Notes under the pieces: generated by a model
Told to the model about the DNA's origin: nothing
The model's input: only the letters and a program-made list of their open reading frames with translations
Databases searched by the model: none
NCBI RefSeq assembly: GCF_006345805.1
Contig: NC_042999.1
Coordinates: forward strand, 67,084,001 to 67,148,000
Source: Octopus sinensis
Lineage: Eukaryota
Direction of reading: 5' to 3'
Length of the DNA: 64,000 bases
Shown: piece after piece, positions 1 to 64,000 of the stretch
Layout: each line of letters opens with the position of its first letter
How positions within the stretch are numbered: the first letter of the stretch is position 1
Program-made: the position numbers and the translations under genes

Positions 1-218
1 GAAAAAACATTCAGTGCCGTATGAATATGTCCCTCGTTTAAGAAACAGATTGGGTTTATTTACATTTGTGAAAAAAAAAAGACACCCTTCCCCCCTAACC
101 CTAATCCTAACCCTAAAACAGACTGAAATGCAATAGATCGATACTAAGGTCATATTTATGGGTGACAATTTCATATGACACCACTAGAAAAAAACTGCCG
201 TTCAAACCGAAAAGATCC
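1..218. mobile_element. Merlin-like MITE, one end (cut by window edge)
   Basis: Ends in TIR aaactgccgttcaaaccgaaaagatcc; reverse complement of the complete copy at 3992-4398. Confidence 0.7.
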
Positions 219-264
219 AGAAGTTTCACTCTCCACCAGGAATTATAAAGTTTATTAAATATTT

Positions 265-480
265 AAGACAGCGAGCTGGCAGAATCATTAGCACACCGGA
301 TAAAATGCTTAGTGGCAATACTTCCGTCCCTACATTCTGAGTGCTAATTCCGCCGAAGTCGACTTTGCCTTTCATCTCTTCGGAGTCGATAAAATAAGTA
401 TTAGTTGAGTACTAGAGTTGATGCTAATCGACTAGCTCTTGTCACCCAAAATTTTAGGTCTTGTACTGACAGTAGAAATA
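265..480 (+). mobile_element. SINE family A, short tail (representative; others at ~17035-17255, 17275-17485, 49340-49530, 55246-55455 and 60765-60975 on -)
   Basis: Same head and core as the long-tail form but ends aaattt(c/t)agg(c/t)cttgt(g/a)c..., often followed by (ATT)n. Confidence 0.75.
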
Positions 481-610
481 AATACTATAAAAGAAAAACC
501 AGCATTAGTGTTACAACTTCCCATCTCATATTAACAGGAAGAATTAGACGTGGTTTTCTTTTTCATTAAGTTTCTTGATTGGAATAGATTCGTCAATCCG
601 GTTTCAATTC

Positions 611-669
611 TGGGAGACAATTTCATATGACATCACTAAAAAAAACTGCCGTTCAAACCGAAAAGATCC
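611..669. mobile_element. Merlin-like MITE terminal fragment
   Basis: Same TIR end as 1-218. Confidence 0.65.
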
Positions 670-673
670 CAAA

Positions 674-1058
674 TCTTTATATATAAAAGAGAGGTTGTGT
701 GTCTGTCTCCTACGATTTAGATTCCTAACTACTCCCACATTTTGCGGTGCAGTTTAACCAAAACCGGGTATCTTATAGTCGAGCCCTTCTGGGTATTAGC
801 GCGCGTCTACGTTGAGTCTACGATTTAAAAAAAAAATTACCATAAATTTTTCCATTTTAATGCATTTTTTCGCTATTATATAAGGGAAGTAACTCTCTAA
901 AAATGTCTACGATGAGTCAACGATTTTTAAAAAAAAATTACCATCATTTTTTTTCCATTTTTAATGCATTTTTTGTTATTTTTTGGCTATAACTCTCTAA
1001 AAATGCTTATATAGTTATTTCCCTTACAAACTCGAGCAACGCCAGGCGATACTGCTAG
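674..1058 (+). mobile_element. Non-autonomous Helitron, family H1 (short form)
   Basis: A|TC start, subterminal hairpin (c/t)cgagcaacgcc(g/a)gg, CTAG|T end. Confidence 0.8.
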
Positions 1059-2089
1059 TTTCTAATAAAAAAAAAAATTGCTGGGCCATTTTGTTACCTT
1101 TACATCTCTGATGGACTTTAAATATATTTGTCTTTCATAGAACGATAAGTTAGGAATCGGAATAACGAAAACAGTTTATGCTAACAAATAAGAGCTGAGA
1201 AAAACTGGACGGAAACGAAGAGCCTATAAACATCCTGTTGCTAATATCTATCACAGTGGTATTAATCATTAAGGTTAAAGGTGGGGAACTGGTAGAATTG
1301 TTAGCAAATCGGACAAAAACGGCAGTAAGTTCAAATACTGCTAAGGTTAGTTTTACCTTTCACCCGTTTGAAATATTGGAGTCGACAGAATCGAATTCTA
1401 TCCAAAAATCTTTGGCCTTGTGTTACAATTTGAAACAATAAAACATTAATATTTGATAGTTTGTGTTCATGCGTTTACTTATTTTGATTATTTTCCACTA
1501 AGCTGCACTATTTGTTGTTTAACTGAAATTTGTGTTTAATTTTTGGTTCAGTTTTGTTGATTTTATACTCGAGTGGAGCATGAAAATATTCAGTAAACCA
1601 ATTGAAACCGACTGAAAATCTTTGTTCTACGAGGTCACCCGATTTGATTGAAACAACAACCAACTCATCCTCAAATAATACTTTATTGTTTTTGAATATA
1701 GAAAACACAGCATGGATTAGTTGTGACTTGATCGACTTTTTGATAATGCTTTCAGAACCAAGCCTTACCTGTGGTTAAATAACAATATCAGTCAACTAAA
1801 CGAATGTGTGAAGTTCTAAATAGTTACTCGCCGATGTGGTAATAGCAATAAAATCCTCCTTAAATTACGCCTTACCATCTTAAATACGATGTGTCTCAAG
1901 AAAAGACTGTATACCTGTTGACGAAAGCCTTTCCAGGGATGCTCGATCCAGACTAACTTGGGAGTAAACAAGATAGTGATGTAAAAGTAACAAGGACCAG
2001 CCCAATAATCTTGGGCTTATTCATGGCATAGGTAGTGAGATGGCAAAATCGTTAGAATCGGGCAAAATGTCCACGGTATTTAGTTATAA

Positions 2090-2320
2090 GGCGGCGAGCT
2101 GGCAGAATCGTCAGCAAGCCGGGCGAAATGCTTAGCTGTATTTCGTCTGCCGTTACGTTCTGAGTTCAATTTTCGCCGAGGTCGACTTTGCCTTTCATTC
2201 TTTCGGGGTCGATAAATTAAGTACCAGTTACGCACTGGGGTCGATATAATCGACTTAATCCATCTGTCTGTCCTTGTTTGTCTCCTCTGTGTTTAGCCCC
2301 TTGTGGGTAGTAAAGAAATA
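2090..2320 (+). mobile_element. SINE family A, long (Tx1-like) tail, nested in an older SINE
   Basis: Head ggcgagctggcagaatc, B-box-like gagttcaa(a/t)tt, tail gccccttgtgggtagtaaagaaata; TSD ggtatttagttataa (2075-2089 / 2321-2335). Confidence 0.85.
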
Positions 2321-2409
2321 GGTATTTAGTTATAATACTTTATGTTCTGAGCTCAAAATTTCACCGGAGACAACTTTGCATTCGTTCTTTTGGTGTCTTT
2401 CAAATCAAG

Positions 2410-2965
2410 TACTACTTTAAAAACTGACTTCATCTGCCATGACGAAGCTGGAAGTGATATAGAAAAACGGTTCAGCCAGTTTTTTCACAAAGCTCAACCT
2501 GCACAAACCTGGTAACTTCGACCTTCCTGTACGCGTACAAGTGTACCCGTATAGAAAACTACATACAGCCGACATGGAGTGGTGAATCAAGGTTAGGTAC
2601 TCCAGCAAGAATACTTCAAAAGGCTGCTAAGTATTTTGCACAAGACAATCGGCTTTGTCCGATAGCAAGACACCAAATACACTACTAAGAAAGAGCCCCT
2701 CTTTGTTTCAGTTAGGAAGTGAAGCTCTTCTAGTACAGACAGGCAACCTGCTACAACTTATCGTCCAAAATCATTTTACAGGGCACAGTTGAAGGAGGGT
2801 GAAAGCGAGGCAGACAAAGGAGATCCTGGCCTGTTGGCATCAATGGCTGGGTAACCCTGAGGCGAGTGATGGAGGAAAGAGATTAGGAATGATTGCTGAC
2901 TGCCGGAGTATCGACGACTGACAACGCCTCTCACGAGAAAGACGACGACAATGATGATCATGGAG
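2410..2965 (+). mobile_element. Decayed RTE-clade LINE 3' fragment
   Basis: Across frameshifts: SSAMTKLEVI*KN..FFTKL and KIILQGTVEGG*KRGRQRRSW..INGW, then GAC/GAT-rich tail. Confidence 0.75.
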
Positions 2966-3400
2966 GTGATGGTGGTGACAGAAATGACGATCAGGGGTTC
3001 TCAACCATTTTTTTTTATCAGGGGTTCTCAATTATTTTATTTGGGTGAACCCCCATAGCCATTCGATGTTTAGAAACTAGATTTATAGATACTTTTTTCA
3101 AAATTCCTCTTTTATTTTTTACATTGAACTATGTAAAATGTTAGAGAAGGAAACCTAGCTGTTTCTTGCAATACATTCCAATCTAAAGCTAAATATTTTC
3201 AGGGGGCCCCCAAAAAACTATCGTGGATCCATATCTTATATGGACCCTCAGAGGTCATATGGACTCCGGTTGATGATGACGACGACGATGATGAAATACT
3301 GGAATCATTTTAATATTCCTATAAAGCATCCTAAAGGCGGCAAGTCGGCAGAATTCTTAGCACGTTGAACGAAATGCTTAGCAGTATTCTTTTCGGCTCT

Positions 3401-3587
3401 TAGCGGTATTCGTCTGCCGTTACGTTCTGAGTTCAAATTCCGCCGAGGTCGACTTTGCCTTTCATTCTTTCGGGGTTGATAAATTAAGTACCAGTTACGC
3501 ACTGGGGTCGATGAAATCGACTTAATCCCTTTGTCTGTCCTTGTCTGTCCCCTCTATGTTTAGCCCCTTGTGGGCAATAAAGAAATA
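3401..3587 (+). mobile_element. SINE family A long tail, 5' truncated, nested in an older SINE
   Basis: Imperfect 18-nt TSD (3383-3400 / 3588-3605, 14/18). Confidence 0.8.
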
Positions 3588-3991
3588 GGTATTCTTTCTG
3601 GTTCTTTACGCTCTAATTTCGAATCACGCCGCGATCAATTTCGCCTTCCAGCCCTTTCGGGATCGATAAAATAAAGAACCAGTTAAAAACTAGGTTCGAT
3701 GTTATCGATTTGTCCCCCTTCCCTCAAAATTGCTGCTTTGTATCGTGCAACGGACCGGCGTGTCATTATACGCCATGGAAGCCAGATAATCGACCCTATG
3801 AATCCTTAGGGATCAAGAAAAATAAAATGAATAAATAAAGCATCATAGATGTGAATGAAATTAAAATAAAAAAAGAATCGGGTTTATTCTATTTGGACAT
3901 GACGTTACAACATGGCATCACTCTCTCTCTCCCTATCTTCCAGTCGATACTTAGTACACCCGAAGAAAGTCATTGATTTAAAATAACAAGG

Positions 3992-4398
3992 GGATCTTTT
4001 CGGTTTGAACGGCAGTTTTTTCTAGCGGTGTCATATGAAATTGTCATCCATAATTATGACCCTAGTATCGATCTATTGCATTTCAATCTGTTTTAGGGTT
4101 AGGGGGGAAGGGTATCTTTTTTCTTCACAAATGTAAATAAACCCAATCTGTTTCTTAAACGAGGGACATATTCATACGGCACAGAATGTTTTTTTTACCT
4201 CAATAGACGTCAGTGATTGGTTCAAATTGCAGAAATTGAAGAAATAAAACAACAAATATCTTACAAACTATAGAATTTTCTCAATAAAGCCAAGAGAAAA
4301 AGATGTTTTATAAACACATTCTATCAGTATACGAAGTTTAAAATTTTTTAGTTACCTAGAAATTATGTTACAAACTGCCGTTCAAACTGAAAAGATCC
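3992..4398. mobile_element. Complete MITE with 27-bp GG-initiated TIRs and 8-bp TSD (Merlin-like)
   Basis: ggatcttttcggtttgaacggcagttt ... aaactgccgttcaaactgaaaagatcc; flanks taacaagg / taacaggg (7/8). Confidence 0.75.
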
Positions 4399-5123
4399 TA
4401 ACAGGGAATGATGTGTGGAAATTCCCGGTTGAAGACTCCACTTCAGATTACTTCATTTACACGAAGTAGTCCCATTGTGGTTGCTTGACGTACTAGAATA
4501 GCAATCAAATCTTCGTCAAATATCTCATTCGCTTTTAATTTTTAAAAAAGGCGGGACAAGGGTATGCCCTGGATAATGTAGTCCTAGATACATTGACATT
4601 ATATCAAAATGCGATGGACAAGTTTGGAAGAAGTTTGGTTTTAGTTCTATTCTGTCAGAGATGACCTGGGGCAATATAATAGCTTCACTTACACGAACCA
4701 GCTTGAGTTTTAACCCAGTCACTTGGGCTGCTAGAAACAACAGTCAGTTCCTTCAAATCACTCTCATCCCCATGCACGCGCACACTACCACCATCTTAAA
4801 AATGGGAACAGACTTTGTGTCATTATAGACCTGAGTCATGATGGTTATGGTTGAGCTCATAAGGGCTGACCTGGGATTAAAGAGTAACTTCCGATGATTC
4901 AGAGTTAGTCAACAACAGAGATATCAATAATCAAAATAAGTATATTGATTTCCATTGATCGAAGATGTGGCCGAGTTCTGTAGGTAAAAGTTTGTAAAGT
5001 TAAATCGACCTTGATATATTACAAATATTTATTTTATATGTACTGGGGAAATGAAAATTAAAATTTTATTAGTCTTTCTTAGTCATCTATAATAATTCCA
5101 TTCACACTTAAGATGCTTTAGAG

Positions 5124-5711
5124 CAGATGTTCTCAAACTTTTTGGACCACCGCTCCCCTCATGGTCACATAATATTCCCAGCGCCTCCACCCCTATTTTT
5201 ATATATAAATAAATATTTTATATTTTACTAATTTATATATACTATGAACCATTTGATATTTAATATAATATTATATAATTTGCATACAATATTATAATGA
5301 TATAATAAATTCATTAAAAAATGTTCTTTCTCGAGCCATGCCAAGTTCATGAAAGCCGGTTTCCCGGTTTCAGTGGCGTAGAAATTCCCCACCTGGACGG
5401 GACGCCGGTCGTCGCAGGATTACTCATTTTTGTCAGCTGAGTGGACTGGAACAACGTGAAAATGAAGTGTTTTGCTCAAAAATACAACGCATCGCCCGGT
5501 CCAGGAATCGAAACCACAACTTTTACGATCATGAGTTTAACACACTAACCACTAATCCACGCACCTCCACTAATAAATTCATAGCGTCCCCCAATTCACT
5601 GCCTTCTTCCCAACGCCTCCTTTTCTTCTTCTACCCCCGCCCCAACCAGCGCCGACCTGAACCGTCTCAACGCCCAGCGAGGGGCAGCAGCGCCCACCTT
5701 GAGAACCGATC
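5124..5711. mobile_element. hAT-like MITE (contains the SINE at 5315-5570)
   Basis: cagatgttctcaaac ... ttgagaacc termini; TSD not recognisable. Confidence 0.55.
5315..5570 (-). mobile_element. tRNA-headed SINE nested in a hAT-like MITE (related + copy at ~17850-18070)
   Basis: Reverse strand gtggaggtgcgtgg..tagtggttag..gtttcgattcctgg (A/B boxes); TSD taataaattcat (5303-5314 / 5571-5582). Confidence 0.75.
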
Positions 5712-5959
5712 CAGACTTCTACATTTCATCGTCATAACTTACAGATTGGTGTTTCCTCATAACTCTGAAAAATGCATAATTTTTAACGAAAGTTTGCTGA
5801 GATACCTTCTTCAAGGGTCTAAATCACGATTATGTTGGTAACATCGAAAAAAGAAAAAAAATACAAAAAACAGCCTTACCCTTTTGCCTGGCTGAAGCAT
5901 TTTCATAAGTTTGTCCTATTTTTAGTTAGCCGTTGTTTCATAAGTTCTTAGTAATATAA

Positions 5960-6599
5960 TCTATATATATAAAACTGTAGTTGCGTGAGTGTCTGTCCCC
6001 TTCGATTTAGATTCCTAACTACTCCCACATTTTGCGGTGCAGTTTAACCAAATTCGGGTATCTTATAGTCGTGATTCATATCGAGCCCGTCTGAGTATTA
6101 GCGTGCGTCTACGATGAGTCTACGATTTTAAAAATAATTTAACATCATTTTTTATTCCATTTTAATGCATAATTTTTCGGAGTTGGCGGAGTTGGCGTCC
6201 ATGGTCACACCTGCACCTGTTTGCTTTTCCTCCTTCTTCCATCCCTCGTGAAGCTGTGGGGAAGGGAGTGTAAGGAAATCAACGTCGTAATGCGTTGTCA
6301 AGGAGACCAGCGTTCTTTTAGAACAACGACAGAAATGGCTAAGAAAGCGTCTACGATGAGTCTACGATTTAAAAAAAAATTTAGCATCATTTTTTCCATT
6401 TTAATGCATTTTTTCGCTATTATATATGGGAAGTAACTCTCTAAAAATGTCTACGATGAGTCAACGATTTAAAAAAAAAATTACCATAATTTTTTATTCC
6501 ATTTTTAATGCATTTATTTGCTATTTTTTATAACTCTCTAAAAATGCTTATATAGTTATTTCCCTTACAAACCCGAGCAACGCCGGGCGATACTGCTAG
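5960..6599 (+). mobile_element. Non-autonomous Helitron, family H1 (long form)
   Basis: A|TCTATATATAT start; cccgagcaacgccggg hairpin then gatactgCTAG|T; extra internal module. Confidence 0.85.
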
Positions 6600-6683
6600 T
6601 ACCATATAAAGCTTTGCTTTCATTAGTCCCAAGTTACTGTGGTAGTTTTAAACAAGTGGCGGGGTGTATCATTAATGATAATA

Positions 6684-6910
6684 ATAATAATAATGAAATT
6701 ATTGTATACAGTGCTCAGGTGCACCACAACTTGTGAGAAAGTGCATATAAAGTACATGCAGTAGTGTAGAAATGTCTGGGTGTATGGAGGGGAGAAAATC
6801 AAGTGTAGTGTTGGCGAATCTCAGGAAGCATGGAAGTCTTGAAGGAAGCAGTGCTCCGACAACTAACAACCGATGTCGGCAGTTTGTTCCACGCTTCAGC
6901 AACTCTCAGC
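6684..6910 (-). mobile_element. CR1/L2-group LINE 3' fragment
   Basis: LRVAEAWNKLPTSVVSCRSTASFKTSMLPEIRQHYT* then 3'UTR and (ATT)n tail. Confidence 0.7.
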
Positions 6911-7778
6911 AATGGACACCAGGGAAATAGGTCTTGTATATTTCATGTGATACAAAGGACATGCAAAGTTAATGAACTTCTCATCCGTCATGTCCCTCCT
7001 GATTCTCTTTCAAATGCATATTTTTGAATTATAATGAACTGAGACTTTTTCGAGAGTATAGATTACGTTATGTTGATGTTTTGAACATAAATCTGAAGAA
7101 GGAAATGTAGAGAAAATGGATAAGTTATTGGAATTGGTGGTGATTACAAAGCCTGGATGGGAGAACGATCTGAAATTCCTTCAAAAACTTTTGTTTGAAA
7201 CTTTATCAACGTAATTGTAATCTACACCCTCGAAAACTTATCTATGCATGACTTCATTAAAAAAAAAAAAGAAATCAAACGCATTTTTCAGAAAATTATG
7301 AGGAAACTGCTTGTGGGAAGGCATCAATATGAACTTTCCCCAACCCCACCAAAAGGATGACAGGTGGAAAAAACCTCAGCAGGATTTGAACTCAGAATAA
7401 AAAGAAAAGACCCATAATACATAGCTGTTAGTACTTTCCATCGATGTCACCTAAGGAGTTCAAATTTCTTAAACGAGTAAAATGAATGTGGTCCGGGAGT
7501 TTATGGCTGGATAACGAAAGATGTGTGTATGAAATATATCTTAAGCTAGAAATAATAGCATTGACAGAAAAGGAAAAGAAGTCATTTTTCATTTTTTTTT
7601 CTTTTCGGTTTCTTTGCTCAAGCTGTAGATGATGATTTGAGGGTAATTTGACTGCTTTTTGCAGCTTATCGAATGAACCTACTTGATACTCTATTAGGTT
7701 TTAATCTTAGCATATATATAGAATAGTGTCTATTCTATTAATGGTAGGATTAAAACGCGGACAATAGAAGAGATAATA

Positions 7779-8295
7779 TCTATATATATAAAACTGTAGT
7801 TGTGTGAGTGTCTGTCTCCTACGATTTAGATTCCTAACTCCTCCCACATTTTGCGGTGCAGTTTAACCAAATTCGGGTATCTTATAGTCGTGATTAATAT
7901 CGAGCCCGTCTGGCTATTAGCGCGCGTCTACAATGAGTCTACGATTTTAAAAATAATTTAACATCATTTTTTATTCCATTTTAATGCATAATTTTTCGTG
8001 TGTCGATGGCGGCGGTGTTGGCGTCCACGCTCAAACACCTGCACCTGTGTTTGCTTCTCCCCCTTCTTCCCTCCTTCGTGAAGCTGTGGGGAAGGGAGTT
8101 TAAGGAAATCAACGTCGTAATGCGTTGTCAAGGAGACCAGCGTTCTTTTAGAACAACGACTTCATGGCTTGAAGACACCAAAACAGAAATGGCTAAGAAA
8201 GCTCGAATTGGCATCTATAAAGGAAGTAACTCTCTAAAAATGCTTATATAGTTATTTCTCTTACAAACCCGAGCAACGCCGGGCGATACTGCTAG
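7779..8295 (+). mobile_element. Non-autonomous Helitron, family H1 (internally deleted)
   Basis: Same termini as 5960-6599; carries the GC-rich module but lacks the downstream repeat blocks. Confidence 0.85.
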
Positions 8296-9232
8296 TTGTG
8301 TCTAAATTAAACACAAGGAGAGCAACTTTAAAGGAAGTGGTTAGCTTACTAGTACTTTATTTTATCGACACTATGGATGATAGGCAAAGTTTACCTTGGC
8401 GTCTTATTAGGAAAGTGAGGATATATAAAAAATGTTAAGATCTCAAAAAGATCATTTTAAATACTATAAAGAACTGATTTTATTTTTTAATTTAACTTTA
8501 TTTTGATCTTTTCTGGAAAGCCATCTTTGTCGTCACAACTTCCTTCACGTCCACTTTTTATTACAGTAACTGTAAAAGACACCAGACATTCTTTTTTTTA
8601 TTGATCCAGGGAGAGAACTACAATGCAGTTGCCTGACCTGCTAGAAAAAGCAACCAAATTTCCTTCAGATCTCACTCCACCGACTAAAAAAAAAAAAAAA
8701 AATTAAGTGACGAGAAGAACTAGTTTACATTGGCAGTCTGACTTTCGTGGAAATGAAACAATTTCATTGTCTTCGATCAAGGTCAATTGTATTTTGCTTC
8801 GTTTTTCACGAACGGCCCTTACTTTTTGTGCTCGTTTGTTTTTCTTTCTCTTGCCTGCAAAATATAAACAACCATAAATTCTGATACATGGAGAAAATTA
8901 ACAAGACAAGCAATAACAAATATGATTTTTAAAAAAAACTGAAATAATACATTACTTATTTTACGATGGAGTTTCATACTATTTAGAGAAAGTGAAAGTA
9001 AAGCAGACAATCCGTTTGAAAGAAGTGAAAGAAAGTATTTAAATGAATAAAAAAAAATTAAGCTAATGAGAAGTCAAACATTGCTAGAATTAGATAATGT
9101 TGTCCTAGAAACTCTGGGTCTGAAAACAACAAAAAGGTGGGATGGTCACATCTGGAACACAATTTATATGTCTTTAATCATAATAAAAGAAAAAAGACAT
9201 GTTAGATAATGTAGTGCTAGACACACTAAGTC

Positions 9233-9314
<82 letters not shown>

Positions 9315-9383
9315 GAAGTAAACACATAAATGTGAAACAAGGTGGAAAAAAGAGTACTCAAATACCAGTGGTTGAGTAATATG

Positions 9384-9685
<302 letters not shown>

Positions 9686-10224
9686 AAAAAAGTCAAGGTA
9701 GAAAATGCTAAAATAATCTTATAAAAAACATTTCAGTACTGGTTTCGGTCATTGAGACTTTTTCAACAGTAAGTATGGAAAACAATTAAATTTTGGAAAA
9801 ATAAAAGGAAAAGTATTTTAAAAGAATATTTGCATAGTATTCAAATACAAAGGGTATTTTCCTTGTTTCTGCCTATCTCTGTCTCTCTTGCTTACTCCAG
9901 TGGGTTCGAGGTCGTTGTGAATTATGTGTGTGTGTAACGTATATATACATAGGTGTATCACCATCGATTTACAGTCAATGTTGGTTTGTTTACGTCCCCG
10001 TATCTTAGCGATTTGACAGAAAGAAACCGACAGAATAAGTACTAGGCTTTAAAAGAATACTGGGAGCGATTTGCTTGGCTAAGCCTTTCAAGGTAGTGCC
10101 CCAGCATGGCCGCAGTCCGATGACAAAAACAAATAAAAGAAAACAACGATATGGCCACCACTCAAATGCACTGTATCAGGTCGATACGACCAGAGTAGAC
10201 CTGAGCTAACAACGCAAAAAGCGA

Positions 10225-10766
10225 GGCCCATTCTACACAAATGTGCCCCACGCGATTTTGTTTCCTTTCAGAAAATTAGGAATCTTTTGATAAAATTTTT
10301 TTGCAAATACCTTTCATATGGTATAAATTACGATTATATTGTAATTTAATGTGAAGAAAAAATTGGTGAGTTCGTTTACATACATTTTGATACACGTTAT
10401 ATAATTTTTTCAAAGTTTCACGTTACATTTTGTAGCGATGTAACATTTATCACTATGTAAGCGTGCGCGCCCACCAATCTTTTTAAACATTAACTTCCGA
10501 TAAAATCGTGATCGACACCACCTCAAAGCTATTTGTAGAAAATTTTATTAGAAAATATTCATTTTTCGAAAGTTATGAGGAAACAAAGTCGAGTCCTGTG
10601 AATTATCTGAAACTCTTCTCCTCCACCCCGGACAAAACAAATTCCAATATAATCGGAATCTACACCATCTGAAAGGAATTTGTAGAAAATTCCATTAAAA
10701 GAATACAACTTTTGAAAGTTATGAGGACACAAAATTAGTCGGGGGCACATTTGTGTAGGTATGCCC
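10225..10766. mobile_element. MITE with ~50-bp imperfect TIRs, superfamily unassigned
   Basis: ctacacaaatgtgcccc..gattttgtttcct versus aggacacaaaattagtcgggggcacatttgtgtag. Confidence 0.65.
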
Positions 10767-10989
10767 AACGGGGGCCCTCTACGTGGTTATTCAACTTGTT
10801 AAAAGTAACAGCTAAATCTCCTTCCTGTTACACCGTGCATTCGATAATCTCGTCACTGAATATTCTTTTCAAAAAAAAAAAATAAAACAATCGATGGGAT
10901 GGTCACGTTTGGAACGAGGTCTGACAGTTTCATCAGTGTTGAACGGTGTGTTAAACATCAACAGCAGCAGCAGAAGCAGACGCAACAAC

Positions 10990-11330
10990 TCAATAATTGT
11001 GGAAACGTGACGAAGTTTTACGAAACCGGGGAGCGAGACCGGAATGCTCCCCCCTCTCCACCTCTTGAGAGTGAGGCTTTGTTCCGCCGAACACGTAAAG
11101 CACGTGATCAACAGACGGAGTGAGAGTGTGTATTGAAAGAGGTGGAGGCGGAGTGAGTAAGCAAGAAAAAGTGAGGGAAGAGAAGGGGAGGAAAGGGCAT
11201 GTGGAAACTTCAGTTTTCGCCCCGCCACCGTTGAAAGAGGAATCCGAAGTCTCAGAGCTGCTCTAACCAGCACCGAAGCCTCTCATATATCCATCCCATA
11301 ACAGAGAAAAAAAAGGAAAGAAAAACGAAA
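10990..11330 (+). promoter_or_regulatory. Putative LTA4H promoter / 5'UTR region
   Basis: Unique, relatively GC/CpG-rich island just upstream of the ATG with CACGTA (11092) and CACGTG (11101) and a GC-box-like GGAGGCGGAG (11144). Confidence 0.45.
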
Positions 11331-11494
11331 CAAGTCTTTGAGACACCGATGATTGCTTGTTTCATGCCAATATTTGCAGCTTAAGATATACTATTTCATT
11401 CACCTATTCACCCTTCTCTCTCTGATATATATCTACATACAGCGTTATTTATATATAGATATATCCCAAAAGAAGTTAACATAAGGTAACGACC

Positions 11495-11659
11495 ATGAGC
11501 GATCTTGATAGCCCTACCGACCCACATTCTTTCAGTCGTCCTGACCAATGCCGTTTAATATCTTTGGACCTTGTTTGGGATATCGATTTTGTCAAAAAAG
11601 TTATCAATGGCACCGCTTACATTGATTTAGAAAAAAACTCGGCTTCCATTACGACAGCG
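11495..11659 (+). CDS. LTA4H: LTA4H-like (leukotriene A4 hydrolase / M1 aminopeptidase) coding exon 1
   Basis: ATG in gaccATGa context; MSDLDSPTDPHSFSRPDQCRLISLDLVWDIDFVKKVINGTAYIDLEKNSASITTA resembles the LTA4H N-terminus (DP-S-S...L-W-(I/V)DF-KK-I-G); ends at consensus donor GTGAGT (11660), phase 0. Confidence 0.88.
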
Positions 11660-12863
11660 GTGAGTATTTACAAGTATTTTAAGCAAAACACTTGCTATAT
11701 TAGATCAGCGGCCCTACCCAAAACTTTGAACTTTTCGTCTGCCTGTCTTCTTCTTCTTTTTCTTTCTTTCTTTTTTCTTTTCTTTCTTCTCCCTTCTTTC
11801 TTCTCCCTTCTTCACCACCACATCAGGCTAACGTTGCCCTTGTGGCAAATATTTAAACGATTATCATTGCAAAACAAAGTAAAGAAATCATTAGTTGTAA
11901 AGTTACAACGAAAGACTGATCCTTAATAAAAACATGAATGCATATGTATATGTCTATATATGTATATATATTTATCTGTGTGTGTGTGTGTGTAGGTATG
12001 TATGTAGTACTACAGTGGAAGCCACTTATTGTGATCACTTTGAGGGCACGGTCTGGCTTTTTTTTTATAGATAACCGGTTGATATGATTAAGAGGGGGGG
12101 GATATAAATTTTTGAAGGTGTTCGGACCAGCTATTTTTTTTTTTATAACTATCACTTGATGGTACTTTGATTACCTTATCCGCGAATGTAATAAGCAGCT
12201 CTCATTGTATTCACAAACTAAAACCAAAGTGAACAACATATAACGGCTTTTATTAACTGTGACCAAACGATGAGTTTTGAGACAATCTTGAAATCATATA
12301 TATATATATATATATGTATATACATACACACATAAAAAAAATAATAAGTGCGTATTAGAAAGTATAGGGAAAACAAGCATAAAAATATTTCGAAACATGT
12401 TTTCTTTTAATGTATGATAAAAAAAAAATGTCTTGAGAAATTTAATTTATTGCATTATCTTTTACCTTTTGTTTTAAATTATATTAATCATTACAGATGT
12501 TATCTCAATCGAATTAACCCTTGTTGGGCTTCACTCTTCGATTTATTGATACGCTCTCTATCTCTCTCTCTCCCTCTGGCACCGGCTACTACACGCCGGT
12601 TGGGAACTCCCGGGTTAGCCTCTACATACAAACACACACATTACGCGCACACACAAACGCACTCATATATATATATAACTAGAACAGTGTCGACTGTGAT
12701 TTCGAAGTTTCAGCCTGCTTAGCCTTGATCGGAGGCCGAAACTTCGAAGTCGTCTGTCAACATGATTCTTGCTAATTAATAATTATTTAACCTACATAAA
12801 GTATTGGGTAATCCTTCAGTTTAATGCAAAATTGTGCTTATCATGAACTCGACACAAAAACAC

Positions 12864-12919
<56 letters not shown>

Positions 12920-13630
12920 ATATATTAATGATTGGTAGGGAAGAAATAATTTGGGAGTGTATGTATAGCCCAAATCCATTTTACAATTTGTGTTGTTAAA
13001 GGTTGGCCACCTTTAAAGACTTTCTTGATATAACTTAGGATATTTCTTATTAACGGCCGTGACTTGGCAAAATCGATAGAGACCTTGACTGATTAAATGC
13101 CTCTGTGATTGTTTTAATCCTGTTCTACTTTTCTGGGTTTTTAATCCTTCTGAGATCAAGTCAAATATGGGTCTTTTCAATGACCGGTAACAATAAGTAC
13201 CTGTTGTTAGTGTTGCTGAGCCACAGGTTTACTTCTGCTCGAACCGAAGAGACGTGATCAAATGCGTTCCAGCCGTTAGGAAACCGTCCCTTTTTTTTCT
13301 TCTTTTTTTCTCAGATATAGCATATCTAACGCTTCGTTATTAGATGTGCCCTTCCTGTTTGTAAGGTGTCAAGGTTTGTTTTGATCGAGATTTGGTTGCT
13401 AAAGTATAACGTCCCTCATAGGACCGTGTTCGTAGAGAGACCTGCTTCTCACTGAGAAATCTTATTTTAGGCTTAACAAACAATATTCTTGCTGGAAATT
13501 CGAAATTCCAACCATACCTTTGAAACTAGGATGTAGTTTGATAGATACAATATATATATATATATATATATATAATCTGTAGATATAAAATTTATATATA
13601 TGTATATATGCATGTCTGTCTATACATATA

Positions 13631-13695
<65 letters not shown>

Positions 13696-16453
13696 ACACA
13701 AACACACACAATATTATTCTAATATATTCTTTGATTTGGGTTTTTGTGTTCCTCTTTTACATTATTCATGTAGCTCTGCTTTCAAATCCATTGAGTCCTT
13801 GAGTAAACCTTTTTTTTTTTCACTGAAATGAATTCTTGTTTTATTTGAAATATATTTATCCTAGTGTTTGTAAGTGAATAAACTCATCTATCTTTAATAT
13901 CTAATTTATTAATTAGATTTTTTTTTTTTAGATATTCCTATTTAAATTAAAATACCATTTCTCTTCTAAACGATTATTTTTAGATGTTACTAATTCTTAT
14001 GAAAACCTTTCCAGTCACTCTTGTAATATGTTTTGAAATTCTAGTTCTTGTTCTTCGATTTGTTATAGATTTAAAAAAAAACGATCAAGTCTTCTAAAAC
14101 AACACAACTAAACGCCTCTGTCTTGTCAGCTCTTGTTATTTCCAAGTCAATTCGGTTTCTGCATTCTTCCTTTTCTTGATTTTCTTCTTTCTCTCTATCT
14201 CTATCATTCAGTATTGCTATTTAAACCTCAGGTCAACAAAACTGCTATTCAAAGAACTATGATGAAAAGCATTCCAGCCAGTTAAAGAGATATCTTTAAA
14301 AAATTTTTTTTAAATAGCCCACCCCTTTTCCACAACTGTAGGATGTGATCTGAAGGAACTTTGGCTGTTATTTCTAGCATGCTCAGTGACCATTTAGCGG
14401 TTCCCCCCTTTGCAGTATCTCATTCAGTATTATTTGTTAATAGCGGTAATAGCAGCAGCCGAAGAAGAACAAGGAGAAGACGTGGTAGTAGCGGCTGTAT
14501 TTCTTTCTTTTTCTTCATCCTCTTTTATCCTTACAAAGAATTCCTTTAGATGGCTGGCTATTTTGATTTCCATCACGGAGCAATAGACTTCACATGTAAG
14601 CAATCATCGCTAGAAATACAACTGTCCCCTTCTGCTATATTCATTTCATTTTACTGAATGCCAAAGCGGGTGTGGTAGGAGAAACCCTTTTAAACAAGCA
14701 ATTCATTTATTATTGGGGGTTTCATATTTTTTTAAGGTTCTATTTATAACATTCTTCTGCATCAAAATTTATTTTGACACTTTTTTTATTTGCTTTTATT
14801 AGTTTTAAGTTTTGTTGCTTTCAACATCCCCCTCCGTTCTCTTTATTAATTCCATCTTCACTTTTCCGCAAAAAAAAAAAAAATCATATCAAAGAAAAAA
14901 TTACTAAAAACTAAGGAAAAGAAAAGAAACAGGCATTAACATATTAAGCAAATTTAAAATTCTGGTGTAATTCTACGAGTTTAAGCATTGTTAGGAAAAG
15001 CACAAAGGTCCAAGATTTATGTATCAAAACACATTAAAAAGCCAATGAGAGAACCTCTACGTGGTCGCTCGATCTATTAGAAACACTAACTAAATCTCTT
15101 CAAATCACACATACTGACTTGAAAAAATAAATAAATAAAACGCGTTGGATAACAAGCTCTTGGGGGGTCAGTTCCTTGCATATGAGAAAAGATGGGATGG
15201 TCTCGGTTGGAATGCTTTTGATTAAAATTCTGCTCGGTCAATATAGGCACGGGACTTGGAAATAATATGCCCCTTTTGTAAGAATTAAACAATAAACCCC
15301 TCTTTTGTTATCGTAGACACTAGAAGTGTCTGGGATGCTATCCTGTTGAAAACCCCGAATTTTCCTGAGTTCATCTTGAAGCCATAGCAATGTAAATAAA
15401 TCCTATCAGGATTTATTTACATTACCATTTTAAGAACTAGCAAGAAAGCATCAACGGTCTACGACGACCATGATACCTGCTAGAAAAAGCAGCTAAATTT
15501 CTCACAACTCGCTCTCCTTACTGGCTTAGAATATCGAAGGATATACTGTATTATGCTATTCTAAATAATGTGTGGCTAAAAAAAAAGAAAAAGAAAACAA
15601 ATGACTGGACGGTGATAATCGGGATGTTTCTGATCTGCTGTTTCCATTTTCCACTTTATCTCTACTGTTAACTTCACACACACAGATTTGGGTGAAACAA
15701 GGAAATGTTTTACTCTCAAGTTAGCCTTGATTGAGCGGAACTGGATCAAAATCATTCCAACCATGACCATCTCGTCTCCTTACTACACCTTATGCGTCTA
15801 GGACCATGTTAATCCAATGTGTCCCTTTCTAGTTTAAGGAGTGTTGGGTCTAATTTGTGAGAGATTTTCATTTTTCTAGCAAGTTGAGTGCCCACATGGA
15901 TGAGCTGTTACCAACCTGGGCCCACAGATCGCTAGGGATCCATAAAGTTAGTACAGGGCATCTGTAGGCTGTATTCAAAATTTTAAAAGGCTACAGTGTA
16001 AATTGAAGTGGGGGAAATGGTTACTGTTTGATAATCCAAATAGCTTATTGAGTATCCTTTTAGGCTGGGAGACTATGGAAGAATTCATTTAACCCTTTAG
16101 CATACAAATTATTCTGTTAAATGTAATCGTTACTTGCTCACATTGTTTTCAATTAATTTTGCATCACCTTGTAGCCTTCACATTTGAATGGTGTGACTGC
16201 TTATCTTTCAAATGATATTGTAAGGTAGGTGTGAGAAGCTGGATCTAGCAGGAAGAATATTTTGGTCTGATATGGCTGGTTTAAATGCTAAAGGGTTACA
16301 TGGAAGGGTGTGTTGGTACTAAAGTGTTTGACAACTACTGATAAAGGCACTCCTTCACTGACTGCAGACAAGTACTGAGGATGATTACTTAGCTATACAC
16401 ATCTACTAAAGTGCTGTGGTCCTATGCTTATGGTAGATACTTTTATTATTATT

Positions 16454-17005
16454 GAGTGAGAGAGCAGTGCATGCCATCAAAGTGACACTGGGGTAAAATA
16501 TACAAAGCCCAATATACCCATCATGATTACCCGTCTGATAAGGGTTCACCACATGCATCACAAACATATGTGCGCGACATGGTGATCTCATATCAAGATA
16601 AACAGCACATGACCTTGCAGGTGGGGCCCAGTTAGAATTTTCTTCTGGTCGAGTAGCCCATCTCGCTCAAAAGGTCCCTGAATAAGGGTTGCTTAAGGAT
16701 GTTGAATGAAACACCCATGTTTCCAAAGGTGAATTATCCAAACCCCCAAGAATTCCTCTCAACACATGGCTATGATGCTCCCCCACTACTCCTGTTCATG
16801 ATCAGAGATGCACATATCGTCAGCCACTAAGGGACATGCTCAACTGATTAATGGCAAACAACTGACAAGCAAATCTGTGGTATTGAGTAGAATATTTGCT
16901 GTAGCCCATCTTTTATACCAAGACAAAACAATGTACATGATAACACTTCCTATCAGTTAAGATCTGCAGCCATGAGAGCCACTGCCTGGTACTGCATCAA
17001 GGCAT
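16454..17005 (-). mobile_element. Family E ~550-bp element embedded in (TAA)n
   Basis: Reverse complement of 60197-60739; flanked by (ATT)n on both sides; no tRNA head, no TIRs. Confidence 0.75.
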
Positions 17006-18554
17006 TTATTATTATTATTATTATTATTATTCTTGTAAAAGCAGCAAGCAGGCAAAATCATAAGCATGCCAGACAAAATGCTTTGTTGTATTTCTTCCAG
17101 TTTTATATTCTGAGTTCAAATCCCACCAAGGTCGGCTTTGCTTTTCATCATTTCAGAGTCAATAGAATAAGTACCAGTTGAGTACTGGGGTTGATGTAAT
17201 CGACTTACCCACTTCCTTGAGGTTGCTGGCCTTGTGCCAAATTCTGAAGTCATTATTGATGCTCTCATAACAAGCAGTGAGCAGGCAGAATGGTTACAAC
17301 ACTGGACAAAGTGCATCATAGTATTTCTTCTGACTTTACATTCTGAGTTCAGATTCTGCCACTGTCAACTTTGCCTTTCATCTTTCTGGGGTCAATAAAA
17401 TAAGTACCAGTTGAATACTGGGGTTGATGTAATTGACTCTCCCCCAATTGCCGGGCCTTGTGCCAATAGTAGAAAGAATTATTAGTGTTGTCATAGACTG
17501 TGAGTTGGCAGAATGATTAGTGCATCAGAAAAAAATGCCTTATGGTATTTCTTTTGCTGCCTTAATTAACCCTTTCATAACCAGCCCAGCTGAAACTTGC
17601 TCTGAGTACAAATGTCTTGTTTCCATAAGTTTTTAATTAAAATCTTCCACCAAACCTTAGTCACAATTTATGTTCCTAATATGAGCTTAATGATAACTAA
17701 ATTATTTTACTAAAGTAATTGAAAGAAACGCAGAGCATCTCAAAATAAATACATTAACAAAAAGGTTAAATACTGAATTCAAATCTTGTTGGGGCCAGTT
17801 TTGCCTTCCATCCCTCTGGGGTTTATAAAACAAAGTACCAATCTAATACTGTGGAGGCACATGGCTTAATGGTTAGGGTGTTGGGCTTGAGATCATAAAA
17901 TTGTAGTTTCGATTCCTGGACCTGGTGACACGTGTTCTTGAGCAAAACACTTCATTTCACGTTGCTCCAGTCCACTCAGCTGGCAAAATTGAGTAATCCT
18001 GTGATGGATCAGCATTCCATCCAGGGACAAATATATACACCAGAGAAACTAGGAAACCAGCCCTATGCTCCTTACAGAGTAATGTGGACTTATCAACCTC
18101 CAATCTAATAATACTGGTCCTCCCCACTCCCCTCAAATTTGCTAGCTTTGTGTCTGTCTTTAATCTTTAACTTTGTTTTAACCATTTGACTGTGGCCATG
18201 CTGGGGCACTGCCTCAGTTTTAGTAAAATGAATCAACCCAGGACTACCATTTTTTAAGCTTGGTACTAATTCTGTTGGTCTCTTTTGCCAAAATGATGTG
18301 TGGTGGTGGTGGAGGTGACAAACAGACACATACACACACACACACTCATAGATATGTACATATACATGTATATCAAGGGCTTTTCCAGTTTCCATCTACC
18401 AAATCTACTAACAAGGCTTTGGTCGGCCTGAGGCTATAGTAGAAGACACTTGCCCAAGGTGCCACACAGTTAGACTGAACCATGTGATTGGGAAGCAAGC
18501 TTCTTATCACCCAGCCATGCCTGTGCCTATAAATCAGAAACAATTATTAATATT

Positions 18555-18782
18555 AGGCGAGCTGGTAGAAACGTTAGCACGTTGGCAAAATGCTTAGCGG
18601 TATTTCATCTGCTGCTACGTTCTGAGTTCAAATTCCGCTGAGGTTGACTTAGCCTTTCATCTTTTTGGGGTCGTTTAAATAAGTACTAGTTACACACTTG
18701 GGTCGATGTAATCAACTTAATCCGTTTGTCTCTCCTTGTTTGTCCCCTCTATGTTTAGCCACTTGTGGGCAATAAAGAAATA
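18555..18782 (+). mobile_element. SINE family A long tail
   Basis: TSD ag(a/t)aacaattattaatatt (18536-18554 / 18783-18801). Confidence 0.85.
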
Positions 18783-19216
18783 AGTAACAATTATTAATAT
18801 TTTTTAGAAAACTAATTCTAAAAAGGTACAACCCATTTTCTTCCTTATTCTACAGTATTTTATGTGGCCAACCAATTACATTTAACATCATCTAACTGTG
18901 GTACATATTAAATTATTGAAACATTTGTTAATCACATGTAAAGTTTTTAAATTTATGGCTATGATCAAGATGTTTGCTTCCCAACAACATGGTTTGGGGT
19001 TCAGTCCCACTGTGTGGTACCTTGGGCAGGTGTATTCCACTAAAGTATTGGGTCAACAAAAGTCTTGTGAGTGTATTTGGTGGACAGAAGTTCATGTGTG
19101 TGTGTGTGTATGTATGAGGTGGGTGCTGAAAAGTTCTAGGTTTAAAAGACATAAAAAGAGCTGTTACTTTTACAAGTGGGGTAGGACAACTATTTATATG
19201 TATGTATGCATAATTA

Positions 19217-19586
19217 TCTCTCTATATATAAGCAGCAAAATATCTGTCTGTGTGTGTGTTCTTTATACAAATCCACAATTTTTCAGTTAGAGGGCTCGCA
19301 CTTTCTATGGTCATTCAAAACCGTCCAAGGGTGGTCGTGCACTTCTTTACATTTCCCCAGTCACCCCGCAAAGCCATTAAAAAAAATCAATAGAAGTGAC
19401 TTTTTTGTGAATTTTCTATCCAAAACCCAATCAAAATGCCCGAAACTTGATACGCCAATTGAATGCCAGCTAGCTGTACGTGATTGGTCGGAGATTTGGG
19501 CAGTACTCGCGTGTATGTGCGCACGCACGCAGCTGTATATGCATGCACTAGCACTATGACCTGACATTGCCGGGTCATAGTGCTAG
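19217..19586 (+). mobile_element. Non-autonomous Helitron, family H2
   Basis: A|TC start; terminal hairpin ctagcactatgacc...ggtcatagtgCTAG|T. Confidence 0.8.
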
Positions 19587-19587
19587 T

Positions 19588-19928
19588 ATAAGGTGTGTTA
19601 TGAGGATTTATAGAACATGTATCCTATAGAAACTCAACAAGATGTTAAAAATTTGAAAATAATTTAATCCAGTCATGATTGTTTTGAACAGCAATATTAA
19701 CATGTAACATGGTAGAAAAATTAGAAATTAATTTAATTAAAATCAAATTAATTACATACTACTGTAATATGTAATTAATTTAATTTTAATTAAATTAATT
19801 TCTAATTTTTCTACCATGTTATTTACATATCAATATTGCTGTTCTAAACGATCGTATGACTGGATTAAATTATTTTCAGATTTTTAACATCCTGTTGAGT
19901 CTCTATAAATCTTCATAACACTCCTTAT
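19588..19928. repeat. Foldback (near-perfect ~341-bp inverted repeat)
   Basis: Arms ~19588-19758 and 19768-19928 are reverse complements with few indels; 9-nt loop. Confidence 0.85.
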
Positions 19929-20161
19929 CCTTGTATCATTTTCATATTCATACAACAGCAAGCTACTGATGAAATGTGAAGAATCTTTATTAGAAATTGC
20001 CCTTTGGAACCGTCCAAATTAAAGGATGAAATAGAATTCAACCTTTTTTCACATGTGTGTGTATTTTAAAACTGATGTAATACTTACAGGGTTTAATAAA
20101 ATGAAAGTATCATGAAACAATTGTACTACTCTACCTTGGATATCCTTGTTGCTTATTTTGA

Positions 20162-21237
<1,076 letters not shown>

Positions 21238-23726
21238 CATCATCACCGTTGTTTAATGTCCATTTCCATGCATGCATGGCCAAGTAGAAAATCTACCCAA
21301 GGCTACTGTGTCTGTTTTGGCAGGGATTTTACAGCTGGATGCCCTTCCTAATACCAACCACTCCGCAGAGTGGACTCAGTGCTTTTTATGTGGCACTAGC
21401 ACAGGCAAAATTAGTTTTGGCAAGATTTTTACAGCTGGATGCCCTTCCAGATACCAACCATGTTACAGTATTGATTGGATGCTTTTATCTTGGCACCAGC
21501 ACTGGCAGGGTAACCAAGTAATTCACAAGACAGGGAATTATTGGAGGGGCAGGGCATTTGTGTCAGAGGGTCAAAGTTTAGATTGTGATAAAGAAACAGA
21601 AGCAGATGTATTGCTGCAACAGAGGGGGCATTAGAAGAGGAGATCCAATATCAAATGATGAAAGGTTAGAGTTTAACAGAGAAATAGAGAGGCAGAAATA
21701 GATGTCTTGCTCTAGAGAAGGTACATGATTACCCAGAGAGAGAGAGAGTATTTCTTTATTCACCATAAGGTTGAGAAAAAGAGTGGACAATATGAGAACA
21801 GACAAAACAAACATTGGGGTCAGGGTATCGAATGAGACAAAACGTATGAATAAACAAACAAAATATATACAATTAAATGAGAATGAGTGATTAACAAAAA
21901 ATGAAGCGGAGGACGCGGTTGACCCCACAAACCACATACTCACACTGAAGACTTTGCTCTCTCATTTAAACAGGTTCTTTCACTCGCAACATACTTGATA
22001 TATACTTCCATCTTTTACGAAACACACTTTGCAGAGAGGTATGGTGATACTTGGTTACCTAGTCAGAGGAAAAACAAGAAGAGAGAGAGAGAGAGAGAGT
22101 AAACAAAGTGAAAGAGAGTGAATAGGAAACAGCAAAACTGTTAGAGAGAGAGCAAAAGAGAGATGGTGTAGTGCTAGGGTTTACTCACAAGTAACAAGAA
22201 TATGAACGTAAAACCTGGTTAGAAAAATAGGGGGTGGGTATGGGTGTTAGGGATTTGGGGAGCAGTGATACAGTGAGCATGGTTTGAGGGCATAATGTAT
22301 GAAGAGGAAATATGAGGAAGAGAAAGGTGCAATTAGAAGAGGAGGAGTTGTAGTTTGATTTCTTAGGGTATGCATACATACATACATACAAATAGTTGTC
22401 CTACCTCTCTTGTAAAGGTAACAGCTCTGTTCTTTTGATACCCTTAAAGCCAGGAACTTTTCAGTACCCCCTTATGTATGTGTACACATGTGTTTGTGTG
22501 TTTGTCTCCTTGGATTGATATTATGATAGTTGTAAACGAGTGTCATTGTTATACAAGTGGTGTCCTTCGTTTTCGACCTAGCACTGAAACATGTCCAGGC
22601 AAGTTCATTTGGCTATGGGAAAAAAAAGCTTCCTCAAGAATTTCCTTCTGACACATGCAAGCATGGAAAATTAGACATTAAACCAGTGATAATGTTGATG
22701 AAAAATCAATTTTTGTTTTGCAAAAATAGACATTCCTCTCTATGGAAACAGTTTCTTTAAGAATATTTAGTTTTTTAATTGAAAAAAAAAACAAGAAAGA
22801 ATCTCATTCTTTTATTCTACCTTTGAAAAAAGAAATGCGCCCTCTATGCAAAATTCCAGCACAGAAGAACTAGAGCTTTCAACTGAGATGTTGGATGGAT
22901 GGATGGATACATACATACACACACATGTATATACATGTATGCATGCATACATAAACATTCTCTCACACTATTTTATATATGATAACATTTTTTTAATTAC
23001 TATATATTTATAGATATAAAATGTATATGTATATATATATATATATCACAAACATATATGTGTGTGCGTGTATGTATGCACATATATATATATATTTATG
23101 TGTATGTTTGTCAGTATATGTGTAGAAACCATATCCATATGTTTAATAAATATATGGCTTTTAGTAACCTGGAATTCAGTTCGATCCCCATTTCAAGTTT
23201 TTCAAGGTCCCTGTGGTTTAATCATGGCTACTATTTTCACAGTGAAATCAGTGTATGTTTATTAAACATATGGATATGACTCTATATACATATTTGCTCA
23301 TGACCCATGTTGTTCTAGTGCTCTACAGCTGTAGAAGCCATGTAAAAGAGTGGTGCTGTTAAGCAAGGGGCAAGTTAGTCACAAATTTAACTAGGAATTT
23401 AACATGCATGTAGGTGTCCAGCAGGGTTGATTCTCAGCCCCTTTCTGTTTATTTATAGTTCTAGAGAATGTAACGGATGGGATGACGTCTGGCTGTCCAT
23501 GGAAACTTATGTATGTTAGTAACCTAGTTCAGTAAGAGAATTAGAGGAAAATTTCCAACTTGAATGCAATCTTTTTTGAATAAGTCCAAGATCTTTGGTA
23601 ACTAGCATCAAAGCCAGACAGTTGTTGTGCTGATGAGGGCTGTTGAGCAGTGTGGTTCAGAAGTTGCTTACTAACCATGTGCTTGTGAGTTCAGCCCTAC
23701 TGGGCAATATCTTTTACAACAGTACC

Positions 23727-23947
23727 TATTTCTTTACTACCCACAAGGGGCTAAACAGAGAGGACAAACAAACGGATTAAGTCAATTATATCGACCCCAG
23801 TGCGTAACTGGTACTTATTTTATTGACCCCGAAAGGATGAAAGGCAAAGTCGACCACGGCGGAATTTGAACTCAGAACGTAGCGGCAGACGAAATACCGC
23901 TAAGCATTCTGTTCGGCATGCTAATGTTTCTGCCAGCTCGCCGCCTT
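23727..23947 (-). mobile_element. SINE family A long tail
   Basis: TSD aacagtacc (23718-23726 / 23948-23956). Confidence 0.85.
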
Positions 23948-24285
23948 AACAGTACCAGGCCAATATGAAGCCTTCAGAGTGGATTTGGTCAATGGAAGCC
24001 GAAAGAAACCTATTGTATGTATGTAAGTATGTATGCATGCATGCATATGTGTTTGTGTGACTCCTCATCTTGACATAGTTGTAAATGTCATACAAGTGGT
24101 ATCATTTGTTTCCAATCTCCCATGGCAGCATCTCCAGCCATGGGGAAATTTACCTTACTTCGAAACAAGCAAGGGTCGGTAACAGTAAGGGCATCGAACC
24201 GTTGACCAATTGAAACATCAAGAGGTGTCCACAACGAGAGGTAAAACAATGATGATGTTCCAAGCTCCCTTGTTTTAGATGAGTA

Positions 24286-24338
<53 letters not shown>

Positions 24339-24875
24339 GTATATGTTTGTGTGTCTGTGTTTGTCCCCCAATATCGCTTGACAACCGATGCTGGTGTGTT
24401 TATGTCTCTGTAACTTAGCAGTTCGGCAAAAGAGAGTGATAGAATAAGTACTAGGCATCCAAAGAATAAGTCCTGGGGTCAATTTGCTCAACGAAAGGCG
24501 ACTCTCCAGCATGGCCGCAGTCAAATTACTGAAACAAGTAAAAGAGTAAAGAGTATATCATCATCCTCATCGTTTAACGTCCGTTTTCCATGCTAGCATG
24601 GGTTGGACGAGTCGACCGGGGTCTGGGAAGCCAGGAGGCTGCACCAGGCTCTAGTCTGATCTGGCAGTGTTTCTACAGCTGGATGCCCTTCCTAACGCCA
24701 ACCATTCTGAGAGTGTAGTGGGTGCTTTTTACATGCCACCGGCACAGGTGCCAGGGGAGGCTGGCAAACGGTCAGTTGGTGCTTTTAAGTGTCACTGATA
24801 CGGATGCCAGCTAGGCGGCGCTGGCATCTGCCATGTTCATATGGTGCTTTTAACGTGTCACCGGCACAGGTATCT

Positions 24876-24978
<103 letters not shown>

Positions 24979-26179
24979 TGTGTGTGTGTGTGTTTTACAG
25001 CTGGATGCCTTTCTTGCATTTATTTGTCATTGGAAGTACAATGCTCAAGGGTTATTTATTGACAGAATGTGCCAACAAAACGTTACCATTTTTTGCCAAC
25101 TTTCATCTGAGAGAACACATGTAAGCATTTACTCAGACAAGTACACACACATGATGGGTTTCCATACAGTTTCCATCTACCAGCTGCATTCACTAAGCAT
25201 TAGTTGAGTTGAGGCTATAGAAGAAGACATTCAAGGTGTTATGCAGTGGGATAGAACTTGAGACCAGCTAGTAACAAAACAAATTCCATGTCCAGACAAC
25301 CATGCCCGTGCCTAAGCGTCAGTAGGAATTTTACTTGCGTGGATTTGAAGCTTGCTTCCTGACCATGTTTCAGGCTTAGTCCAACTGCATGTCACCTTGA
25401 CCTTGGGTAAGTGTCTTCTATTATAGCCCTTGTGAGTAGATTTAGTTGACAGAAATGGAAGCCTGTTGTGTGTTTATGCATGGACGCAGTTAGGGGGTAA
25501 ATCTCAGCTGTTTTCTCCTGAAGTATATCTGCTTATTCCTTTATTACAATTGATATGTATCTATAGTTTGTGTTGTATGTTAATAAGAATTGTTTCTCTA
25601 TTACATATTTTAAACCTTTTCTTACCATATTTCTGTTGAGATGCTCTGTATTTCTTTCAATTACTTTAAATATAACAAAGAATTTAGTAAAATAACTTAG
25701 TCATCATTAAGCTAGTGATAGGAACATGAATTGTGACTAAGGTTTGATGAAAGATTTTAATTCAGAACTTATTTAAACAAGACATTTGTACTCAGAGCCA
25801 GAGCTGGTTTCAGCCGGGTTGGTAACAAAAGGGTTAATCAAAATATATATTAAAATTGAGAATTATTGTATAACTAAGCAGGAAAATGGAAACAAATAAT
25901 ACCTACAAAATTTCCATTTTCCTGTTTTGCTATACACACACACAGAGTTATGTATGTGTGTGTGTGTGTGCATACATGTGTTGTAAATGTGTTGAGTTCA
26001 TTTCCATTTGTTTGTGGAAGACATGTCTGGCCATGGGGAAATATTACTTACCTTGAAACAGGTGAAGGTTGACAACAGGGAGATCATCTGGTTGTAGAAA
26101 ATCTGCCTCAACAAATTTCATCTGATCTATGCAGTCAGTGCAGATTAAAAGGATAACGATAATGACTCATCATTATTCT

Positions 26180-27130
26180 TTGGGTGCTTAAGAGATGCAG
26201 TGGCATCACATACAAGCTGGCAAACGACTTTGTATGTAGCAGATGCATGGGACTAGTTAGCAATAAACACAAACATGAAATGAATTCTTTCAAATTATTG
26301 AAAGGAAGCATTGAAGCAGTTGGCAGCTTCTGTTACCTAGGTGACCTAATCAGCGGTGGAGATGGGTATTCACACATCAAAATAGCCAGAGAAAGAACAA
26401 AGGTGGTAAAAATTCAGACAGCTATTACCTCTGCTGGCAACAAAGAGATTCTTTTTCTGAGTGACATGCCGATTATATGATGCATATGTGCATAGTGCAA
26501 CAATGCATATGGTATTGAATGTGGATAATGTGCAAAGAAATGAAGCCATCCATCCAAACTTCCATCCATCTATCTTCTCCACCCACTATTCCTAGGAGAG
26601 TTGTGGGGGGTAGAGTCCTCAGGCACCTTCTATCAAAAACAACCATCATTACATTCTTCTGCTGGATTCCCAAGAATAACCAACTCAGGCTATGAATATT
26701 ATCCAGCCATCTCATTCTTGGTCTACCCCTAGGTCAAGCTAAGCCAGGTAACAAGATGTTAGCTGGCTTAGCTTGAAGAACCTATCTTATGGTTCTTTTC
26801 AGTACCAGAGCTGTGAAAGTAAAATCTGGAACAAACATTCTAAATTGGACATGTGAATGATGGAGATGAATGAACTGGGAGAAAAACTGGTCGCAAGTAC
26901 AGTCAGTATGGAAATATGAATCGCGTTTAGGATGATTGTTAGGTAAAGAAGTGTTGAGCAATCCAAGTCGGAGGAACGCTGGGAAGAGGCAGACATGGGT
27001 TGTGGGGTGAAGGTTGATCTCAGGGTGTTGAACCTCATAAAGGTGATGACAAATGACTGCCTCGAGTGGCAAGACCAGTCCAACCCACACAAGCATGGAA
27101 AAAACACGATATCAAAAAAGACAATGCTGA
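26180..27130 (+). mobile_element. Decayed RTE LINE (two pieces, ~26180-26520 and ~26790-27130) split by an antisense RTE fragment
   Basis: KRCSGI..FVCSRC..EAVGSFCYLGD; GRGR..DLRVLNLIKVMTND; 3'UTR gtccaaccca..agcatggaaaa. Confidence 0.75.
26540..26735 (-). mobile_element. RTE-type LINE 3' fragment
   Basis: PRGRPRMRWLDNIH... with (GGAT)n-like tail. Confidence 0.65.
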
Positions 27131-27599
27131 TCTGTATCTATGTGTGTAAATGTCTGCATATATGTGTATGTACATGTCTTTGTGTGTATGTATATGTGTA
27201 TTTGCTGCTGTATTAGGCTTTTTTGTCCATAATATTGAGCCCCGTACTTATTCCAGGACTATTTTATTGATTTCTGTTTAGAACTGCTACTGTTATAGGT
27301 TTTTTGTTTAGACACAATTCGATACCAGTTTACACATATAAAACACAAAAACATGGATACACCCAGATACACACACACACACACACACACACACATAATA
27401 TGCTTGTGTGTGTGTCTGTGTGCTGATGATGTGTGAATGAGAGCAGGAAGGGGTTTGGTTTGCCTGAACACAACAGGGGAAACGGTCAAAGCTGATTGCA
27501 AATGTTTACTTTATCATCCCTTCCCCTTCTTACTTAACATTTAGTTATGAATTTATAATCCATATGTGTGTGGATACATTTATCCATACATCTATTGAT

Positions 27600-27626
27600 A
27601 AATGTATGTGTGTATGTATGTATATA

Positions 27627-27682
<56 letters not shown>

Positions 27683-27698
27683 GCATATATATATAATA

Positions 27699-27734
<36 letters not shown>

Positions 27735-27838
27735 TATATATATATATATATATATAATATGCATATATATATAATATGCATATATATAATGTGCATATAT
27801 ATATATAATATGCATATATATATATATATATATAATAT
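27600..27838. repeat. (TA)n/ATGC minisatellite
   Basis: Units of atgc(at)n(a)ata. Confidence 0.85.
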
Positions 27839-29602
27839 CATCATCATTTAATGCCCATTGTCCATGCTGGCATGGGTTGGACAGTTTTACCAGAGCTAGT
27901 AAGCTGGAAGGCTGCGCCAGACCCCAGTCTGTTTTGGCATGGTTTTCTACGCCTGGATGCCCTTCCTAATGCTAACCACTCTGAGAGTGTAATGGGTGCT
28001 TTTACGTGCCACCAGCATGGGTGCCATTTGTGTGACACTGGTATCTGTAAATGAACATCCCCATCATATAAGCGAGGTTGTTCATTCCCAATCTTCTCTG
28101 AAAAATATGTCTGGCTATGAGAAAATATTACTTTGCTTAGAAACAAGTGATGGTCAGTGACAGGAAGGACATCTGGCCACAGAAAATTTCTCTTAACAAA
28201 TGCAGGCATAGAAAAGTGGGTGTCAAATAATGGTGATGATGAAAATCAAAGAAGACCCATCCTCTACAGCAGAAGTATTAAGGCCACTCCTGGTGATGAG
28301 GATTGACCTGCAAGAGTCCTGTGCCGGCATCACTTAAAAAACACTTGTGCCAGTGCCATGCAATAGTGCTTGTGCCGGTACCATGTTAAAAGCATCCAGC
28401 ACATTCTGTGAAGTGGGTTGGATTAGGAAGGGCATCCAGCCATAGAAAGTAAGTCAAATGAGACTGAAACCTGATGCAGCTCTCCAGCTTGACAGCCATG
28501 GTTAAACCATTCAACTCATGCCAGCATGAAAAATGGTCGTTAAAGGATGATAATGATGATATCAAGCATGATCGTTGCCAGAGCACCTAACTGGCTTCCG
28601 TGCCGGTGGCACGTAAAAAGCACCATTGAAGCGTGATCTTTACCAGTGTCACCTCACTGGCACATGAAAAAACATTCGAGCGAGGTTGGTGCCAGTGCTG
28701 CTGGACTGGCTCCTGTGCAGGTGGCATGCAAAAAACACCATTTGAGCATGGCCGTTGCCAGTCCTGCCTGACTGGCCCTCGTACCAGTGGTGCGTAAAAG
28801 CACCAACTATACTCTCAGAGTGGTTGGCGTTAGGAAGGGCATCCAGCTGTAGCAACTCTGTCAGATCAAGATTGGAGCCTGGTTCGCCAGTTCTCAGTCA
28901 AATCGTCCAACCTATGCTAACATGGAAAGCGGACGTTAAACAGTGATGATGATATATATACATACATATATATAAATAAATAAAATGGTGTTTGTATGTA
29001 TGTTTATATGAGAATACTCGACACGTAAGTACTTCAGAATACATAGATAAATCATCTTAAATGTGAGGTATTCCTCACACAGAGAATGCTCAACTGAAAA
29101 TACAGAAATATTTTGAGCTGTGATGACCATGTCTATGTGAAAGAAGACAATACGGACAAACCTCAAATATATTATACAAAGCGGACGTAAAATTATGAAA
29201 GCAGAAATGTTTTTCTTTCTACTTTAATCTGGGACATAAAAGTATTTACTTAATGCCTAGGTCACCATGGATTGACATAAATGCAGTAGAAGAGAATGTG
29301 ACAAATGCATTATGTATGTGCAGCTAAAATTTTGTGTTATTAAGGCTATTTATAACTTCTAACGTACTGAAGTGGGGTAAAATATAAATTCTGAAAATTT
29401 CAGATGACATCAGGTGCAATATATTGGATCCTTTTTTCACTAAAAGTGCCCCTTAACCGTAAATTCATTAAAGCTATGACTGTTATATACACGAGAAGGA
29501 AATAAAGTGATATATGCAGATATGTATGTACAGTATCTTAATCTGGGTCATAAAATTGTTTCATTATGTTAGGGCACAAAATATATGTGTTAGGCAGATT
29601 CA

Positions 29603-29948
29603 TCTCTATATATATAAATGGCAAAATGTCTGTGTGTGTGTGTGTGTGTATCCTTTATACAAATCCACAATTTTTCAGTTAGAGGGCTCGCACTTTCTAT
29701 GGTCATTCAAAACCATCTAAGGGTGGTCGTGCACATCTTTACATTTCCCCAGTCACCCCGCAAAGCCATTAAAAAAATCAATAGAAGTGACTTTTTTGTG
29801 AATTTTCTATCCAAAACCCAATCAAAATGCCTGAAACTTGATACACCAATTGAATGCCATTAGCTGTATGTGATTGGTTGGAGATTTGGACAGTTCTCGC
29901 GTGTATGTGCACATGCATGCAGCTGTATATGCATGCACTAGCACTATG
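29603..29948 (+). mobile_element. Helitron H2 copy lacking the 3' hairpin arm and CTAG end
   Basis: Near-identical to 19217-19560, stops after ctagcactatga. Confidence 0.75.
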
Positions 29949-30955
29949 AAACATATATATTTGGCTGTTCCCATATATATGCACAAACACACATATACAC
30001 GTACATATATATGTGTACACACATACACATCCATACGATGGACTTCTTTCTGTTTCTATTTACCAAATTCATTTGCAAAACATACATCATCCGTGAGCTG
30101 TAATAGAAGACACTTGCCCCTAGGTGTCACTGTAAGGCACCCTACTTTTATACTCTTGACCAATGAATGCCTTGTGAGTGAAATTGGTAGACGGAAACTG
30201 TACAAAGCTTGTGTGTATGTTTCTGTGTATATGTTCACATCACACTTTTCCAAGAATTAGTGGACTACATGCTATGAAATTTTTTGTCATTTCCTCTGCC
30301 AACAAATCATCTGCTAGCTCGGCACATACAGAAGACAGTTGGAATAAGAAATTCCTCATATGAAAAATGGGTTTGATGGTAGACTTAATCAGTTGTCCAG
30401 TTTAACACCACTACCATTTCGTATCTTTGGTACCTTTAGCAGAGAGTCACTCTGTTGCAAACATTTAAGCTAGTGTCTCCAGCTTGACAATGTCTTCCTT
30501 CTTCCCTTCTCTCAATCTTGGAAGTTCTGTTAAAAGTTCATGGGTGCTGCTTACCCCAACTAAAAAATGCAAAAAACAAAACAAATTGCTGACTTACATT
30601 TCAGTCTTCACCCCTGCCTTTCTACTGATGGTGGGAGGACATGTTTCTATGGCGTAATGTTATAGAGGGGGTGTAGTGTGAGTTTTGAAATGAGAAGTCA
30701 GCTTCATGTCCACTTTCCCATGCTCTCATGGGAAGATCTTCTATGGTGGGTGCTCTTCCTGTCACCAACCCTCATCTGCTTCCAAGCAAAGTAATATTTC
30801 CCTCCCATGGCCAGACATGTTCGCACAATATATAGGAAATGAACGACTCTGCTTGTACGACAGAGCAACTCATTTACAACTATCACATGATGTCAAGACG
30901 AGACAAAAATATATATATATATTTACACATATAGATACACATATATATATATATA

Positions 30956-32583
30956 CTAGCAGTATCGCCCGGCGTTGCTCGGGTTTGTTTCGACCCGCTG
31001 GAATTGTAATTTTGAAAAGTAAAAATTTTGTGAACATTTTTCTGGTCGAAATACACCGAAAAGTGGCGACACAGCAGTGAAAAAATCGTAAAAAATAGGG
31101 ATTTTCATAGAAAAAAAGCATCTTTTTGATGTAAATAATTTTTGGTGTTAACATGGTCCGATTTGAATTTTATGTTCTACGGAAGGAAGAGCAAGCCTTC
31201 TTCTACCATACTCTCAATTTTGGTCAACTTGCGCCGCAGGGTCTCGGAGGAGATAGTGTTAGTTGAAGGTTACCATTCTAGGTGCCTGAGTAACAACCTC
31301 GCGGATTTACAGATAAATGAATTAATTATTATTTTACAGAATAAAATTAAATAATTCTTGAAAATTAATTAATATTAATATTTTTTGAACAAAGTAAATA
31401 ATTTTTAAAACTTAAATAATAATTTTTTTTACACAAACGCGAACGGGGAAAAGGGGGTGGCGAATTCGATTTACATACCTAAATTTTTTCTTTTTCATGA
31501 CATTGTAGCAAAATAGTAGTGAATTATATAAATACCAGCAGTACATTTTTTTTTCTGGGGTATTTTTTTTCAACCTCGTCACATATTTGCCCCTTTCAAT
31601 TTAAACAAAGTCTTAATTAAGCAATTACGGCAGCTTAGCAATGGTTTCAATACAGGCGTGACATGTGTATCTCAATTGTTCAAAACCCTTCGAATTTTTT
31701 CGCACGTGATGATATCATAGTGAAAACTTTCAATTACGCGCGCTTAGAAGTACGCTCGCAAATTAATACTACCAAAATTTTGAAGTTCGCGCTCCGCTTG
31801 TGTGTGTGTGTGTGTGTGCGTGCTTTAGGTGTACGTAGGTATGTGTTTTTGTGTGTGTGTGTGTCACTGAAGCCATACATACATATATACATACATAACC
31901 TCTCTCTCTCTTTTCTCTCTCAGTCACTCACTACAAAAAGTGAATAAAAAAAGTTCAGTTATTTCTGTCTTTCACTCTGTCTGTCTCTTTACACACACTA
32001 ACAAAAGCACTTCACTTACACACCACACTTTCTGTGTCGCACAACCCATCAAACACACACACACTCACGCACGCACACATGTACATCAATGCTTTCGGAG
32101 TGAAATGTTAAAATATTGAGTTTTCTCGAATTTTGTCTTAATTGGGGGTGAAATTGAAAGAAATATATTATGGCATGACCGAATGGAGTACTTTGAAAAA
32201 TCTTAGGTAAACTCTAATTGAAGAAATTGTGTGAGGAGTAAATCGTTATGTATTTATTTGTTTCTGTTTGCTGTGTTTTTTTATTTTTTGAGTAGTGGTT
32301 TAAATACTTTCAGTTTAGTCTTCCTCAAATCACTCTGTCGCTATTTACTTTCATTTTATTTGTTGCACACTGTGTGTGTGCGTGTGGTGTAAACCACATT
32401 AAGAAAAGCATTTGACATACACACCAGAATGTGAGTTTTCTGTAAATTTTGCTTAATTGGAGTTTAAATTTTAAAAACTGGACCTGGCATGACCCGATGC
32501 ATTCTACTCTTAAAAATGCTAGGTAAATTGTAATTGAAGAAATCCTATATTGTAGATTTCTATAAGTTACAAAGGGAGGCAGA
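30956..32583 (-). mobile_element. Helitron-like element with H1 3' end but different body (5' boundary uncertain)
   Basis: A|CTAGcagtatcgcccggcgttgctcgggtttg is the reverse complement of the H1 terminus; candidate A|TC starts near 31310 or 32583. Confidence 0.55.
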
Positions 32584-33317
32584 TAAAATGTCCCAGTTGT
32601 GGCCATCCTGTCTTTTTGGAGTATGTAGAACTACATTTTCTAATGTTTTCTATTCTGGCTGGTGGATGGCTGAATTGGTAGAATATTGGATGCAACACTT
32701 TGCAGTATTAAGTCCTTTAATGTTCCGAGTTCAAATCCCAACCAGTGTCGACGTCATCTTTTATTTCCATAGGGTATTAATAATATAATGTATGTGATAG
32801 ACTATTCTTGTCTCTTCTTCCCTGTGGAGAACCTCAGCCAAGTAGCTGTAATCTTTGTAAATAAATCAGCTTAAAGTTGAAATCATCATCATCATCATCA
32901 TTTAACGTCCGCTTTCCATGCTAGCATGTGTTGGATAATTTGACTAAGGTCTGGTGAACCAGATGGCTGCACCAGGCTCCAATCTGATCTGGCAGAATTT
33001 CTACAGCTGGATGCCCTTCCTAATGCCAACCACTCAGAGAGTGTAGTGGGTGCTTTTATGTGCCACCAGCATGAGGGCCAGTCAGGCGGTACTGGCAACG
33101 GCCACGCTCAAATGGTGCCTTTTATGTGGCACCTGCACAGGAGCCAGTCCAGCGGCACTGGTAACAACCTCACTCGAATGTTTTTTCATGTGCTACCAGC
33201 ACAAGTGCCAGTAAGGCAACACTGGTAATGATCACGCTTAAATGGTGCTTTTTACGTGCCATTGGCAATGTTACATGATAAGCATTTATGATATATATTT
33301 TTTATTTTCTGTTTCAG

Positions 33318-33457
33318 ATATTTGACATAAATAAACTGAGTATTCGACGTGTATTCTGCAAGGAATCCGGGAACAACCTCGAGTATGAAATTGGTAACCC
33401 AGATGAAACTTTTGGTTCCAAACTGGAAGTAAAATTGCCAAACGGAAACAAACTCAA
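33318..33457 (+). CDS. LTA4H: LTA4H-like coding exon 2 (140 nt)
   Basis: Acceptor ttttctgtttcag; open in phase 0 from exon 1: IFDINKLSIRRVFCKESGNNLEYEIGNPDETFGSKLEVKLPNGNKL+AA, matching the LTA4H segment (V/I)LDT-DL-I-KV...GS-LEI-LP; donor GTAAGA at 33458, phase 2. Confidence 0.87.
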
Positions 33458-35170
33458 GTAAGATAAATCGTTCTACTGATTTCTTGTATTTTGCAATTCT
33501 TCCATATATCTTATTTCAGGAACATTGAAGTGGAATGTTAAAATTCTTGATGACATGTGTTCACACCATGTCACACAAATACTGGGGAAGTCATTAGAAC
33601 ATTAAGAAAAATGCCTAGCAATATTTTCACCAGCTCTTTATGTTCTGAGTTCAAATTTTGCTGAGGTTGACTTTGGTTTATAATCTTGATTGAACCTAAG
33701 ACTCCAATGATAACTGGTGCAACTTTCACTCTTACTGCTTAGTATCTCTGCATACTTGATACATCAGTTTTAAATTGCATGGAAACATAAACATTAAAAC
33801 CATGACGATGATGACGATGAGCGAGATGTTTCCTACTTCCTTGTCTGCAGTGTTTTTATCTAAAGAATTACAATGTCTATTACGAGGCATTCTCTGTCTA
33901 TGTATGTGAGCATATTCCATTTAATTTTTATGAGAATAGGGAAAGTGCTTATATCAGTCGTGTTCAATCAATAAATTGTAATGTCATTCTAACTCTCTAT
34001 ATATGTATATTTTTGTGCATGTGTGTATGTGTGTTTGCCTCCAGTGCCAAAATGCACTGTTGCCAAAACAGGTCAAATGTCCAGTCGTCTATGCCAAATC
34101 TCATTCTGGTGAACTATGTTCAATATTTTAAAAGACTGCAATGTAAATGACTCAGTTACTTGTAGTTATTCAATTACATCTATCTGTTTCATGTGAAAGA
34201 CGAAGCTGGGAAAATGAGTTTAGAGTTATTTAATAAGATCAGTATATTGAGTCTTTCAACAGCCTGGGGTCTGTAAGTTGGTGGAGTCATCAGTAGTGTA
34301 ACATTTAGGGACCACTGTATTAATTAGTATTATCAGGTGTCACTTATCTAAGAGAATGTGTAGTGTTAAATTGTTTTTATATTTTTGGGTGGCGAATGGG
34401 AAGAGCATGTGCTGTGCGAATTATGTCTATAATATTGGGTGGAGATTATGCAGAGTAGGTGATTTGCGGGTTGTGCTATTAAATTCAAAGTGTTTTATGG
34501 ATATGATTTGGCAAGCTATTCTATTTTTCAATTGTTTGTAGAGCTTTGAACCATGTTAGGATTCTTAAAGTTTTTTTTCTTACCACACCTAGTGTCCCGT
34601 TTATTATTAGTACTATTTTTACTTTGGTATTACACACCTATTATTATTTAGTTAAAATTTCTGTCTCAAACTTCAAGTCCATTAGGGTGGAGCTTATCCC
34701 AGTCTCTATGAGAGTACCAGATTATCCTCTGAATAATGACACTAATCCGTGGCAAGGTTGGTTCCTCGGCTCTCAGTATTTCTCATTTTTAGCTTAGCAG
34801 ACCAAGAGCAAAGAAAAATCAATACCTTACTACTGGTTTGAGAAAATGAACCCACAACCTGATGATCATGAACCCACCACCCAAACCACTGTACCACAAG
34901 TGCTTTCACTTATTATTATTATTGTTATTGAGAGACAAGTATGGTTTGGGTGGTTGAGCCTACTCTGAACATGTTGGTCTTGAACAGAATGTTTGGCAGA
35001 GAGTTCTTGCTTTTGGTAGCAATAGCATCAGGAATTTAGGAGTTCCTTGATTCCTTTCAGGCAGCTGTTTTCCCATGTGATACATATAAAATATATATTT
35101 CATGTAATTTATTTGTTGCTTCTATGTATTATCCTCCTTATAACACTAATTGTAAGCACATCACTCTTTT

Positions 35171-35652
35171 CCACCCTTCCAAGGGTGGAAGATTTTAAGC
35201 GACTAGAATCCTTCGATCACCTCTGTCTACGCCGCATCCTTTGTGTCCGATGGCATCACTTTGTCTCCAACAATTCGGTGCAACACCAGTGCAAAATCAC
35301 CTCCCTCCAACAAGGCATCCTAACGAGACGTCTGCGTTGGCTGGGTCATGCCCTATGTTGTCAACCAGGAGAATTCATCTACGAAGCAATTGCCCCAGCT
35401 CCCCTTCAGGGTTGGTGAAAGCGATGTGGTGGACAACGAAAATCCTGGCTGATGACAGTCAAGGCTTATCTGGAACCCAACCTAGGCCCCCATATCTATG
35501 GCGTTCGCCGCTGGAATAAGGAGTGGTTGGAGATCACGCGGTCATTAGCCTCAAATCGCCAGGTCTGGTCAGCGTTTGTGAGAGATGCAGCATTGAGGAT
35601 GAATGAAGCCAGCTCAACCCATCCCAGGTGAATACTGTCTCAAGACAAGAAG
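35171..35652 (+). mobile_element. 5'-truncated RTE LINE with TSD
   Basis: RVEDFKRLESFDHLCLRRILCVRW..RRLRWLGHAL..GGQRKSW..LASNRQVW; caagacaagaag tail; TSD acatcactc(t/a)ttt (35158-35170 / 35653-35665). Confidence 0.85.
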
Positions 35653-37270
35653 ACATCACTCATTTGCATTTTGTTCTTGTAATGTTCCCCTTCTGTCAGT
35701 TTTGTAACTTAATAAAGGAAGAATTTTTTTTTTAACTGAATTGTTCAGGTATGAGGCCATAAATAAATGCCTTGCTCTATTTTCCTGTCTATTTATATTC
35801 AACTCCATATTTCATAATTTGTTAAAAGGGTCCAAGGACCACATTGTTCTCCTGTGTCTGCTTTGGCCTGGTTTTCCAGAGCTGGATGCCTTTCCTATTG
35901 CCATTCACTTTACAGCATGTACTGGATACTCTTTTTTATGCCACCAGCATTTCTGAAGTTGCCATGCTGCTTGCAAGACTGTGAACCCTGAGGGGTCAGC
36001 TTTACATTAGGAGATTGAGTTGGGGTAAAAGTATGAAAGGAGATGCCAGGACAAAATAGGACAGACATTTTGCCGTAGAGGAACAACGTGACTACTCACA
36101 TTTTAACCCTTTCGTTACCATATTTATTTTGAGATGCACTGCGCTTCATTCAATTAATTCTAAATATAACAAAGAATTTAATAAAAGAACTTAGTTATCA
36201 TTAAGCTAGTGTTGGGAACATAAATTGTGACTAAGGTTTGGTGGAAGATTTTAATTCAATACTTATGAAAACAAGACATTTATACTACAGAGCCAGAGGC
36301 GGTTTTGGCCAGAAGGTGGGAGTGATTAGGTGCCATTGGAAAGAGATAAAAACTGTGGCAGAAAAAAAAAAAAAATCAATAAACATGTTAGTGAATGTGT
36401 TTGATGTTAGGAGTTGAGTTCAAGCTTTGCTGTAGCTGTTCTGTCGTCTCCCTTTCTCAGTCATCCTCCTGGATGCCTTAAAAATTAAAAATAAATGAAT
36501 GAATGAAAATCAAGGACTCCTTCATTCCTCTTAATTGTAGTACGCTTAGTCACAGGAAAGTCTCCTTTACACCTTCTTATCCATGTTAAGCATGAAGCAG
36601 AAAAGGGATGTAAAGAATAAATGGATGAGTAAATAAATGATTGGGTAACAGATCAAATGTACTTTATTCACGGTCCTTTGAGTTCTGGCTACGCTCGAAA
36701 GGTTTTTCTGTTGCCAAGTTGAACATAAGCTTCGGATTATCTTGAAGTAATCAAGCAAGGCAACTAGAACAAGCTTTCAGAAAAGTTGGCCATGTAGCTT
36801 AGAGTACATTTCAATTTAATGATTGGGATTCAGCAATTCCATCAGGCAGAACCGAAAGGAATGGAATTACATGTGTGTGCATGTATGTGTACCTCTGTGT
36901 TTGTGTGTGTGTGTGTGTCTGAAAGGAAAAGTGTTGATCTAATTTCTTTACCACACGGTCTCACAGTTAAAAAATCTGAGTGTGTGTTAATGTGTGCCTG
37001 TGCTAATGTGTGTGTTAACATCTGTATGTGTGTTGATGTATGTATGTGTGTGTGTGTGTGTGTGTTATAGTGTGGGCTGAGTGTAGTTGGGTGCATGTGT
37101 GCAATCAAGTATATGATGGCAAATATTTTTGTATCATCTTGAGTGATTAAAAAAAAAATACCTGCATATCTTTAATTCTACAGGTATGACATTTTTTTTT
37201 AGGATACTTATAACTACTATTACTATTGCTACTACTAATCCTTCTCACTAGCACCACCATTATCATTACC

Positions 37271-37503
37271 TATTTCTTTACTACCCACAAGGGGCTAAAC
37301 ACAGAGAGGACAAACAAGGACAGACAAACGGATTAAGTTGATAATATCGACCGCAGTGCGTAACTGGTACTTATTTAATCGACCCCGAAAGGATGAAAGG
37401 CAAAGTCAACCTCGGCGGAATTTGAACTCAGAACATAGCGGCAGAGAAAATACTGCTAAGCATTTCGCCTGGCGTGCTAACGTTTCTGCCAGCTTGTCGC
37501 CTT
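37271..37503 (-). mobile_element. SINE family A long tail
   Basis: TSD ending cattatcattacc on both sides (left ends 37270, right ends 37521). Confidence 0.85.
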
Positions 37504-38394
37504 ATTATCATTATCATTACCACTATCATCAGCATCATAACCAACATTACTCTCATCACCATCTGATCCTCAACCCCTTTGCCATCACCCTCTACCCACA
37601 CAGTCATCATATCTTCTCATATGGTCCAGTGACAAAAATTCATGTCTTTTACTAGGCAGCTTTGGTTCAATTCCCAGCATTGGAGCACTTGATGTTTACA
37701 AGGCAACAAGGGTAGTGTCTTCCTGGTTGTCTGACCTGCAGGAAATAATAGCAAAACCTACCTCATATCACATCATACCATCTTCTTTAAGGATAGAACT
37801 CGTTAAATAATATCTTGCACCTCCCTCAATAAATGGAATGGTCATGGCAGGAATACCTTTGCTCAATGATTAGTCTGCTCTTTCAAGATTGTACCTGTCG
37901 CCAGGCAACAACAGCCAGAAGCATCATCATCTTCTGCATCAACACCAACTTCTACATGGTCGCTTGGCCTGCAAGAAATAGCAACCAAATTCCCTCATTT
38001 TGCCCTGCTCCTGTAGAAAGGAAGGACACATTGGGCAGTGTGTTGTATTAGATATACAAAAATACAGAAAGGTTACAGTGGTTAGAAGACCTTCAATCAA
38101 AAGTCAAGTTCTTTAGGGTTGACCTGGGGTTAAATAAAACAACAGCTACAACAACACCAGTATCATCCTCGTCATCATATCAGCATTGCTACCACCACCA
38201 CCACCACCACCATCTCCACCACCAATACCAAATTGTCATCATCACCTTCCCTCTTACATATCAGTATCTTCAGTGAGCCAACGCAAGAGCCCTCACACGG
38301 TCTTTTGACCTGCTAAAAATAAGTCAAATATCCTTTGGTTCATACTGAATTAAATCAAACCCTACAAATGATGGTATCTAGACTACATTTACTC

Positions 38395-38593
38395 TTTTAC
38401 TTGTTTCAGTCATTTGACTGCGGCCATGCTGGAGCACCACCTTTAGTCAAGCAAATCTACCCCAGGACTTATTCTTTGTAAGTCTAGTACTTATTCTATC
38501 GGTCTCTTTTGCCAAACCGCTAAGTTACAGAGACGTAAACACCAGCATCAGTTGTCAAGTGATGTTGGGGGAACAAACACAGGCACACAAACG

Positions 38594-38669
<76 letters not shown>

Positions 38670-38835
38670 CATATATACAACGGGCTTCTTCCAGTTTCCA
38701 TCTACCAAATCCACTCACAAGGCTTTGGTCAGCCCAAGGCTATAATAGAAGACATTTGCCCAAGGTGCCACGCAGTGGGACTGAACCCAGAACCATGTGG
38801 TTGGTAAGCAAGCTACTTACCACACAGCCACTCCT
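38395..38835 (-). mobile_element. SINE family D (tRNA head, CORE-like ccttgggcaagt, internal TA/TG microsatellite); partial copies ~9960-10145, 18160-18530, 24330-24555, 42230-42370
   Basis: Head ggagtggctgtgtggtaag..gggttcagtccc; tail gactgaaacaagtaaaagagtaaa. Confidence 0.75.
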
Positions 38836-40454
38836 ACGCATTTGATAATGTAATATTAGAAACACAATTCTAGGGGAAGAAAAAAAAGAAGCCTGCCAAA
38901 CTGGTAGGTCATGGATGGAATATCTTGAACTTGAGCTAAGTAACAACAATAATCATTATCATAGTGGCATTAAAATCATTAGAACAATTGATTAAATGTT
39001 TTCTTCTTTTTGTAAAATGGTAAAATCCTTAGGTTTGAAATGTCACATCTATTAAGGCACCGGTGTGGCTGTGTGGTAAGAAATTTCCTTCCCAACCACA
39101 TGGTTTCTGGTTCAGTTCCATTGTGTGGTACCTTGAGCAATTGTCTTCTACTATAGTCCAAACCCATGCCAGCATGGAAAATGGACATTAAATAATGATG
39201 GTGATGATGATGACGATATAGCTCTTGGCTGACCAAAAGCTTGTTAGTGAATTTGCTGGTCAGAAATTGAAAGAAGCCCATTATAGTGTGTGTGTGTTAC
39301 TGTCTCCTTGCTTTGACCTTGCATGATGGTTGTAAATGAGTGTCACTGTTATACAAGTGGTGTCCCTTGTTTCCATTCTTCTGTGAAAACATGTCTGTTC
39401 ATGGCGAGGGATGGTAACTGGAAGCATATCTGGCAAATAAAAAACCCACCTCAACAAATTACATCTGTGAGCATGGAAGGATAGATGTTATGATAATAAT
39501 GAGGGTCATCATCATCATCATCATCATCATCACCACCACCACTGTCATTGTCATCCTCATCAAACTAGCTGTTTTGTTGTTTGTCCCTAAGTTGTTTCTG
39601 ACCTATGATCAAAGGCTTTCCAGCCATGACTATTTGATTTATTTTATCTTTGTGCAAAGAATCTAGGGCCACATTGTCCAATATGTCTTTTTAGAAGACA
39701 GTGAAATTTGATTTGAAGTAATTTTCACTATTGTTTCTAGTGGATCAAAACTCCTTCATCTCCTTATTCCTTTGATAGCAGTAGTTACAAATACAAACAT
39801 TTACAGCTCAGTTTGAAAGAAGAATAAAAATGAAAAAAATTCGTTATAAAGTTAATAATAATTAAAAAAAATAAAAAATAATTAGTTGGTTTGAAATGGG
39901 TGAGGGCAGATTAAAAATGAAATAAAACAAAAAAAAAAAATGAATTAAAATATTTTTAAAATCAGTTTTTAAATATTTTTAATTCCATCTGAAAATGGTT
40001 TCATAGCAAAAATATGTTGGAAATTTTTCTGATGAGAATTAAGATGACTGTATGCAGTTTTCAATCATCATCATCATCTCTTCCTCCACCATCACCATCA
40101 TCAGCGTCATCATCATCATCATCATCATCTTTGTTGTATGGCGAGCTGGCAGAATTGTTAGCACGCCAGGACTCGGAAAAACTGAAGGATCACTACAATA
40201 AGTGTGTGAATCTGGGAGGGGAATATGTTAAATAAAATCATAATTAACTGATCATCATCATCATCGTCGTTGTCATCATTTAACGTCTGCCTTCCATGCT
40301 GACATGGGTGGGGACAGTTTGACAGGAGCCGGCCAGGCAGAAGCTTGCACCAAACTTCTGTGTCTGTTTTGGTAGGAATTTTGTAGCACTCCTTCATATA
40401 CACACTCACACACATATCATAATTTAATGTCCATTCCCTATGCTGGCATGCGAT

Positions 40455-40488
<34 letters not shown>

Positions 40489-40919
40489 AACAAAACACAC
40501 AAACACCTATTATATACATTATATTATTTTGTAATTTACTTAATCTTTACTTTTTAATTGTTATTTTAATTTTAACTTTTCTATTATATGTAATTTTCTA
40601 GATGGTGTAATTTAATTGTTCATTTTGAATTGATAAAAGGTGTTTTTTTTCTAATATTTTATATCATCATCATCATCATTGAGCGCCCGCTTTCCATGCT
40701 GGCATGGGTTGGACGGTTCAACTGGGGTCTGGGAAGCCAGAAGGCTGCACCAGGCCCAGTCTGATCTGGCAATGTTTTTATGACTGGATGCCCTTCCTAA
40801 TGCCAACCACTCCATGAGTGTAGTGGGTGCTTTTTACGTGCCACCGGCACAGGTGCCAGACGAGGCTGGCAAACGGCCACGATCGGATGGTGCTTTTTAC
40901 ATGCCACCAGCACGGAGGC

Positions 40920-40950
<31 letters not shown>

Positions 40951-43237
40951 CACACATACATACATGCACACATACACACACACATACATACATGTACATA
41001 TGTATGTATATGTGGATACATGTGTGTATATAGGTGAATGTGTTTGTTTTGTTTTTGTTTTTTTTTGTGCTTATTCATTTATAATCAATGGCTTTCTGAC
41101 AGTAATGTTTGTTTGCAGCTTACCATGGAAGCCTATCTGGGCTTCTTAACATGTCTTGACATGGTGCATGATTTTATAACCAAAATGCCCGTTCATGCTA
41201 CACCATTTGTTTCTATTTCTCTGCTTAAAATATGTCTGGGCTATTTGTTGTTCAGTAGACTGGGGGGGGGGGGTTATTATCTGCCTTAGGAACAAGTGGG
41301 GTTAGTGACAGTAAGGGTATCCAGTCATAAAAGAAAAACATAATAATAAAACTGTCCCAAATACTTACATCTGATCTATGCAAGCATAGAAAAGTAGATA
41401 TTAAAATAATGATGATGATATAAACCCATTGTTATCAAGATTGTCCCACTTACTGCTTACCTCACATGCCCTCAACCACCTTTACACACCTTTATCACCC
41501 TCACATACTGCCACATTACTTTGTTGCTCTAACACACCCTCATTGGTACCCTCAAACTCTCTCTCTCTCTCTCTCTCTCACATGCCCTCACACCACCTTC
41601 ATATCTCTTCACACCCTGCCTCATATACCCCCTCATATTTTCATTTCACCTGTTTCTCTGACCTGTTGCTAAGCAACAGGAGCAACTAGGTTTGTGGCCA
41701 TTCTGAATTGCCCTGCCTCTTTGTTGTTTAGTCCTTGATCAATCCCTGATAGAGATGTATGGTCAGAGGTGTCCCAGTCATGACCATGTCAGTTTATTTC
41801 AGTCCTAGTATGTATAGGGCTACTTTATCCAATGTGTCACCAGGACTTGATTTGAAAAAAAATTTGGCTGCTATTTCTACACACATACACATGCATACAT
41901 ACATATTTATGTATATATTGGCGAGTATGTTTGTATTTTTTTGTGCTTACTGATTTATAATCAATGGCTTTCTGACAGTAATGTTTGTTTGCAGCTTACC
42001 ATGGAAGCTTATCTGGGCTTCTTAACATGTCTTGACATGGTGTGTGATCTTTATAACCCAAAAGCCCATTCATACTGTGCCATTTATTTCCAGTTTTCTA
42101 TTTAAAACTTGTTTGTTGTTCAATAGACTGGTGGATTATTATCTGCCTTGGGAGCAAATGGGGTTAGTGACAGGAAGGGTATCCAGCCACAAAAAAAAAT
42201 AAAAAATAAATAAAACTCTGTCCCAAGTGTCTGTGCGGTAAGTAGCTTGCTTACCAACCACATGGTTCCGAGTTCAGTCCCACTGCGTGGCACCTTGGGC
42301 AAGTGTCTTCTACTATAGCCTCAGGCCAACCAAAGCCTTGTGAGTGGATTTGGTAAACGGAAACTGAATTTTACCGGTGGATTATTATCTGCTCCCAAGG
42401 CGGATAATAATCTACCAGTGAAATTATTTGAGGTAAAATTTGGCTGCTGTTTCTAGCATGTCAAACAGTCGTATAGAGGCACCATTCTAGCTGTGGCCAT
42501 CTTGACTGACTTTATTTTTTATCTTTTGAACAGTTAGGTGTGATTTGATGCAGATTTAGCTGCTATTTTTGTCGCATTAAGTGGCTACATAGAAGCTCTC
42601 TTATGTGTATAATTGATGTGTGTTATCAATATGAAACTCTGCAAAGGTAATTGAAAAGCAGAAAAATATTCCTTTCCCTACCCCCCCCTCTAGTTTTCCC
42701 CACTTCAGTCTATTTTCTTAATGTTTTGTTGTTTTTTCTTTTTGTCTTCAATCTGCTGATCAAACACATTCACTTCCTCATGTACAACCTTTAACTTTAT
42801 GATAGTGTAACATTATACTTGTAAAGCTTGGTTTTTAATATTCTTCACCTCCCCTATTTCGGAGACAATCTGATCTCCTTACGGTGTATTGATAACAGAT
42901 AATGGATAACAAGCGGGGAGGGGTGGTGGAATCTACTTCATGCACATGTTCCACATCCTCTTCATTGGTGAACTTGAGCCGTTTGGAAAGATCAGATTAC
43001 AGCTGTTTGTGGTCAGTGTCCACTGTGATATGTAAATGGATATTATGCTGGTTTCAACAATGAGGAAGGCTCCAGTTATTTGATTAAAGGAACCACCAAT
43101 TGCTTTCTAGTGTATGTTGCTAGGCACAGCTGTGGAGTTAAGGAGCTCACTTTACAATCATGTCGTTTCAGATTCAATTACACCATGTAGCACCTCGGAC
43201 AAGTGTCTTTTTCTATAGCCCTGGGCTGACCAATACC

Positions 43238-43470
43238 TATTTCTTTACTACCCACCAGGGGCTAAACACAGAGAGGAAAAACAAAGACAGACAAACGGAT
43301 TAAGTCGATTATATCGACCCCAGTTTGTAACTGGTACTTATTTAATTGACCCTGAAAGGATGAAAGGCAAAGTCAACCTTGGTGGAATTTGAACTAAGAA
43401 CGCAGCGGCAGACGAACTACTGCTAGGCATTTCGCCCGGCGTGCTAACATTTCTGCCCGCTTGCCACCTT
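43238..43470 (-). mobile_element. SINE family A long tail, nested in a family D SINE
   Basis: TSD gggctgaccaat(a/g)cc (43223-43237 / 43471-43485). Confidence 0.85.
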
Positions 43471-44805
43471 GGGCTGACCAATGCCTTGTGTGTGAATATG
43501 ATAGATGGCATCTGTGGCTGATATCCTACAACAAACATGTTACTGCTTCTTAAAGTTAGGGGATACATTTTTTTTTCCTATAAGAATTCAAGGAAGATAT
43601 TTGTGATGAAGAGATGCCAGTTGTTTCTTTTGAGGCTCTTGATTTATAACTAGTGTTTAGAAAAAAAAAAAAAAGAAAACTATTGCTGTATGATTTGTTG
43701 TTGGAGTTTAACCTCACTAAGTCCAGCCTTTAACCGGAAACTCATTGTTGTTCAGCCTTGGGTTAGTTTTGATCCAGCAGACAATGTGATCAAATTACCT
43801 GCTGTGTTGCCTTAGATTAGCACTGATCTAGCAAACTTACGGTCAAAATCATCCCACCTTTGGTCACTTCATCTTTCTTTAGTGTTTATCTTGAATCACA
43901 TTATTCTGTTGTCCTTTCCTCATTTAACTCTTCACATCCTGTTAAAATAATTCCATTGCACATGTGTGCATATGTACACACACACATACATACATACATA
44001 CATCTGACAATCTAAGGAATGGAAAATGTAAGTAAAGACTACAAATGTTTCCTAGCTAAAAACGATGTTACATATCTTGTAACATGTAACACCTGCTTAG
44101 TTAATCATCAGGTCTTATTGCCAAACTTCATTTACATATCCCTAGAAATAGTCACCTAGAAACAGACATGTTCAGTCTAATGGCATGGCATCTTGGGTAG
44201 ATGTCTTCTATTATAACCCCAGGTCAACCAAAGCTTTGTGAATGAATCTGGTATACAGAAGCTGAAAGAAGCCTGCCGTATATGTGTATATATTTCTGTG
44301 TGTGACTGTATGTCCCTGTTTTGATATCACTTGTTGTAGGTAAGTGTCACTGTCCTATAAGCAGTATCATTCATTTCCAGTAAGCCGATGCCAGTGCCTC
44401 CTCGACTGGCTTCTCTGCTGGTAGCACGTAAAAAGCACCAACCAATTGTGGCCGCTGCCAGCCCCCCCTACCCCGGCATCTGTGCTGGTGGCACGTAAAA
44501 AGCACCCACTACACTCATGGAGTGGTTGGCGTTAGGAAGGGCATCCGGCTGTAGAAACACTGCCAGATCAGACTGGAGCCCGGTGCAGCCTCCTGGCTTC
44601 CCAGACCCCGGTCGAACGATCCAACCCGTACTAGCATGGAAAACGGACGTTAAACGATGATGATGATGATGTACAAACGAATCTGGCCACAGGAAAACAA
44701 TATCTTACTTGGGAACAAGTGAGGCTTGCCTACAGGAAAGGCATCTAGCGTTAGAAAATCTTCTTTAATAAACACTGCCTGACTGATGTGAGCACGGCAA
44801 AGAGT

Positions 44806-45181
44806 GGAGGCGCAATGGCCCAGTAGTTAGGGCAGCAGACTCGCGGTCAGAGGATCGCGGTTTCGATTCCCAGACCGGGCGTTGTGTGTGTTTATTGCGC
44901 AAAAACACCTAAAGCTCCACGTGACTCTGGCAGGGGGTGGTGGCAACCCCTTTTGTACTCTTTCGCTCCAACTTTCTCTCACTCTTTCTTCCTGTTTCTT
45001 GTCCCCGACTTCCTACGCAACCGCTGAGCCTGGATGCGCATTCATCCATCCGTCGATGCTCTCGGTGTCGGAGGTTGACCTGCTTTCTCTTCTGCGGGTC
45101 TTACGAATAGCAAAAGGACCCCGTTTCGGACTTCTCCCACTGCGAGCTCTGGGACGAAGACCGCTTCGCTCAACAAACAGG
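44806..45181 (+). mobile_element. SINE family C with tRNA-Arg-like head
   Basis: ggaggcgcaatggcccagtagttagg (A box) .. gactcgcggtcagaggatcgcggtttcgattccc (B box); head resembles tRNA-Arg but lacks a proper cloverleaf end. Confidence 0.75.
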
Positions 45182-45232
45182 ATTTTAAAACAATGATGAT
45201 AATGATGACCCAATCTCAGCCAAGTTCTAGAT

Positions 45233-45474
45233 CAAAGGTTCTCAACCAGGGTCCATTATAAGAGTTTGTTGTTAAAATTTATCTGCAAAAAATTGCTTAT
45301 ATTTCTAAAACACCCAAAAATATTTTAACAATTTTTAAATACAATTCCTAATATTTAATTATAAAAATATGATTCTTTTTATATATATACCGAATGGCTG
45401 TGGGGGTCCGGTGGAATAAAATAGGAATCAAAGGGGTCCATAGGCAAAGAAAAAAAAAAGATTGAGAAACATAG
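45233..45474. mobile_element. hAT (Charlie-like) MITE
   Basis: caaaggttctcaacc..attgagaaacatag; TSD (t/c)tctagat. Related partial copy ~2991-3272. Confidence 0.7.
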
Positions 45475-45482
45475 CTCTAGAT

Positions 45483-46019
45483 CAGGGCTGGCCAATCTGA
45501 TGCCAGCGGGCTGCATGCAGTCCGCTTGATATTCTTTTGAAATGAGTTTATTTAAACAAGCATTTTAAAAATTTTATCAAAAATTAAAGATTGTAATGGA
45601 AAAGTAAAAAAGAAAGATACTACTGTTTTTGCAACAATAATATTTCATGTTGGATCAACGATCATTCTTTCATTATTGTAATAATAAGCATGAGAAAGCA
45701 AAATGCTTTCAATTCTGTCAGTATACAAGTGGCCCTCAAAAAAACTTTCTGTGATTAACCCTTTTGTTACCAACCTGGCTGAAACCGGCTCTGGCTCTGA
45801 GTACAAATGTCTTGTTTTCATAAGTTTTGAATTAAAATCTTCCACCAAACCTTAGTCATAATTTATGTTCCTAACACTAGCTGAGTGATAACTAAGTTAT
45901 TTTAATTAAATTCTTTGTTATATTTAAAGTAATTGAAAGGAACACAGAGCATCTCAAAATAAATACAGTAATGAAAGGGTTAAAGTGGCTTGTAATGTAA
46001 TTGAAGTTGGCCAGGCCTG
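45483..46019. mobile_element. hAT-like MITE carrying a nested piggyBac-like MITE
   Basis: cagggctggccaa ... ttggccaggcctg termini. Confidence 0.6.
45759..45979. mobile_element. piggyBac-like MITE family P1 (also 17570-17765, 25614-25833, partial 36107-36312)
   Basis: TTAA|cccttttgttac ... gtaatgaaaggg|TTAA. Confidence 0.8.
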
Positions 46020-46639
46020 CTCCAGTCTATGAGAAGACCTCTGGATGATTGCTCAACCTACAAGAATTAGCAACCTAATTCCTCTCAATCCACACCTTAG
46101 CATTAAAAAAGATGTCAGATAATATATTTAATTCTGAATACATTACATTATCTGAAAATAAGATGGGATGGTTGTGATTGAAATGCTTTGATCATATATA
46201 ATAGGTTTGCTTGATCAGAGCTAGCCTGGGGTTAAACAACGGCACACATCCTCATTCTACTTAGTGGGAGATTTTTTTCTCAGATGCTTTACATTATGAA
46301 ACTGGCCCTTGCTTAGTCCAAGGTTAGTTCTAAAAGAGCTGACCTGTAATCCAGCCTTAATCACACTGGTTATTAACCTAATGTACGTAGAACTGTATTA
46401 ACCAATGCTCTTCCGTCCCTACATATCTGGAGTTTGTAATGTGTAATTTGAGGGAGATTCGACTGCTATTTCTAGTTGAGTAACCATACAGAGGTTTTAG
46501 TTCACTGGTTTGGAGATAGTAGGTGTAGGAATTTTCTTATTGACTGTTTGCTAGTCACAGATTTGGCTTGTCTGGGAAGATCCAGCTGTAGTATAGGATG
46601 GTATTGTACCTAAGTAGCATTTGCTATACTCAGGGTTAT

Positions 46640-46721
46640 ATATGTACACACACACACACACAAGTTATATGTGTGTACATATACATGAATATTTGTGTGT
46701 GTATGTATATATATGTACATG

Positions 46722-46762
<41 letters not shown>

Positions 46763-46831
46763 GTATGTATATATGTGTATATATATGTATGTATATATGT
46801 GTATATATATATGTGTATATATGTGTATATA

Positions 46832-46870
<39 letters not shown>

Positions 46871-47085
46871 ATATGTGTATGTATATATGTGTATGTATAT
46901 ATGTGTATATATATGTGTATGTATATATGTGTATATATATATGTGTGTGTATATATATATATACATATATACATATATGTGTGTGTGTGTATATATATAT
47001 ATATGTACATATATACATATGTGAGTGTGTATATATATAGATATATATAATATATACACACACTATGTGTGTGTGTGTGTGTGTA
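46640..47085. repeat. Mixed (TA)n/(TG)n/(CA)n microsatellite
   Basis: Direct reading; source of many I/Y/C/V-rich pseudo-ORFs. Confidence 0.9.
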
Positions 47086-47254
47086 AACAGGGACAATGTA
47101 ACAATGCACTCTTTGAACAACTTCCTGAGACTTATCAAAAATCTATGAACTCCAAACCTTTTGACCAAATTCTATTCTGGAATTCACAGCAATAAGGTCA
47201 TTGTCTTGTCACTCAAGTTGATAGAAGTAAGTGAGAGGAAGGAAGGTATTTTAC

Positions 47255-47693
47255 ACCCCCCCACTCCCTGTCATTTGCCTTTGTCTCTCTTTCTCTTTCT
47301 TTCCCCCCTCCCTCTGGTCTGTTCACCTTTTTTCCACACTTTCTTACTCTCTCTTGTTCCCATTACACCCCTTTCTTAGTTCTTCTTTTAACCCTTTTTC
47401 AGTTCTTCTCTTAAATTCTCTTCAGACTTTTCTGTGTCTTTCCATTATTTCTCTAGCCAAACATCTTTCTCTCTCTGCCTCTTGCTAACTCCCGTCATCC
47501 CTCCCTCTTTCTCTTGTTAATACCATCTTTCCCTCTCTCATGCACTCCTTCTCTCTTTCTCTTTTCAGCTACCTCTGTCCTCACATCCCCTTCTTCCCTT
47601 CACTCCCTCCTCCCATTCCCACTTTCTGTAGCTTTCTTTTTCTCTCCCTTTAGCTCTCTCTTGCATTCTTTCTCTTTCTCCCTCTCATACCTG

Positions 47694-47724
<31 letters not shown>

Positions 47725-47890
47725 TTCCCATTACTCAGTATGTCTTCCCCGCCTCCATCCATTCCCCTCACAGAACTCAATATTTCTCCTCTTCCTCTTC
47801 CTACCACATCACACATCATCTCCTGATGCCCGCTCTGCCCCATCCCTGTCCATTCATCAATAATTCTCCCCCACCCCACCTCCCTCCTAC
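47255..47890. repeat. Long polypyrimidine (CT-rich) low-complexity tract
   Basis: ~630 nt dominated by C/T, including (CT)n. Confidence 0.8.
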
Positions 47891-48160
47891 AGAGACATAG
47901 ATTATTGACTCCAATAGCACCGAGACATAAATTCCTAGAATCCACTCTGCTATTGAGTCACTTGATATTAACACATATTGACACATTCACATGCGTGCTC
48001 ACACACTCACATGTAAGCACTTGCATGCCCACACACACACACACACACACACACAATCACTCACACACATTCTCACACATGCATAATCACATATTCACAT
48101 GCATTTTGCACAAGCACTCATTCTCTCATAATATACATTCCCACAAAAGCATTCTCTCTT

Positions 48161-48195
<35 letters not shown>

Positions 48196-49099
48196 TGATT
48201 TTCATCTTTTTTTTGTTTTTGTGCTTATTTGTTAAAATAATAAAAATTCAGCAAACTACCAACATTGAATAAGACTAAACCTAAACCCTGAGTGTGTGTG
48301 TGTGTTTGTGATCGAGTTTTTATTATTAGAGTTCCTGTTATAAAGAAGAAGGCTGGTTTCCAAGCCCCACCACTGGAATCTCAATATCAATAATAGTGAA
48401 GAATTACATGTTGAATTTTAGAAGAATCTTGTGTACTTTTACCGTTCTTCTGCTTACCGATTGTAATTCTAAAGTGTGTGTAAGCTGGTTACTTTCTTTG
48501 AGAGCTCCAGTTGATCAAGATTACCACTTAGATATTTAATAACCTAATCACATACATCAATAATTAGGGACACAAGTATTGATTTATAATTTGAGTAGAG
48601 AAGCCGTGTTTTAGCCCTTTCGGTACTGCCTGAGACTGCTCTTGGTTCTATGATACAAACTTCTTGTTTTAAAGTTATCCCCACTAATTTCAGGCCTTGT
48701 GCCTTTTGTAGAAAGAATTATTATTATTATTATTAATATTATTATTATTAATATTATTAATATTATTATTATTATTAATATTATTATTATTATTAATATT
48801 ATTGTTGTTGTTGTTGTTATTATTATCATCATTATTGTCATTATTCTGCCTAGTTCAGTTTTGCCTTTCATCTATTCGTAGTCGATAAAATAATACCAGT
48901 TGAGCACCGGGGTCGATGTAATTGACTTATCTCCTCCTCCCAAAATTGCTGGCCTTGTGCCAAATTTTGAAATTAAAATCTTCCAGCTTAATTTCCTGTT
49001 AATTTATTTTCCAAGCATCAGCTTTATATAACAACAGTTTTTCTTATCTCCCAGGAGAGTTATGTCACAAATAAGCACACATTGGTTCTCTATCACTTT

Positions 49100-49279
49100 T
49101 CCACTAACCCCCTTTTTTTTTTAACCTTTGTATGTTATGCACGTGTCTCTTCTTTTCCAGTGTACACCATGTATACTTTATTTTAATTTTTTTAAATAAA
49201 TTTATTATATGTAAACCCCCACATGTCTGTCTCTGTATTATCCTTCTCATCCTTCACCCTTGTAGCAAATAAATGAAAT
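49100..49279 (+). mobile_element. 3'UTR-only fragment of a related Tx1-like LINE
   Basis: Pyrimidine/T-rich tract ending cacccttgtagcaaataaatgaaat, the same terminal motif as the LINE at 55199-55225, followed by (ATT)n. Confidence 0.5.
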
Positions 49280-49300
49280 CATTCTTATTATTTTTATTTA

Positions 49301-49337
<37 letters not shown>

Positions 49338-49517
49338 TAAGATGGCAGAATTGTTAGCATGACAGGTGTTAGCATGAGCGGTATTTCGTCTGTCTTCACA
49401 GTCTGAGTTCAAGTTCTGCTGGGGTTGATAAATTAAGTATCAGTGAAACACTGGGGTCAATTACATCGACTGGTTCCCTCCTCACTAATTTCAGGCCTTG
49501 TGCCTTTTGTAGAAAGA

Positions 49518-49569
<52 letters not shown>

Positions 49570-49689
49570 TGCCTAGTTCAGTTTTGCCTTTCATCTATTC
49601 GTAGTCAATAAAATAATACCAGTTGAGCACTGGGGTTGATGTAATTGACTTATCCCCTCCCCCCCCCAAATTGGTGGCCTTGTGCCAAA

Positions 49690-51509
49690 GTTTTCCGAAC
49701 CGCAGAGCACGAGCTCGGTTCAAAAGGAGAATGCAAGCCAGGACGTCGCGTTCGACGTAATTCTCGATTTTCCCCCTCTGCCTTCACCTAATGCTTTGGT
49801 ACGGAAGGAGGAGGGAGAAAAAACAATTACAAAAATCATCACAAACATTGACACGGAGATAAAAGAAAAAACCTCCAACAATTTTGCTTCTGCTGCGAAG
49901 CAAATTTCGGAGGAAGTTAAGATAACTCTAGAAGATGTGAAAAGAGCGAAGGAATTGTTAAGGAAGGATGGCAATGGTATCTTCCTCAATACTCCACAAG
50001 AGGTGATTGAAAGCACCAACAAGCAAACAATAATTTACAAAGTTTTCGACAGAAAACTAAAAAGAATAACAAATGCCACACCCCAACAGTTGGAGATAGC
50101 TCTAAAGCCCATTTGGGCCCAAAAGAGCTACGTGACCAAGGGGAAGCGTTTTGGAACCGTGGAGGTTCGCTTCCCAACAGAGGAGCTTGCAAGGGCGAAC
50201 GCCATTTCGCCCTTGCAAACTGAGAATTTGTTACTAGTTCCGACCCACCTCGGGCGAAGAGTAGCAAAAATAAAAATCGACCTCGTCCCCCCTGAGCTAA
50301 ATATGTCATGGCTGGTGGCAGCTGTCCTCTATGATATAGAGGACACTACCACCATTCTAGATGTCAGGAGAGTGAGGGCGAAAAACTGGTTGGGGATGGG
50401 AGTGCTGCTTCTTGCGCAAATTCAGCAAGAGAATATAAGTAAAATCCCTGATTTCGTAAGTTTGCCGGACGGCACCAGGCTAAACGTTGCTGTGGAGGGG
50501 CGAAAGCCAAAATTTTTTCTCTGCAGCAGCGAAAGCCACTTAAAGAGGGACTGTCCCATTCACAAAAGAGGATGGAGGCTTTCAGCAAGAGGCAGCAGCA
50601 CACACAACACAACAACAACAACAACACAACACAACAACAACAACAACAACAACAGCAACAACAACAGAAACAACAAAAACAGCAAGAAACACCAAAGGCT
50701 GCCACACCACCAACACCATCACCAACACCAGCACCAAGACGAACAACACCACCTCCAACAACAACAACCACCACCAAACCAACACCGACAACCACCAGCA
50801 AACCAACACCGACACCAGTACCTCGAAGGTCGACAGCAGCGACATCAACAGTAACAGGAGCAGCGGCACCACCGATACCGGCGGAACCAAAAACTTTTCG
50901 TCCTGCTACTGAAGCAGACCCCTCAACCATTCCTTTGCCGGATGAAGAGATCTCGGATTGTGCGAGCTCTGATTCCAACAAAGGAGAATGGAACATAGTA
51001 CCCCCAAAAAAGAAAAGGAGGAAAAAACAAAAAGATTTACAGGGGAAGCACGAACAAACAGTACTTCCCAACATCAACAACAACATCAACAACACACACT
51101 CACAACAACAAACAACAACACAACAACACTTTCGACACCACTACTGCCACTACCACAGACACAAACAAACACAGACACAATTACAGACACGATTACAGCA
51201 GTGAATACAAGAAACCAGGAACTGGTTGAGTATTTGAAAAACAAAACAAGCACAAACATTACAGATTTCATAATACCTACACACAACACACCACCAGCAC
51301 ACATTCTCACAATAAAAATAAACAAAACAGTTTACAACGAAATAAAACAAATATTCCCTAACGATGTGGGATCGTTAGGGAAAAGTTTCTCTCAGAAACT
51401 TTACAAAATATTATTGAAGCACCCGTGCAAAAGCACAAGGGAGCCACCCCCACCACCAACAACAGTAAGTAGAGCCTTTTTTCTCCTTTTTTTTCCCCCT
51501 AACTTTTGA
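49690..51509 (+). pseudogene. LINE ORF1 (RRM-like region + degenerate CCHC knuckle + Q/T/P low complexity), split over three frames, no start codon
   Basis: Frames 49682-50854, 50572-51204 and 50988-51509 join into one protein if one A is restored near 50564-50567 and one near 51022-51033; knuckle KPK(F)FLCSSESHLKRDCP; basic W..VPPKKKRRKK motif; stop TGA at 51507-51509. Confidence 0.75.
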
Positions 51510-51512
51510 AAC

Positions 51513-54500
51513 ATGGCAAATCTTAGAATCGGTTGCTTGAATGTGAGAGGCCTCGGGTCACCTTGGAAACAGGGTCACCTGTTAAACGACCTGAGGTTTC
51601 ATGATGTGGATGTAGCAGCCATCAGTGAAACCAGGCTCTCCGACCCGCAGGAACTCGCAGCCCTTTTCGGCGGATATGAGATATTTCTATCTCCATGTCG
51701 GCCGGGAGCGGGCGGTGGTGGTACTGCGGTGTTGTTTCGGAAGGGCCTGGACCTGAAAATAAGGACAGTCTTCTTGGATCCGGAAGGTAAGTTGGTGGTC
51801 CTCGACATGGACGGTAGTGACGGCGGTGCTTTCAGGCTGCTGGCTGCCTACGCTCCGACAGGAGCAGGGCAGTCGGATTATTTCAAACGTCTGGAAGTTT
51901 TCCTGGGAACGTCACGCACTCTAGTACTAGTTGGGGATTGGAACACTGTCTTAGACGAACGTTTCGATCGGGTGGGCAGGGGAGCGTCTGATAGGAAAGG
52001 GGGAGGGTGCAAGAGCCTCGCCAACCTACTCGGCCGCTTTCAGCTGTCCGACAGGTTTCGACTAGACAACCCGAATGTGCCAATGTGGACTTGGACAAAC
52101 CGCATCGGGTCGTCTAGATCGTACTTAGATAGAGTGTTTTGTAGGCCAGCGGATAAGGACAGCGTAGGGTGTCCACAATTCCACCTAGTCGAATATACGG
52201 ACCACAAATTAGTGATCTGTACGGTCGACTTAGATAGGCTACATAGACAGGGACCCGGCTACTGGAAGCTGAACGCGTCGTTAACGGCGTGCAAAGCTTA
52301 CAGAGACCGGATTAGTTTACTAGTTAAGCGGGCGCTCACGGGGGCAATCATCAACAACAACTGGTGGTTTGCCCTCAAGAGAGCAATTAGAGTAGAGTCG
52401 ATTAGGTATAGTAAGACTCTAGCTATTGAACGTAGGAAGAGAGAGCGGGATTTAGTTAAGAAACTAGACGAGGCTCTTGACACTGGCATCGCGACCGACG
52501 TGTTGGCGGCAAGGTTGGCCCTCGACCAACACTTCGACGCCAAACACGAAGGCTGCGTTGTCAGAGCTAAGGCACGTTCGCTAAGCGGGGAGGGGACTAG
52601 AGCCGCTCGATGGGCCCGCGTGGCGGAGGCGAAGCGAGGCAACAGAGCAACCATTCGGTCTTTGGTGGACCAGAACGGGCGCGAGGTTACCCAACCGAAG
52701 CAGATGTGTATGGTGCTTCAGCGGCACTTTGCTCAACTGTTTGGGATGAGCGGTGGAACGGACACCAACGGTACAGACTTCGGTGTGTACCTGGACGGAC
52801 TGCCGCAACTCTCGGACAGCGAGGCAGAGTGCTGCGAAGGACCGATATCTGCCTGGGAAGTACAGGAAGCGATGAAGAGTTGCACGAGAGGTAGATCGTC
52901 GGGTTTGGATGGTCTGCCCTACGAGCTTTACTTTTCAATGCCAGACTTGTTTGCGGACCTGTTGGCAAACGTCTACTGCAACTGGCAGCAAAACGGGAGA
53001 ATTCCTGCTTTTGTCTGTCGAGGGGTGGTGGCTTTGCTAAAGAAGGACCCAAACAAGGGGGACGTTATAGGGAATTTCCGGCCCATCACTCTGCTCAATG
53101 CAGAGTTGAAGATTTTGGCCAAGGTGCTAGCCAAGAGATTGGCGCTCGTCGTGGACAAGCTGGTCGGCGGGACGCAGACATGCGCCGTGCCGACCAGGTC
53201 GATACACGACAAACTCCATCTCATGCGCTACATCATAGAGAGGGTGGGTAACGACGCTGGCGCGGGTGGGGCTTTGATCAACTTGGATCAGAGTAAAGCC
53301 TTCGATAGGGTCGACCATCGGTACCTGGCAGCTGTCCTCAAGGCAGCCGGCTTCGGTCCAGTCTTCCGCGGGTGGATCGCTGCTTTATACAGCAACATCT
53401 GCTCGGTGATACGGGTGAACGGTCACCTTTCGGAACCGTTCGACATCTCGCGTTCGGTCCGCCAAGGATGCCCTCTCTCCTCCCTCTTGTACATTTTGAC
53501 TCTCGAGCCATTACTGCGCAAGTTGGAGGCTTTGAGGGGCATCCCGCGCGATCTAGGAGGCGGAAACAGCGTGTCTGCTTATGCCGACGACGTCACCGTG
53601 GTGGTGTCGAGCCACAGGCACATTGGCCTGATTGACGAGACGCTAAACCAGTACGAAGCGGTGACAGGGGCAAAGATTAACGCGGAAAAGTCTGTGGGCT
53701 TGCAACTGGGCACCTGGAGAAGCAAGCCCATGCCGTCCAACAGCGTCGTAGGGCGCTGGACAGACGGACCCGTTAAACTGCTCGGGGTCTGGTTCGGTCC
53801 GGACCTCCAGGTGGATAAGAACTGGGAAGAGGTGACGAGCAGGGTGGCACGTCTCACCCAGAAATGGGCCGAGAGGAAGCTGTCCCTGAAAGGTCGAGCG
53901 GAGGTGGCGAATGCGTACATCGCATCCGTCATCTATTACCGCTTGACCGTCGTCCCTTGTCCCGACCGCTGGTTGGCCAAGCTGGTACGCCTGCTCTTCG
54001 ACTTTTTGTGGAAGGGTCAGGTGCCACTGGTCAGGCGATCCATCTGCTGTCAACGACCGCTGAACGGAGGCCTTGGAATGCCGTGGTTGCTGTTGCGCAG
54101 ACATGCGCTCAGGCTGCGGCATCTCAAGCGCTTCCTAGACGGTGAACATGTGTGGTCGTCTTTTGTCAGACGCGATTTTCCGCAGCTCGTCTCTTTGACG
54201 GAGCTGCAGACCTGGATCAAACGTAGACCGAGAAAGGGCGCTTGGCACCTCGAGTGCCGTCAAGCCCTCTCCGCCCTCCGCCAGGCGGGCAATGCGGTCG
54301 GTTACAGCTCCACTCTAGCGTTCTATAGAGGGGTAGTGGAGGAAAAATGCGACGACGTTCTCGGGGAAACTCTAGGTGTTGAAGACGACGAACTGAGTGG
54401 TCTGTTCGGGAGGACTTTCGGGCCGGGGCCGATGGATAATTTCCAGAGGTCTCTCGCCTGGCAGTGCTACCGAGGGGCTCTGCCTGTTCGAGATAAACTC

Positions 54501-54947
54501 TACCGGCACGGAAGTGCCGTCAGCCGGGCCTGCCCGAGGTGTTGCCAGGACGACGAAACCGTTCTGCACGCACTCGTCCAGTGCCCGAGTATTGCTGAAA
54601 TATGGGTTTATGTCGAACAGCTACTGTCATGTATAGGACGGATCCGACTATCGGCCGAATCCATAGTGAAGATTGCCCCGCCGACCTCCTTTAACAAGGA
54701 GGGCGAGGCCGTTTTCTTGTGCCTTGTGGCTGTGGCGAAAGAAGTTGTGTGGTGGACTCGTTTGAAAGGGCTAAAGTCAGACACTTTCCTCTTTGGTCAA
54801 GGCCTCATCAACTTTTTCAAGTTTCACTTGAAAAGGAAGATGAGGTTAGAGAGGAAAGTGCTGTCCGATAGCAAGTTTTATGAAAGGTGGGTGAATTGTG
54901 CGAGACTGGCCTGTATAAATGGACCAGTTCTCAGGTTTCGCCTGTGA
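51513..54947 (+). CDS. LINE ORF2: APE endonuclease + reverse transcriptase + C-terminal zinc finger (1144 aa)
   Basis: APE motifs LNVRGL, ISETRL, GDWN, YLDRVF, TDH; RT motifs GLDGLP, FRPITLLN, LDQSKAFDRVDH, VRQGCPLS, YADD, LLGVWFG; CPRC..ETVLHALVQC finger; no internal stops. Confidence 0.96.
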   Translation: MANLRIGCLNVRGLGSPWKQGHLLNDLRFHDVDVAAISETRLSDPQELAALFGGYEIFLSPCRPGAGGGGTAVLFRKGLDLKIRTVFLDPEGKLVVLDMDGSDGGAFRLLAAYAPTGAGQSDYFKRLEVFLGTSRTLVLVGDWNTVLDERFDRVGRGASDRKGGGCKSLANLLGRFQLSDRFRLDNPNVPMWTWTNRIGSSRSYLDRVFCRPADKDSVGCPQFHLVEYTDHKLVICTVDLDRLHRQGPGYWKLNASLTACKAYRDRISLLVKRALTGAIINNNWWFALKRAIRVESIRYSKTLAIERRKRERDLVKKLDEALDTGIATDVLAARLALDQHFDAKHEGCVVRAKARSLSGEGTRAARWARVAEAKRGNRATIRSLVDQNGREVTQPKQMCMVLQRHFAQLFGMSGGTDTNGTDFGVYLDGLPQLSDSEAECCEGPISAWEVQEAMKSCTRGRSSGLDGLPYELYFSMPDLFADLLANVYCNWQQNGRIPAFVCRGVVALLKKDPNKGDVIGNFRPITLLNAELKILAKVLAKRLALVVDKLVGGTQTCAVPTRSIHDKLHLMRYIIERVGNDAGAGGALINLDQSKAFDRVDHRYLAAVLKAAGFGPVFRGWIAALYSNICSVIRVNGHLSEPFDISRSVRQGCPLSSLLYILTLEPLLRKLEALRGIPRDLGGGNSVSAYADDVTVVVSSHRHIGLIDETLNQYEAVTGAKINAEKSVGLQLGTWRSKPMPSNSVVGRWTDGPVKLLGVWFGPDLQVDKNWEEVTSRVARLTQKWAERKLSLKGRAEVANAYIASVIYYRLTVVPCPDRWLAKLVRLLFDFLWKGQVPLVRRSICCQRPLNGGLGMPWLLLRRHALRLRHLKRFLDGEHVWSSFVRRDFPQLVSLTELQTWIKRRPRKGAWHLECRQALSALRQAGNAVGYSSTLAFYRGVVEEKCDDVLGETLGVEDDELSGLFGRTFGPGPMDNFQRSLAWQCYRGALPVRDKLYRHGSAVSRACPRCCQDDETVLHALVQCPSIAEIWVYVEQLLSCIGRIRLSAESIVKIAPPTSFNKEGEAVFLCLVAVAKEVVWWTRLKGLKSDTFLFGQGLINFFKFHLKRKMRLERKVLSDSKFYERWVNCARLACINGPVLRFRL

Positions 54948-55744
54948 TTTCAAAGAAAAAGGTAATGTAAAAGGAGAAGAAAGGGGACTCTCTACACCCC
55001 CTTTTTTTGACCAGGCTCCCGTTGGCTTTTGTAGGGTTTTTTCCACCAGGAACCTTTCGAGGCGTCTCCCCCTTTTGGGAGATTTTCATTGTTTTAATAA
55101 TCATTGTTTTAAAGTTTTTTACACGGATTTTTTAACAAACGGACAAAACCCTTTGTAACCTTTCGTCCTGTCTTGTCCCTTTATGTAATCATGCGTGTCA
55201 GCCCTTGTGGCCAATAAAAAAGAATTGATTATTATTATTATTATTGAGGTGGCAACCTGGCAGAATCATTACCACACCAGGCAAAATGCTCAGCAGTATT
55301 TCATCTGTCTTCACGTTCTGAGTTCAAATTCCGCCAGGTTTGACTTTGCCTTTCATCTTTTCAGGGTCGATAGATTAAGTACCAGAAAAGTACTGGGGTC
55401 AATGTGATCAACTATCCCCACAAATTTCAGGCCTTGTGCCTTTAGTGGGAAAAATTATTATTATTATAACCGGCTTCCATGCCAGTGGCACATAAAAGGC
55501 ACCATTCGAGTGTGATCGTTACCAGCGTCGCCTTACTGGCACTTGTGCCCGTGCTAGTAGGGTGCCAAGAGCACCATCCGAATGTGATCGTTGCCAGAGC
55601 AGCCAACTGGCTTCCGTGCCAGTGGCACGTAAAAGGGCACCATTCGAGCGTGATCGTTACCAATGTCACCTTACTGGCACCTGTGCCGGTGGCATGTGTA
55701 AAAAGATTCGAGCGAGGTCATTGCCAGTACCACCTGACTGACCC

Positions 55745-55965
55745 CCATTGATCTTGTTGTCACCGGGGCATGCTATGTTGCTTATCATACATGTTCCTTC
55801 TGGTCGGGTGATCGCACTGGATCACTGCATCCCACAGGATTTTTCCATTCTCATTTTCCGTTACTCCTTCTGGAGTTTGCTCAGACCACGTTTTTGCTCT
55901 TTGTAGGCCGTGATTTCCACAGAGGTCCTGATGGATCATTCTTGCCACATTGTTATAGCATGACC
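55745..55965 (-). mobile_element. R4/Dong-clade LINE fragment (restriction-like endonuclease region)
   Basis: NNVARMIHQDLCGNHGLQRAKTWSEQTPEGVTENENGKILWDAVIQCDH then, after a deletion/frameshift, EGTCMISNIACPGDNKI. Confidence 0.75.
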
Positions 55966-56711
55966 AAGTAACTGATTAACTAATTGCTTGATTAATCAAA
56001 CTACCAGTTAGGTTCATCAAAATCCTTTCATTGCTATTCACAACAACCTCATCAATGACTTGACCCCACTCAACTCCAGGTCTGTTTGCAGTACATTGAT
56101 TGACCGAATGGTTAATCATTAGTTAATTGGTTAAATAATTAACTTGTGAATCAGTTACATTGAACCCCCCCCCCCTAGTTTATTGACCCTGAAAGCATGA
56201 AAGGCAAAGTTGACTTAGGCAGAATTTGAATGCAGAACTTAAGAACGGATGAACTGCTGCTAACTGCACCAAGTGACACTCACACATGCACACACACACA
56301 CTATTTGCTTCTACTTTTTGTCACTAAAAATCAATAATATATTTTATCCTCTTATATAATTTAGCTCCCCAGGAAAGTCCTTGGTTATATAAAATATATT
56401 TTTTGGGGGATGATATTAACATAATCTCACTGCAGATTTCAAAAGATAAAACATAAAAACAAAAAAGAAAGACTCCTAAAACATCTAAAAGACTAAAAAC
56501 TGGCACAGTTCCTGTTTTTTATTCAATAACTTTTGCTTAAAAGCTATTGAGCGAAGGACTGTAGCACAAGTTTAAAAAGGTCAATGTCACATTTATCGCT
56601 TAAAATATAACACCCACACACATCAGAATCTGATTCATCTAATTCTAATAATTCTTCCAACCATTCTTTTTTATTTACCTTTTATGTATCAAAAATCAAA
56701 ATCAAATTCGA

Positions 56712-57228
56712 TGACTGGTGTCCGTGCTAGCAGGGTGCAAAGAGCACCATAGGAGTGTGATCATGGACAGAGCGGCTTACCAGCTTCCATGCCAGTGGCA
56801 CTTAAAAGGCACCGTTCGAGCGTGATCATTACCAGCGTCGCATTACTGGCACTCAAGCCCCGTGCTAGTTGGGTATTAAGAGCACGATCCAAGCATGATC
56901 GTTGCCAGAGCAGCTATCTGGCCTCCGTGCCAGTGGCACGTAAAAAATACCATTTGAGCGTGATTATTACCAGCATCGCTTTACTGGCACCCGCGCTGGT
57001 GGCATGTGTAAAAGATTCGAGCGAGGTTGTTGCCAGTGCTGCCTGAGTGGCACGTAAAAGCATCCACTACACTCTCGGAGTGGTTGGCGTTAGGAAGGGC
57101 ATCCAGCTGTAGAAACTCCACCAGATCAAGATTGAAGCCTGGTGCAGCCATCTGGTTCGCCAGCCCTCAGTCATAAGTCCAATCCATGCTAGCATGGAAA
57201 GCAGATGTTAAACAATGATGATGTTGAT
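56712..57228 (+). mobile_element. Family B non-autonomous retroelement with RTE-like tail (representative; also 24558-24875 -, 27838-28050 -, 28560-28950 +, 32882-33270 -, 40672-40918 -, 44385-44670 +, 55468-55743 +, 57871-58113 +, 62121-62465 -, 62975-63330 +)
   Basis: Tandem ggtggca(c/t)gtaaaaagcacc units, then cactacactctcggagtggttggcgttaggaagggcatccagctgtagaaac..tccaacccatgctagcatggaaagcggacgttaaac(GAT)n. Confidence 0.8.
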
Positions 57229-57474
57229 GTACCATCAATACCAGCCTATCATTTCATTGTCTTCATCTCAATTTTCAGTGGTGTTTTTAGTTGCATCAAG
57301 AACATTCTAGTGCAGTGTATTCAGCCTGAAGTGGGTTCTTTTTTGTTCAAACCAACATGAAGAGGATGAAGAACACTTGTAAAGTTACATAGCAACACAG
57401 CTTGATGATGTCGTTTGGCTCACTAACGAGGCTCACTAAATTGATTCATACACTGGCATTGCAAGGTTCTTTAA

Positions 57475-57694
57475 CCCTTTAACATTTAAACCGGCCATAT
57501 TCGGCCCAAATGGTCTACCTATTTTATGTTCAAACTGGCCAGATCCAGTCTCTCCCACTTAGCCTACAATGTCCTTCTAAAATTAAATGATTACATTTTC
57601 AAAATCTTGAAGCTATAAGATAATACGTGATTAATTTTTTAAAATATGGATATATAAACATTACATTTGATAAATTAATCTGAATGCTAAAGGG
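57475..57694. mobile_element. piggyBac-like MITE family P2 (also 16093-16295)
   Basis: TTAA|ccctttaacatt ... aatgctaaaggg|TTAA. Confidence 0.75.
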
Positions 57695-58719
57695 TTAAGC
57701 ATTTTCTTTTTGCCATATTTCTGTTTGAAATACACCACCTTTATTTTAACTGATTTTAAAATTAAAGACGAATTTTGTAAAATAAGTTTGTCCTTGTTAA
57801 GATACAGTTTAGAATATAATACAGAAGATATTTTTGTTTATATCATTTTAACATATGAATTTTGTATCATATGCGTAAAAAGATTCAAGTGAGGTCATTA
57901 CCAGTACCGTCAGACTGGCCCCTATGCTGGTGGCATGTAAAAAGTACCCACTACACTCTCAGAATGGTTGGCATTAGGAAGAGCATCCAGCTGTAGAAAC
58001 TCTGCCAAATCAAGATTGGAGCTTGGTGCAGCTATCTGGTTTGCCAGCCCTCAGTCAAAATCGTCCAACCCATGCTAGCATGGAAAGCGGACGTCAAACG
58101 ATGATGGTGATGATAACCAAGTGACAAGTTTTGTAAAATAACTTTGTCCTTGTTGAAATACAGTTTAGAATATAATGCAGAATTTTGATGGGAAGTATTT
58201 TTATTTATATCATTTTAAAATATGAATTTTGTATCATAGAACCAAGTGACAGTGTCAATGATTCGTATCATGACCATCATGATTTAACATCTAGTTTTCC
58301 ATGGTTCCCTGGGTCAGACAAGATTTATAAAGGTAGATTTTCTATGGCTGGATGCCCTTCCTATTGCCAACCTTCACCGGTTTCTAAGCAAGGTAATGTT
58401 TTTCCATATTTAGAGCATGTTTTTCATGGAAGGTTGGAAATGAACTTTACTTGTATGACGATAATGTTCATTTACAACCATTACATATGTGATGTCTAGG
58501 AAAGGGTACACACACACACACACACACACACAGACATGCACAAAAGATTGGTGCTACAAAGTACCCAGTTCACTTTGTAAAGTGGTTGGCAAAAGGATAT
58601 GCATCCAGTTGTAGAAACCTTGCCAAGGCAGACACTGGAGCATAACACAGCCCTCCATCTCTATAAGCTCAGCTCATGCTAGCATTGGAAAGGGTTAAAA
58701 GTGCACCAGGTCATTTATC

Positions 58720-59330
58720 TTCTACTTCTCCTCACCATTAACCTATGCTCCCTCCATTCATCAAATTTTGAAGCTGGCCACAAATGATAACTTCAGAAGG
58801 AAATCCTTTTTACTCTTTCAAGATTGCCTTTCTTGCAAAAATAAGCACGGCATTCATTGGCTTTGTTTTCATCAGCCAGATTACTTAAAAACTGCCATAA
58901 ACGAGGAAGGAGTTTCCAGTTTCACGTCCTGTTGTTGTTCAAATATAGATGGTTTTACTTCCTTTTTTATCTCGTATTCCGTGCTCTAGTGTGTCATAAA
59001 ACAATCACGTCTCATTCATGTTCCCTATTTGACTCAGTTCAAAATTATGCCTCTTTCATAGTTTTACTACAATCTTTGAAATGGTGCAATCTTATCACCC
59101 ATATCAGAGCAAAGCTTCTGTGAAATTTTTCTTTTCTGACATAGAGCCAAAGATTTGCCTTCTCAAGAATCTCAGGCACCACCCATTTGAAAATTGGAAA
59201 GATTGATTAACACCAGAGCTTCTTTTGACATTATTTTTTCCTTCTTGTAACTTTACATTCATAATGGTTACAAAATAACCATGCTTTCTCTCTTCTTCCA
59301 CACATTCAGCCATTTTTGTTTTTCAGTTGT
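58720..59330 (-). mobile_element. Decayed pogo/Tigger-type transposase
   Basis: FQFSNGWCLRFLRRQ (CENP-B-type HTH) and QIGNMNET*LFYDT..DKKGSKTIYI*TTTGRE (DDE start); multiple stops. Confidence 0.7.
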
Positions 59331-60155
59331 GGATAGTGAGGCTGCATGCTACTACTACTACTACTACTACTACTGCTGCTGTCGCCAGTACTAACAACCT
59401 GTATTAGTTTGACAATTATCACCACCACCACCACCACTAATGGTGCTGTCTCCAGAAAAAAACTAACAACCTGTATTAGTATCTCTTGTATGATAGTTAT
59501 TACCACCACCACCACTACTACTACTGACTACTATTAACTCATTTCATTACGGGGAGCGTCCAACTGGTTGCTTTGTCTGCTAGAAAGTGCAACGAAATGC
59601 TCATCATCACACCTCACTGTCTTAAGCAAACACTTAGGGTAATGTAGTTCTAAATACATTGAATAAGAACCTGGATGGTCATGGTTGGAATATCTTTGAT
59701 CATAGATCTGCTGGATTGGAGCAGATCTGGTGCTAAACAACACCATTACTACCAGCATCAAGAAAGCAAGGCACTTCTATCTGATTACATGACCTGCTAG
59801 AAATAGTAGCCTAGTACCCCCCTTCCTCGAGTCACTGTCTTACAGTGGGAAGGGTCACATATTGCATTATGTAGTCCCAGGTACACTATGTCTGAATAAA
59901 ACACAAGATAATGTTTAATCATAGGTCTACTGGAGCAGATTTGGAGTTCAAAAAACTACAACTGCTGTTGATACTACTACTACTACTACTACTACTTCAT
60001 GTCATAATAATAATGATAATCCTTTTAATTATAGACAGAAGGCCTGAAAGAGTTGACACCAGTGGAATTTGAACTCAGAATGTAAAGATTCAAAACTAAT
60101 ACTGCAAGGAATGTATTCCTATGTTCTAATAATTCTGTCAATCCAGCACCCTTTA

Positions 60156-60195
<40 letters not shown>

Positions 60196-60196
60196 T

Positions 60197-60739
60197 ATGC
60201 AGTACCAGGCAGTGGCTCTCATGGCTTCTGATCTTAACTGATTGGAAGTGTTATCATGTACATTGTTTTGTCTTGGTATAAAAGATGGGCTACAGCAAAT
60301 ATTCTGCTCAATACCACAGATTTGCTTGTTGTTTGACCTTAACCAGTTGACCATGTCCCTTAGTGGCTGACGATATGTGCATCTCTGATCATGAGCAGAA
60401 GTGGTGGGGGAGCATCATAGCCATGTGTTAAGAGGGATTCTTTGGGATTTGAATAATTCACCTCTGGAAACATGGGTGTTTCGTTCAACATCCTTAAACA
60501 ATCCTTATTCAGGGACCTTTTGAGCAGGATGGATCACTCAACCAGAAGAAAATTCTAACTGGGCTCCACCTGCAAGGTCATGTGCTTTTTATCTTGATAT
60601 GAGATCACCATGTCACGCACATATGGTTGAATTCATGTGCCTAGTGTACCCTTATCAGACGAGTAGTCATGATGGGTATACTGGGCTTTGTATATTTTAC
60701 CCCAGTGTCACTTTGATGGCATGCACTGCTCTCTCACTC
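60197..60739 (+). mobile_element. Family E ~545-bp element embedded in (TAA)n
   Basis: (AAT)n | atgcagtaccaggc ... gctctctcactc | (AAT)n. Confidence 0.75.
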
Positions 60740-62039
60740 AATAATAATAATAATAATAGTAATAATCTTCTCTACTAAAGGGACAAGGCCTGAAATTTTG
60801 GGCGAGGGGACTGGTTGATTACACCAATCCCAGTGTTTCACTGGTACTTAATTTATCGACCCGGAGAGGATGAAAGGCAAAGTCAGCCTCCACGACATTT
60901 TAACTCAGTATGTAAAGAGGTGGAAAAAATGCTGCTAAACATTTGGTCCAGCTTGCTAACAATTCTGCCAGCTCCCCACCTTTGTAATAATCATAATAAT
61001 AATAATAGTAATTATAATTAACACTACTACGTAAATAAACCATCCCAGCATATGGTGACTGTCTAATTGAAGCATGTTTGATTTTTTTCTCTCCTTAACT
61101 GCTCTTTCTGTAGCAGAGTGTATGCTTGAAATGTAATAGACTTCTTCCAATTTTCTTGAGTGTAAACCTAATATAACCTCGTTTGTTTTTCACTTAGTTT
61201 TTTTTTTTTCTTTCCATGCTAAATAAATAATTCTTTTGATACTTCATTCAAAGTTGTTCTTTAGTTGAAGACAGATTTACTCAAAGCTTTCTAGCTATAA
61301 CCATTCTGTCTTTGTATATGTCAGAAGCCACATTGTCCTGTGTTTCAATCTGCCTTTAGGACAAGAGGGTGAGATTTGAGGAAGATCTGGTTGCTGTTTC
61401 CTGCAAATAAACGACCACATCGTGGCTCTGTCATAAGATTGTTTATTTGAGGTTGTTGACAACTGAGTAAAAAAGAGAGAGAAAAAAAAAATATGTGCTA
61501 AGTACTTGTAACATTGGTGGTTTTATACAGCCAGGATGTCACAAGTGGCAGTGTTATATGAAAATTCAAACACTATTTTAGTTAGGTTAAACACGATGAT
61601 TCTGCAGTCTTTGTTCCAATTCTTTGTGAACTGAATTCAAATTCTCCGCATTACTGGAGCCTCATAGGTAGCCAGGCTATTACAAAGTGCTGGCATCAAG
61701 CCCAGACTGCTCATGAAACACCAGTGAATTCACAAAACTAATTGGGTGTTAGTTGACATAAGAGCTCTGTGTATTTGAAGGGTGCAGCAGTATTTTCTAT
61801 CTTCTTTGTGTGTGTGTGTGTATGTATGCATGCATGTGTGTATGTATGAATCATCATCGTTTAACGTCCATGTTATATACAATAATAACTGTATAATTAT
61901 ATATCATAATAATAATAATAATTTGTAATACTCTGATATTAAAGCGACATTATCTAAACAATTAACTGAAAAATGACGAGCTAACTCAGGCTAGAATTGA
62001 ACCCATATATCAACATAACAAGCTTCCAGTTTTGTTTAC

Positions 62040-62121
<82 letters not shown>

Positions 62122-64000
62122 CATCATCATCATCATCATAGTTTAACGTCCATTTTCCATGCTAGCATAGGTTGGACGGTTTGACCCGGGTCTGGGAAGG
62201 CAGGAGGCTGCACCAGGTTCCAATCTTGATCTGGCAGAGTTTCTACAGCTGGATGCCCTTCCTAACGCCAACCACTCCGTGAGTGTAGTGGGTGCTTTTT
62301 ACGTGCCACCGGCACGGAAGCCACGTACAGATAGTGCTTTTTACGTGCCAGGGTAGGCTGGCAATAGCCACGATTGGTTGGTGCTTTGTACATGCCACCG
62401 GCATGGAAGCCAGTCAAGGTGGCGCTGGCATCGGCCATGTACAGATGGTGCTTTTTAGGTGCCATATATATATAATACACACACACACACATACATACAC
62501 ATCTATGTGTGTGTGTATGTGTAGTTATATTTTGGGATGGTCATTTTTTTTTTGCCAAATAAACACTTCATTTGTTTATTATTGTTCTTATTTTATGTCC
62601 ATTATCTTTTGTCACACGTCCTATGACCTCTTCAGCTACTCTCCACCCACGTGTTTCTTGTAAGCATTTGTGCCTAGTGTCTGGCCTGAAGATATCTTCC
62701 TTCTTTCAGCCCACCTGTTTGGGAGGCCCTGAAAAGGGCCATTGGTATTTCTCTGACTGAGGTGGATCCCTGTTGTTTAATGATAAGGATTCAGTTGTTT
62801 GATATACTGAATTAACGTATAAGTGGCTGAGTATTCCACAGACATGTGTACCCTTGAAATAGATGTATGGCTGAATCAGCTTGGCATAGTGTATGACGAG
62901 GCTGTAACTTTTTAGTTATAGATGCCATTCCACCTGATTGTACCTATACATTTTCCATCTACCCAATTTCACTCACCATTCGAGCGTGATCGTTGCCAGA
63001 GCGGCTATCCGGCCTCCATGCCTGTGGCACATAAAAGACACCATTCAAGCGCGATCGTTACTAGCATCGCCTTACTGGTACCTGTGCCGGTGGCATGTGT
63101 AAAAGATTCAAGCGAGGTCATTGCCAGTGCTGCCTGACTGGCCCCGTGCCATTGGCACATAAAAGCACCTGCTACACTCTCGGAGTGGTTGGTGTTAAGA
63201 AGGGCATCCAGCTGTAGAAACTCTGCCAGATCAAGATTGAAGCCTGGTGCAGCCATCTGGTTTGCCAGCCCTCAGTCATATGTCCAACCCATGCTAGCAT
63301 GGAAAACGGATGTTAAACGATGTTGATGATGAACGTATGAATTGGCCCAATATGTAATACTGTAGAATCAAACCCACTTCATGGTTGTGAAACAAACTTC
63401 TTAGCCATTTGGCCAAACTCCTTTAAGACATACAAAATCAAAAAAAAAAAAAAATATCTTAGAAGTGTTATAACCAGAGTTAATCAGATACCATATTCAC
63501 ACTCAATTCTTGGCATTAGTTCTCTGTAACTCATTGCAATAATTGTTTCCTGATGATCTGTTCTGGTGAAGCATCCACATACACTTGAAACACCCAGTGC
63601 CTGGTTCCAAGTAACCAGAATGGTGAAATGTACATAGGAACTGATAATACAAGCTTGTGCTTATCTTAATTTCTCCTGAGTATTAACTAAGCACTTGGTG
63701 ATCACATCATCTAAATCTCAAAGCTACAAGATAATTCATGATTAATCCAAAACAATGTGAATAAATAAGCATTAGATTTGGCAGAATAATCTGAATGGTA
63801 AAGAGTTACAGGAGGTGGTTTGGCTGGATCATTTGAGCATTGCGAAACATGGCAATAAAATAAAATTATCAGAGAATTAGTGGGGTTGATTTAATAAATT
63901 ATACTCTACTCCTCCCTCCAAATTCATGGCGTTTTTCTAATGTGGGAAAGTTGTACATGTTATTGTCAATAATCAAACAGTTACCGATATTATTTTCAAA

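What the first reader, a model, noticed from the sequence alone, without database searches (positions are those of the whole stretch)
55165..55226. A SINE subfamily shares its 3' tail with the Tx1-clade LINE: candidate SINE-LINE partner pair
Seen: the LINE ends gtcctgtcttgtccctttatgt..cagcccttgtggccaataaaaaagaat, while long-tailed family A SINEs end gtccttgtctgtcccctctatgt.tagccccttgtgggcaataaagaaata (3537-3587); a second LINE 3' fragment ends cacccttgtagcaaataaatgaaat (49255-49279). Known: shared 3' tails mark SINEs mobilised by stringent LINEs (typically L2, CR1, RTE), whereas mammalian L1 recognises poly(A) instead. Inference: this Tx1-type ORF2 recognises a specific RNA tail and drives a young SINE subfamily. 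I do not know of this pair being described.
Basis: partly seen in the sequence, partly recalled or inferred. Interest (0 to 1): 0.85.

Follow-up and report, generated by a model that had tools for sequence, protein, structure and literature searches.

The report
Octopus SINEs share an L1-type LINE tail
The last ~50-60 bases of an L1/Tx1-type jumping gene family in octopods are also the last bases of abundant short parasitic repeats (SINEs), the usual sign that the short repeats are copied by that family's enzyme; this is a real pair of a well-known kind, but the copy in this window is not the best-matching partner.

Summary
The quoted strings are at the stated coordinates, and the LINE's last 87 nt align colinearly with a SINE-A 3' end (score 31; shuffles 15.3±2.6; 0/2000).

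The window's LINE is the weakest witness. Related LINE 3' ends from elsewhere match the SINE-A tail much better:
- Octopus sinensis, L007: 37/42 identical, z≈15, blastn E 2.6e-9.
- Argonauta hians, L006: 43/53 identical, z≈11.

A profile built only from three external LINE tails recovers all six SINE-A tails in the window, the window LINE tail and the second LINE fragment. Among LINEs whose ORF2 C-termini are 48-78% identical, the last ~30 UTR columns are 71% identical, against 18-55% for the rest of the UTR. In Argonauta, at least two SINE families carry the same tail.

Best reading: a stringent-type LINE group mobilises octopod SINEs through a shared 3' module. The specifics need correction:
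- The window copy is 5'-truncated, has a ~10-nt tail insertion and ends in (ATT)n, so a sister lineage without (ATT)n is the likelier SINE-A driver.
- SINE-A copies are 5-11% diverged, and the tail is older than the Octopus-Argonauta split.
- L1-superfamily membership is shown; Tx1-clade membership could not be tested.

This is a new member of a known kind, of moderate interest.

The parts
49694..55245 (+). 5'-truncated LINE of the L1 superfamily: ORF1 remnant, spacer, ORF2, 3' UTR and (ATT)6 tail
   Evidence: The 5' junction is where homology between the duplicated upstream SINE pieces stops (48968/49693). The ORF1 frame has no ATG near its start and aligns to Argonauta ORF1 only from about codon 92. 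GC is 0.47-0.56 against about 0.37 in the surroundings.
49694..50854 (+). ORF1 remnant with no start codon and a degenerate CCHC knuckle (FFLCSSESHLKRDC)
   Evidence: The Argonauta homologue has an intact CX2CX4HX4C knuckle (Pfam zf-CCHC E 0.06, below threshold).
51513..54947 (+). Intact ORF2 of 1144 aa: APE endonuclease, reverse transcriptase with YADD, C-terminal zf-RVT
   Evidence: Pfam Exo_endo_phos 1e-16, RVT_1 1e-28, zf-RVT 1e-8. The best solved structure is human L1 ORF2p, 1.8e-49. It aligns full-length to 1145-aa relatives.
54948..55226 (+). LINE 3' UTR
   Evidence: Alignment with the 3' UTRs of L005, L006 and L007.
55165..55226 (+). Conserved 3' tail module of the LINE (the finding), here carrying a ~10-nt lineage-specific insertion at about 55186-55199
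   Evidence: The last ~30 alignment columns have 0.71 mean pairwise identity, against 0.18-0.55 upstream. nhmmer E is 2.4e-6 against a profile of external LINE tails. The insertion is unique in the window.
55228..55245 (+). (ATT)6 terminal repeat of the LINE
   Evidence: The same repeat follows the tail in L005, L006 and fragment X.
2094..2321 (+). SINE-A copy 1; TSD GGTATTTAGTTATAA
   Evidence: Tail nhmmer E 1.3e-5.
3334..3587 (+).
   Evidence: Tail nhmmer E 4.6e-8.
18556..18782 (+). SINE-A copy 3; TSD AACAATTATTAATATT
   Evidence: Tail nhmmer E 6e-7.
23727..23947 (-). SINE-A copy 4; TSD GGTACTGTT
37271..37503 (-). SINE-A copy 5; TSD GGTAATGATAATG
43238..43470 (-). SINE-A copy 6; TSD GGYATTGGTCAGCCCARGG
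48985..49335 (+). Fragment X: old, 5'-truncated 3' UTR of the same LINE family plus its (ATT)n tail; the 5' limit is approximate
   Evidence: Blastn to the L005, L006 and window LINE 3' ends, E 3e-15, 2e-10 and 3e-6. Tail nhmmer E 0.005.
21749..22078 (-). Fragment W3: tail-bearing ~330-nt element flanked by (CT)n on both sides; possibly a third LINE 3' end, not confirmed
   Evidence: Sequence. Tail versus SINE-A z=6.9; nhmmer E 0.009. No blastn match to L007.

Best explanation
The window comes from an octopod genome. It holds one 5'-truncated copy of an L1-superfamily LINE with an ORF1 remnant, an intact ORF2 (APE, RT, zinc-binding C-terminus), a 279-nt 3' UTR and an (ATT)n end.

The last ~50-60 nt of the UTR is a conserved RNA module. 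Its consensus in relatives is ..GTCCCCTCTATGTTTnGGCCCTTGTGGCTAATAAAGAAAT. It can fold into an interrupted hairpin with a 3-4 bp GC stem closing a CUUGU loop.

The same module ends the SINE-A elements of the window and at least two SINE families in Argonauta.

Proposed mechanism (inferred, by analogy with UnaL2/UnaSINE1 and other stringent LINEs): the ORF2 protein of this LINE group binds the tail module in its own RNA and starts target-primed reverse transcription there. Pol III transcripts of SINEs that acquired the module are accepted in trans and inserted with 9-19 bp target-site duplications and no poly(A).

The group has at least two tail types, one followed by (ATT)n (window copy, L005, L006, X) and one without (L007). 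SINE-A has no (ATT)n and is closest to the second type. Its driver is therefore most likely a sister lineage of the copy in this window, not this copy.
For: Shown:
- LINE domain content and intact ORF2.
- Tail similarity above chance for the window LINE.
- Much stronger similarity for relatives whose ORF2 C-termini are 48-78% identical. Blastn gives E 2.6e-9 (L007) and 1e-7 (L006). Shuffle z is 14.9, 11.4 and 7.3 for L007, L006 and L005.
- The similarity ends at the 3' terminus of both partners and does not include the SINE body.
- The tail is as conserved as the best coding stretch, while the rest of the 3' UTR is not.
- A profile built only from LINE tails of other loci finds 6 of 6 SINE-A tails in the window.
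- SINE-A copies have clear TSDs and no A-tail.
- Argonauta CORE-type and simple SINEs carry the same tail next to a full-length LINE of the family.
- The match length and identity (38-53 nt, 81-89%) lie within the range used to call partnerships in bivalves (35-61 bp, 72-95%; PMC11481361).
- The hairpin pairs in 88% of cells, against 40-51% when the partner columns are slid.

Inferred: RNA recognition by ORF2p, trans-mobilisation, and which lineage is the driver.
Against: - There is no functional test.
- Covariation for the hairpin is weak: one pair with double changes, and it depends on the alignment. Folding energies are no better than shuffles.
- The window LINE's own tail matches the younger SINE-A consensus no better than chance (z=1.2).
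- Tails of the other active octopus LINE clades (RTE, CR1, Dong-R4; PMC13282606) could not be obtained, so a better match elsewhere is not excluded.
- Ages were estimated from only six SINE copies and no LINE population.
- The tail contains AATAAA, so part of its conservation in LINEs could reflect polyadenylation rather than RT binding.
Confidence: 0.72

Rival explanations
1. The window's own LINE lineage, with the (ATT)n tail, is the driver of SINE-A.
For: Its ORF2 is intact. The tail is similar to the older SINE-A copy A2, z=5.9.
Against: It has a ~10-nt tail insertion that no SINE carries. It ends in (ATT)n, which SINE-A lacks. It scores z=1.2 against the younger SINE-A consensus, whereas L007 scores z=14.7. 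This copy lacks the ORF1 start.
Confidence: 0.12
2. The true autonomous partner is a LINE of another clade (RTE, CR1, Dong-R4) that carries an even closer tail. The L1-type LINEs merely share or borrowed the module.
For: Those clades are the most active in Octopus vulgaris (PMC13282606). SINE tails are known to be exchanged between partners (PMC11481361). None of their tails could be examined here.
Against: Only one coding LINE is present in the window. The module sits at the same place in at least four L1-type lineages of two octopod families and is conserved there. No other element type with the tail was seen in 64 kb plus 25 kb of related loci.
Confidence: 0.1
3. The similarity is chance, or is driven by composition and by a poly(A) signal (AATAAA) in a T/C-rich context. 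It has no bearing on mobilisation.
For: The window LINE match is weak and gapped and is missed by blastn. No covariation proof and no folding-energy signal exist.
Against: Shuffle z reaches 15, and blastn E is 2.6e-9 in a 42-kb database. There is a 15-nt identical block GTCCCCTCTATGTTT upstream of AATAAA. The LINE-only profile finds every SINE-A tail.
Confidence: 0.03
4. The other SINE types in the window (B and C, ending ..CAGGCCTTGTGCC..AGAAAGAATT(ATT)n) are the partners of the (ATT)n-type LINE lineage represented by the window copy.
For: They share the (ATT)n end and a GGC-CTTGT-GCC hairpin-like core. One copy, at 17400-17479, matches the window and L005 LINE tails with z of about 6-7.
Against: The other B and C copies are not above shuffles (z between -1 and 2.3). 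nhmmer E is 0.74.
Confidence: 0.3

Closest known systems
UnaL2 / UnaSINE1 of eel (L2 clade), the experimentally proven stringent pair
   Same: The SINE and LINE share the last ~60 nt. There is a small conserved stem-loop, a short terminal repeat and no poly(A). The tail is needed for recognition in that system (cited in PMC3472496, PMC4176376).
   Different: The LINE clade differs (L2, against the L1 superfamily here). Here nothing is tested experimentally, and the hairpin is supported only by conservation.
L1-clade stringent pairs: maize LINE1-1_ZM with ZmSINE2/3, and Chlamydomonas L1-1_CR with SINEX-3_CR (Ohshima 2012, PMC3472496)
   Same: An L1-group LINE with a conserved ~45-80 nt 3' end is shared with SINEs. 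The tail is far more conserved than the rest of the element.
   Different: Those are in plants and algae and end in poly(A). Here the host is an animal (octopod) and the end is (ATT)n or nothing. [quoted passage not shown]
SINEU / Tx1-Mar of crocodilians (Kojima 2015, PMC4494074)
   Same: A Tx1-type LINE is proposed as the driver of a SINE family.
   Different: That partnership was inferred from shared insertion targets and shared snRNA-derived 5' heads, not from a shared 3' tail.
Octopus CORE-SINEs OR1/OR2 (Ohshima and Okada 1994; cited in PMC4824008, PMC4758252)
   Same: Octopod SINEs with box A/B-like heads and a central segment that resembles the CORE domain. Probably the same superfamily as SINE-A.
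   Different: I could not obtain the OR1/OR2 sequences, so identity with SINE-A is not tested. No LINE partner for them is mentioned in the papers I could read.
Bivalve HCD-SINE / LINE partnerships (Martelossi 2024, PMC11481361)
   Same: The same kind of evidence and the same range of tail homology (35-61 bp, 72-95%). Several SINE superfamilies share one LINE-derived tail.
   Different: The partner clades named there include Nimb and CR1-Zenon. Tx1 is not mentioned anywhere in that paper's main text.

Membership tests
Stringent-type SINE-LINE pair (shared 3' tail) | Homology confined to the 3' end of the SINE and the 3' end of the LINE 3' UTR | tested here: met
   The alignments end at both termini and exclude the SINE body and LINE coding sequence.
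Stringent-type SINE-LINE pair (shared 3' tail) | The tail is conserved among diverged LINE lineages more than the rest of the UTR | tested here: met
   0.71 against 0.18-0.55 mean pairwise identity.
Stringent-type SINE-LINE pair (shared 3' tail) | SINE copies are retroposed: TSDs present, no reliance on poly(A) | tested here: met
   At least five of six copies have 9-19 bp TSDs. The elements end ..GAAATA with no A-run.
Stringent-type SINE-LINE pair (shared 3' tail) | A conserved RNA stem-loop in the tail supported by compensatory changes | tested here: inconclusive
   88% of cells pair, against 40-51% when slid, but there is only one alignment-dependent double change. Fold z-scores are not significant.
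Stringent-type SINE-LINE pair (shared 3' tail) | Overlapping periods of activity of SINE and LINE | not testable with these tools
   Only six SINE copies (K2P 0.05-0.11) and single LINE copies are available. Genome-wide landscapes are needed.
Stringent-type SINE-LINE pair (shared 3' tail) | Tail-dependent trans-mobilisation by ORF2p | not testable with these tools
   This requires a retrotransposition assay.
L1 superfamily (L1/Tx1 group) LINE | APE endonuclease, RT and C-terminal Cys/His motif in ORF2, with a separate ORF1 | tested here: met
   Pfam hits. The best PDB hits are L1 ORF2p. The motif CX2CX8HX4C is present in the ORF2 translation. ORF1 has a CCHC knuckle in the Argonauta copy.
Tx1 clade | RT-domain phylogeny placing the element with Tx1L, Keno, Kibi or Koshi rather than L1 | not testable with these tools
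   No Tx1 reference sequence could be retrieved, and the names of relatives are uninformative. Indirect only: published annotation lists L1-Tx1 as the only L1-type group among active O. vulgaris LINEs (PMC13282606).
Tx1 clade | Sequence-specific insertion into repeats or microsatellites | tested here: inconclusive
   Copies lie next to (ATT)n and SINE tails, in a 31-bp satellite (L007) and between (CT)n (W3). There are too few copies, and the (ATT)n is the element's own tail.
tRNA-derived CORE-SINE (OR1/OR2-like) | tRNA-related head | tested here: not met
   ARAGORN and Rfam find no tRNA, even at E<=10 on one copy. Only box A/B-like motifs (TGGCAGAA.., GAGTTCAAATTCC) are visible by eye.
tRNA-derived CORE-SINE (OR1/OR2-like) | CORE central domain | not tested
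   The resemblance of ..TTTGCCTTTCATCCTTTCGGGGTCGATAAATTAAGTACCAG.. to the MIR CORE is from memory only. No reference sequence was available.

The most novel reading that the evidence does not exclude
An animal L1/Tx1-group LINE lineage, conserved across Octopoda, uses stringent recognition of a ~35-60 nt 3' module (CUUGU-loop hairpin plus AAUAAAGAAAU). It is the long-sought autonomous driver of the octopus-specific SINE expansion (SINEs are about 12% of the O. vulgaris genome). This would be the first animal L1-group SINE partner defined by a shared tail.
Probability: 0.35. Interest if true: 0.6.

Novelty: new member of a known kind. Interest (0 to 1): 0.45.

Why it matters
Octopus genomes are unusual among molluscs for a very large SINE load, and the papers I could read name no autonomous partner for these SINEs.

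Tying a major SINE family to a specific, still-coding L1-type LINE group would give that expansion a mechanism. It would also add an animal case to the very few L1-group LINEs known to need a specific 3' tail. That bears on the idea that stringent recognition is ancestral in the L1 group and was relaxed independently in mammals and plants.

It would also provide a compact RNA element and an intact ORF2 for a retrotransposition assay.

Tried and rejected
1. Blastn of the window LINE 3' UTR against the window at E<1e-3 gave only a self-hit. The similarity needed gapped local alignment and outside relatives.

2. An exact look-up of the window ORF2 found nothing on record. The full-length ORF2 word search gave few relatives and no useful names. 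The C-terminal query was what worked.

3. L001, L003, L004, L008 and L011 are cut before the tail or have a diverged one. L002 (39% identical, marine metagenome) shows no clear tail.

4. Scans of metagenome contigs and genome contigs with protein patterns and with the tail pattern gave only chance hits, L010 and L012.

5. Tx1-versus-L1 assignment by names of relatives failed. The relatives are unnamed or labelled 'RT domain-containing', and no supplementary sequences were held.

6. Rfam and ARAGORN did not detect a tRNA-like SINE head.

7. The idea that SINE-B and SINE-C tails also derive from this LINE tail is not supported statistically, except for one copy.

8. The idea that the SINE fragment abutting the LINE 5' end belongs to the LINE is set aside. 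The LINE is simply 5'-truncated, and the Argonauta copy has its own 5' UTR and ORF1 start.

9. W3 as a LINE 3' end is not confirmed by blastn.

Full report
**What is at the coordinates**

Positions 55165-55225 are the last 61 nt of the 3' UTR of a LINE. They are followed by TG(ATT)6 and then the head of another SINE.

The LINE runs from about 49694 to 55245 on the + strand.
- ORF2 (51513-54947, 1144 aa) is uninterrupted.
  - It carries Exo_endo_phos, RVT_1 and zf-RVT domains.
  - It has a YADD box and a CX2CX8HX4C motif.
  - Its best solved relative is human L1 ORF2p, E 1.8e-49.
- The ORF1 frame (to 50854) has no ATG near its start. It aligns to the Argonauta homologue only from about codon 92.
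- The first cysteine of its CCHC knuckle is lost.
- The copy is therefore 5'-truncated, with only ORF2 intact.
- The element is much more GC-rich (0.47-0.56) than its surroundings (about 0.37).
- It is the only coding LINE in the window.

**The SINE side**

Six copies of one SINE family (SINE-A, about 230 nt) are present: 2094-2321, 3334-3587, 18556-18782, 23727-23947(-), 37271-37503(-) and 43238-43470(-).
- At least five have clear 9-19 bp target-site duplications. None has a poly(A) tail. All end ..AAAGAAATA.
- They are 5-11% (K2P) from their local consensus.
- They fall into two subfamilies. A2 and A3 have CTCTATGT...GGGCAATAAAG and are more diverged. The other four have CTCTGTGT...GGGTAGTAAAG.
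- Rfam and ARAGORN do not recognise a tRNA in the head. Box A/B-like motifs are visible by eye.
- Published work describes octopus SINEs OR1/OR2 as CORE-SINEs (PMC4824008, PMC4758252). SINE-A looks like that kind, but I could not test it against reference sequences.

**Checking the observation**

- The LINE tail aligns colinearly to the A2 tail with score 31. Shuffles give 15.3±2.6, and none of 2000 reaches 31.
- The match is gapped and is missed by blastn.
- Against the consensus of the younger subfamily it is not significant (z=1.2).
- The core motif occurs 9 times in the window, against 0.42 expected.
- The 'second LINE fragment' (X, about 48985-49279 plus (ATT)n) is a diverged 3' UTR of the same LINE family. 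Blastn E-values are 3e-15, 2e-10 and 3e-6 to L005, L006 and the window LINE.

**Evidence from elsewhere**

The full-length ORF2 query found few relatives. The C-terminal 344 aa found thirteen, and their contigs supplied LINE 3' ends.

| Locus | Source | ORF2 C-terminal identity | 3' end |
|---|---|---|---|
| L005 | JGI sample | 77-78% | ..GTCCTTAATGTTTCCGGGCCCTTGTGGCCAATAAAAGAAATC(ATT)n |
| L006 | Argonauta hians; full-length LINE with ORF1 and ORF2 | 66-69% | ..GTCCCCTCTATGTTTTTGCCCTTGTGGCTAATAAAAGAAATA(ATT)4 |
| L007 | Octopus sinensis | 48-52% | ..GTCCCCCTCTATGTTTGGGCCCTTGTGGCTAATAAAGAAAT, no (ATT)n |

SINE-A ends ..GTCCCCTCTATGTTTAGCCCCTTGTGGGCAATAAAGAAATA.
- Blastn now links the SINE-A tail to the LINE tails directly: 89.5% over 38 nt (E 2.6e-9, L007) and 85.7% over 42 nt (E 1e-7, L006).
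- Shuffle z-scores are 14.9 (L007, 37/42), 11.4 (L006, 43/53), 7.3 (L005) and 5.9 (window LINE).
- In an alignment of four LINE 3' regions, the last ~30 columns are 71% identical on average. That equals the best coding stretch (74-75%). The rest of the UTR is 18-55%.
- An nhmmer profile built only from the L005, L006 and L007 tails finds the following in the window:
  - all six SINE-A tails (E 4.6e-8 to 1.6e-4);
  - the window LINE tail (2.4e-6);
  - X (0.005);
  - a fragment at 21751-21792(-) (0.009).
- In the 12.8-kb Argonauta locus it finds a dozen or more tail-bearing elements of at least two SINE types. One type has a CORE-like body homologous to SINE-A (72-74% identity). The other is a short simple type present as three tandem copies just upstream of the LINE.

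**What this means**

The tail is an integral, constrained part of the LINE family. It is shared with several SINE families in two octopod lineages. This meets the criteria the field uses for a specific SINE-LINE partnership (PMC11481361: 35-61 bp, 72-95% identity, at the SINE tail and within the LINE 3' UTR).

The most likely mechanism is stringent recognition of the tail RNA by ORF2p, followed by target-primed reverse transcription. SINE transcripts that carry the tail would be accepted in trans. That step is inferred, not shown.

A candidate structure is an interrupted hairpin, UCU-A-UGUU-UG-GGCC[CUUGU]GGCU-AAUA-A-AGA.
- It pairs in 88% of cells, against 40-51% when the partner columns are slid.
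- Covariation is weak, and folding energies are unremarkable.
- I therefore treat it as compatible, not proven.

1. The window copy is the poorest match.
   - It has a ~10-nt insertion (AATCATGCGTG..) inside the module that no SINE in the window carries.
   - It ends in (ATT)n, which SINE-A lacks.
   - The L007-type lineage is the better candidate driver.
2. The partnership is old, since it is shared with Argonauta. The SINE-A copies here are moderately diverged rather than very young.
3. 'Tx1-clade' is unverified.
   - I could show L1-superfamily membership only.
   - Names of the closest relatives were uninformative.
   - Indirect hints are that L1-Tx1 is the only L1-type group listed among recently active O. 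vulgaris LINEs (PMC13282606), and that copies sit in microsatellites or satellites.

**Comparison with what is known**

- Shared tails are the classical mark of stringent LINEs.
- In the L1 group they are rare. Ohshima (2012, PMC3472496) found three SINEs with L1 tails among 58 pairs, all in maize or Chlamydomonas. The 2013 review (PMC3747384) does not mention octopus.
- A Tx1-SINE link exists in crocodilians, but it rests on shared targets and shared heads (PMC4494074).
- I found no paper describing a LINE partner for octopus SINEs.
- Repbase and Dfam notes could not be checked.
- This is therefore a new member of a known kind. It is of moderate interest because of the clade and because octopus SINEs are so abundant.

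**Not resolved**

- Whether another LINE clade has a closer tail.
- The Tx1 label.
- Whether SINE-B and SINE-C, which end in (ATT)n, pair with the window's lineage. Only one copy supports this.
- Why two 89-98% identical copies of [SINE-B tail-(ATT)n-5'-truncated SINE-C] each sit immediately upstream of a LINE-family insertion.

Noticed in passing
window 48678-48968 and 49479-49693: Two 89-98% identical copies of a composite: SINE-B tail, (ATT)n, then a SINE-C that starts at the same 5'-truncated position. Each is followed within about 12 nt of the same point by a different LINE-family insertion (fragment X, and the 5.5-kb LINE). This could be a local duplication followed by two tail-targeted insertions, or template-switch chimeras. 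It is unexplained.
   Followed up: partly
window, TSDs of SINE-A copies (2079-2093/2322-2336; 23718-23726; 37258-37270; 43219-43237): Four of six SINE-A target-site duplications begin with GGTA, and two more begin with GGCA/GGTA and AGTA. This suggests a cleavage or priming preference at 5'-|GGTA(T/A)T. O. sinensis LINE L007 is followed by TGGATG.
   Followed up: partly
window 21749-22078 (-): A ~330-nt element ending ..CAACCTTATGGTGAATAAAGAAATA is flanked on both sides by (CT)n. It looks like an insertion into a (TC)n microsatellite, as described for the Tx1-clade Kibi elements. Its LINE origin is not confirmed by blastn.
   Followed up: partly
L006 880-1357 (Argonauta hians): Three head-to-tail copies (period about 157 nt) of a short SINE with the LINE tail lie directly upstream of the 5' end of the full-length LINE. 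In the window, several SINEs also abut one another (for example 17040-17485 and 3334-3760). Possibly these elements insert preferentially at existing tails.
   Followed up: no
window 50001-56000: The LINE is strongly GC-rich (ORF2 region 0.56) in a 0.31-0.42 GC background. The ORF1-ORF2 spacer is low-complexity (Q/N/T/H-rich in three frames).
   Followed up: no
window 55468-55745: Just downstream of the SINE that follows the LINE, a unit of about 120 nt (..GGCTTCCRTGCCAGTGGCACRTAAAAGGCACCATTCGAG..) appears to occur at least twice in tandem. It is a different, unidentified repeat, seen by eye only.
   Followed up: no
window 46598-47170: A long imperfect (TA/TG/CA)-type microsatellite block gives spurious ORFs in all frames (YIYIYI..).
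   Followed up: no
P0038 cluster (Patella caerulea): Eleven near-identical ORF2 relatives (30% identical to the window ORF2) have consecutive locus tags on one limpet chromosome. This indicates a tandem array of LINE copies, the pattern expected for a target-specific element in a tandem repeat.
   Followed up: no
P0010: A protein 67% identical to the window ORF2 C-terminus is deposited as a 'Herbaspirillum sp.' MAG protein. It is almost certainly cephalopod host DNA binned into a bacterial MAG.
   Followed up: no
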